A stretch of DNA of 64,000 bases, from contig OZ024742.1 in assembly GCA_964016885.1 (NCBI GenBank), positions 109,864,001-109,928,000 on the forward strand, written 5' to 3'. The position numbers were made by a program, and so were the translations under genes. This stretch comes from Eledone cirrhosa (lineage: Eukaryota). This document shows, in pieces, positions 1 through 64,000 of the stretch; position 1 is the first letter of the stretch; each line of letters begins with the position of its first letter. A model generated the notes under the pieces. That model ran no database searches, was not told the DNA's origin, and saw nothing but the letters and a program-made list of their open reading frames with translations.

Positions 1-1118
1 GTGTATGATATCTGGCAGCTAGACTATATGATCCATCATTCTGCTTGGTGTATGATATCTGACAGCTAAACTATATGATCCATCATTCTGCTTGGTGTAT
101 GATCTCTGACAGCTAAACTATATGATCCATCATTCTGCTTGGTGTATGATATCTGACAGCTAGACTATATGATCCATCATTCTGTTTGGTGTATGATATC
201 TGGCAGCTAAACTATATGATCCATCATTCTGTTTGGTGTATGATATCTGACAGCTAAACTATATGATCCATCATTCTGCTTGGTGTATGATATCTGACAG
301 CTAAACTATATGATCCATCATTCTGCTTGGTGTATGATCTCTGACAGCTAAACTATATGATCCATCATTCTGCTTGGTATACGATATCTGGCAGCTAAAC
401 TATATGATCCATCATTCTGCTTGGTGTATGATATCTGACAGCTAAACTATATGATCCATCATTCTGCTTGGTGTATGATCTCTGACAGCTAAACTATATG
501 ATCCATCATTCTGCTTGGTGTATGATATCTGGCAGCTAAACTATATGATCCATCATTCTGCTTGGTGTATGATATCTGGTAGCTAAACTATATGATCCAT
601 AATTCTGCTTGGTGTATGATATCTGGTAGCTAAACTATATGATCCATCATTCTGCTTGGTGTATGATATCTGGTAGCTAAACTATATGATCCATCATTCT
701 GTTTGGTGTATGATATCTGGTAGCTAAACTATATGATCCATCATTCTGCTTGGTGTATGATATCTGGCAGCTAAACTATATGATCCATCATTCTGCTTGG
801 TGTATGATCTTTGACAGCTAAACTATATGATCCATCATTCTGCTTGGTGTATGATATCTGGCAGCTAAACTATATGATCCATCATTCTGCTTGGTGTATG
901 ATCTCTGACAGCTAAACTATATGATCCATCATTCTGCTTGGTGTATGATCTCTGGCAGCTAAACTATATGATCCATCATTCTGCTTGGTGTATGATATCT
1001 GACAGCTAAACTATATGATCCATCATTCTGCTTGGTGTATGATCTCTGGCAGCTAAACTATATGATCCATCATTCTGCTTGGTGTATGATCTCTGACAGC
1101 TAGACTACATGATCCATC
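1..1118. repeat. 47-bp tandem minisatellite, ~23-24 copies (runs off window start)
   Basis: Unit GTGTATGATATCTGGCAGCTAAACTATATGATCCATCATTCTGCTTG repeated head-to-tail with few substitutions. Confidence 0.97.
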
Positions 1119-1702
1119 GTTTTTTCTTCTCTCGTTATAAAGAGATTAATAAATGCAAACGTGTAAATTCACTACTTGTGAGGACACCACACCTATGTTT
1201 TTATTCGCCCAAGGGGTTTATATGGACTACTTTGAGAAGCTCTGCTCTTGTGACACTCATCATTGGAACCGACGAAGGTCCAACACACGCACGCGCGAAC
1301 ATATACACATACAACACACGCATATACACATATTTACAGCTGTTGTTTAAAAATGTAGCTACGTTCTGTGTAGATCTCGGCTTTGAAACACTATATAATA
1401 CAATGAAGCTGTTATTATATCACAGCGAGTCATGCAACTGTTTTGTGGTCACAGGGGACAAAATGGTGAATACGTTTGGTGAGTTATTTTTAGAAATATT
1501 AAAAGGCTGACCACTAATTATTGAAAGAATGTATAGAAATTATGTCCGGACTGATTTGTGTAGAGGAGTTGGGAAGAAGGATATAGGGGCTGAGAGGAAA
1601 GGCAGAGGGGTTGGGAGGAAGGGTATAGAGGTTGGGTGAAAGGGTAGAGGGGTTGGAAGGAGGGGTAGAGGGAGAGAGAGTGAAGATTATAGATAGTGTG
1701 CA

Positions 1703-1740
<38 letters not shown>

Positions 1741-1849
1741 CTATATGTGACGAAGTAGGGTGAGGGGAAACAAAGAGAGAAGGTGATTAAACTTTGTGGG
1801 TTGAGATGAAAAATGTGTGAAAACCATAATTTGAAGTCAATAATGGTGA

Positions 1850-2130
1850 GAGCAAGCATCTTGGTGGTTAGGGTGTTTGGCTCACGATGGTAAGTTCGAT
1901 TCCTGGAGCAGGAATAGAACAGGCGCGTTGTGTCTTGGACCAAGACACGTTGTTTCACGTTGTTCAAGTCCACTCAACTGAAACAAATGAGCTGTGACCA
2001 TATTGGTGCCAAACTGTATCAGCCTTTGCCTATCCCCTTGAACAACATCGGTGTTGTGGAGATGGGAGAGTGGCATGAATGGGTGACTGCTGGTCTTCCA
2101 CAAAACTCTATGCCCTGGCTTGCGTCTTGG
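1850..2130 (+). mobile_element. tRNA-derived SINE, family B (diverged). Other copies approx. 15180-15365(-), 22900-23216(-), 40770-41035(+), 51920-52200(+), 58510-58700(-)
   Basis: A-box-like TGGTGGTTAGG and B-box-like GTTCGATTCC, followed by the shared core CAAGACAC..TTTCACGTTG.TC.AGT.CACTCAACTG in all copies. Confidence 0.7.
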
Positions 2131-2560
2131 AACGGAACTCGGTAGTATTTGGACTTAGATCATAGAGCCAGAACCAATGCTGCAAAGCATTTTGTCGGAC
2201 ACTCTAACGATGCTGCCAATCAACTGCCCTAAGAATAGTTTTACTTTTAAATAATGTAAACCATAGAAATCACAAGTATTTTCTTTACTCTAATTCATGA
2301 CTGATGTATTATCGTGAGACGGTCTGTAAAATCTTTTGGTAACAACCACTTTGATACCAATCCGGCCATAGCTGACACTAGTTTTCTGAAATAAAACCAT
2401 CAGTTTTAAAGGGTTCCTATTTAAATTAAAATCTTCCAGAAGAATTTTATATAACAACCGTCTTAGTAATGGAATAATTGATAATTTTGGTAAATCTCTC
2501 ACAATTCTTCATTAATTAATTGAAATATAGAAAAAATTGAAAGTTACAGCTCAAATACTG

Positions 2561-2930
2561 AGCTGGCCTCCTACAAGGTTGCATCTCATGAGAGGTGTCT
2601 CAGGTGTTTTAATGTTAGGGGCGCCAGTTATATTATGTTGTTATTACAGCTCACACCTATGCAAGTTTAGCTGGCCTCCTACAAGGTTGCAACTCATAAG
2701 AGGTTTCTCGGGTGCTTTAATGATAGGGACCCCAATATTATCATGTTGTTACAACTTGCGCCTATGCAAGTTTAGCTGGCTTCTTACAAGGTTGCATCTC
2801 ATAGGAGGTTTCTTTGGTGTTTGAATGATGGGAACCCTAATTCTATCATGTCGTTACAGCTCACATCTATGCAGGTTTAGATGGCCTTCTACGAGATTGC
2901 ACCTCAAAAGGGTTTCTCGGGTGTTTTAAT
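2561..2930. repeat. Degenerate ~105-108 bp tandem repeat, ~3.5 copies
   Basis: AGCTGGCCTCCTACAAGGTTGCA.CTCAT recurs at 2561, 2669, 2774 and 2879. Confidence 0.85.
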
Positions 2931-3416
2931 CACGAAAACCAAAGTGAAATAAAGAGTGAAGTACTAGGGTAGATATAATCGACTTGCTTTTTTACAGCGA
3001 GTATATCTTAAAATGCAACATTTTTAGCTGATACTATAGTAGTCAACGTAGGAACCACATCGCCTATGCCGCATTGTTTGTTTCATCTAAGAAATGTTAT
3101 TTAATACATTAAATAGTCACAATATACTATACACTCGTACATTGCGTACGTGCACAAGACAAATATACACACTTATATGCAATGCCCACTACATATTTTC
3201 TTAAGTATCCAACAAGCCTGATAAAAGAATCATAAAGCATCTTCTACAAATGCCAATGTTCTATAAATTAGACATGTTTCACCTTGCTCTCAACATAAAC
3301 ATACGGTATGCGTGCAGAATCCAAACAGTTCCCTCTTTTTCTTTTTCTTCGAACGCCGGTACATTACTGATAGCCGAGTATGCGATTTGTCTATCTATTT
3401 ATTTATCTATCTAACC

Positions 3417-3560
<144 letters not shown>

Positions 3561-3742
3561 TAAAAGAGAAAACACAGGTAAGCATTAAGAAAAGGATTTT
3601 ATCCAGGTATTTACGACCGTTTCATTGGTAAGTGCAACCTTATATTGCTATACTGCAAATAGCAGCCACTCAATTATAAGTGTTGTTCACAACTGGCTTT
3701 CTTAACCACGAACTGGATCACAAAAAGCAATTTTCTGCTTCC

Positions 3743-3799
<57 letters not shown>

Positions 3800-3801
<2 letters not shown>

Positions 3802-3897
3802 GGGTGTCACAAAAATGTATACACACTTTGATTACCTGTACAGGCAATATTTATTAGAATGCTGTTGAAGTGTGTATAGATTTTTGGGGACATCCTG
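3800..3897. mobile_element. Tc1/mariner-type MITE (~98 bp)
   Basis: Imperfect TIRs CAGGGTGTCACAAAAATGTATACAC / GTGTATAGATTTTTGGGGACATCCTG, TA on the left flank. Confidence 0.65.
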
Positions 3898-3936
3898 TGT
3901 GTGTATATATATATATATATAATGGCTATCTATTTA

Positions 3937-4005
<69 letters not shown>

Positions 4006-4006
<1 letters not shown>

Positions 4007-5826
4007 AGAGGCTGGATCGAGGCGATGCACACCAGCATCTGATCGAGGGTCAAGGTGAACGGCTACCTATCGGAGCCGTTCGCAATCACGCGTTCCATTC
4101 GACAGGGGTGCCCTCTCTCCTCCATTCTGTATGTATTGACTCTAGAGCCTCTATTGCGGAAATTGGAGCTGTTGCAGGGCATCCCTCTAGAACCGGGACT
4201 GCGCAAAGCGGCGTCGGCTTATGCCGACGACGTGACGGTAATGGTGTCGAGCACCTCGGAAATCGGGATGATCGGCAACTTACTGAAAGAATACGAAACG
4301 CTGACGGGAGCAAAACTAAACCCGGACAAGTCTGTCGGTTTGTAACTCGGTACGTGGAGAGGCAAACCGATGACGTCCGGCAGCATCGTTGGACGCTGGA
4401 CGGACAGACCGGTGAAATTGCTCGGGGTCTGGTTCGGTCCAGACCTCCAGGTGGAGAAAAACTGGAACGAGGTCACGGCCAAGGTGTTTGCACTCACCCA
4501 GAAGTGGACAGAGTGCAAACTGTCCTTGAAAGGTCGAGCGGAGGTAGCGAACACTTTCATAGCGTCCGTCATCTACTACCGCTTGACTGTCGTGCCTTGT
4601 CCCCGTGAACATCTCGTCAAGATGGAACGCATGCTCTTCCAGTTTCTGTGGAAGAAGCAGGCTCCGCTGGTGAGGAGATCCGTCTGCTCTCAGCACCCTT
4701 CCAACGGAGGGCTGGGAATGCCGTGGCTGATCATGCGGTGAGGCTGCGGCATCTCCAGGTATTCCTCACCGACCCCCAACCGGTGTGGGCACCGTTTGTG
4801 AGACAGGCTTTCCCACAGCTCGTCTCGCTGACGGAGCTGCAGTTCTGTGTCAAGAAAAGACCGAAAACGATGGGCGCCTGGCACATTGAATGCGCTCAGG
4901 CGCTCACAGTCCTCTGGCAAGCGGGCGCAGCAATCAGTGGAAACTCTACTTCGACATTCTATAGATGGATTGTACGTTACAAGGGCGACGACGAGCTCGG
5001 AGAGACTCTGGGCGTCGAAGACGATGAGCTCACCAGTCTGTTTGGTAGGACTTTCCGCCCGGGACCTATGGACAACTTCCAGGGGTCCCTGGCCTGGCAG
5101 TGCTACCGAGGAGCTCTACCGGTTCGTGACAAGATCTACAGACACGGACGCCCCGGCGGGGATCCTTCCAAGAGGAGGTGTCCAAGATGCGCGCAGGACA
5201 TTGAAGCAGTCCTGCACGCAATTGTACACTGCCCGGGCATAACCGACCTGTGGAACTATGCAGAACAACTGCCGTCGCGTATGGGACAAATACAGTTGAC
5301 TGCCGAGTCCATAGTAAGGATCAAACCGCTAGCCTCTTTCAAAAACGAAAGAGAGGCGGATTTCCTCTGTACGGTGGCTATGGTGAAAGAAGTTATATGG
5401 TGGACGAGATTGAGAGGACTGAGGACAGATGCCTTTCTCTCCGGACAACAATTGATTCCCTTCTTTAAGTATCACTTTAGAAGGAGAATCAGAGTGGAGA
5501 GAGAGGCACTGCACCCCAGTAAATTTACTGAAAGGTGGGTGAATGAAGCGAAAATGGCCGAGTGATTGGGCCTTCTCTGTTTATAAGCCTGTAGGTTGAA
5601 GAAGAGAGCAAAAGGAAGAAATGAGCACTTGCACAACACGCTCCTGGAGTTGAGGGTTGTTCTATCGACGGGGTATTAAACAACCCATTTGTGGTGCTTC
5701 CCCCTATTGGGGATTTCGATTGTTGTAATTGTTTGTTTTTATATTTTTTACACGACTGTATGTAAAATCCCCGGCATGTCTTTGTATTGTCCCCTTTTCT
5801 TGTGCGCCTTTTGGCAAATAAAGAAA
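4006..5826 (+). mobile_element. 5'-truncated L1/Tx1-clade LINE: disrupted ORF2 (RT C-half + zinc finger) plus 3'UTR
   Basis: RT motifs IRQGCPLS and AYADD, LKGRAEVANT, GGLG, CPRC..H...HC zinc finger; stop at 4343 and frameshift near 4735; AATAAA at 5817; (TATC)n on both sides. Confidence 0.9.
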
Positions 5827-6023
5827 TATATCTATCTATCTATCTATCTTGTCTTTGTTAGTCTATATTTAAGTATCTTTGTCTTCATTTTGGGAAGGAA
5901 AGGTGAACCTCAGAAATTGGATATAGAGAAAGTATTCTGGCTCTTACTTTATCTATAGCTTTATCTATCTACATGCATGGCTAGGCTTGTGTTAATGTGG
6001 AATTATGCCTGGTGAAGGTTATA

Positions 6024-6082
<59 letters not shown>

Positions 6083-6186
6083 CTGTTTAACGTCTATTTT
6101 CCATGCTTACAAGCTGTCACGTTATAAGGCCAGATCGATCAGGTGGCCATGTCTTGCACACACCATTTATATATAGATATATACTG

Positions 6187-6268
<82 letters not shown>

Positions 6269-6269
<1 letters not shown>

Positions 6270-7322
6270 TAGCAGAGGTACCCGGCGTTGCTCGGATATT
6301 AAATAGCAATTGTGTATACCATTTATGTCAATACTTCAGTGCTGCTTCGAAAACTATACTTTTACAAAATCATCGGCTTTTTCCAAAAGGGGGTTCCTGC
6401 CCCCAGGGGTCCCCTACCCAATATGTGCCAATTCTGAGAGTTCACATTCATCTGTAGGACAAACGTAGCCCATGTGTTAAGTTTTGTGAAAATCGGTTGC
6501 GAACTCCAGAAGTTATAACGTTTTGTTGCATTGCACTGCAGTGCTTCAGTCGACTCCAAGGAAGTGGTTAAAGTGGTTAAAGGGGTTATCTGCCGGGGGG
6601 CCCTATAATCAATATCTGGAAAAATAACAGTGCCCATGACCACCCGGAGTACATAAGTAACCTATGTCTTAAGTTTGGTGAAAATACTGTAGAAATGCAT
6701 ACACGCGTGCATTCGTGTGTGTGCGTGTGTGTGTGTGTGGGGGTATGTATTTGTGTGTGCGTATGTATGTGTATGTCCGTCGGGGCATACGTATGTACTG
6801 GCCTAAATTTTCACTATTTACTTTTACTATTTTAATAACCTCTGTCATTTTCGTTTTCAATTTTATTTACATCATTCTTAAACTCCGGGGCTGGAAATCA
6901 TTCTGTTATTTTAAATAGAATATTAGTCTAACGACTCCATTTATACCATAAAATTGGTCTTGTCTTTGCATGAAATTGTTCTTCACGCTCCATTATTATC
7001 CTCGCTTTTTTTCCCGTTCATTGCGAGGGAACGTCTTCACGAACCAAAATATCGTCTTCCTGTTTTCGTTCGGTTGCAACGTTTCTCGAAATAATTACTT
7101 CTGTGTTCACAAATTACTCTCAGTTCAATTTGAATGGGAAATTCCTGTTTCATCGATTTTCTCCGTAATCATGGAAGATTGTAGCTTGAAAGTCGACCCA
7201 ACGCCTCCTCGGGTCATTCTGCATAACTGTAAATTTTCGCTGCATTCCACCAAGCCGTTTCGACGTTTATCCGACTACACCTACATATACAACGTCCGAC
7301 CACTTCCAATTTATATTGTAGA
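6269..7322 (-). mobile_element. Non-autonomous Helitron
   Basis: Minus strand 5' A|TC at 7322; 3' hairpin CCGAGCAACGCCGGG then CTAG|T at 6269; shares terminus and CTGCCCC..GGGG.CCCC motifs with the Helitron at 46709-49752. Confidence 0.75.
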
Positions 7323-7431
7323 TTTGTTTATATATGAATGACAAAAAGAAAAGTACAAAACTATACATGAATTGTTTCTACTAAACCTTCAATTTAAGAT
7401 ACAACCTACATATTTGATAGGGCTCCAGCTC

Positions 7432-7462
<31 letters not shown>

Positions 7463-7891
7463 CTTCTTCTTCTTCTTCTTTTTTTTCTTTTGCTCCCTCT
7501 GGAACATTGGGCTGCGAGCCACCCCACACAACGCCATGTTCTGAGTCTGCTTTTCAACTCCACCATTTTTTTTTTGTCTTACTACGGCTGATTTCTTCCA
7601 GAGAGAAAGAAAGAGATGGAAAAATGCAGAGAAGATTCATCCCCGGAGGAATAATAAAAAAATGTTTACACTGCACATTTCATTTTTTCAAAGCTAAAGC
7701 TGCCGATCCAAAATCAGTAATTCAACTCAACTCCCTGAAAACTTTCAAATATATGCTGTTCTAGCATGAATATTATGCTAAGGATAAGCTGTCCACAAAG
7801 TAAGATTTACTTGCATATCCCCACTCATATAAACACATAAATACATGCATACATACATTACAGTTGATATTTTTTTTATTAAAGCGTTTTC

Positions 7892-7979
<88 letters not shown>

Positions 7980-8259
7980 CGAAACATAAGTCAATTGCAT
8001 GAACTCATAATCCTTTATTTACTGCTTTATTTGTATGAAATTGTAAATAATACAAAAGTATTAGAAGAGGGGGAAATAACTCACCGAACGAGTTCTGGGG
8101 CCCCAGTGACCACATTTTTCAAATTAGAGACTTGAAACCTCGTCTATTCGCTTCCTTGGCACTTTTTACATAGGTGTGTAAATTTTCATGTCAGTCCGAC
8201 GACGTCTACTACCATTTAACCCTGCACATCTGAATTTCAACCACCACCCATTTCACAAA

Positions 8260-8305
<46 letters not shown>

Positions 8306-8967
8306 TACATGGGAAGTAATAGATAGGGCCGCTTCATATAAACCACTGAATAAAGGAATAAATTGTGTAACCTCTGTCTTCTAGAGACCCGCACTATAAT
8401 CTATTCGAATCTAGACCTCCTAAATAGAAAATCAGAGGTTTTTTTCGATGTGCCAGCACTACCACCGACACTCTTTCCATAGCTTTAAACCTAGCTGCTA
8501 GTATATAACAATGTCGGGTCCGAATTCCTCACCACCATTAACACTTCACCTCTAGGTCTTATCACCATATAATTACCCCCATAGCATCACTCTCTATGAT
8601 CAGCTCATTCCTCTCCCTATCTCCTATTTATCTCAAACCTTATACTCTACAATAACTATTAGAAATAAACATAAAATTACCACCATTTAATATAACTACT
8701 ATAGCTTACTTATATTATATTCAGTAATGGATAGATAATAATACAATGAGACCTTTAATGTATTATAGGAAAATAAATTATATTTATAATTAAATATATA
8801 AATTAATAGCATTATAAATAAGGGATTCACTTATAACATAATGTAATGTATATTAATAACACAAGAGATTTGACTAATTGGACCTGTAAACAACTATACA
8901 TTTTTTCTATAGATTACTTATAGTTTATATTATATTTTATTCAGTAATGGATAGATAACAATATAAT

Positions 8968-9076
8968 TGTTTCTACTTTTGGCACAAGGCAGTACATTAC
9001 TGGTACTTTATTTTATCGACCCCGTAAGGATGAAAGGCAAAGTTAACCTCGGCGGGATTTGAACTCAGATCATAAA
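8968..9076 (-). mobile_element. tRNA-derived SINE family A, 5'-truncated, with 19-bp TSD
   Basis: TSD GGATAGATAACAATATAAT at 8949-8967 and 9077-9095; sits in the second unit of a local ~220-bp duplication (8718-9255). Confidence 0.85.
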
Positions 9077-9812
9077 GGATAGATAACAATATAATGAGAC
9101 CTTTAATGTATTATAGGAGAATAGACTGTATTTAAAATTAAATATAAATAAATAACATTATATAAAAGAAAAGGGATTCACTTGTAACACAATGGAATGT
9201 ATATTAGCACAAAGAATTTAACTCACTGAAACTGTAAACAACTATACATTTTTTCCATATTTCCTTCTTTTTACTTTCATATACAATTTAATCGCTAGTT
9301 AACATTAGTTTCGCATTAGTTCCCCTTAATATGAATCTCAAACTCACTTCCGGAAATTAAACCGTTGGAAGAATCGCTATAGAACAACTCGAACCAAGGA
9401 TAACAATATAATAGGACCAATATACAATCCATAGCTGTAACTAACTAAAAACATTCACTAAAATAGAACATAACCAATGTAATGGAAAAGATAGCAATAG
9501 CAGTGATACTCTCAACACAGACACAATTGAACATAACGGAAACAATCATCGCTTTACATCCACCATAAACTCGTAATATTAATACACAAACACCTTTGCC
9601 TGCCTGATATGCTTGTAAACCTATGTTATTTTTTATGTGATACTTTTGCCATACAGTAATTATATATGCCTAGTACCATTATATATGCCTAGTTCCATTC
9701 CTATATATGCTTAACGCATTTGCACTCTCTACACGCTTGCATATGTACTGCTGGTGTCCTCGTTTTACGAGTAACTTTTCTCCTTAATGCTTCTTTCATT
9801 ATTATACTTTTC

Positions 9813-9995
9813 GGTGGATTGGCAGTATCGGTAGAGGGTCGGACGTCATGCTTTGACGCATAGAGTTACCGCCCTTTCCATTCTGAGTTCAAATCCCGCC
9901 GAGGTTAACTTTGCCTTTCATCCTTACGGGGTCGATAAAATAAAGTACCAGTAATGTACTGGGTAATTGCTGGCCTTGTGCCAAAAGTAGAAACA
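9813..9995 (+). mobile_element. tRNA-derived SINE family A, full length, 15-bp TSD. Other copies approx. 10420-10592, 18610-18735(-), 23217-23336, 38560-38617, 38784-38898, 38920-39090, 49763-49940, 58890-58962(-)
   Basis: A box TGGCAGTATCGG, B box GAGTTCAAATCC, core GAGGTTAACTTTGCCTTTCATCC; TSD ATTATTATACTTTTC at 9798-9812 and 9996-10010. Confidence 0.88.
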
Positions 9996-10592
9996 ATTAT
10001 TATACTTTTCCCTTGTCGCATGCATTCCACTCTATGCTTTTTGATTTTAATTATTGTACAATTCTCTTGTAATATATGTCGCATCCATTCCACTCACTAG
10101 ATATGAAACCGTTGTTGACAGCATTAATATCCATGTATCTACATGATTGTTCAGTTGAATAGGTTAACTATATGTACAAACATTGCTAGTGCTCCGATGA
10201 TTCCAAACGAAAGTTTGGAAGAAACGATTGACAGCAATAAAATGATTTGAACATAACTTTTATTATTGTGTAATTTATATTCCTGCTCTGTAAAACATCT
10301 GATGTATTTACATTGAGCTATTTTTCTTACTGGTAATAAGGTACTAATAAATTACTGACCTTTCCTGTTTATAGTTGTATATAGTGTATACATAACTATA
10401 AATAGTATCATTATTATTATCGGTAGAGAGTCGGACACCATGCTTTGAAGCATAGAGTTACGTCCCTTTATGATCTGAATTCAAATCCCGCCGAGGTTAA
10501 CTTTGCCTTTCATCCTTACGGGGTCGATAAAATAAAGTACCAGTAATGTACTGGGTAATTGCTGGCCTTGTGCCTAATATAGAAACAATTAT

Positions 10593-10624
<32 letters not shown>

Positions 10625-10625
<1 letters not shown>

Positions 10626-10810
10626 ACGAAGGAAATGTGGTAAGGAACCAGGTGGACCATAACGCACCAAAGTACTCAATACTTGAGGTAGTAGAGTGGG
10701 TAATAGGAACCAGTAAGACCCCGACAGCTGAGCTCAAGCCGTTTCGACGGCTAATTCAGAATTAGCCGTCGAAACGGCTTGAGCTCAGCTGTCGGGGTCT
10801 TACTGGTTCC

Positions 10811-10813
<3 letters not shown>
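10625..10813. mobile_element. Fold-back insert in (TA)n carrying the 3' half of an HHR (PLE pLTR remnant); sister copy at 31896-32030
   Basis: Perfect ~55-bp-arm palindrome centred at 10758; GAAA-CGGCT-TGAGCTC-AGCTG-TC reads as helix III plus GUC site. Confidence 0.75.
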
Positions 10814-10839
<26 letters not shown>

Positions 10840-10841
<2 letters not shown>

Positions 10842-12568
10842 GTTATATAGTAAGGTGTATTATTGGTTGTGTACTATTGGGTTTGCCCTCGATAGCCGGG
10901 ATTATATCCACTATGCACCTGCTACATTTATCCCTATTCCCTCTACCCGACCCTCGTTCCATTTTACGTTCAGCGGTTGTTTTATCAGTTCTACAATTAA
11001 GGTTACAATTAGAGTTTCCGCTGGCATTACGGTGCTCAGACTCTGTGTTTGTACCTGGGTGATTGTTTCCATTGGTACCATCGACATTGGGACTAGGAGG
11101 CAATACAACATGAAGTCTATATTGATCCTCCCTCGCATTCCGCCTTCTGTTAACTAAATGTCACTATTTTGGCCTAAGCTATCGCAGGCAATGTTGCTAC
11201 TACTATTTAATGGACGTTTGAATGAGATTCTTTCGCTATGCCCCGCCCGTTCCAGGGCGCTACTGTAGTAATTCGAGATCCTATCAAAGGTATCTTCATT
11301 GGAAGATAGTCCTGAAATTCTACTAGAGACGCTTTTGGTAATACCGTTAGTGACTATTGTAGGGTGGTTCGATTTTGCGTTGACATAATTTAAATTCTCG
11401 TTGGGTTTGTGGTAGGGTTGGAAGAGTCCTGAATTGAGGTTAATTGTAACATCTAGAAAATTAACTATCTTCAGGTTTTCTTCAAACACTATACTTAGGT
11501 CTATGTTGTTGAAGAATTTGCTTAGTTTTTTCCTCACCCTCTCTACCATACTATTATTATGGAACGACACAGTAAACAAAACGTCGTCACGGTAAGCGCC
11601 ACCTCCCAAGTGGGGCATTTCCACTCCGAGACAGTCGATGAAGTAAAGGCCCACCAGATCCGTCACCTGGGCCGAGTCCGTGGATCCCATGGTGATGTCG
11701 AAATCGTCCGGCCAATCTTTCCTGGTCCACAAGTCACCGTTGAACTCAATTAAGGTTTTCCTAGCTAGGATAATAATGTTAATTTCTTCAGATGTAAGGT
11801 CGGTGTGTAAGCTAGCAAAGTTTAGGGCCTTACCTAGAAGAGTTGGAGAGATCGAAGAGTAGTAGTTAGAGATATTGAACTGTATAAACTTAGTGCTATT
11901 CTTATTCTACGATTTCTCAAACTAGTTAATTACCTCACTAGTTCCTGACCATAATTTAAGCTTCAATCTCCTAACTAGAGTGGGGATTATTTTATCAAGG
12001 ATGTTTTTACTCACGATTCCTATGTCCGACTTCGAAGGGGGCTATCAGTCTGACAAGTCTTGGTGATTCAAAGTTTAATTTGTGGTCTTTCAATAAAATC
12101 CTCGGAATTCTAGGATGAAAGGGTTCAGTTTTATCTTCAATACCCAATTTAGTCATGACGCTATTGGCCTCCGTGTTGATTAAATCTAGGTTGGCCCGTG
12201 TAGTTTTTTTTTTGTAGCTTTTTCTAATTTCTCTGATTATCAAGTCGTCATAGGTTACTCTATCCATATCGTACAGGTTGTTAGTTTTATCTGCGTGCAC
12301 CAGAATGCTGGTCGAGTTCCTTAGTTTTCCTAGATCACCGTTCAGTCTTCTTAAGTAGATTTTTCCCCTGAGTGGGTTTTTCCTAAACTTAAGGTTGAAC
12401 ACTATGTTAGACATTTCAGTCTCGAATTCCTCCAGGTACTTATTGTGCGGTGGGTTTCTTCTGGATTTGAATTTTCCCTCGATGCCCCCCCCCCCCGGGT
12501 GTTTTGTTGGTGTTCCTCTGTCGAAGTGGAAGGCCTTCCAACGCATTCTACGGACAAAGGAGTCCGAT

Positions 12569-12572
<4 letters not shown>
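10840..12572 (-). pseudogene. Degraded Penelope-like element RT fragment (different clade from the 32 kb element; no endonuclease retained)
   Basis: MRWKAFHF, ADKTNNLY, LKDHK..F, TMGSTDSAQVTDLVGLY, AYRDD, VNFLDVT, YHKP..LNYVNAKSNHP; stops and frameshifts; (TA)n at both ends. Confidence 0.88.
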
Positions 12573-12641
<69 letters not shown>

Positions 12642-12645
<4 letters not shown>

Positions 12646-14339
12646 GCCTTCTTCACTACCTCTTCTACGGCCTCGATATGAATACCCCCTCCGCCTCCGT
12701 GGTATTTTCTTCGTGGTTATAAGAGGCTTAGCTCTGTTTCTCGACCGTTATATCGCGTGACTATCTCCCCCTCCGCCTTTTGGGATTCTTTCTCACGTCG
12801 TGTAGACGCGTTCTTGAGACTAGTAAAATGAGGTATCCTCTTGATAAGTCGGCAGACCTCGCAGGGACTCTATATCTTTGATATATTGTTTTTGTTTATG
12901 CCACGAAACTACGTAGTCGAGGAATTTAGGAACAGTTTAGGTATGATACATTTTATTACTAATTATATCTAAATGTTTCTTCTCTCTTCATAATGTATTT
13001 TTAACTCTGATACTGGTTCAGTCTAGTTCAAACTGAATTGGTCTGTCCCAGTCATTCATTGAGCAACATCGGTGAAGTTGGCACCCTTAACTCACAGTTG
13101 GGTGCGGATGCATTCATGTATATATGTGTGTGTCCGCATGTATCTGTGTGTTTCTAAATATATTAATAACTCCCTCTGGTCGAGCAATCTTTGAAGTGTG
13201 GGGACAACTGGAAAGCTTCCATTACTCATACTTCTCGCCTTCTTCACTACCTCTTCTACGGCCTCGATATGAATACCCCCTCCGCCTCCGTGGTATTTTC
13301 TTCGTGGTTATAAGAGGCTTAGCTCTGTTTCTCGACCGTTATATCGCGTGACTATCTCCCCCTCCGCCTTTTGGGATTCTTTCTCACGTCGTGTAGACGC
13401 GTTCTTGAGACTAGTAAAATGAGGTATCCTCTTGATAAGTCGGCAGACCTCGCAGGGACTCTATATCTTTGATATATTGTTTTTGTTTATGCCACGAAAC
13501 TACGTAGTCGAGGAATTTAGGAACAGTTTAGGTATGATACATTTTATTACTAATTATATCTAAATGTTTCTTCTCTCTTCATAATGTATTTTTAACTCTG
13601 ATACTGGTTCAGTCTAGTTCAAACTGAATTGGTCTGTCCCAGTCATTCATTGAGCAACATCGGTGAAGTTGGCACCCTTAACTCACAGTTGGGTGCGGAT
13701 GCATTCATGTATATATGTGTGTGTCCGCATGTATCTGTGTGTTTCTAAATATATTAATAACTCCCTCTGGTCGAGCAATCTTTGAAGTGTGGGGACAACT
13801 GGAAAGCTTCCATTACTCATACTTCTCGCCTTCTTCACTACCTCTTCTACGGCCTCGATATGAATACCCCCTCCGCCTCCGTGGTATTTTCTTCGTGGTT
13901 ATAAGAGGCTTAGCTCTGTTTCTCGACCGTTATATCGCGTGACTATCTCCCCCTCCGCCTTTTGGGATTCTTTCTCACGTCGTGTAGACGCGTTCTTGAG
14001 ACTAGTAAAATGAGGTATCCTCTTGATAAGTCGGCAGACCTCGCAGGGACTCTATATCTTTGATATATTGTTTTTGTTTATGCCACGAAACTACGTAGTC
14101 GAGGAATTTAGGAACAGTTTAGGTATGATACATTTTATTACTAATTATATCTAAATGTTTCTTCTCTCTTCATAATGTATTTTTAACTCTGATACTGGTT
14201 CAGTCTAGTTCAAACTGAATTGGTCTGTCCCAGTCATTCATTGAGCAACATCGGTGAAGTTGGCACCCTTAACTCACAGTTGGGTGCGGATGCATTCATG
14301 TATATATGTGTGTGTCCGCATGTATCTGTGTGTTTCTAA

Positions 14340-14341
<2 letters not shown>
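12642..14341 (+). repeat. 591-bp tandem array (~2.9 near-identical units), one HHR per unit
   Basis: Exact 591-bp period (e.g. 13124/13715); (TA)n flanks. Confidence 0.95.
12836..12923 (+). ncRNA. Type I HHR, U3-A8 core variant (copies 13427-13514, 14018-14105)
   Basis: Helix I TCCTC/GAGGA; core TTGATAA; helix II base GTCGGCA/TGCCAC with long loop; GAAA; palindrome CTACGTAG; GUC site. Confidence 0.8.
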
Positions 14342-14386
<45 letters not shown>

Positions 14387-14389
<3 letters not shown>

Positions 14390-14562
14390 AACGAAGGGCA
14401 TTAGTAGTGGTTGTTAGATGAAATAACAAGAATAGCTGATTTACTTTATATATGAAAAGATTTATTTCACTTCAGTCAAACAATCAAGTTACCACGAGTC
14501 GCAAAGGTTGACGATGTTATTTTGTTGTTGCTTCATGAGGCTGGTGTAGTCTGAGACCAGTG

Positions 14563-14657
<95 letters not shown>

Positions 14658-14920
14658 ATGGTCTGTGGTTGTCTGTAGACCTCAGCGGCCTGTAGGTAGC
14701 GGTGAATCTTTCACATAGCTATTCTCAAGCGTACTGCTCCGATATCTGTGTGTGTTAGACGTGGGATGATACACGCTTTTTATACCTGTCGCTTTCTGTC
14801 TCCCGCCTCGAGCGATCGCCCACGCATGAACTTGTTTACGCCGAAAAGGATGGTGACCTAGAATTTGACTTTTAGGTGTCACCCAGGGTTCAAGGCGTGG
14901 ACAGATCTCGCTACGCTACA
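14387..14920 (-). mobile_element. Probable solo LTR (534 bp)
   Basis: TG...CA ends with short inverted termini TGTAACG/CGCTACA; minus-strand TATAAAAAG (~14785) upstream of AATAAA (~14465). Confidence 0.6.
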
Positions 14921-15404
14921 TATATATGTAGGGGTCTTGTTTGCCTTAAAAATATGAGGGGGACAAACCAACATTTGTTGATTCGTAAAGGAGCATAAAT
15001 TGCTTATGGTGCCTTTCCCCGACACATAAGTAAAATTTATATATTCAAATGAAGTTCAGATATAAAAAAAATAAGCTTAAAAATAATTTATTATATCAAA
15101 TATACAAAAAATAAAATATAGACGTTTGAAAAAAAAAAGGGGGCGGAGGGGGGATTGTCCCCTGGCACGCCCCTGAAACAAGGCTCTTGTTTGTGGAAAA
15201 CTAGCAGCCGACCATACAAGTCTCCCTTCTTCACGATGGCATGGAAAAGGCAATGTTCGCTTCAGCTCGGCACCAATGTTGTCACAACTCATTTCTACAG
15301 CTGAATGAACTGAAGCAGTGTGAAATAAAGTGTCTTACTCAAGAACATAACGCTCTAAGCCATGAACCGTCACATATGTATGTATGTATATATATATATA
15401 TATA

Positions 15405-16000
15405 TATATATAAAACTGAGGATGTCTGTCTGTGTGTGTGTGTGTGTGTGAGTTTGAATCCCTAAAACTAGAGAAGCACCCAACCGACTATTTTCAAACT
15501 TTACACATGTAATACTTATGTTTCAGGGAGTGTTCTGAGCAAAAACAATTTCAAATTTTCAATGCCCTAGGGACCGCATTAGGCGATTTAGCGATCACTC
15601 TCTATAATTCTTAGTCTTTCTCTTTTTAGATAGATACATACATATAACGTCGCGCCCTTATAATATCGGTCTGTATGTCTGGCTGTCTGCATTACGTCAC
15701 TTCCTACAATTCGCTCTGCGTCCAGAACGCGCCCTTATAATATCTGTCTGTATGTCTGGCTGTCTTCTGCCTCCGGTTATTCTTCCACCCTTGCTCAAGA
15801 CAAATCTCACACTCATTCCCCAAACAGTTGGTAAGTGCACACAACTTCTTCCTCACGTTTTAAGCCACAGTGTTGCTTACTTACGTACCACCAGACCCTT
15901 ACTTCTTTGCCAGCCGTGGTTGTGGCAATACTAAGCTTAGCTAAGGCGGTTATATATTTCACAATACGTTATACCGTGAAACGCCGGGTACCACTGCTAG
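15405..16000 (+). mobile_element. Non-autonomous Helitron (related 5' part at ~62255-62520)
   Basis: 5' TATATAAAACTGAG.ATGTCTGTCTG; 3' CCGTGAAACGCCGGG hairpin then CTAG|T. Confidence 0.72.
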
Positions 16001-16070
16001 TATATATATAAAGCTAAACTCCAGAGTAACAAGACTAAATATTGAGTCTTGTTACTCTGGAGTTTCGCCT

Positions 16071-16140
<70 letters not shown>

Positions 16141-16146
<6 letters not shown>

Positions 16147-16461
16147 GTGAGGTTTTTTTTACAAAATGAAAAATAACCGAGGTGTCCTACACGAGTGGAA
16201 GTATAAAGAAAAAGGGATGAAATCGAAAATGCAACTGAAGTCTTATTTTTAAAAAAAATATATATATTTATTTGGTTCCTTTACCGGTTTCGCAGTTCTT
16301 CTGCTTTTCAAAAGGTGAGTTGAGATGGACCACAGACCCTCCATCTCAACTCACCTTTTGAAAAGCAGAAGAACTGCGAAACCGGTAAAGGAACCAAATA
16401 AATATATATATTTAAAAAAAAAAATAAGACTTCAGTTGCATTTTCGATTTCATCCCTTTTT

Positions 16462-16468
<7 letters not shown>
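16141..16468. mobile_element. Fold-back insert in (TA)n with two opposed HHRs; sister element at 23862-24121
   Basis: ~125-bp inverted arms around a spacer at 16330-16339. Confidence 0.88.
16354..16391 (+). ncRNA. Minimal type I HHR, U3-A8 variant (mirror copy 16278-16315 on -)
   Basis: CCTT-TTGAAAA-GCAG aagaa CTGC-GAAA-CCGG-TA-AAGG. Confidence 0.85.
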
Positions 16469-16542
<74 letters not shown>

Positions 16543-19500
16543 CCACTTTGGGTCATAACTGAACAATATTGTGCACATAGAGAGTTTCAGGTGTTTTTGT
16601 GGTAGACCTGCAGTCACACTTGCAAGTTTGTCTCCTCTCTCTGCACCACCGATATTATCCTTGTGAAAGGTAAAGGCCGACACAACTTAGCATCAGTGTC
16701 GTCGTAACTCATACCCAATCCAGGGCCTTCGCACTCCTGTTGGATGAACTCCACCCCTTAGTTGACCTCCACTGCTTTCTGTTTGGTTCATATCAAGGTG
16801 TAACCATACTCAGCACGCTTGGCTAAATACATGTTGGTGAGGCTATTTAACCCATATTTGGGGTGGATGGCTAATAAAATGAGTTTTCTCATTTTTATAT
16901 GTTTTCAAATACACTTACACTTCGTCTCGATCAGAGACAATATTGTTTTTTTTATTTAACTTTATCATAGCTATGATTAGCTTTCTATTTAGGACAGACA
17001 TGAAGGCATGAGGTCCATTATCCAATTATTCTTTCGTCCTATCTATACTGTTTGTTTTATCATACACACACACACATCATATCAGCAGAAAGATTTATTA
17101 TTCTGTTACACGATCCAGCATTTTAAAAGGCACTCCCTTAATTCGTGCGAAACCATTTTGCTGGTTTGAGAGCTGATGAGAATGAAGATGTGTCTGTGTA
17201 GACTTGTCTTATGCATCACCTTGTTCCTTCTTCCGGTCACTTCTATGCGCCAACATACTTCTCCTTGTCCTCCTCCACTTTCAATCCACACACACACACA
17301 GCAAAGGAAATGTTTTCCCATGGCCACCAAGTAAATAACCTGCGACCTTGCAAGGAAGACAATAGATAAATTTCCCCTGATAGTTGGATTTACGGCATCA
17401 TTTGTATTCTAGGGCCATCCGTTATCTATCAAAAATAATTAGCGGTCATTGAAAATAGTCTGGCCTGTGGTCCTAACTCACACAGTCATCTGCCTCTTCT
17501 CCTAGACAACACAGCTTCCTTGCCACTGCGATTTTACTACTACCTCTACTGGTACATACTGTCTGATTACAACTTGTCATTTTTTAATCGAACATCGCAT
17601 ATTAAACAAAGCACAACACAGAAGCCTTCTGAACACTATATTCATTTGTGAAACTTTATATTTACGATTTGAAGTAATCATATTTTTTTCCTTTTTGTTG
17701 GAATGAAGTAAAGTTATAAATTCAACCAGAATTATTGGTGTATCTTGTGTTTATCATCCTCTTCCACAACAACCAAATATTTCGCTTCATATAAACAAAC
17801 ATACACACATACATTCCTATGCATATACATACACAGACACACAAACGCATACACACAAATACATATACACGCACATATAGACACATATATACATGTGTGA
17901 GACCACGCCCAGTGTATCCCCTACGGCCAACTTGAACTAGAGGCCTATTTACACAACACCCTAGCGTGGATATTTAGTTTCCTGTGGATCAGTAGAGAGA
18001 AACTCTGAAGCCCCCCCCCCCCCCCCCCCTCTCTATCTCTTTGGAAGAAATCGGCTGTGTTCAGGTCTGGAGAAGGAGGGACTCGGCCAGGTTTCACTAC
18101 TCAAGAAACGACGATGTGTTACGTCGGCACCCCTACAACTCAACCAAGATTTAAGGGCGCGTGATAGTTCAAGAAAGGGCCTATCAAAATTGCAGGGCGT
18201 CTTATAAGCTCGTGCACCTCCTAAGCCGGTAAATACACCCTTTTTATATCAACCCGGATAAAACCAGCTCTGGTTCTATGAAACGAAACGTCCAATTTTA
18301 AATGGTTCCTGTTTACATTAAAATCTTCCAGCATAATTTGATATAAGAACCATATGTTAAACTATTATCTTAGTATTGACATAGTTAATAATTTTAGTAA
18401 ATCCTCCAAGTTTTTCATTAATTAATTAACACAGTATTTCATTAGAAATATCTCACGAAAGGGATAAGTTCAACTTAGTGTGTTTCTTGTAATTTTTTTA
18501 GTGCATTTCATTTAACTCGGTAGCTTTTTCTTATTGAAGAATCTCTTCGGTTCCATTTCTTTTTATCTAGATTTTAAGGGGGTGGGGGTGAGGAGGAGGA
18601 ATTAGTAATAATTGTTTCTGATTTAGGCACAAGGCCAACAATTTGGGGGAGGGAAAAGTCAATTAAATCGACCCCAGTGCGTTACTGGTATTTTATTATA
18701 TGGACCCAGTAAAGATGGAAGGCAAAGCTGAACTTAACAAGGCACTTATATGGCGTTATAAATCCATTACAACGAAAAAACATTCATAGGCACCATAATC
18801 AGTGGCCGATTAATGATGGGTGGGAAGAGATTATGAGTTGGCTGCAGCCAAGAAGAAGCCCTACAATATTACTGTTTTGTGGTTATCAAGAATATCTTAC
18901 TAATGTGGATTCATGTGATTTGTTAATTCAAATGTTTATAGTATGTTTACTAATGAACAGGTCTTTGTGAACAATTGTAGTATTAGAGTAAACACTTAAA
19001 TTTAAGATGTGATGCAATCATAATACTGCTTTGTACTTTTAATGAATGTCTTGCTACTATGGTTTTTAAGAATTAAAGAAGCTTAACTTCTCTTCATGGT
19101 AATGATGTTTGCAGTCATTGTGAGGGCTCTAATTATTGGGAGTATCTGACATAATTGGTTGGAATATTGCCAGAGAAACCTTATCTCGAAAGCATTGTCA
19201 ATGGAGTGAGTTAGTTAGTAGGTCGCTGTATCAGACTTTAAAACAATAACAAAGACCAATAAGGACAAAGCTATGTTACGACACATTTAATCACTGGGGG
19301 AAAATAAAAAGAACTTCGTCAACTTTCTAAAACAAAGTTAACTACAAAGAGAGAAAGAAAAACAAAGATTTCATTAGATTTTTCTGTATTTCTTTGATTC
19401 TTTCTTCTTTTAACACAAAAACAAACATGCACTCACATGAATATAAGATTAACTTTTTATACCAACCCTCGTTCTATAATGAAAAACTGTTTGTTATATA

Positions 19501-19864
19501 AAGTGTTTGTTTAAATTTAAATCTTCCACTATAATTTTTTTTTTTAGTTATGTTCTAAGCCCCCAACTTAATGAGAAAGTTAAATCAATCTACACGCACA
19601 CACACACACATTCAAAAATCCTGAAGTCATAGCTGCTACACAATGATTGAAGTGAAATTGGAATGCGTTTTGATCCCTAATTTCTCAGATAAGCAATATT
19701 TAGAATTAATTGATTTGATATGTGACGGATATCGGGGACGGTTTTAATACCCAGTTCGCTTCTTGTGTATGTAACTAATAATATATCTTAATTTTACTGC
19801 GTTGTTTGTTTTGTGATTTCCGTTTACATTTTGCATACACATACACAAATACATACATACATAC

Positions 19865-20470
<606 letters not shown>

Positions 20471-20509
20471 TCATGTAGACATCACTTTTTCAGAGCACCA
20501 ATACTAATA

Positions 20510-20589
<80 letters not shown>

Positions 20590-20681
20590 GTATGTATGTA
20601 TATATGTATGTATGTATGTTATCTCTTTCTCTTAATTTCAAGTATATTTTTGGTGGCAAGGTTGTAAAAGAAAAGAAATTG

Positions 20682-21045
20682 TCATCCCTTGAATCGTAAG
20701 AATGTTTTGCAAATTTTGAAGGTGCCAGCTATCGTAGCCATTTGTAGACTATGAATTAGGGAGCTGCGCTCTTTGTCCGCAAATCCAAGTTCAGTTATAC
20801 ATTGGTCCAAGCGGGTTGGTATATAACCCGTAGCTCCAATAATGATGGGTATGAAGCTAAAGGTGTATCTTGGATACTGGATTTGTAAACTCCTCATCAA
20901 TGATCCGTATATGTCCTCCTTCTCCTGTATCTTTTTGACAACGTTTACAATAAGTGGGCAGCTGATCTCCACAACAGAACACGTTTTCAATGTGTGGTCC
21001 CAAACAACAATATCAGGCCGGTTGTGCTTTAATTTGGTGGCAGTT
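20682..21045 (-). pseudogene. C-terminal restriction-like endonuclease (RLE) fragment of a non-LTR retrotransposon (R4/NeSL-like), 5'-truncated
   Basis: HNRPDIVVWD...VVEISCP...K..IY..L...IPIIIGATG (PD-(D/E)XK-type RLE signature); short 3'UTR ends in (TACA)/(TA)n at ~20617. Confidence 0.82.
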
Positions 21046-21815
21046 TTTCCGTTTATCGTTTTCGGTGCACCCGGCCGATTAACCCACTCGAGATGCAAAT
21101 TGGGCTACTCAGCCGTTAATATGCATAAGGTAAATATATACGTTCAACAATCTGGCAGGAAGGTATACGTTGCTGACGATAGCTAATAAGCTTGAAACTA
21201 GTACAGCGTTCCTTTGTCAGTATTGAACAAACGAGCAACGATGGTTGCTGGACACTACGGCTTAATACGGGATGTTTGTTTACAAACACACCGAGAATTA
21301 TAATAACTGTTCGGTGAATCCATACGTACATATATATATGTGTGCATGTATGTATATATATATATATATATATACATACTACTGTACGTCTGTATACATA
21401 TATGTATGTACGTGTACATACTTATATTTAAGTAACAGCCGTACTAAGAGTGGGAAATGAAATTTCGTTTCATTTTTTCCGTTTATCGTTTTCGGTGCAC
21501 CCGGCCGATTAACCCACTCGATATGCAAATTGGGCTACTCAGTCGTTAATATGCATAAGGTAAATATATACGTTCAACAATCTGGCAGGAAGGTATACGT
21601 TGCTGACGATAGCTAATAAGCTTGAAACTAGTACAGCGTTCCTTTGTCAGTATTGAACAAACGAGCAACGATGGTTGCTGGACACTACGGCTTAATACGG
21701 GATGTTTGTTTACAAACACACCGAGAATTATAATAACTGTTCGGTGAATCCATATGTACATATATATATGTGTGCATGTATGTATATATATATATACATA
21801 CTACTGTACGTCTGT

Positions 21816-21820
<5 letters not shown>
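21044..21820 (+). repeat. 430-bp tandem repeat (~1.8 units), one HHR and one octamer per unit
   Basis: Period 430 (21093/21523). Confidence 0.93.
21167..21209 (+). ncRNA. Minimal type I HHR (copy 21597-21639)
   Basis: ACGTTG-CTGACGA-tAGCT aata AGCTt-GAAA-CTAG-TA-CAGCGT. Confidence 0.85.
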
Positions 21821-21886
<66 letters not shown>

Positions 21887-21887
<1 letters not shown>

Positions 21888-22520
21888 GATATTAACAAAT
21901 GGAAACTATATTTATAAAACCATATTTATTTCATTATACATATTTCAATATTTCAAGGACACCAAGTTAAATTATGGTGTGCTTTCATCAGATAAAATAT
22001 AATATAGATCAGTTTTATAAATAAATATTGACATACCCTTAAAAAATGCAACCATTACTGTTGGAAGCTCCCGGATAGCTTCCAACAGTAATGGTTGCAT
22101 TTTTTAAGGGTATGTCAATATTTATTTATAAAACTGATCTATATTATATTTTATCTGATGAAAGCACACCATAATTTAACTTGGTGTCCTTGAAATATGT
22201 ATAATGAAATAAATATGGTTTTATAAATATAGTTTCCATTTGTTAATATCGTATTTTTACTCCAAATATTTGTTGAGTGCTTTATATCAGTTATAAAAAT
22301 ATTTGCTTGTTGTATCCCAACAATTTAAATAGAACTTTTACATATATATATATATATACAATATTAAATAAATGGAAAACTATATTTATAAAACCATATT
22401 TATTTCATTATATATATTTCGGGGATATCATATTAACAATATGCTATGCCTTCATCAGACAAAATACAATATAAACAGTTTTATAGATAAATATATTCGA
22501 CATACCGTAATAAACATCAA
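21887..22520. mobile_element. Fold-back insert (21887-22252, centre ~22072) plus a diverged third copy (22358-22520); HHR-bearing
   Basis: ~180-bp inverted arms; (TA)n flank. Confidence 0.85.
22148..22210 (+). ncRNA. Type I HHR (diverged relative at 22402-22465 on -)
   Basis: ATTTTAT-CTGATGA-AAG..CACC/GGTG..CTT-GAAA-TATGTA-TA-ATGAAAT. Confidence 0.78.
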
Positions 22521-22742
22521 CTTCATTTGAAGAGGTTCACTCTAGCAGTGAAAATACAGAGAGAAAGAAAGAGAGAGAGAAAAGAGGGAAATAAGAAAGA
22601 AAGAAAGACAAAACGAAGAAAAGGAAGAAAAAGAAGAAAAAGAAGAAATGCATGGGACAAAATAGAGAGATGGAAAAATAGATAAAGCGAAGAGCTTCAT
22701 GTAAAGAGACCGAAAGTAACCCAACAATTTTAAATATAACTT

Positions 22743-22801
<59 letters not shown>

Positions 22802-23521
22802 GATATTACATCATCAGCTAATTAGCTCCACCACTGAATATAGTGTTTTTGTAGGCGCCATTACGCTACACACACACACAAATATATATTTATATATATA
22901 ATATATTCGAAGACCCCCTTCGGATACGAATGACCATGTGATTTGCACCTAAAAGGCTTCCCCTCCGAGGCACAAGTCCGGGCAAGGTTGTTTGTATATT
23001 GTCAAAGCTTTCCTCTCCACGCCACCGATGGTGTCCAAGGGAAAGGCTATGGCCGATACAGCTTGGCACCAGTGACATCGCAACTCATTTCTACAGCTGA
23101 GTAAACTGGAGCAACGTGAAATAAAGTGTCTTGCTCAAGGACACAACGCATCACCCGGTTCGAGAATCGAACACACAACCTTTCGATTGCAAGCTCTAGC
23201 CACTAAGCCATGCGCCTTCTGAGTTCAAATTCAGCCGAGGTTAACTTTGCCTTTCATCCTTACGAGGTCGATAAAATAAAGTACCAGTAATACACTGGGA
23301 TAATTGCTGGCCTTGTGTCAAAAGTAGAAGCAATTATATTACAGTAGATTATATGATATATTAAGTCAAGTCAGTGATCTGTGTCAGCAGACAAGACTCA
23401 TGTCTGCTGACCCTGTGAAAATGGATGAAACTGCAGAGGAAAAGAGGACTCTGACTTAACCTTTAAAATGTATCTATCTTTACAGTGGTATTAAGTATTC
23501 GAAGTCACGACCACCAGCAAC

Positions 23522-23633
<112 letters not shown>

Positions 23634-23823
23634 ACATATATGTCTAAGTGGGTGTGCATGTAAAAGGTCAATAATGAAAAGCAGTGAAAACAAACACAGG
23701 ACTATTACAAAAAGTGTTATCAGTTCATGTTTGTATCAAATGAAAAAACAAACATATATATATATATGTATGTATGTATTTATATATATATATATATAAA
23801 CATACATACATATATATAAATAC

Positions 23824-23854
<31 letters not shown>

Positions 23855-24137
23855 CAGAGAGAAAAAAAAGATGAAATCGAAAATGCAACTGGAGTCTTAT
23901 TTTAAAAAAAATATATATATTTATTTGGTTCCTTTGCCGGTTTCGCAGTTCTTCTGCTTTTCAAAAGTAGAGTTGAGATGGAGGGTCTTTGGTTTTTCTC
24001 ACATCTGATGTGAGAAAAACCACAGACCCTCCATCTCAACTCTACTATTTTTTTCTTTATACTTTCACTCGTGTAGGACACCTCGGTTATTTTTCATTTT
24101 GTAAAAAAAATTCACTTTCTTATATATATATATATAA

Positions 24138-24195
24138 ATACCTGATGATATCACCGGATTCATATGGAGCCCGGTTATTGAAATGATCATAGTAT
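24138..24195 (+). ncRNA. Type I HHR in a ~115-bp (TA)n-flanked insert
   Basis: ATAC-CTGATGA-..ACCGG/CCGGT..-GAAA-TGATCA-TA-GTAT. Confidence 0.8.
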
Positions 24196-24246
24196 AATAA
24201 ACCTTTCAAGGATTTACACAAGTGCAGCCTCCTGTCATTTTATTTT

Positions 24247-24279
<33 letters not shown>

Positions 24280-24282
<3 letters not shown>

Positions 24283-25084
24283 GATATAGATATCCCAGTA
24301 GGTACTAGGTACCCATGGAAATATATATGGTGTCTATAATAGTGGTTGTTCTATGGTACTAATTTGAGATACCAGAACTGTAAATATGAGCAGAACAGGC
24401 AAACATTAAACAATCTTTTAAATAAATTAAAATACGATTTAAATATTTACATCTTCTAGTGCTATGACCGGCGGTTTCGCTTATCAAAAGATTGGAAATT
24501 CAGAGAATTTCCAATGGAAAGATATAGCTCTTCAGATAGCTTTTCCAAATCTACTAGACATAAGTCCGTATAGATGTAGATATATCACCCTCTGCCCAGT
24601 GAATGAATCAAGCCTTTAAAATGAACCAGACACTTATTGGACCGTTAGAAAAAGCGGGAATTATAGACTCGCTGATATTTCATGCTGCTAGAAATAGCAG
24701 CATGATACAGCATTTTTTTTTCTCTACATTAAGGAGAATTAGTAATGTAGAGAAGAAAAAAATGCTGTATCATGCTGCTATTTCTAGCAGCATGAAATAT
24801 CAGAGAGTCTATAATTCCCGCTTTTTCTAACGGTCCGATAAGTGTGTGGGTCATTTTAACGGCTTGATTCATTCACTGGGCAGAGGGTGATATATCTACA
24901 TCTATACGGACTTATGTCTAGTAGATTTGGAAAAGCTATCTGAAGAGCTATATCTTTCCATTGGAAATTCTCTGAATTTCCAATCTTTTGATAAGCCAAA
25001 CCGCCGGTCATAGCAATAGAAGAGGTAAATATTTAAATCGTATTTTAATTTATTTAAAAGATTGTTTAATGTTTGCTTGTTCCG

Positions 25085-25088
<4 letters not shown>
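24280..25088. mobile_element. Large fold-back insert (~340-bp arms, centre ~24735) with two opposed HHRs
   Basis: Arms 24392-24730 and 24743-25083 are near-perfect reverse complements. Confidence 0.88.
24461..24540 (-). ncRNA. Type I HHR (intact); mirror copy 24935-25014 (+) has GAAA mutated to CAAA
   Basis: GCTAT-CTGAAGA-GCT..long helix II..AGC-GAAA-CCGCCGG-TC-ATAGC. Confidence 0.82.
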
Positions 25089-29547
<4,459 letters not shown>

Positions 29548-29552
29548 TTTTT

Positions 29553-30328
29553 AGAACAGAGGTGTAACACACGAGTTGTGATATATTGGTAAAAGGAAAA
29601 GAAAATGCTGACAAATTGTTCCCAGTGAAAAATAGTTTAATTAAGAATAAGTAAAAATTAGTAATAAGTATTGGTTAGTATTCAGTTTTAGCTTTAAGTT
29701 TTTACCGGTTACGCATTTCTAATGCTTTTCAAAAATAATTTTGAGATAGAGCGTCCGTGATGTTTGCTCTGATCTGATTAGTTTTGGAAATTCTACCTGT
29801 TTTATGTGAAAAAAGTGGCTCCAGAGGTATTAAAATAAGTTTCGCGCCAATTTGTGTTGCAAAAATTCTTGTGGTCAAAACAATTTTGATTGTTCGGTAG
29901 AGGTCACGTGAATGTTAAAAATTGATTTTGCGCCAAATGTAGGTTTGTCGAAGAGTGTCCTTTTTCGCCTGATTGAGAAGTCACTGAAAAATAAGTCTTT
30001 TAAGACAAATATGTGTATGTGTGTGTGTGTGTAGTAAAGAGGTTCATTGTTGTGATAATGGTCAGTAGGGATGTGTGTGTGAATTGCAGTCATGTTGAAA
30101 GGTCAACAGTTCAGGTGCCTATTAAGACAAATGTGTGTGTGTGTGTGTGTAGCAGAATTTTGGCGCAAAACAATTTTTAACATTCACGTGACCTCTACCG
30201 ACCAATCAAAATTGTTTTGACCACAAGAATTTTTGCAACACGAATTGGCGCGAAACTTATTTTAATACCTCTGGAGCCACTTTTTTCACATAAAACAGGT
30301 AGAATTTCCAAAACTAATCAGATCAGAG
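29553..30328. mobile_element. Diverged second fold-back of the same PLE 3' region
   Basis: 29553-30150 resembles 25121-25790; 30158-30328 is an inverted copy of 29765-29937. Confidence 0.85.
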
Positions 30329-30609
30329 TAGTCTCTTACAATTAAATAGCTCTAAGAAAAAAGCTTTTCCGAGCCATACAATATAATTGAATAAACAAGA
30401 GAGATGAACACTAATATAAACATACATGTGTTCGAATCGTAAGGACTAAAATTTGCTAGGGTGAAAAAATCCTAACTAAGCAATATAGTTTGTTATCCTT
30501 AACTTTAAATATTAAATTAAGAAAAATTAAGAAATATCACAGACCTATATTTGGCAAAAATGCCTGGTAACAACTAGACAGTGTTGGAGACTGTATCGCA
30601 AAGACTTAT

Positions 30610-31090
30610 TATGAATGTATATATAGTGTATTTTGCAATACACTGTATGCTTAATTAAAAGCATTTCGAAGACCTTACGCTATTGTTTTAGAGTAGTGAC
30701 AATCTCACTTACTTTAATTTTCAGCAAACAGGGGAGATAAAGCGGACAGAGCTCTGTTTCGCACTTTTTGGTGCTTATCAAAGCTAACTACTCCTCCTGT
30801 TTGCTGAAAATCATGAATGTTTGATTCTTATAGAATTCTAGTAATAATCAGGAACTGATTAGAATTCTATAAGAATCAAACATTCATTATTTTCAGCAAA
30901 CAGGAGGAGTAGTTAGCTTTGATAAGCACCAAAAAGTGCGAAACAGAGCTCTGTCAGCTTTATCGCCCCGTTTGCTGAAAATTAAAGTAAGTGAGACTGT
31001 CACTACTCTAAAACAACAGCGTAAGGTCTTTGAAATGCTTTTAATTAAGTATACAGTGTGTTGCAAAATACACTATATATACATTCATAT
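30610..31090. mobile_element. Fold-back insert (~230-bp arms, centre ~30850) with two opposed HHRs
   Basis: Reverse-complement arms 30610-30840 and 30860-31090. Confidence 0.88.
30915..30959 (+). ncRNA. Type I HHR, U3-A8 variant (mirror 30741-30785 on -)
   Basis: AGCT-TTGATAA-GCAC caaaaa GTGC-GAAA-CAGAGCTCTG-TC-AGCT. Confidence 0.87.
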
Positions 31091-31143
31091 ATATATATCG
31101 CTATTTCAGAGAACCCAATTCTAATATATATATATATATAATA

Positions 31144-31325
31144 TAGAAAAGGCTTCTACAGGACTGTTTCATTCGGGAGAAATCATCAGGGAGCCCTGAT
31201 GATTTCTGCCGAATGAAACAGTTCTAGTCCTGTAGAAGCCTTTTCTATATTAAATATTTATACTCTGCTTTGTATTGAGTACCTTACTTACTGTGGTTAC
31301 CCCCGATTGACCCCGGGATAAACTT
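31144..31325. mobile_element. Small fold-back insert with HHR core (31196-31236); helix I not resolvable
   Basis: Palindrome centred ~31192; CTGATGA-TTTC tgcc GAAT-GAAA-CAG..CTG-TA. Confidence 0.6.
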
Positions 31326-31676
31326 ATATATATATATAGTAGTACCACCCTACATAAATTCCTCAATTTAAGATTGACCTGTAGTATCGAATTTCATACT
31401 ATAAACCCCAATTGAATATATATCTGACCAGGAATGCTTTTTGTGAAAATCAGTCATATGGAACTATTGTCATCTTGCCTGATGGTTTGAAATTTACAAC
31501 ACCACCTGCCTCTTTGAGGTCAAATACCAACCCTACTAGCATCTACAAACTGACCAATGAGAATTAAGATTATTCCTGCTGACAACATTAAATTATTCTT
31601 AACAAACTCATATGTCCCAAGGCTCTGATACAATCAACACCATAAACACAGAGCTGGCATATCTAAGAACTGACTA

Positions 31677-31732
31677 ACTGCCTGATGAGGTCATAGCCAC
31701 TCAATGGCTATCATCGAAATATATATAGCAGT
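31677..31732 (+). ncRNA. Type I HHR near the 3' end of a (TA)n-flanked insert (31338-31778)
   Basis: ACTGC-CTGATGA-..ATAGCCA ctcaa TGGCTAT..-GAAA-TATATA-TA-GCAGT. Confidence 0.85.
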
Positions 31733-31773
31733 AAATAAAGGATTATGAGTTGATGCAATTGACTTATGTTTCG

Positions 31774-31891
<118 letters not shown>

Positions 31892-32029
31892 TATAGGATC
31901 CGGTAAGACCCCGACGGCTGAGCTCAGCCGTCGGGGTCTTACCGGTTCCTATTACCCACTCTACTACCCCAAGTATTGAGTACTTTGGTGCGTTATGGTC
32001 CACCTGGTTCCTTACCACATTTCCTTCGT

Positions 32030-32093
<64 letters not shown>

Positions 32094-32118
32094 CATATAT
32101 ATATATATATATACATAC

Positions 32119-32169
<51 letters not shown>

Positions 32170-32174
32170 CATAC

Positions 32175-32281
<107 letters not shown>

Positions 32282-32405
32282 CATACATATATATATATAT
32301 AAAGCACAAGTGAAGCCATTTTTTCTTCCCCCCTGTCTTAATATACCTAACTGTACCAAGGATTACACACATTTTCCAATATTCTATCCCCTTGTACAAG
32401 ACAGA

Positions 32406-35400
32406 ATGGCTAACACACATTCAAAATCCTCTACTGAATCCCTCAAATCGGAGACACTACTACAGGAAATATCAGAAAAACTCACCATAATAATAGATAA
32501 ATATGATTCCCTTACGAATGCCGTACAAGAAATGGAACAACAAACACGCAGCTATAGGGAAAAACTTGATTCACTAATTACAGACCGACAAAAACAAGAA
32601 CAAACCTTTTCCCCTGAAATAGCTACACATGAACAGAACTCCATCACCAATAATGCATTCAAAGAATGGAATGAACTGAATCTAGAAAAAGAAGCCTACA
32701 GAAAAAGAAACCAAATGAAAAACATTTGGAACCAACTATTAAATCAAAGAAAACAGGCATACTGGAAAGCCTTGAGGAGTAAAAACCTAGCAGACACATA
32801 CGAAATATGGCGTAGCAAGGAACCAGTTATCCTCCCGAGAAAATTCCGAATTAAAGAAATACCATCGGAATCAAAGGAAAAAACTGCAACAAGACTAAAT
32901 CTAGCACTCCAAACACTTGAGACCGAAATCACCCTACTCCGCCTAAGAGTGCCAAAATTCAAAGAGAAATTTGAAAAATGCGACACCACCATCAAAGAGG
33001 AAATAAACAAAAGAAGCAGCGGCAATGTACGTGAAAAACTCCTTAACCTATGGCAGACAGATACAACTAGAGAGGAGTTAAAATCAAAGAAAATCTCGGA
33101 ATCAAGAACTCAATGGCTTCAAGAATATGAAGATAACTATGGGAAAGACCAAATAAAACCCAGAAAACAAACCCATAGGAAACCCCAGAACTCAGGAAAA
33201 TACAACAACACAAGAAATGAAGCACCCACACACAATAAACCAACAACAACCAGATATCGGGTAACCCCAAACACACAACTACATACAGACCCAATACTCA
33301 ACACCAGAACCAGATACAACCACTGCCATGACACCAAGAACAATTACCGGAGACAAAATCAAAGACACATGAATACTGAACGAAACAACAGAAGAACCAG
33401 ACCCCCATACAGCAACGACCACGCAAGAGTCTATCGCCCAACCAGTGACCGGCATGAAGTTCCGACGGGCCAAAGGTTTCACCACAACAGAAACACCCCT
33501 ATCCCAAATGGCACCCATTTTTTAGGACTAGGGGCCTCGCACCAAATGAAAGAAAAAAAGAAAAAAAGCACCACCTTTCAAGTGGCACCTGACGAGAAAG
33601 AACCAATCGAACCAAAAATAATCAATATATCAGCCAAGAAATTAACACAACCAGAAATACAACTGTTAGAAAATGGACTGAAGTTCACTCCCACTCCGAA
33701 AGCAGATACAGCCGATGTTATAAAAGACACAGAAGAATACTGTCGAAAATTACGCTTAGGAGAATTCTTCCAGGGTGTACAATACGAGGAAGAATCACTG
33801 GTGAAAAACAAAAAGAACTTCACACCCCCGCTAAATAGAGATAAATACCTGGAGGAGTACATAACCTGCCTTCGCCGATCAGCACGTACAAATACGGCCG
33901 AGACGAAACACAAACGCAACATCCCTACAGACCAACTACTAGCATTGAACAAGCTACAAAGGGATTCCTCAATAATAATAAAAGAAGCGGACAAAGGTGG
34001 AGCAATCGTCATCATGGACATAAACCACTACAAAGATATGGTTCTAGCACACTTGAATGACGAAAACTTCTACAGGAAAATCACTAAAAACGAAGAAAGG
34101 AAATCGAGGAACCAAATAGGCAAACTAACAACAAAGTACCAAAACAACCTAACACCAAAAGAAGTAGATTACCTAACCAACTTCGAAATGAAAACCAGCA
34201 ATTTCTATGGATTACCAAAAATTCACAAATCCATAGAAATCCAAAACAACATAAAAGGGAAAAATACATCATACATCGAAGCACCAAAACCGACAGACTT
34301 AAAATTACGCCCCATTATTGCTGGCCCAGCCTCAAGCACACAACGTCTAAGCAACCTATTAGACATCATACTCAAACCCCTATGTAAAAAAGTTCCAAGC
34401 TACATCAGAGATGATATGGAATTCCTTAACTATATCCCCCAAAAAGTACACCAGGATACAATCCTAGTCAGTTTTGATGTAATAAGCCTGTACACTAACA
34501 TCCCACACGACCTAGGGATTGAAGCTGTGGACTTCTGGATTACAAAACACTCAAGTCACATTTCAGAAAGATTCCCCAAAGAATTCATCTTGGAAGGACT
34601 TAAATTAGTATTGGAAAACAACCACTTCCTCTTTGACAACGAACTTTATCTACAAATAAAAGGAACAGCCATGGGTACCAAAGTGGCCCCTACATATGCA
34701 ACGCTCGTTATGGGTCACTTAGAGGCAAAATTATATTCCCAACTACAGATAACATTCAGTCACGACTTCGCCTTCTACATTAATAAAAACTGGAAACGTT
34801 ACCTAGATGACTGCTTCATCTTCTGGAACAGAAGCCAAACAGACCTACAAAAATTTTATTCGATCTTAAACAGGCTTCATGAAGCTATACAATTCACTAT
34901 GGAATGTAACGAAAAGGAACTGCCCTTTCTAGATATCCTCATCATTAAAGAAGGGGGAAATATCATAACGGACCTATTTTGCAAACCCACTGACACACAC
35001 CAATACTTAAATTTCCGGTCAGCACACCCCTCGCATACGAAAAGGAACATTCCCTTCAACATGGCAAGGCGCATCTGCACTATAGCAACACACCCCGTAC
35101 TACAAGAAAAAAGATTATGTATCATGAAAAACTTCCTTAAAAAACAAGAATACCCGATGAAACTCATCAACGCAGCCATCTCCAAGGCTAAGAACATCCC
35201 AATAACAACACTGAGAAAACCAAACCCACAACATAAAAAAGAAAACCCTGCTATCTCTTTTGTCATCACTCACAACCCAGGGAACGTCAACATTGTAAAC
35301 ACTGTTAAGCAGTATCTCCCGATTCTACAGCAATCTACCAAAATGAATGCGCTCTTAAAAAACACACAGATAATTTATAGCAGACGCCAAGCACCCAACC

Positions 35401-35849
35401 TTAAAAAACTAATTACCAAGGCAAAATTTACGACCAACATGGAATCAATGCAAGTGACGAAATGCGGGGACCCTAGATGTGGAACCTGTGAACTCATCGA
35501 AGAGGGCAAACAGTTGTCCTTCAAAAACCATGATAATTTCAAGGTCAATGCAAACATGAACTGCAAAACGAAAAACCTAATATATTGCGCAACATGTCCA
35601 CAGTGTAAAGAGTATTACATTGGGGAAACCGGAACGGGACTACATGATAGAGTCCGGGTACATAAACAACACATTAAAGACCCCACAGTCAGAAATACCA
35701 CATGTAGCGCACACTTTGCATCATGCGGGAAGGGAAAATTCACAATCTTCCCTTTCTTCAAGATATGGTCGGATAACGAACATTTCCGCAGATATAAAGA
35801 AGAATTCTTCATTGAAAAATTTAAACCACTACTGAACACGAAAAATTGA
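32406..35849 (+). CDS. PLE polyprotein, 1147 aa: N-terminal coiled-coil-like region + RT + Cys linker + GIY-YIG endonuclease (Neptune-like)
   Basis: Uninterrupted ORF from ATG 32406; [87 protein letters not shown]. Confidence 0.95.
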
Positions 35850-35923
35850 ATTAACACTCGGAGGTAAAATTCCATTTCACTAACACCCCCCCCTTCTTAT
35901 GTGTACACATGAATATATGTATG

Positions 35924-35996
<73 letters not shown>

Positions 35997-36052
35997 ATAT
36001 GTATGTGTATGTATGTGTGTATGTATGTGTTTGTATGTGTATGTGTATGTGT

Positions 36053-36099
<47 letters not shown>

Positions 36100-36101
36100 T
36101 A

Positions 36102-36141
<40 letters not shown>

Positions 36142-36236
36142 TATATATGTGTGTGTATATATATGTATATGTGTGTATGTGTCTGTATGTGTTGATGTGT
36201 ATATATATATATATATATATGTATGTGTCTGTATGC

Positions 36237-36297
<61 letters not shown>

Positions 36298-37008
36298 TGT
36301 GTATGTGTGTGTGTGTATGCATGTATGTGTGAACGGATGTATATATACGGACATATGTATGTGTGTGTGTGTGTGTGTATGTGTGTGTATGTGTGTGTGT
36401 ATGTGTATATATGTATATTTAGTTATGTATCTTTATGTGTGTATATATATGTATATGTATGTATATATATATACCCATGTGGAGGTATGAGTACATATTC
36501 GTGTGTGTACGTATGTGTATATGAGTTTTTATGTGTCTTTATATGTTTTTATGTATGTATGTAGATGTATATGTACATGGGTGTGTGATTGATGGTGTGT
36601 GCCTATATATTCCTACATATGCCCGTGTGTGTATGTACGTATATACGCACATATGTGTGTGTTGAACAAAGGACTAATTTTGGGATGGACGTAGAAAAAT
36701 TCTTCAGAAAAAAATAATTGTTTACAAGCTTGGCAGGTGCGGTTTGCCTATGACCATTTTCTAATACAAAGGAATACTAAAAGCTTTTTCCCCTGAATAA
36801 AGGAATTTTTTCGAGAATGACCGGGGCAGGCCGCGCTTGCTACATTTCTCCCCACCCAACCCTACTCACTGTCTCAACTCATTACTGCTATTAACATTTT
36901 TTCAACACACCTACACCCATACACTTATTAAAGGGGGAGAAAAAAAACCCACCGCACCACAGACATGTTAAATCCCTATATATAGAACAACACACCACAT
37001 ACACATCA

Positions 37009-37094
37009 GTTTGACAAGCGCACCTCAGCGTGAAAGGTCTTTCTAAAAACGAAACAATACCTCCTACGTTAACCAAGAACTCCTAAGACCTAAC
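37009..37094 (+). ncRNA. Candidate U3-A8 HHR in the PLE 3' region (weak helix I)
   Basis: TTGACAA-GCGC acctca GCGT-GAAA-GGTCTT...AAGACC-TA; only 2 bp of helix I are evident. Confidence 0.55.
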
Positions 37095-37272
37095 CAACAA
37101 CCAACGACTCAATTTATTAAAAAAAATTTTTTTTTTTTTTTCTAATCCGGAAAAAAATTATTTTTGGATTTTGTGAAGAAAATAAATTTGTTGAAAGCAC
37201 AAGTGAAGCCATTTTTTCTTCCCCCCTGTCTTAATATACCTAACTGTACCAAGGATTACACACATTTTCCAA

Positions 37273-37464
<192 letters not shown>

Positions 37465-37501
37465 CATACATATATATACATACATACATACATATACATA
37501 C

Positions 37502-38245
<744 letters not shown>

Positions 38246-38284
38246 CATATATATATATATATATACATACATATATATATATAT

Positions 38285-38317
<33 letters not shown>

Positions 38318-38348
38318 CATACATATATATATATATATATACATACAT

Positions 38349-38510
38349 AGGCATAGGTTAAGTTTAACGTCCTCGAAAATAAAACTAGGTTTTCTGACAA
38401 GTGAATGTGTTTTTCTTTTTTTTTTTTTACAATGAAATTTACGATACACTCTTTGTTTATTTTCAGAAAACCTAGTTTCATTTTCGAGGACGTTAAACTT
38501 AACCTATGCC
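38349..38510. repeat. Small fold-back element (sister at 57518-57605)
   Basis: GGCATAGGTTAAGTTTAACGTCCTCGAAAAT...ATTTTCGAGGACGTTAAACTTAACCTATGCC. Confidence 0.8.
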
Positions 38511-39163
38511 ACAATTGTTTACAGATGCTATACAAAATGCTACACCTCAAGTTGTATTATATTAAAATAAAGTACCAGTAATTGCTGGCCTTGTGCCAAA
38601 AAGTAGAAACAATTATATTCTTTAATGTCATGAGAAACTGAATATTATAATGAAATATACCTGAGATTGAGATTTTGATGGATAAATACCATGGTACAAG
38701 TTTGCCTTCACCCCTCCATAATTAAAAAAGAAGTTACATGGACATGCCTGTATATTCTTGGGTGGTATTATATATGCAAGGATCTGAGTTCAAATCCCGC
38801 CGAGGTTAACTTTGCCTTTCATCCTTACGGGGTCGATAAAATAAAGTACCAGTAATGTACTGGATAATTGATGGTCTTGTGCCAAAAGTAGAAACAATAT
38901 ATATGCAAGGATAAGAGTTGTAGATTGGCAGAATCGTTAGAGCATTGGACAAAATGCTTTTGCAGTGTTTGTTCCAAGTCTGAGTTCAAATCCTGCCGAG
39001 GTCATTTTTCATCTTTCCGGAGTCGATAAAATAAAGTATAGGAGTCTATACAATCGACTTTTCTCTCCCCACAAATTGCTGGCCTTCAGCTTAAATTATC
39101 AATCGATCTACATAAGGATGTAATTTATTCCATTTTTTTAGCTTCAGAAACAAGAGTGGTAGT

Positions 39164-39354
39164 ATACGGCTGAAAAGTTCATATGCTGAGCAAGATATTC
39201 TCATGGAATGACCAGATGAGTTTTATTTTTCAACATAGTACCTGAAAAGAAACAATGCAGTTATTAATAAGAATTAATACGTGCAAGATTTCATAGCTCT
39301 AGTATCACTCCTTCAAAGTCAGCTAGGCTATGAACTATCCTGCCAACCCTCGTA
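39164..39354. mobile_element. Mariner-like non-autonomous remnant
   Basis: Imperfect TIRs GGCTGAAAAGTTCATA.GCT / AGGCTATGAACT...GCCAACCCTCG-TA. Confidence 0.55.
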
Positions 39355-40207
39355 CTCAAGTCGTATAAGACACAAATCAATACGGTGAATACCTTATTTG
39401 CTACCAGCATTACACGGGCGATTAAATAAATAAATAATAACACATTACGAATGCTATTTCTCAATTACAGAATGCTATTTCTCAATTACGAATGCTATTT
39501 CTCAATTACAGAATTGTTTACCATTCTTGGGCAGATATTTATCGCAACTGGCAGCAGAATAAAAACATTTCTAATGGTGTGAGGTGGGACATGATGGTGG
39601 TGGTAATGTTGAGTAGTAGACTAGAGCCATTCCCAGTGGTCTGAGATGGGATTTAGTGGTGGGAATGCTAGGCAACATTCCCAGTGGTCTGAGATAGGAT
39701 GTGGTGATGGTAATGCTGGGCAACTTTCCCAGTGGTGTGAGGTGGGATGTGGTGGTAGTATTGGTGGACAACATTCGCAGTGGTGTGGTGGTGTAATGCT
39801 AGGCAATATATCCAACAAGTGAAATAAATCAGATTGTTATACGTGTGTGTATGAATATGTATGAATATATTGGACGTATCTCTGCTTATGTTTGTATCCA
39901 TATATATTATCTATTTGGCCATATATCTATTTGTGTGTGTATGAATATGTATAGATATATCTGGCGTGTGTGCATGTGTTAAGGTTTATGTTTATCTGCA
40001 TGCGTGTGTGTATATATACATATTGTTATGTGTGAATACGGAGACCAAAAATGGACAGTCGTAGGTGGGGTTGCCAGTTTAGTCGCCAACTACCCGAACA
40101 TGAGACAGGTTGTACTGGGATACATGTTACCAGTAGCAGCAACTGGTGACCTGACATACCTGACATCTATATGTATATATATATATATATACATACACAC
40201 ATATATG

Positions 40208-40307
<100 letters not shown>

Positions 40308-41395
40308 ATTTTTTATCTGTTTGTCCCGAATCTTCTATTATCGATTTTTTATCGTATGGTTGATTGTAGACTTGTTCTATATGTGACGGTATTTTAACGA
40401 TAGTTATAGCTCTGATTCATCTGAATTATTGAGCCCTCTGCCGCTCATTTCGAATTTTGTTTATCGTGAACTCGTGCGCCGATTTTTCGATACTCGATCT
40501 TTCTAATATATATATATATATATATACTCTGTTTTGTTTATGGGCTAGGACAATCGGGCTGTATGTATATTTACATATACATACAGCTGATAGACCTAAC
40601 ATATTTATTTAATGTGCGTGTGTGTGTCAGTATGTGTACATGTCACTGTATAGAGTTAAGTTCTTACATATAGTCATGTGTGAATAATGAGCAAATATGC
40701 ACAAAGGCAAGCCGGTGTATTCAGTGATACGACAATTTCGTTCTATTTAGATATATTAAGTGAAGTCAAGTGGCTTAATGATTGGGGTGTTTGGCTCACG
40801 ATTATAAGGTCGTGAGTTCGATTACTGTCAGTGGGTTATGTCCTTCAACAAGACACTATATTTCACGTTGTTCCAGTTCACTCAACTGGAAAAAGAAATG
40901 AGTTGTACCTATAATTTAAAGAGTTTGTCTTGTAACACTGTATCGCGCTGAATGTCACGGCGTTAGTTTCACAAGCAGGTTGTTTAGTTGTTCGTACAAC
41001 TGGAACACACATCGTCGGAACCAACTGATGTTCATTCCATGTATATATATATTCCTGTATATCCTGTATATATCCTGTACTAGCAGTTTAGCCCGGCGTT
41101 GCTCGGGTTTGTTCATTTGCTATGAAAAGTTACATACAGGTAAACGTGGTTTGAAAGCGAATAAGCTTATCAATTAAGTGCATAAAGCAGTTGAACCGGT
41201 TATTAAAAGTTACGAACCAATTAGCATTTTGGTCAATCAATGATGGGTTAATAATCTTTCAATAGCGAATTTAGTATACCGGGAATTGTGATCGCCGGAA
41301 ATCGAACGGGATATCTGACGCCGAGGGGAAAAGGTTTATCCTTGGAATGAAAACATTCTCCCCTCTTCCGCACCCCGTTACAATGGTGGCCTCAA

Positions 41396-42336
41396 TTAAG
41401 TGGGTGTCAGTGACTTGACGACCATGCGAGTACCGTTGCACTGCTTTGGTGGACGCAAGTTCCTTATTAGCATAATGGGACAGCCAACCCTAAGCTTAAT
41501 AATGTGAGGTGGGAGCCCTGGGGGCTCAAGGAGATTTAATAACTCAACCAGATAATTAACGATATCGTCGGGGTCTGATTTGAAGATGTGCTCTTTACCG
41601 GGAATCTTCTCAATCAGCTGCTCGTTAATAAAATTAACCATGGTATTTTTCGGAGCAAGGATGGCTCTTTCACTGAGCCAATCGAGGTTTTTAAAGTTAG
41701 ATGAGACATTAGGAAAAACTGCTTCCCAAAGGTCAGAAGGGCTGCTCACAATGTTGCACAGGGTGTCGATTGCTATGCCGCCCTTGTCATCTGCAGGGAT
41801 CTTGCTCTCACCAAGTGCTAAAATGTTCTGTGCTGCAGACATGTTGTCACCATGCAAATGAGCACGCATATTTGTGCTCAGGTACAAACTATTCACCTGG
41901 AGCCACAACATGGACGACTTAAGACAGGCATGCACTTCATCAGCTCTTGTCCATTTGGGGATGACAGGCAGCGTTTTCGGAAAATCCCCTGATAGCAGAA
42001 GGGTTACGCCACCCATAGGAGCCGTAGAATCCCTAATGTCTTTCCGGGCCTTGTCCAATGCCTCAAGGGCACCCTTGTGTTCCATTGTGCACTCATCCCA
42101 AACAATGAGGCAACATATTTTGAGAACCATAGCTTTGTGTGAACTCTTGCTGATATTGCATGTTGGTGTCTCAGTTTTTACTAAATCCAAAGGGAGTTTA
42201 AAGGTTGAATGTGCTGTGCTGCCTCCCGGCAGCAAAGTAGCAGCGATCCCGGACGATGCAACGGACAACGCAACTTTTTTCTCTTGACGAATCTTAGCGA
42301 GAATCAAATTCGTTACAAAAGTTTTTCCGGTACCCC
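41396..42336 (-). pseudogene. Helitron Pif1-family (SF1B) helicase fragment
   Basis: GGTGKTF Walker A, ASSGIAATLLPGG.TAHS.FK, IVWDE, GDF..LPV, RAILAP.N, LIRNL...CNGTR. Confidence 0.93.
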
Positions 42337-42509
42337 CATGATCGTTTTTTATTGGGGGATCAGGGTTATTTTTTTTTTTACCTTGAGGTATAACCAGTCA
42401 GTAGTTCCTTCAAAGGCTCTGGCGGTTCCATAAGAGGGGGTAAGGTGACCTTACCGTTTAAGCAGCACATTGCAGGTGGCTCCCCAGCCCACTTTGTAGC
42501 ATTGCAGAA

Positions 42510-43106
42510 TTAGCAATTGAAGCGCATCTCGCCTATATTTATGTCAGAGCACATCGAGTAATTAACGTTTTGCTCATACTTGAAAGCCCGTAGTTGCCAG
42601 TAAGGGCTGTTGGGGCTCGTCACACCGCGTGCAGCTTCTCGCCGTCGACTGTTACGCTTGAACGTAGAACATTGGTCGTGTGGTTGGTGAGAAGGTCTTG
42701 CAGCAATAGCAGAAGCAACATTTGCAATGCTAATCGACCGCCCGTCTGCATCTTCAGAAGCCATGGAAGTAGTCATAGCCGCAGCGTTCGTAGGAAGGCG
42801 AGCCGTCCGTTGTTTTAAACGTTCCAAAGACCTGGAAGCAGCATTAGTCGCATCGTTTCTAGCCAGGCGCTTCGACCTTTGTTCACGGCTCGCTGAAGCC
42901 CTGGAAGAAGCCTGGTATGATGCCATTTTGGCTAGGCGTGCGGTGCGCTGTTGGAAACTTTCAGCGGCTCGACATTCTGCTGAACATAAGGCTGTCTGTG
43001 AAAGTCTTGAAGCATTTTCCTCAGAGGACTCGTTTGCTATAGTAGCCTTTTGCGCCACTGCTGACGCGGTATGTCGACTGAGGCGACTTCTCTTTTTAGG
43101 TGGCAT
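42510..43106 (-). pseudogene. Helitron RepHel N-terminal Arg/Ala-rich repeat region, ending at the start of the Zn finger
   Basis: MPPKKRSRL start, RAAES..QR..RL repeats, AF.Y......IGEM..C. Confidence 0.75.
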
Positions 43107-43573
43107 TTTATGTCCAAAAGAAAGGGTGAAAGTTACTTCTACAGAAAAATTGACTTTGAAAGTCTACTGTCTGTTTATGAATATTGTTATTGTTGTTGTG
43201 ATACAAATGTTAGTAAGTAAATGGGTATCGAAAAATAAAGGGTGAAAGTTACTTCAACATAAAAATTGACTTTGAAAGTATAAGGCTGATAATTGAATGT
43301 AAAAAGATTGATAAGAAAGGCCTCCAAAATTTTTTTACAGGTATTTGTATGTATGTGTGTATTTTTATGTCGAAAAGAAAGGGTTAAAGTTACTTCTACA
43401 GAAAAATTTAGTTTGAAAGTGTAAGGCCGATGTGTGTGTAAATTAAGTGACAGGTATTTGTATGTATGTGTGTATATGTATGTATGTATGTGTGTATGAA
43501 AGTGTAAGGCCGATGTGTGTGTAAATTAAGTGACAGGTATTTGTATGTATGTGTGTATATGTATGTATGTGTG

Positions 43574-43605
<32 letters not shown>

Positions 43606-46600
43606 TGTATGTATGTATGTATGTATGTATGTATGTATTAAAGGTTGAAAGTTACTTCAACATAAAAATTGACTTTGAAAGTATAAGGCTGATAATTGAA
43701 TGTAAAAAGATTGATAAGAAAGGCCCCAAAAAAAACTTTACAGGTCTTTGTATGTATGTGTGTATTTTTATGTCGAAAATAAAGGGTTAAAGTTACTTAT
43801 ACAGAAAGATATAGTTTGAAAGTGTAAGGCCGATTGAAAAACTTAGTTTAGTAAATGAAAGTCAGCTTCGAAATGGAGTTTGAACGCGCTAATACAAACA
43901 CACACACATATATCCGTCTTTTAGTGTGTCTGTTTGTTTCTCTTTCCCTCTTTATCATAATATGCTATTGTTATTTCTAAAACAAACTGTATATGCGTTG
44001 ATTGATTGAAATTCCCGCGTTCCTGTTTCTATGACGTCAATCGTAACCATACCAACATATATGTGTGCGTATGCACCCACATATATGTGTGTATATGTTT
44101 TTTTTCAATGTTTCTCTTTTTCACAAACACTTATAAGAGAAGGTAGCAATTTTAAGGGGAGGTGATGAAGGGAGTAGATATAGGAAACGTATATCATATG
44201 AGAGAGGAGAAATCATCGATTGTTGTAATAAATCGATTTTTCCGTAATTGGGGCATTTTTTTACCCAATAAGGTCGCCCATGACCCAAGTTAGAATATTT
44301 GTAAACATTCTGCTTAATTATTCATTCAATATTTTTGGAATTGTGTAAATGGATAAAATTGAAACATACATACAGACACAAAAATCTGCCTTTTATAGAT
44401 AATGAAAACTCTGATATAACACCTGCAACTCTGATGGTATCCAATGATGTTGACTTGTTCTTTTTGGTAAATATCATCTTGGTTAAGAGAGTGGAACTGG
44501 CTTTGTGCAGTGCCTTTGCTCACTATAAACGCTTCACGGCACAGGCATTGCTTTATATCTGGAGATCTCTCTGCACTTGTCGTCACATGGTACCAAGGGC
44601 CCAGCACTATGTGTCAATAATTGTCACAAGTGTAGTGTTTGTACCAGAGTTTTCAAGTCGCTGGCTGGACTAAAAAGTCACACTCGTTCAGCGCATCGGT
44701 AGGAGTTCTCCTACATGGTTATAAAGTAGTGGCCGTACTCGAAAATGAGTTGGCAGCCACCATGTATGTATGTATGTATGTATGTATGTATGTATGTATG
44801 TATGTATGTATGTATGTATGTGTATGCATGCATACATGACTAATTGAATGTACATGACTAAATTGAATGTACGCATGTTTGCGTCTGTTTCTTTTTCTCT
44901 TTTCTTGTTCGCGACAGTTTTTTGTACGTTTTTACTGTTTTCTCTATCAATGGCAGCCCACTCCTTAATCCTTTTCTATTTCCAACGTCCGCCCAGCTTA
45001 TACTATTCGTCATACACACTTGAATTGTTACTCCAATATTCAGTTACGTGATCAGCAACACGTAGTACGTAATATATGCACTTAACCTTCCGTCGGTGTT
45101 GATGATGGGTGTTTGAAAACCGGAACAGCTTGCTCGTGAAATTAACGTGTAAACGGATGAGCTTTTCACAGACACGTGCATCATTAACGTAGTTAAAGAT
45201 GCTCGTGTCTGATCAACTAAGGCGGTACCCCAGCATAGCCGAAACTAGTTAAAGAATAAAAGAGTATTACATCACTGAAACTAGTAAAAGAATAAAAGAG
45301 TATTACAATGGCTTCTCTACTGCTAACGTTTGATGAAATTCATGAAAAAGAATTTTGAGGGGTTTACTGAAATTATTATATCAATACTCAGACTAGCATA
45401 AAAACCACCCTTCGGGTGGTTTTCTGCTAGAATGTGTAGTGTGCATATTGATATTATGCGCAAGTATATATGCATGTAGATATGATACATCAAATAAAAT
45501 CGTAATTGACAATATACACAGAAATTGAACGAAGACTGTGTTACACTGTCTTATGTAATCAATAACGTAATCCATGATACATTAAAAAAGGACGATATTA
45601 TATATAAACTGCATTAGGAGAAAATTAGTGACGGAAATATATGAATGTTTATTTAAGCGATCGCTAACCGGAAGTGTTGACATTTGAAAATTTTAAAGAA
45701 GTGAATCTTAAAATAAGCAACAAAATTATTTATATTTAATCAAGAATAACGAAATTTAGTAGATAAATTATGTAATATTCATTCATTATTTATTCAAAGC
45801 AATCCAACTTATTTTACAAACGGGATAAAAATAAAATATTCTGGACGCAGTCCCACACTCCTTACTTTATTATAGTTTAGATAGTAATTTAACAAATGGT
45901 TATTATGTAAAATTATGTTGCAAGATTTAATTTCAATAGAAATTTATTGAAATGGGTGATTTATTTCATAGAACCAAAGCAGAGTTCAAAAGGGATAATG
46001 AATAATTTTTAGGGATTTTCTAAAATTATTAAATATATGATTGCTGAGATAGTAACTTAACATATGGTTCTTTTATAAAATTATGTTAGAATATTTTAAT
46101 TTAAATAGGAATCCTAGAAAATGGGTGTTGTTGTTCCATAGAAGCAGATCCTGTTCTGGCCGGATTTATATCGAAAGAGTTATAACGCCTTCTTTCTTAA
46201 TGGCAACATCTAAATCCAGTTCAACCAGTTACATGGTCAGGTTATGACATCTCACATCAAACCAGACTGGTAAGAAACGTTGTTAGAAACTCAGCAAGAC
46301 AAAACAATACATGTCAGAAGAACGGTCTAACCCAACGTTTTGTCATTGACATGAGTATAAGTGTGTTATCTTTTTATTTGCGTATATAGATATAGTGTAG
46401 TTGAATTTCGTAATAAATATCCAAATAGGTAGAGCATTTGATCCGGGCACAAATGGCCGAACTGATGAGCTGGGAGAGTCTTAGCTCCTGCTAGGGAAAT
46501 AGATGTTTTCGGATAATGTATTTTTGAAGAGTGTTGTTTATCTAAGTTGCTAATTTGTAACTTCCTGATGATAAGCAGATCCTAGTGTTCCAAAGTACTA

Positions 46601-46708
46601 CAATGACGGCGTATTCATTTACCAGATAATGGGAGTTAAGACAGAGTTAAATCACCATAATTGTAATTTACATACATTTATGGTAATTTAACCCCGTCTT
46701 AACTACCA

Positions 46709-49700
46709 CTAGCAGAGGTACCCGGCGTTGCCCGGTATAACTCTCAATGGAGTAGTCGTTCAAATCAACCGAAAGACTTCCGTTAAACACGACTATAGAA
46801 GTAACAATTTATAGGCGTTGGCCCTGAAGAGGGCATTTGAACGTTCACTTTGAAATATCTCTGCGGTGGTGCTGCCAGCAAAGACGAATCCGATGGTAAC
46901 AATTTAAAGTTGGTGGCCCTAAAGAGAGCCTTGGATCGTTCAATCTTAAAAATCTCAGCGGCAGTGCAGCCAGCAAAGACGACTTCGATTAGAGGTGGTG
47001 GCCTTCACACCACTTTGGTGTGTCGTATTTGCTTTGCTTGTTATTTGAGATTGTAACCTAGAAAAGCATGTAACAGTCGGTGGCCACAAAAACGGCCTTG
47101 GTAAGATCCCGCTGGAATGTCAAAAAAATGTGTAAATAAGATGTAGGGAAAAGTAGATTAATTAGGTTAAAACTACGGAACATCGATAGCAAAGCGTAAT
47201 AGCAACATATAAATGTGGAAAACGGAGACATTGAACATTTATAACGTATAGCAAAAGTAACCTCAGAGGCGTACGTGGTATTGTCAAAAGGACAAAAATA
47301 GCACACGGATACAGCAAATGTAAGCACTTATAAAACAAAACAAAACAAAACAAAAAAAAAAAACCAGCGATTACTTGTTGGCGGATGGGGTGCCTACAAA
47401 ACTTCCTTATAGACTATATTTTGGGTTTTCTCGCGAGTTGCAAAAGCAAATAAGTTATGCCGGCTCCCCACTCGAGAGCAGCCAACATATAGTTGACCAA
47501 GGGAGAAGCACGGTTCTTCTAAATTAAGCCCTCCGACCGTCAGCGTCTGACCCTGTGATTTGTTAATTGACATGGCGAAACTGAGCGGAAGAGGGAATTG
47601 CAGCCTTCTGAATGTGAAAGGAATGTCTTTACCGGATGGAATGAGAGGTATCCTTGGTATGAAGACAGTATCCCCCTTACCACATCCTGTAAGTATTGTT
47701 GCCTCAATAACATGAGGCACCGCCTTTTGGACGACCAGACGCGTGCCGGGGTTCCAAATTCCTGAGGAGCATGACAGGAGCACCTTTCTTAAGTCGCAGT
47801 AAGTGTAGTGGCAATCTAGGAGAGTCTAGGGAGTTAAGAAATTGTGTGGGGTAATTAACAACTTCGTCCGGATCAAACATAGAGTCAAGGGACTTGTAGA
47901 CGTGCAGGTTCACTATCGTGAATTGCAAGTCCTAGAAATGTCACGTAATGATGATCGCCGCTGTTCACTTTGCAGAAGTCGGCCACGTCGTTGCTCTATG
48001 TATTTCATACAGCAGTAGTGGCAGCGGCGGCACTGCTTCGTCGAACGGCGCGTCGTCCTTCATCCTCTCGCGCGTGAGCAGCGGCTGTTGCAGTGGCGTC
48101 CCTGCTTCGTCGAACGGCACGTCGTCCTTCATCCTCTCGCGCGTGAGCAGCGGCTGTTGCAGTGGCGTCCCTGCTTCGTCGAACGGCGCGTCGTCCTTCA
48201 TCCTCTCGCGCGTGAGCAGCGGCTGTTGCAGTGGCGTCCCTGCTTCGTCGAACGGCACGTCGTCCTTCATCCTCTCGAACGCGAGCAGCAGCAGTCGCGG
48301 CAGAATCTGTGTTCCATCGAAGTTCACGCCGACTGTCATCCTCCTTCGCTCTTGCAGCTGCCATCTGCACAGCATTCTGTGAGAGCCTGATCGCAGTCGC
48401 ATTTACATCTTCGGTGAGACGCCTTCGCTTATACCTACTTGCATCATTAGATAATCTACCAATTAAAGTTCTTTTCTTGGGTGGAATTGTTTTTAGAAAA
48501 TTAACGAGGGAGAACGATAAATAGTGGACAAAAAAAAATGAGAAAGTGGGTATGTTTTGCAAGATTTTGTGTACCAGTCAAATTTCAGGTTTTAAGTTAG
48601 GGGTAACGCAGCGTACGGACTACCTGTGATAAAGGAAATTAAATAGTGTGGCTACAGTGGTAGGTATATACGTGTCAATATGTTTGTTCAGTTCAAATAT
48701 AGCAATAAGTAAGTACTAACCATTGAAAGGATACAGGCAAAAATGGCCGAAAAATCACAGCATGATAAACTGGAACCTTATGACCATAAACACATTAACT
48801 AAACCTCCTTTAAGGTGACAAATGTTGAAGAAGCATGCGTTTCAGAAACATTGGGTAGCTTATGCGAGTACGCATGTAAAAAAAACCTACCACTTGTCAA
48901 AAGCCAAAAAAGAAGTGTGATCCTAGGTCGGACTTGACCGATATAAATAGGAGTGAGAGGTCCTCTTGCTGAATTGAAATGAAAGTAAGTGTGCCTCATT
49001 GTATCTTCATCTGTAGTACATGAATAACAACTAAGTCGAAATTCGTTTTATTGGACTACCAATTATCGAAGCTATAACGCTTTGCTGCATTACACTAGTC
49101 AAATTCAATAAATACTCGCCGGGGCTTACTGCCCCTAGGGGTCCCCTTGCTTGTTCCGGTTATAGACAGTGTCTTCAACATCATCTTTAGGCAATGGGTA
49201 ACCAATGTGTCCGGTAAAGTTAAAATTGAACGTAAACTTCAAAAGTTATCAGTACTAATACAGTGTTAATGTGAACTTCAATAGAAAAGTCGAAGGGGCT
49301 TATATCCCCCCCCCCCCCCCCCCCCCGAGGTCCCCTTGATAAATTCAAGTAAAAGTTCAGGTATTCACCTTGCTTTATAAACTATGGGTTCCAATACGTC
49401 TCGCTTCGTGAAAACCAAACACCAACTCAGGCAGTTATGACGTTTTGTTGCATTGATGATATCAACTTCAACATTCATCAATTCGGTTTACTGCCCCACA
49501 AGGGGCCCCCCATCTGAATTTCTGCGCAAGTGCATGCCTGAAAATTTATTTGTAGGCCATAAGCAAACAAAAGATTAATTTTGGTGAAGATGGGAGGCAA
49601 ACTGCAGGAATTTTGGGGCCTTTATGCAGTAGTACTGCTGACTCCAAGCGAGAGGCTTAAGGGGGTTACCTGCCCCTGGGGGACCCCACAATCGACCCAC

Positions 49701-49752
49701 ACAATGCATGCGGTTACACAGACAGACATCTTCTGTTTTATATATATATAGA
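46709..49752 (-). mobile_element. Second internally deleted Helitron
   Basis: A|TC at 49752, hairpin + CTAG|T at 46709; helicase C-terminus 47394-47905 (FIPRIPL, RLQFP..LSFAMSINKSQGQT, GQLYVGCSRV); N-terminal region 48005-48490 with 60-bp tandem repeats. Confidence 0.88.
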
Positions 49753-50305
49753 TTATTTGATGGTAGATTGGCAGTATCGGTAGAGCGTCGGACACCATGC
49801 TTGCAGCATAGAGTTATAGCCCTTTACGTTCTGAGTTCAAATCCCGCCGAGGTTAACTTTGCCCTTCATCCTTACGGGTCGATAAAATAAAGCACAGTAA
49901 TGCACTGGGGGTAATTGCTGGTCTTGTGCCAAGAAACAATTATATATATATATAAATATGGTGTTCCGAAGGGTTTCGGAGAAAAACAGTTTTATAAGGT
50001 ACTCAATACGTCAGTAGATGTAAGGCTAGGATGTCGGAAGTGAATGGCTAGTGTGTGACATCAGACTTCGCAGGCCTTTTCGCGCCCTCATTGGTCAGGA
50101 TGCAGTAACGTTTGTACGTGCATGTTCGTGTGTGAGAGACTCGCTATACTCTTTGGCCGGACGTAAAACAGGGTTATATCCGCACAGGGAAATTCAGGCC
50201 GGACTCGAGTGGAGACGCAAAAGTAGGTACCTTCGTTTCCTTACCACAAGCTAATTCAGCATCGTTTTATTATTATTATTTACTTTCTCCGATCTTGCAG
50301 ACGAC

Positions 50306-50857
50306 ATGACGACGAAAATAAGAATAAGTAGCGATGCTGTCAACACTTTCAGCGGCGAGGGGGATGTTATCGCCTGAATTAGAAAGATGAAATTGGTCGC
50401 CACACTGCAAGGCATCAAAAATGCGGCTGGCCCCATGGCAGTGTATCTAGAAGGTGACGCATTAGCATTATACCTCGAAATTGACCAGTCAGACCAATTG
50501 AACGAGGAGAAGTTAGGGCAACACGTTAAAGAAGAATTCACTAAAGGACATTATGCTGCTTTCGCCAAGCTAGGCAAAGTGAGATGGACTGGAGAGCAGA
50601 TGGACATATTTGCGGCAGAAATCTAGAGGTTAACTACGCTAGTCGAATTCACAGGGGAGAATATCGAAAGGGCCGTGCAGATGGTGTTTGTGAACGGTTT
50701 ACCCGACAAAAATTCGCTGATTCTCCTACAGTTGCGAGGCAACAACAAAATTGTCATGAGCGAGCTAATCACACAGGCCCGCGTAGTGACACGAGGCCTT
50801 GAGCGAAATGTTGCAGCCTTAGCGGCGACGGAAGCCCATTGCAGTCGCTGCTCGTAG
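50306..50857 (+). pseudogene. Degraded gag-like ORF of an LTR (Gypsy-type) retrotransposon
   Basis: FSGEGDVIA*IRKMKLVA.LQ....YLEGDALALYLE...W.GE..D.FAAEI*RL...FVNGLP; two in-frame stops. Confidence 0.65.
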
Positions 50858-51267
50858 TGGAAGTTCTAAGAGAATAAGCATATTTATTTGATAAAGAAAT
50901 GACTTCTACAGTTCTAGTCTCGGCGAAGTCGAGTGGTAAGAAACTCTCAGGAGAGCTGGACATCAGATGGTCTTCGGCGAAGAAACCGTCTGCTAATATG
51001 CAAATCAGGCCGATCAGTCACTGTGTATTTTTGAAAATAGCATATATTTTCACTAGTTCTACCAGTTCGGCAGGTGAACAGTGAGCTGTTATGATGAAGG
51101 GTGATACCCAATAACATTAGTGTCTGCAGTTCTGTTCACATGCCAACACAAGAGCAAGAATGAAGGGTTAATTCTACTGACTTGGCTATAACATTGAGGC
51201 TTGTTTGCATAATTGCAAACGAATCGAATGTTATTATTAATATTCGAAAAACTCAGATTACATTTAT

Positions 51268-51309
<42 letters not shown>

Positions 51310-52532
51310 CGCGTGCGCGCGCGCGTGCGTGTATTTATGTATCTATGTGTGTGTACATGTATATATATATATTCCCAATATTCCCAACAACGTTTCAATA
51401 TTATCCATGTAGCATCTACTCTACTAATACTGTCCTCATTTGCTGAAACAGCTAACTTAATGCCTCCAGGATTTATTTCAAGCCCCAAAACACATCAATA
51501 AACATCAATAAACATCAATAAACCCCGAAAAGTTCACATTCCTAAAATTTATCTCGGCTTAGGTTTCGGAAATTTTCGTAACTCAGTTTTGAGAATAAAG
51601 TCGGCACCTGTTTTTCGAATTTTGATAACATTGCAGTAGCCTTTTCATTAACCAAGATTATGCAAATAACACTTGCACATGTTGTCACGCAATGGGATCG
51701 AACCAGGAAACTAATGATTGTGAAGCGAACTTCTTAATTTGACTATCGTTAAAATATAATCTGTAGAAGATTACATAGTTGATATAAAACCTGGGAGAGA
51801 TATCTCGCTTCGCCTTAATCTTTGTGGTGTTATGTAAGCTGTTCTCTGCTATTTTCTAAGCTTCGGTGATGGTCATACTCATTGAACGAGTGGGGGGCTG
51901 TCCTGCTTGAGTGTGTGAAGGCGCATGGCTTAGTGGTTAAGGTGTTTGGCTTACGATCGTAAGGTCATATGTTCGATTCTCGGTGGTATTGCGTCCTTGA
52001 GTAAGACACTTTATTTCACGTTGCTCTAGTCCATTAAGATGGGGAGAAAAATGAGTCGTATCTGAGATAAATGGCCAGCCTTGTCACAGAATCTATCACT
52101 CCGAATCTTCCTGAGAACTATGTACGTTACTGGAACACATCTGTGGACTGTTCAGCTGACTGAAACAACTAGAACACATTCCGACGGGGGTTCAACAGTC
52201 TGTCATCTCTTTGTGTGTATGTGTGTGTGTCCGTGTGTGTGTGCATCCATTCCATATTTAATAAATATTAATTAATCAATTTAATTTAGGGCAGCTGTAG
52301 AGCTGAGTTCAATGGTAGCGCCGGTCGTTAGGTGTGACCTGAAATTGGAGCCTCGCGAGAAAAAAACATGTATACATGTACACATAGATACTTTAAAGAG
52401 GCTGTTTGCATAATTGCGAACGAATCAAATATTATTATTAATAGTTGAAAAACTCAGATTACATTTACACACACACACATATATATGTATAGAATTCGAT
52501 ATGTATATAATGCTTCAAGTAAAATACAAATT

Positions 52533-52568
<36 letters not shown>

Positions 52569-52585
52569 GTTTCACGGAAATATTC

Positions 52586-52624
<39 letters not shown>

Positions 52625-52986
52625 GATTTTGAGTTTATGTTGGTTGTATACCAATACCTCAGTATGCAGGCTGGAGCACTCGACGAAGTGCGCAGGTTGG
52701 TTTGGTTACTCCGGAGTAGTGTAAAATAAAGTTAAATAAAAGTCAAATGATTAAAATTTAGCTTCGTTTATTACTGCTATATATATTTCAGTGACAGCCA
52801 TCTTTGGCTGTGACCTCTTCAGGCAGTTTGAATTAGTATGGTATAGACAAGTACATACTTGTCTATACCATACTAATTCAAACTGCCTGAAGAGGTCACA
52901 GCCAAAGATGGCTGTCACTGAAATATATATAGCAGTAATAAACGAAGCTAAATTTTAATCATTTGACTTTTATTTAACTTTATTTT

Positions 52987-52990
<4 letters not shown>
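52625..52990. mobile_element. Fold-back insert with two opposed HHRs (52882-52936 +, 52773-52827 -); related to the 31677 HHR
   Basis: Perfect ~130-bp arms centred ~52855; ACTGC-CTGAAGA-..ACAGCCA aaga TGGCTGT..-GAAA-TATATA-TA-GCAGT. Confidence 0.88.
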
Positions 52991-57470
<4,480 letters not shown>

Positions 57471-59282
57471 ATATATATATATATATATGTATGTATATAT
57501 ATATATATATATGTATGGGCATAGGTTAAGTTTAACGTCCTCGAAAATGAAACTATGTCAGAAAACCTAGTTTCATTTTCGAGGACGTTAAACTTAACCT
57601 ATGTCAACAATTGTTATCAACACTTATTGCAACATTGTCGTTGAAATGAATATTCAAGCTCAGTAAAATATTTCTGGATATCTATACTTGTGTGTAATAC
57701 GACTCCTCATTTTGCTCCTAATTAGTTAAAATTTTTATCGTTTTATAGCCGAGTCCAATAAATACCCTTTATATCAACAGAGAGAGAGAGAGCGCGCGCG
57801 ACTAAAACGGAGAAAAAGAAGAGAAAGACAGATAAATAACAGTTAAATGTTTCTGTTGTTGAATCTTATAATAATTTCCATGAATTGGAAAATCTGCTGC
57901 CATCAATTTTTTAAAATTCTTTATTAATGGTTGAGATAATTAATTACAATTTAATAGACAAAAAAAAAAAATAGGTTGAGAAGAAAGAATGCAATGTAAA
58001 ATAAGAAAATATAAAAACGGAAAAAGACAGGAAAGGCAAGGCCTCTAGTTTCACAGAATGGGGGTGGGTGGGCTGTGGAAGATCTTATTTATGGTTGGTA
58101 GATCTTTGGCACTATATTGCACATTTAGCCTCGGTAGTTTTTTAACATTCAATTTTAATAAATAAACTTAGTCCGATTGACAGAACACACAGCCAATCAG
58201 AACACTTGTAATTGAGAATTAGAATTCAGAATTTGATCAACATAGTCCGATAGAGTGACAGATCACATAGCCAATCAAAACAGACTGCTATACCTCAAGC
58301 TGTGTGAACCATTTCTCACACCATTCTTCCTTTACAGTAGTTACAGCAAATCGTTAAAAAAAAAGCCGCAAAACCAGCCTAGTAACCATAATTGCTCCCA
58401 CTCAACAAACAGTTCAGCTATATATATTGCCGATAAATGTCACACGTCACATCTATGGGATTACACACGTGTGTGTGTGTTGGACCATTGTCGGTTCTGA
58501 CAACAATTGCCTGGTAATTTTTCATGACAATTAACGTAATTGTCATGGAGATTCTGTGTGACACAGCTAGTCCTTTGGATTTTTTCTAGCTGAGTATACT
58601 GAAGCATGGTGAAATAAAGTATCTTATTCAGGGACATAACGCGCCATCGGGAATAGAACTCATGACCGTGAGACGAACACTAACCATTAAGACACGTCTT
58701 TATCAGTCGCAATATGTATGTGGACATGCACACGAACATAGACAGTCTGCATCTGGATATCTAGCGCCCTATACTAGCTCTACAATGTACACTCTTTTAC
58801 CCAGTTATGCGCCTAAAATAATTTCATCTTACAGTTTGGCAAACGGACAAACCCAGTTTTTGACATTCCTTGACCTAACTACAATAATGATTTCTATTAT
58901 AGGCACAAGGTCAGCAATTTAGGGAGAGGGGAAAGTCAATTAAATCGACCCCAATGCGTTACTAAACCAGTATTTTCCACTATACAATCGACATTCATCC
59001 ACGCCAAATAATGTGACATTATAATACCATACGACCTTCACTACTTTTGCATATTTCCACAATGCAGCTACTCTCGGGTCTCGAATAATCGTCCCCCTTT
59101 CCACCTCCCGCTTATTAATTTTTCAGATTTTTTCCACGCACTCCGCTCTTATTCAACTACCCACCACCCCACTTATTAATCTTAGCTAATCTATCTCCGG
59201 CGAAATTTTATTTTAAATGGTAGCATTCCTAGACCTTAAAACACATTATACATGACAAAAGAGCACATTACTAGAAATCTCA

Positions 59283-60473
59283 TCTATATATATAAAACTG
59301 TGGTTGTCTGTCTGTCTATCGATTTTTGGCACACATCTCCTCTTAGAATCTCTCACGGAATTGCACCGAAATTGCTATACTTGTACATTGAGCCCTAGCG
59401 AAGACATCGGAAAAAAAAAATTTCAAATTGACCCACCCTATGTGACGAAATCGAATATAATGTATCGATTTTTGAGCGTAAGTGATCAGTTATTTCCCTT
59501 TGTTCTGTTTACATTGAGCGTCTGCGTGCAAAAATTAAAAAAATTACGCTGGCTTTCTCAGCGTTTAAAATGACATTAACACAATAATTTTTACTTGAAA
59601 ACAAGTCTATTTAAAGACTACGTAAAACAAGCAAATATTTCGTAAAAAAAAGCAAAAATTATATAAGTTTATTTAAAATATATGTATCTGTAAATTTCGT
59701 TAGGCGTGCAGTCAGTTTTATATATATAGATGATAAACAATAATATCCTCTATGAGGTCACTAAACCTGCTAGAAACAGCAGCTAACTCTCCCTCATATC
59801 ACACCCCTCCCTACTGTCTTAAATTTAGAAAACATATCCTCTATGAGGTCACTAAACCTGCTAGAAACAGCAGCTAACTCTCCCCCATATCACACCCCTC
59901 TCTACTGTCTTAAATTTAGAAAACATATCTTCTATGAGGTCACTAAACCTGCTAGAAACAGCAGCTAACTCTCCCTCATATCACACCACTCCCTACTGTC
60001 TTAAATTTAGAAAACACATATCCTCTACGAGGTCACTAAACCTGCTAGAAACAGCAGCTAACTCTCCCTCATATCACACCACTCCCTACTGTCTTAAATT
60101 TAGAAAACACATATCCTCTATGAGGTCACTAAACCTGCTAGAAACAACAGCTAACTCTCCCTCATATCACAACCCTCCCTACTGTCTTAAATTTAGAAAA
60201 CACACAGACAACCATGCAGAACAACTCCATCGCAGCTCTGTTGTTCGGCTGGCATCGTCTACTCGCGTGTTGCGCAAGTACTGTGAAACAATAAATTTCA
60301 ACACTTTTTTGCACAGAGATAATATCCATAGGCGAAACTACAATTGTCACTGCTGGCGCAGCTCATGCTTCCAGGTCTGCAATTCATTCACCCAGTGCCT
60401 GGCAGACAAAAAAGTGCTGCAACCTAACTTTGGTAACTTAATGACCCCGAGCAACGCCGGGCTTTAATGCTAG
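59283..60473 (+). mobile_element. Non-autonomous (possibly composite) Helitron carrying a 91-93 bp x5 tandem repeat (59743-60202)
   Basis: A|TC at 59283; CCCGAGCAACGCCGGG hairpin + CTAG|T at 60473. Confidence 0.72.
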
Positions 60474-60950
60474 TACGTTATAAAATAAATTGAATGGGTT
60501 GGGGTGGATGTTGCAGCGGGATTTGCTGGCCAATGTCCGCAGAAACTCATTTACAGTTTACCCCGCCCTAGGCATAGAGCCCATCACCCTCTCACCTTCT
60601 CCCTGTCTTTCTTCCGTGGCCCAAGAGTTCTTGCTTTCGCCCCTCCTTTTCCTCTACTTTTCCATACCCAGATCTGCCCTTCTTTACTCTTTCCTCCCTC
60701 TTTTCATTGCTTGATTTTGTTTTTATCTTTCTTTTTCATACATCCATCAATTATATAACTTCTTTTTGTAAAATATAGTTGACACTAGCAGAATGGCCCG
60801 GCGTGCGCTCGGGATTTGCTCTAGGGTTCTTATATATTTGATATATATTTATCCTTATCGAGCCTCGTGAAATAAATACGTTTGTTTATATTTTGTTATT
60901 GTGTATGCAAAAATATCTGTACACGAATATATAATTATATATATATATAT

Positions 60951-62243
60951 TTTCGAATATTGTTTATCGTGAACTCGTGCGCCGATTTTTCGATACTCGA
61001 TCTTTCTAATATTTTTAGCTCTGGACATAGCTATCCACCAGTTAATTTTGTTGCTCATTTTTTGTCGATTCTATTGAGTGATGAATAGCTTTTGTTTTAT
61101 TTTAACATGTCTATTGAGCACTCTTATTCGATATGTGTATTTCCACATTTCCTCGAATAGTTTTCGCGGATGTAGAGGTTATCTCCCTTGTCGAATGCCA
61201 TGTGCGTTTTTCACTGGTGGTTAGCCCCTTATCCGCTAGGAAAAAAGCTCGTTGATGAAGTAAACTCCATTCCTCTTGCTCTAGTAGGCTTTTATATTTA
61301 TATGTGAGCTGATAGAGTACAGTCTAAGGATTTACAGAAACCCAAGAAGCTAGATTTAACACCTTTCTAGTGGGTCCGGGTATGATTTTACATTCATTTA
61401 AATTATTGATGTATTGTTTTATTGATATTTTTTATCTGTTTGTCCCGAATCTTCTATTATCGATTTTTTATCGTATGGTTGATTGTAGACTTGTTCTATG
61501 TGTGACGGTATTTTAACGATAGTTATAGCTCTGATTCAATTGAATTATTGAGCCCTCTGCCGCTCATTTCGAATATTGTTTATCGTGAACTCGTGCGCCG
61601 ATTTTTCGATACTCGATCTTTCTAATATTTTTAGCTCTGGACATAGCTATCCACCAGTTAATTTTGTTGCTCATTTTTTGTCGATTCTATTGAGTGATGA
61701 ATAGCTTTTGTTTTATTTTAACATGTCTATTGAGCACTCTTATTCGATATGTGTATTTCCACATTTCCTCGAATAGTTTTCGCGGATGTAGAGGTTATCT
61801 CCCTTGTCGAATGCCATGTGCGTTTTTCACTGGTGGTTAGCCCCTTATCCGCTAGGAAAAAAGCTCGTTGATGAAGTAAACTCCATTCCTCTTGCTCTAG
61901 TAGGCTTTTATATTTATATGTGAGCTGATAGAGTACAGTCTAAGGATTTACAGAAACCCAAGAAGCTAGATTTAACACCTTTCTAGTGGGTCCGGGTATG
62001 ATTTTACATTCATTTAAATTATTGATGTATTGTTTTATTGATATTTTTTATCTGTTTGTCCCGAATCTTCTATTATCGATTTTTTATCGTATGGTTGATT
62101 GTAGACTTGTTCTATGTGTGACGGTATTTTAACGATAGTTATAGCTCTGATTCAATTGAATTATTGAGCCCTCTGCCGCTCATTTCGAATATTGTTTATC
62201 GTGAACTCGTGCGCCGATTTTTCGATACTCGATCTTTCTAATA
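60951..62243 (+). repeat. 616-bp tandem array (~2.1 units); 3'-terminal ~200 bp also at 40305-40508
   Basis: Period 616 (60951/61567/62183); (TA)n flanks. Confidence 0.95.
61247..61381 (+). ncRNA. Candidate extended type I HHR (copy 61863-61997)
   Basis: GCTCG-TTGATGA-aGTAAAcTCC...GGATTTACa-GAAA-CCCA..CTAGA/TCTAG..TGGG-TC-CGGGT. Confidence 0.6.
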
Positions 62244-62703
62244 TATATATATATATATAAATCAGAGAATGTCTGACTGTCTGACTCCCTAAAACTCGAG
62301 AACCACCCAACCGATTGTTTTCAAACTTTACACATGTAATACTTATGGTCCTGTGAGTGTTTTGAGCAAAAGATATTTCAAATTTTCAATGCTCTGGAGA
62401 CCGCATTAGGCGATTTCTCTCTATAATTCTTAGTCTTTCTTTTTAGATAGACACATAGATATAACGTTGCGCCTTTATAATATCTGTCTGTATGTCTGGC
62501 TGTCTGCATTACGACATTATGACGCTATATGTGTGTGTGTGTATATATGTATATATAGTGTGTGTATATATATATAGTGTGTAACGTTTTTCGAAATATT
62601 TACTTCCGAGTTCACAGATTGATTTTTTTAGTTTCAGAAGATCCCGCTAAGGGTGAAAGCAGCGATTCTTTGCTTAAACTTTAATCTGTTATTTTAATAT
62701 ATA

Positions 62704-63620
62704 CTAGCAGAATGGCCCGGCGTTGCTCGGGATTCTAAACATAGATTGGCATGTGTATCTCTCCTTTCTGAACAGAGGAGTACGGAAAACCTCGGCCTCG
62801 GGATGGTGTCTACATTTTGTGCTTATAAAAAAAATTCGTCGTAGATTACCTAGGTTTTTTTCCGTGCGAAGAAAATCAATACTTTATCGCGTGTGTATAT
62901 ATATGTGATTTAATGATACAAATCTGCATATTATTATTGAAAAACACCCCCATCGATTTCAGTGAGCAATAATGTTTTTTCGTCGATATTTTCGTGTTAT
63001 TCTACAAAGGACTTTCTCCTAGAAAAGGGAGGGAGTGAGAGAGGACTCTCGGATTTTTCAATCCCCCCCTCCCCAGTTTTCTTTACCATTTCTTTCTCTC
63101 TCGTTTTTTAGTGTGCTACAAAGGACTTTTATCCCCGGTCAACGAAGTGGGGGTAAAGAAAAGTCCGGGAGGGGGCAGGTTCAATGCCCCCTCCTCCCTG
63201 TTTTCCGGGAAAAAGTCTTTTGCTGCATGTTCGGGGGTAAGATTGTTGGTAGCATACAAAAAAAAAACGGAAATATTGGTAAAGAAATCTCAGGATGGGG
63301 GGGGGGGTAAAAAGCTCGAAGGCTTATTCCTACTCCCATGTCAGGGGGGGGGGGGCATTTTCAGCATATTAGGGGGTAAGTTTAATTGATAACACACACA
63401 CACACACACAAAAAAAAAACAGGATAAAATTATTTCCCACTGAAATCGGTAGTGGTGGGAGTTCTATAAATTTACCCAAATCTTTTACTCTTTGCGGTTC
63501 AGTAATGCCTGTCTCTGAGATCTGCACCCTATACAGCTGCCTAGTTGGCCTTAATGATAGCGCAGCTCCGTACACACACGCACACTAACACAATCAGACA
63601 CAACAATTATTTGGTTTAAT
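62704..63620 (-). mobile_element. Helitron 3' end and body (5' end uncertain); a similar 3' end lies at 60785-60813
   Basis: A|CTAGCAGAATGGCCCGGCGTTGCTCGGG terminus. Confidence 0.55.
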
Positions 63621-63838
63621 TCATATCCACTGCTGCTAATATCCCATGCAGTTGTGTCTATTTGCCTGTATATTTTCCTCTTCTCTATTGTTATAGAAAT
63701 ATCTGTTTAATAAAACAACGAATTATGTACGGTAAATTCATTATGTAATCTATTTGTACATTTAGCTACGTTAGTTGCTTTTGTTTCAAAAAGTTAAGTA
63801 AATATTCTTGAAAGCTTTCATTATATATGCATGCGTGC

Positions 63839-63979
<141 letters not shown>

Positions 63980-64000
63980 ATTTAAGTTAGTTTGATTACC

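What the first reader, a model, noticed from the sequence alone, without database searches (positions are those of the whole stretch)
7975..8025. Short insert whose 5' end matches a predicted ribozyme cleavage site
Seen: 7975-8025 is the reverse complement of 31728-31778 with few substitutions. Homology stops at GCAGTAAATAAAGG, within 1 nt of the position just 3' of the predicted UA cleavage site of the HHR at 31677-31732; the other end abuts (TA)n in both copies. Inference: a self-cleaved 3' product was reverse transcribed and integrated, a genomic footprint of in vivo ribozyme activity.
Basis: partly seen in the sequence, partly recalled or inferred. Interest (0 to 1): 0.7.

Follow-up and report, generated by a model that had tools for sequence, protein, structure and literature searches.

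The report
Hybrid repeat joined at ribozyme cut
The 50-base match is real but is the end piece of a multi-copy hybrid repeat, not a lone insert; its join falls on the predicted cut site of a Penelope-type hammerhead ribozyme, so it likely records one self-cleavage event whose product was likely joined to another repeat and then copied.

Summary
Observation confirmed: 7976-8025 is the reverse complement of 31728-31777 (49 of 50 identical), and 31728 is the first base after the predicted cut of a well-formed minimal type I hammerhead. It is not a lone stub. The flank 8026-8262 is itself a multi-copy repeat ('B'), and two diverged contigs, one from another species label, carry the same B-tail join. 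7976-8266 is thus one (TA)n-flanked copy of a hybrid. The histogram test, run on public reads, shows no spike at the cut (at most about 4-8% of reads); the big 5' ends sit at ATAT runs. An ATAT run also ends exactly at the cut, so (TA)n-flanked stubs could not prove cleavage in this family. Best reading (0.4): one cleaved 3' product was joined to B (template jump or ligation) and the hybrid spread as a Penelope passenger, as with R2/U12 in Drosophila. Cleavage origin overall about 0.6; ordinary truncation 0.3. One founding event, so weak evidence. The scan noted cut-site footprints before in other Penelope families of this genome.

The parts
7976..8025 (-). 50-base 3' end ('tail') of hammerhead-bearing family A; equals the predicted 3' cleavage product up to the element's fixed end
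   Evidence: depth about 1,180 reads in X12
8026..8262 (.). Body of repeat B: non-coding, multi-copy, no hammerhead, origin and own orientation unidentified; right edge merges into the TA run near 8259-8266
   Evidence: 70-260 reads per bin in X12, 13-27 contigs at variant sites in X1; also in X4, X5; stops in all six frames; no hammerhead; no credible Rfam or tRNA hit
8025..8026 (-). B-tail junction, at the predicted ribozyme cut (0-1 base)
   Evidence: same join in X4 contig 12 and X5 contig 17 and as the X4 loose end at 31723
7896..7975 (.). (TA)40 target run at the tail end
8267..8302 (.). (TA)18 run at the other end of the unit
31339..31777 (+). 5'-truncated copy of family A, a Penelope-type hammerhead repeat between two TA runs (31325-31338, 31778-31805)
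   Evidence: depth ladder and 5' ends; an X4 contig runs on 159 bases upstream of 31340
31677..31732 (+). Minimal type I hammerhead: stem I 31677-81/31728-32, core 31682-88 and 31716-18, stem II 31689-99/31705-15 with one C-C mismatch, short palindromic stem III, predicted cut 31727|31728
31719..31727 (+). Nine-base alternating AT run (stem III) that ends exactly at the cut and matches the (TA)n target: the confounder
52724..52985 (.). Sister family C, two head-to-head arms, each with the homologous hammerhead plus a 54-base tail; shows that hammerhead and tail are an old linked module, so B is the derived partner

Best explanation
7976-8266 is one (TA)n-flanked copy of a hybrid repeat made of an unrelated body (B) and the last 50 bases of a Penelope-type element, and the hybrid was likely founded when a self-cleaved 3' fragment of that element's RNA was joined to B. 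Shown: the 50-base identity, the hammerhead motif, the join at the predicted cut, B being multi-copy, the same join in three diverged sequences. Inferred: family A RNA is cut by the hammerhead (probably as a dimer or with protein help); a Penelope reverse transcriptase primed in (TA)n copies the 50-base 3' product, runs off its 5' end and jumps to B RNA (or the 5'-OH end was first ligated to B RNA, RtcB-style); the 50-base tail is the signal that the Penelope protein recognises, so transcripts of the hybrid were then copied into TA microsatellites as a non-autonomous passenger, and this copy is 5'-truncated.
For: Join 0-1 base from the cut: 1.2% by chance if ends were uniform over the 168 bases 31610-31777, 0.5% over 438. 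The B side of the join is not a TA run, so TA-guided truncation explains it only with an extra substitution. B is multi-copy; X4 contig 12 (262 bases, depth 209.9, 15 other letters, 30 gaps) and X5 contig 17 (160 bases, depth 6, 6 other letters, 15 gaps) both start at 7997 and cross the join; at 8036-8055 they are 209.9 of 215.4 depth in X4 and all 6 in X5. Window, X4 and X5 copies share no private changes in the listed rows (table 3; 69 rows hidden). Family C keeps hammerhead plus a homologous tail that can fold into a hairpin at the same offset, so B is the recipient. Both ends of the unit sit in (TA)n and the tail end is the family's fixed end (X1 loose ends 7977/7978). Precedent: R2 reverse transcriptase jumping from the 5' end of R2 RNA to U12 snRNA, many copies from one jump (PMC3414825 section 8); RtcB joining to 5'-OH RNA (PMC6789731 abstract); non-autonomous Penelope-like elements sharing 3' ends (PMC8557442 passage).
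Against: It is one founding event. No spike at the cut among family A ends: none of the 12 raw-read loose-end rows shown lies at 31719-31728 (smallest shown 72 of about 1,660 reads in X12, 59 of about 1,595 in X13; 170 rows hidden), depth rises only 0.6% and 1.6% there; 1,014 X12 reads and 10 of 10 X1 contigs leaving at 8030 continue into the hammerhead. Depth of B does not fall with distance from the tail as a passenger's 5'-truncation ladder would; it is 2-8 times higher at 8146-8225 than next to the tail. One X4 contig (depth 5.5) has B without the tail. In X1 the join is not shown directly: only 1,509 of 19,998 summed depth has the B letter at 8027, and part of that may be family A variants. 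Minimal hammerheads cleave poorly in vitro (PMC4209133); in the anole element cleavage was not needed for insertion and no RNA reads ended at the cut (PMC11167929). Tail hairpins are not more stable than shuffles (z -1.0, -1.1, +0.3).
Confidence: 0.4

Rival explanations
1. Same hybrid family, but the join was made by ordinary 5' truncation or short-homology joining of an uncleaved family A cDNA in the AT-rich stem III; the match to the cut is coincidence.
For: 4 of the 6 distinct (TA)n-flanked 5' ends shown (31416, 31456, 31610, 31658; not 31582, 31619/20) lie within 1 base of the start of an ATAT run, 18 of 408 positions, binomial p 5e-5 (about 6e-4 by hand if all 33 run positions count; the rows are those the tool chose to show). 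The longest such run ends at the cut. B matches 4 of the last 5 bases of that run. No cut-site spike.
Against: B is not a TA run at the join; a join inside stem III needs a later substitution, while the 50-base tail otherwise equals the family majority; a uniform break hits the cut at about 1%.
Confidence: 0.3
2. One reading: a cleaved 50-base product was reverse transcribed straight into DNA at the edge of a B copy, and the composite was then spread passively by B's own movement or duplication, or inherited as one old locus.
For: B is more abundant away from the tail, like an independent family. A tail-less B contig exists in X4. The sequencing runs are not from the window's individual (no contig has the window's letter at 8131, 8149, 31492, 31606), so orthology of the three copies is not excluded. 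An earlier unchecked note describes such passive spread for another chimera in this genome (e1-8816641).
Against: The unit ends in (TA)n on both sides, as Penelope-type insertions here do. The tail-adjacent part of B is multi-copy in X1 (13 contigs, summed depth 8,363 at 8051) and no X1 loose-end row between 8031 and 8089 is shown (50 rows hidden). The X5 copy has none of the window copy's six changes in 8051-8131.
Confidence: 0.22
3. Two-armed insertion: both ends of the cut DNA primed, one on the cleaved 50-base RNA and one on B RNA read in the opposite direction, and the two cDNAs met at 8025|8026.
For: Head-to-head arms are common in this window (52724-52985 and others); B's own orientation is unknown; lead from unchecked notes e1-10315515 and e1-10324047.
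Against: A one-off joint would not recur in three diverged sequences. B shows no similarity to the longer-arm extension of family C or to 12 other element pieces in the window (best z 2.5 among 26 comparisons). Other B copies run 96-305 bases past 8262.
Confidence: 0.05
4. A lone 50-base stub in unique DNA (the finding read literally).
For: No second B copy in the window apart from a weak 46-base likeness at 1444-1489.
Against: B is covered by many variant contigs and reads in all 4 runs laid, and the join recurs.
Confidence: 0.03

Closest known systems
R2 elements with a U12 snRNA or tRNA 5' extension in Drosophila (Eickbush and Eickbush 2012, PMC3414825; abstract and section 8 read)
   Same: A foreign sequence joined at the 5' end of a ribozyme-processed retrotransposon RNA, explained by a template jump, with multiple copies from a single jump.
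   Different: R2 with an HDV-like ribozyme in 28S rDNA, whole element kept; here a Penelope-type hammerhead, only the 50 bases after the cut are kept, the ribozyme is lost, the partner is an unidentified repeat and the target is (TA)n.
Minimal type I hammerheads of Penelope-like elements (Cervera and de la Pena 2014, PMC4209133; parts 1-2 of 4 read)
   Same: Family A motif: conserved core, long stem II, 5-bp stem I, short palindromic stem III; dispersed single copies in truncated elements.
   Different: No unpaired base between core position 9 and stem II in my pairing; no linked ORF shown here; that paper states that in vivo evidence is absent.
Non-autonomous Chlamys elements such as MRC1 (Craig et al. 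2021, PMC8557442; passages, section 11, supplement searches)
   Same: Non-coding elements that share their 3' end with an autonomous Penelope-like family.
   Different: Green algae, hammerhead-less clade; no link to a ribozyme cut. The family A and B motifs searched were not found in the paper's supplement text (line breaks in its FASTA can hide matches).
U6/L1 chimeras made by RtcB ligation (Moldovan et al. 2019, PMC6789731; abstract and opening read)
   Same: A 5'-OH retroelement RNA end joined to another RNA and then retrotransposed; hammerhead cleavage gives a 5'-OH end (established chemistry, recalled).
   Different: L1 and U6; variable L1 joins; B is not shown to end in a cyclic phosphate.
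Twister-variant ribozymes of Perere-3 in Schistosoma (Liu et al. 2021, PMC8501958; abstract only)
   Same: Genomic insertion boundaries next to a ribozyme cut used as evidence of in vivo cleavage.
   Different: Twister at the 5' end of a LINE, with target duplications and tested activity; here one join, no readable target duplication, no assay.
Animal non-LTR retrozymes (PMC7229834 passages; bioRxiv 10.64898/2026.07.22.740005 part 1 of 5)
   Same: Non-coding repeats thought to be moved by Penelope enzymes.
   Different: Those are tandem units each with a hammerhead; the B hybrid has neither.

Membership tests
Minimal type I hammerhead (31677-31732) | Core boxes CUGANGA, GAAA and an NUH site in type I order | tested here: met
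   4 of 2000 shuffles give a hit
Minimal type I hammerhead (31677-31732) | Paired stems I and II, kept in relatives | tested here: met
   all named pairs kept in families A and C, one two-sided change; only two distinct homologous rows, shuffle control not significant
Minimal type I hammerhead (31677-31732) | Short palindromic stem III | tested here: met
   31719-31726 alternating AT
Minimal type I hammerhead (31677-31732) | Self-cleavage at 31727|31728 | not testable with these tools
   needs an assay; no RNA holder listed
Rfam canonical hammerhead families | Match to the covariance models | tested here: not met
Penelope-like element (family A) | Linked ORF with RT and GIY-YIG endonuclease | tested here: inconclusive
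   no ORF in 31339-31777 and no tblastn hit from two window PLE proteins; the upstream part could not be fetched
Penelope-like element (family A) | Hammerhead near a fixed 3' end, 5'-truncation ladder, (TA)n target | tested here: met
Penelope-like element (family A) | Optional 30-40 base 'tail' (second 3' end) | not tested
   both queries stopped at the short end; sister family C has a 107-base extension on one arm
Non-autonomous Penelope passenger (B hybrid) | 3' end shared with the partner family, no ORF | tested here: met
Non-autonomous Penelope passenger (B hybrid) | Several copies with the same join | tested here: met
   three diverged sequences (window, X4, X5); number of loci not established
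Non-autonomous Penelope passenger (B hybrid) | Copies at independent (TA)n sites with a 5'-truncation ladder | tested here: inconclusive
   true of this copy; depth does not fall away from the tail; flanks of other copies not seen
Non-LTR retrozyme (B hybrid) | Tandem units, each with a type I hammerhead | tested here: not met
   no hammerhead on either strand of 7976-8266, no tandem
SINE (B hybrid) | tRNA-, 5S- or 7SL-derived head | tested here: inconclusive
   none found, but B runs on beyond 8262 in other copies

The most novel reading that the evidence does not exclude
The Penelope hammerhead cuts in the germ line and releases a 50-base RNA that carries the element's copying signal; capture of that fragment by an unrelated RNA created a new ribozyme-less passenger family that has persisted across species. 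Hammerhead cleavage would then act as a generator of non-autonomous Penelope elements, and non-TA joins at the cut would be a confound-free record of in vivo cleavage.
Probability: 0.35. Interest if true: 0.7.

Novelty: new variant of a known kind. Interest (0 to 1): 0.4.

Why it matters
Whether the minimal hammerheads of animal Penelope-like elements cut in vivo, and what for, is open (PMC4209133; PMC8557442; PMC11167929). A join to foreign sequence exactly at the cut is better evidence than a (TA)n-flanked stub, because in this family TA-guided truncation mimics cleavage. If confirmed it also gives a route by which Penelope elements gain passengers. As it stands it is a single event in an unidentified repeat. 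I found no paper that reports such a join for a Penelope element in searches (open-licence library only).

Tried and rejected
No genome is held for the window, so no genome-wide copy histogram could be made; public runs were used instead. No RNA holder listed; run X4 is of unrecorded kind and was not treated as RNA. Exact-pattern scans found nothing in metagenome contigs or prokaryote genomes. Read piles at 31410, 31565, 31591-4, 31760, 7993, 8181 and 8233 coincide with AATT sites and were dropped as likely library cuts; X1 rows 31388, 31391, 31412, 31734 and X4 rows 31584, 31731 were dropped from the end count as diverged or other-family continuations. Rfam gave only microsatellite-driven noise; no tRNA. 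A minus-strand half hammerhead in the tail (GAAAC...GUC) is absent from family C and was rejected as chance. A supposed ORF end at 31380-31420 is interrupted by stops and was not used. B is not a decayed hammerhead, is not unusually structured (z +1.4) and is not related to 13 other element pieces in the window. One search used a mis-registered structure and is void; one search replaces it. Minimum-energy folds do not give the active hammerhead fold (z about -1.7). Motif searches in two papers' supplements found nothing; bioRxiv supplements were not seen. Look-ups of earlier notes by sequence, near place and one word set were empty.

Full report
Setting. The window is AT-rich animal DNA full of (TA)n runs and mobile elements. 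It holds an intact Penelope-like ORF with RT and GIY-YIG domains at 32406-35846, whose named relatives are mostly bivalve proteins, fragments that resemble Hydra-1 of Octopus bimaculoides at 11154-12570 (motifs compared by eye) and a tRNA-like SINE family. A mollusc, probably an octopus, is my inference. No genome is held.

Observation. 7976-8025 is the reverse complement of 31728-31777 at 49 of 50 bases. The hammerhead at 31677-31732 is a minimal type I motif with its predicted cut between 31727 and 31728 (4 of 2000 shuffles give a hit). A sister family, C, at 52724-52985 has the same motif with all named pairs kept and a homologous 54-base tail. Homology therefore starts on the first base of the predicted 3' product, with one base of ambiguity, or five if one mismatch is allowed. 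Both copies end at (TA)n on the other side.

Family A. Reads and contigs laid on 31340-31777 (2,958 reads of 12.5 million in X12, 2,662 of 12.8 million in X13, 1,151 contigs in X1, 28 in X4) show a high-copy family whose depth rises towards a fixed 3' end, as for a 5'-truncated Penelope-type element in TA microsatellites. No ORF could be linked to it, so it may be autonomous or not. The runs are not from the window's individual: no contig has the window's letter at 31492 or 31606.

The proposed test. The large 5' ends lie at 31610 (299 and 380 reads, 20-27% of local depth), 31416 (86 and 71, 20-23%) and 31658 (113 and 103, about 7%), all with (TA)n flanks. None of the 12 raw-read rows shown lies at 31719-31728; the smallest rows shown have 72 and 59 reads, about 4% of depth; 170 rows are hidden. 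Depth rises by 0.6% and 1.6% across the cut. In one search, 1,014 X12 reads leave the short copy at 8030 and continue into the hammerhead at 0.95 agreement, which allows at most about 8% TA-flanked stubs if agreement is per letter; 10 of 10 X1 contigs do the same; the 83 and 52 reads at 8024 and 8026 are a mutated hammerhead. So no spike is seen. The power is limited: RAD libraries sample few loci and cut at AATT inside the tail, and contigs drop rare forms.

The confound. Four of six distinct TA-flanked 5' ends shown sit at the start of an ATAT run (p 5e-5; selected rows). The family has six such runs and the longest, 31719-31727, is stem III and ends at the cut. A copy truncated there by pairing with the target would read (TA)n followed by the 3' product, exactly like a cleaved stub. 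Only joins to non-TA sequence can tell the two apart. The copy in question is such a join.

The flank. 8026-8262 is a repeat, here called B: 70-260 reads per bin in X12, 13-27 variant contigs per site in X1, and presence in X4 and in X5, which bears another species label. X4 contig 12 and X5 contig 17 both begin at 7997, 30 bases before the first difference between B and family A at 8027, and run across the join; they differ from the window by 15 letters plus 30 gaps and 6 letters plus 15 gaps. They make up 209.9 of 215.4 and 6 of 6 of the depth next to the join. B has no ORF, hammerhead, tRNA or Rfam match and no relative among 13 other element pieces. A likeness to DNA-transposon interiors is recalled and untested. 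Since hammerhead and tail are linked in both A and C while B's tail equals A's majority sequence, B received the tail from A.

Mechanism. Best reading (0.4): the hammerhead cut A RNA; the 50-base 3' product, which likely holds the signal for the Penelope protein, was primed in (TA)n, and the enzyme ran off its 5' end onto B RNA, or the 5'-OH end was ligated to B RNA first; the hybrid then spread as a passenger. A rough weighing (inference): an exact join has about 1% chance by uniform truncation and is expected after cleavage; with cleaved templates at 1-10% of the total this gives 0.4-0.9, and I take about 0.6 for a cleavage origin. That is split between spread by Penelope and passive spread or inheritance with B (0.22). 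Ordinary truncation gets 0.3. Against the passenger step, B's depth is higher away from the tail, one tail-less B contig exists, and the join is not directly shown to be multi-copy in X1.

Comparison. It works like the R2/U12 template jump of Drosophila ambigua (PMC3414825 section 8) and like non-autonomous Penelope-like elements with shared 3' ends (PMC8557442). It is not a retrozyme. In vivo cleavage of minimal Penelope hammerheads is unproven in the papers read: low activity in vitro (PMC4209133), protein-assisted but dispensable for insertion, with no RNA ends at the cut (PMC11167929). Papers seen: PMC8557442 passages, section 11, supplement searches; PMC11167929 and PMC4209133 parts 1-2 of 4; bioRxiv 10.64898/2026.07.22.740005 part 1 of 5; PMC3414825 abstract and section 8; PMC6789731 abstract and opening; PMC8501958 abstract; PMC7229834 and PMC13282606 passages (and one supplement search of the latter). 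Unchecked notes of this scan report minorities of copies ending at the cut in other Penelope families of this genome; I did not test them, and they may share the TA confound where stem III is alternating AT.

Verdict. Real feature, partly misread. New variant of a known kind; interest 0.4.

Noticed in passing
window 32302-37272 (+): Intact Penelope-like element: 1,147-aa ORF (32406-35846) with RT, C-terminal GIY-YIG and a CX4CXXC linker (Neptune-like by motif, unconfirmed), identical 78-base repeats at 32302-32379 and 37195-37272; my descriptor found no type I hammerhead in it.
   Followed up: partly
window 54012-57299 and 37555-38111: 468-base tandem units, each with a type I hammerhead motif (retrozyme-like), as two head-to-head arms over 99% alike, plus a dispersed copy; the arms have different outer ends.
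   Followed up: no
window 52617-52985: Palindromic two-armed copy of hammerhead family C; one arm carries a 107-base extension beyond the other's end.
   Followed up: partly
window 11154-12570 (-) and 12642-14340: Hydra-clade Penelope-like fragments (RWK and DKT motifs) next to a perfect 591-base tandem repeat.
   Followed up: no
window 21031-21750, 21887-22251, 46462-46508, 24535-24465: Further hammerhead-like descriptor hits: in a 430-base direct repeat, in a palindrome, and single ones.
   Followed up: no
window 8957-9078, 9813-10003, 10418-10595, 18606-18727, 23217-23340, 38563-39038, 49762-49940: tRNA-like SINE family with A- and B-box-like motifs, variably 5'-truncated, ending in ATT-rich repeats.
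   Followed up: partly
window 10626-10810 and 31896-32029: Two copies of a short TA-flanked element, each folded back into a palindrome of different length.
   Followed up: no
window 26615-28184 (-) with inverted copies 25125-29948: Second, broken Penelope-like element, 41% identical in protein to the intact one, with inverted repeats around it.
   Followed up: no
window 41396-48577: PIF1 helicase pieces and repeat-rich ORFs, likely decayed Helitron parts.
   Followed up: no
window 1444-1489 (-): Weak 46-base likeness to repeat B (score 45 against a maximum of 41 in 200 shuffles).
   Followed up: partly

Follow-up and report, generated by a model that had tools for sequence, protein, structure and literature searches.

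In some invertebrates, animal retrozymes reportedly rank with the most abundant circular RNAs. Newt satellite 2 carries an octamer and a PSE, the promoter of the Schistosoma satellite consists of internal A and B boxes, and the ribozyme of trypanosome Pr77 is HDV-like. In Pol II snRNA-type promoters the distal-element octamer typically lies ~200-250 nt upstream. Pol II transcription of satellite 2 is driven by an snRNA promoter (Coats et al. 1994, as cited in PMC2220036). The metazoan non-LTR retrozymes (Cervera and de la Pena 2020, PMC7229834) are described as tandem units of a few hundred bp with a canonical type I hammerhead, thousands of copies, no coding capacity and a monomer predicted to be highly self-paired, and they coexist with Penelope-like elements. 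The latter have been proposed as retrozyme mobilisers (PMC7229834; bioRxiv 10.64898/2026.07.22.740005), and their hallmarks include a preference for (TA)n, tandems that are partial, a neighbouring copy in inverted orientation and a one-sided tail (PMC8557442).

The repeats analysed here resemble those retrozymes in each of these respects, and they very probably are non-LTR retrozymes, a known class, and not merely a satellite. Their units are 430-490 bp long vs ~170-400 bp for the retrozymes of PMC7229834, and their fixed 3' ends, two in number, are mapped and boxes of a candidate promoter recognized, whereas a text search of that paper found 'promoter' just for T7 and no 'octamer'. With newt satellite 2 they share a tandem hammerhead repeat whose helix III is palindromic and minimal, as well as an snRNA-like promoter within the unit, which is a candidate here; they differ in the invertebrate host, in a proximal octamer (~-72) in the arrangement of host U6/MRP genes, in the presence of a TATA-like box and in lacking a PSE match in one lineage. 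Non-autonomous Penelope-like elements (PMC8557442; bioRxiv 10.64898/2026.07.22.740005; PMC4209133) likewise target (TA)n, are truncated at the 5' side, form partial tandems with an inverted arm next to them and have a tail at a single end, but the tail is 30-40 bp there vs ~55-70 nt here, and the hammerhead is minimal there and canonical here. The Schistosoma satellite is a hammerhead repeat with its own Pol III promoter (PMC2220036), whereas the candidate promoter here is of the upstream snRNA type and lies inside the tandem unit. The trypanosome Pr77 promoter, a retroelement promoter contacted by TBP and SNAP50 (PMC8190864), belongs to another element class and host. The retrozyme class and the satellite 2 precedent are already known; the literature full texts searched (with subscription journals, Repbase and one key supplement outside their scope) yielded none on an snRNA-type promoter in an invertebrate retrozyme, on these cephalopod-like families or on a two-end rule for retrozymes.

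The window (the whole stretch of 64,000 nucleotides analysed here) contains the following features.

21044..21473, + strand: subfamily A1 unit 1, 430 bp; its 5' end adjoins a non-LTR retrotransposon fragment
21474..21830, + strand: subfamily A1 unit 2, partial; runs into (TA)n at 21821-21886
21092..21104, + strand: octamer box of A1, with ATGCAAAT at 21093-21100; matches the host U6/U6atac/MRP box
21108..21121, + strand: position of the U1/U2-like proximal element in A1; the match is weak in A1, clear in D and G
21135..21142, + strand: TATA-like box of A1, 42 nt past the octamer start and 26 nt past TCAG
21165, + strand: predicted transcription start of A1, at octamer +72 by U1/U2 geometry
21161..21213, + strand: type I hammerhead of A1, with core at 21173-21179, helix II and palindromic ACTAGT helix III
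21271..21290, + strand: conserved hairpin with TGTTTACA at its apex
21453..21484, + strand: 3' hairpin, T-run and fixed outer 3' end E2 (at the TTT/AT boundary)
37560..38135, - strand: further subfamily B insertion in (TA)n, with one ribozyme and an octamer at 37975-37982; missed by the first-pass annotation
50970..51266, + strand: subfamily G copy with an octamer at 50998 and U1/U2-like element ATCAGTCACTG; profile E 1e-16; also missed by that annotation
54000..54992, - strand: subfamily B inverted arm, ~2 units; ends at fixed end E1 in (TA)n
54988..57300, + strand: subfamily B direct arm, ~5 units of 468 bp; ends at fixed end E2 in (TA)n

The A1 insertion amounts to 1.8 copies of the 430-bp unit (21044-21830), and the octamer of its second copy, at 21523-21530, is a complete TATGCAAAT. 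Its 5' end is abutted by a non-LTR retrotransposon endonuclease-like frame fragment at 20682-21043 (-), within an ORF at 20682-21104 (-). Octamers of the direct B arm lie at 54993, 55463, 55931, 56399 and 56868. The ribozyme core of the G copy at 50970-51266 is damaged but intact in its relatives; a further G fragment occurs at 52390-52445.

The first-pass annotation had regarded the 430-bp and 468-bp units as diverged homologues, and the two do align colinearly from end to end. The motifs it named were found at the positions claimed (ATGCAAAT at 21093, 21523, 54993 and 55463, together with GAAACTAGT and TGTTTACA), and the ribozyme cores are at 21173/21603 in the 430-bp unit and 55093/55563 in the 468-bp unit; from the octamer start to the start of helix I there are 74 nt in the former and 93 nt in the latter, again as claimed. 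The parts upstream of the ribozyme reach a local score of 65.5 vs 28.5+-4.9 for dinucleotide shuffles, none of 1000 being as high. The entire downstream parts, microsatellite-like sequence included, score 154 vs 65 (0/1000 shuffles), and the first 110/150 nt 3' of the ribozyme show borderline similarity (42/1000 shuffles).

Judged from its intact core and covarying helices, the hammerhead in each unit has a canonical type I fold. It had been noted that the helices differ between units yet keep pairing, and this holds more widely: in an alignment of 10 copies representing several subfamilies, pairing is kept in 87.5% of helix cells (0/500 shuffles). Two-sided changes affect 9 of the 16 hammerhead pairs in these copies, the G row being misaligned on its 3' side. 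In the type I folds of A1 and B, helix I is extended and contains a bulge (in A1, 6 bp plus a bulge and an AGG/CCT distal helix I), and helix III is a palindromic ACTAGT. Scores against Rfam HH9 are 37.7 bits for the 468-bp unit and 20.7 bits for the 430-bp unit, both under the cut-off of 52. Cleavage is predicted after GUA in A1 (21203, and 21633 in copy 2), after GUU in A2 and B (55123, 55593 and so on) and after GUC in C and G. According to PMC4209133, palindromic helix III motifs of such short length act in dimers, and a dimer cofold gave an intermolecular helix III for B and none for A (1/2). Relatives in subfamily G mostly have an intact ribozyme with a 3-bp helix III, which together with GUC predicts cleavage as a monomer. 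The unit monomer is predicted to be highly self-paired, with a modelled circular MFE of -125 to -165 vs -84 to -99 for 30 mononucleotide shuffles (5/5 subfamilies folded). Other hammerhead-core motifs occur in the window at 21888-22460, 24142, 31189-31218, 31682 and 52786-52923; several of them lie in head-to-head palindromes next to (TA)n, and the motifs resemble the minimal hammerheads of truncated Penelope-like elements.

The units belong to a superfamily of thousands of copies and at least seven subfamilies, dispersed as short tandem dimers to multimers through the 3.0-Gb, (TA)n-rich genome that we scanned. Genome-wide there are 970 first-look candidates for A1 (40 scored) and 27 for B. 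A pattern excluding A1 and B gave 4199 matches vs 0 in the control, those among the matches listed being of a B-related lineage, C; a second pattern gave 93 matches vs 11 in the control, and the loci obtained for 70 of the 93 yielded subfamilies A2, A3 and D as well as unrelated, old ACATGT-type hammerheads. Subfamily G, recognized by profile in the window at 50970, has 1520 candidates genome-wide, mostly monomers. By their sequence the units are non-coding: no ORF of at least 120 aa lies inside them, and the listed frames merely touch units from flanks or microsatellites. A C-type tandem array of more than 30 units ends in an inversion at G000:C1:5738327-5752443. The single, highly diverged ACTAGT hammerhead at L242:700-830 is preceded by an octamer at a distance of 82 nt, has TATAAG at +42 and may represent an old eighth lineage. 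An old dispersed hammerhead-like family (GGTCTAATAAGAC...GAAACATGT) has unrelated flanks and no octamer.

The insertions carry Penelope-like marks: they sit in (TA)n, have inverted arms that are truncated at the 5' side, and bear a tail at just one of their ends. At 44 B/C loci, E1 (unit position 394-425) and E2 (10-13) account for 62 of 67 arm 3' ends. Of these 62, 56 continue into (TA)n. Inverted B/C insertions have one arm at E1 and the other at E2 in 22 of 25 cases and the same end twice in none of the 25; subfamilies A and G show the same two 3'-end clusters. Of 6 public sequencing runs, none recorded as RNA (which has no bearing on expression), 4 were compared as contigs, and one run shows (TA)n loose ends at 55828 and 55897, both of them fixed-end places. 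The 5' ends of B/C are evenly scattered over the unit (72 ends, KS P=0.31), with no pile-up at the predicted start or the predicted cleavage site. This strict two-end rule ties retrozymes mechanistically to Penelope-like integration.

An intact Penelope-like ORF of 1147 aa with RT and GIY-YIG, flanked by (TA)n, lies in the window at 32406-35846 (+); from its cysteine linker we take it to be Neptune-like. An inverted end piece accompanies it at ~36600-37270, and a broken relative lies at 26615-27994 (-). The unit profile shows no homology to the Penelope-like elements of the window, the intact ORF included. A tblastn search for an autonomous partner found RT fragments in 5 loci, and a PDB search during the same hunt gave no match. 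Frames at 41396-43163 and 47394-48577 (-) contain a 69-bp coding tandem repeat and by their motifs are presumably Helitron-like helicases.

In order to compare the octamer with its flanks, we aligned up to 12 copies from each of six subfamilies, excluding G. Sampling covered 25 of 79 B, 25 of 41 A1 and 25 of 28 C2 segments and all segments of A2, A3 and D; 15 of these 106 were dropped as truncated, as judged by upstream similarity, and 91 were kept. Majority rows of the six subfamilies are 46-91% identical outside the ribozyme. The octamer, which the first-pass annotation had singled out as conserved, proved to be part of TATGCAAAT, the longest invariant run of the whole alignment; it is thus more conserved than its flanks, and the refuting condition set at first pass for its conservation does not apply. 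For this 9-nt run, with 69 of 297 non-ribozyme columns invariant, permutation gives P=4.5e-4, a value that is optimistic because gap clustering is ignored and there are just three deep lineages. Outside the ribozyme the six subfamilies have just one other invariant run of at least 4 nt, the ATAT of the TATA-like box. Of the 91 retained copies, spanning six subfamilies, 83 have the exact octamer, as against 0 of 34 unrelated ACATGT-type hammerheads. Subfamily G, outside this alignment, also retains the octamer word, and there the stretch of octamer plus element is triplicated in 33-bp repeats, with three sites in 11 of 27 rows and two in 7 of 27. A lower octamer mismatch among copies (0.006-0.008 vs 0.017) was set aside, as the flanks include CpG and sublineage differences.

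Host small-RNA genes were examined for the same boxes. A TATGCAAATKAG-like box is found at -76 to -78 in all five promoter types formed by three U6 types, U6atac and RNase MRP; three of the five have the exact octamer, and in all five the TATA is at -30, 46-48 nt beyond the box. In host U1/U2 genes an element centred on ATCAGT occupies -56 to -58 and in most cases precedes an AT-rich box by 26-28 nt, and 7SK and RNase P have a U1/U2-like ATCAGT element at -64 and -62, respectively. The -77 box is absent from host RNase P and 7SK, from further U6/U6atac matches (L107, L114, L115, L123-L127) and, in a second set of U6/U6atac matches, from all 11 among the matches listed (of 18); we read the box-less U6/U6atac matches as putative retrocopies or disrupted copies. 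The genome has two kinds of Pol III-type promoter, one with the -77 octamer box (U6, U6atac, MRP) and one with the ATCAGT element (7SK, RNase P). A distal TTACCTCCCTT-like motif at ~-250 to -290 is common to many host U1, U2 and U6 genes, and inspection of the units by eye did not spot TTACCTCCCTT in them. This outline of the snRNA promoter architecture of the genome is useful for U6-driven tools.

The octamer of the repeats had been likened to the POU/Oct site of snRNA distal elements, but it is not in such a position: it lies ~72 nt before the predicted start, as in host U6/U6atac/MRP, and 20 distinct host U1/U2 upstream regions contain no exact octamer. A matrix of the 13-nt box scores 16-21 in 5 of 6 repeat copies, values reached by at most 1 of 300 shuffles, vs at most 7.2 in the 20 U1/U2 upstream regions. 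The spacing from octamer to TATA is 41-43 in all subfamilies of the repeats, 3-7 short of the U6 geometry (46-48), and that from TCAG to TATA is 25-27 in the repeats vs mostly 26-28 in host U1/U2. We built a matrix of the U1/U2 element from 9 host promoters (site at -56 to -58; 8 of 9 recovered leave-one-out), with which host U1/U2 score 7.5-19. At octamer +16, a position that was noticed before scoring, the median is 11.9 in G (n=20, P ~2e-4) and 7.5 in D (n=7, P ~1e-3), A scores ~0 (P ~0.03, a weak match), and the most abundant lineage, B/C, has no match (median -10.5). The comparison with host U1/U2/U6 elements proposed at first pass gives a shared U6-type box and, in D and G, a match to the U1/U2 element, a match that is weak in A and absent in B/C. 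A matrix of the U1/U2 element-to-TATA region did not separate the repeats from U6-type promoters. In B and G the first base of the TATA-like box is C. A predicted start near octamer +72 follows from the element (+56) as well as from TATA (+30), and a pyrimidine-A there in 6 of 8 representatives lends weak support. No host gene examined combines the U6-type octamer box with the U1/U2 element.

The best reading is still the one proposed at first pass, a self-transcribing cassette resembling satellite 2, with the octamer in a proximal rather than a distal-element position. On these sequence comparisons it is probable that some internal octamer-dependent promoter is present, and the repeats likely use host small-RNA machinery for their own transcription. 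That each unit carries its own internal snRNA-type promoter, probably for Pol II and starting just before the ribozyme, we put at an even chance. The octamer may alternatively be kept just because it forms one side of a hairpin in the RNA, or because a protein binds the RNA there, with host read-through supplying transcription and the likeness to a promoter being incidental. Some transcription of newt satellite 2 has indeed been ascribed to read-through (PMC2114352), and all 9 copies folded (A1, A2, A3, B, C2, D, G) have a predicted stem with the octamer as its 5' strand, at -4.0 to -14.0 kcal/mol, while five host promoters reach -1.7 to -4.7 kcal/mol with no octamer hairpin. Of 5 circular folds, 4 also pair the octamer within this stem (long-range pairing with TGTTTACA occurs in just 1 of 5), and the lack of a U1/U2-like element in B/C fits such a role. 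However, the octamer strand is invariant and its partner changes at 3 of 6 positions, once to a mismatch, whereas the ribozyme helices vary on both sides. Variation of the partner strand alone suggests an extra sequence constraint on the octamer; it does not prove DNA binding. Moreover, the invariant word is identical to a promoter box of the host and is followed by a TATA-like box whose spacing hardly varies, and D and G match a second, independent host element, and we regard a function in RNA only as unlikely.

A promoter could also be of another kind. One of U6 type (Pol III type 3) would start before the ribozyme and stop at T5-T6 near the fixed 3' ends, with occasional read-through giving templates; the 13-nt box matching host U6/U6atac/MRP, the TATA-like box and a first T5 run that in tandem units usually lies 340-460 nt past the octamer, near E1 or E2, all speak for it. 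The box-to-TATA distance, however, is 41-43 in the repeats vs 46-48 in all five host genes, and an insertion or deletion of 5 bp in the PSE-TATA spacer inactivates a U6 promoter (PMC7949045). The bodies of four lineages have 1 T4+ run vs ~7 expected from the window rate, but also just 3 A4+ runs; T runs are no rarer than A runs (Fisher P=0.61), and measured against dinucleotide shuffles the depletion of T4 does not reach significance (P 0.43-0.91). Subfamilies were assigned just roughly in this last test: part of the A2 rows probably belong to the B type, and D contributed no tandem unit. The even 5' ends imply that templates routinely contain the promoter, so that T5-T6 runs are routinely passed, which argues against Pol III termination. 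Because of the short spacing and the even 5' ends, Pol II with snRNA-type factors is favoured over U6-type Pol III, which we consider distinctly improbable. The extended octamer word presumably resembles a generic optimal POU site, so the U6 match need not mean shared machinery, and octamer-TATA promoters occur in immunoglobulin genes. Octamer and TATA might then be inherited from an autonomous Penelope-like element, whose terminal repeat would have supplied a common Pol II promoter of the mRNA type that has nothing to do with snRNA machinery; derivation of vertebrate retrozymes from Penelope terminal repeats (bioRxiv 10.64898/2026.07.22.740005) and a start site placed within Penelope-like terminal repeats (PMC8557442) favour this origin. 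Against the U1/U2-like element in D and G, and with no homology of the units to the intact Penelope-like element of the window, it appears very unlikely.

If the snRNA-type Pol II promoter is real, a POU protein would bind the octamer, and SNAPc and TBP would bind the element and the TATA-like box beyond it. Transcription would begin near octamer +72, pass the T-runs and enter the next unit, and since it runs through, the promoter of that unit would be copied into RNA. Such tandem read-through would yield cleavable multimers, as reported for newt satellite 2. Successive hammerheads, paired through ACUAGU as dimers, would release unit-length monomers to be ligated into circles. A Penelope-type RT/GIY-YIG protein may then nick (TA)n and use E1 and E2 as its two fixed starting points for copying circles or multimers, which would produce the tandem and inverted insertions. 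More tentatively, and somewhat against our expectation, an invertebrate retrozyme lineage may have built a hybrid snRNA promoter, in which the proximal octamer box of U6/MRP is combined with the element and spacing of U1/U2 and carried inside the RNA circle.

A promoter of this type would explain how such elements are expressed, and its natural variants, B/C without the proximal element and G with three, offer handles for testing it. If the hybrid reading is true, each tandem insertion would be able to express itself, and in one subfamily the promoter would have been amplified threefold in an enhancer-like manner. Thousands of POU/SNAPc sites would then be scattered over the genome and, together with satellite 2, capture of an SNAPc promoter would be a recurring solution for hammerhead circles.
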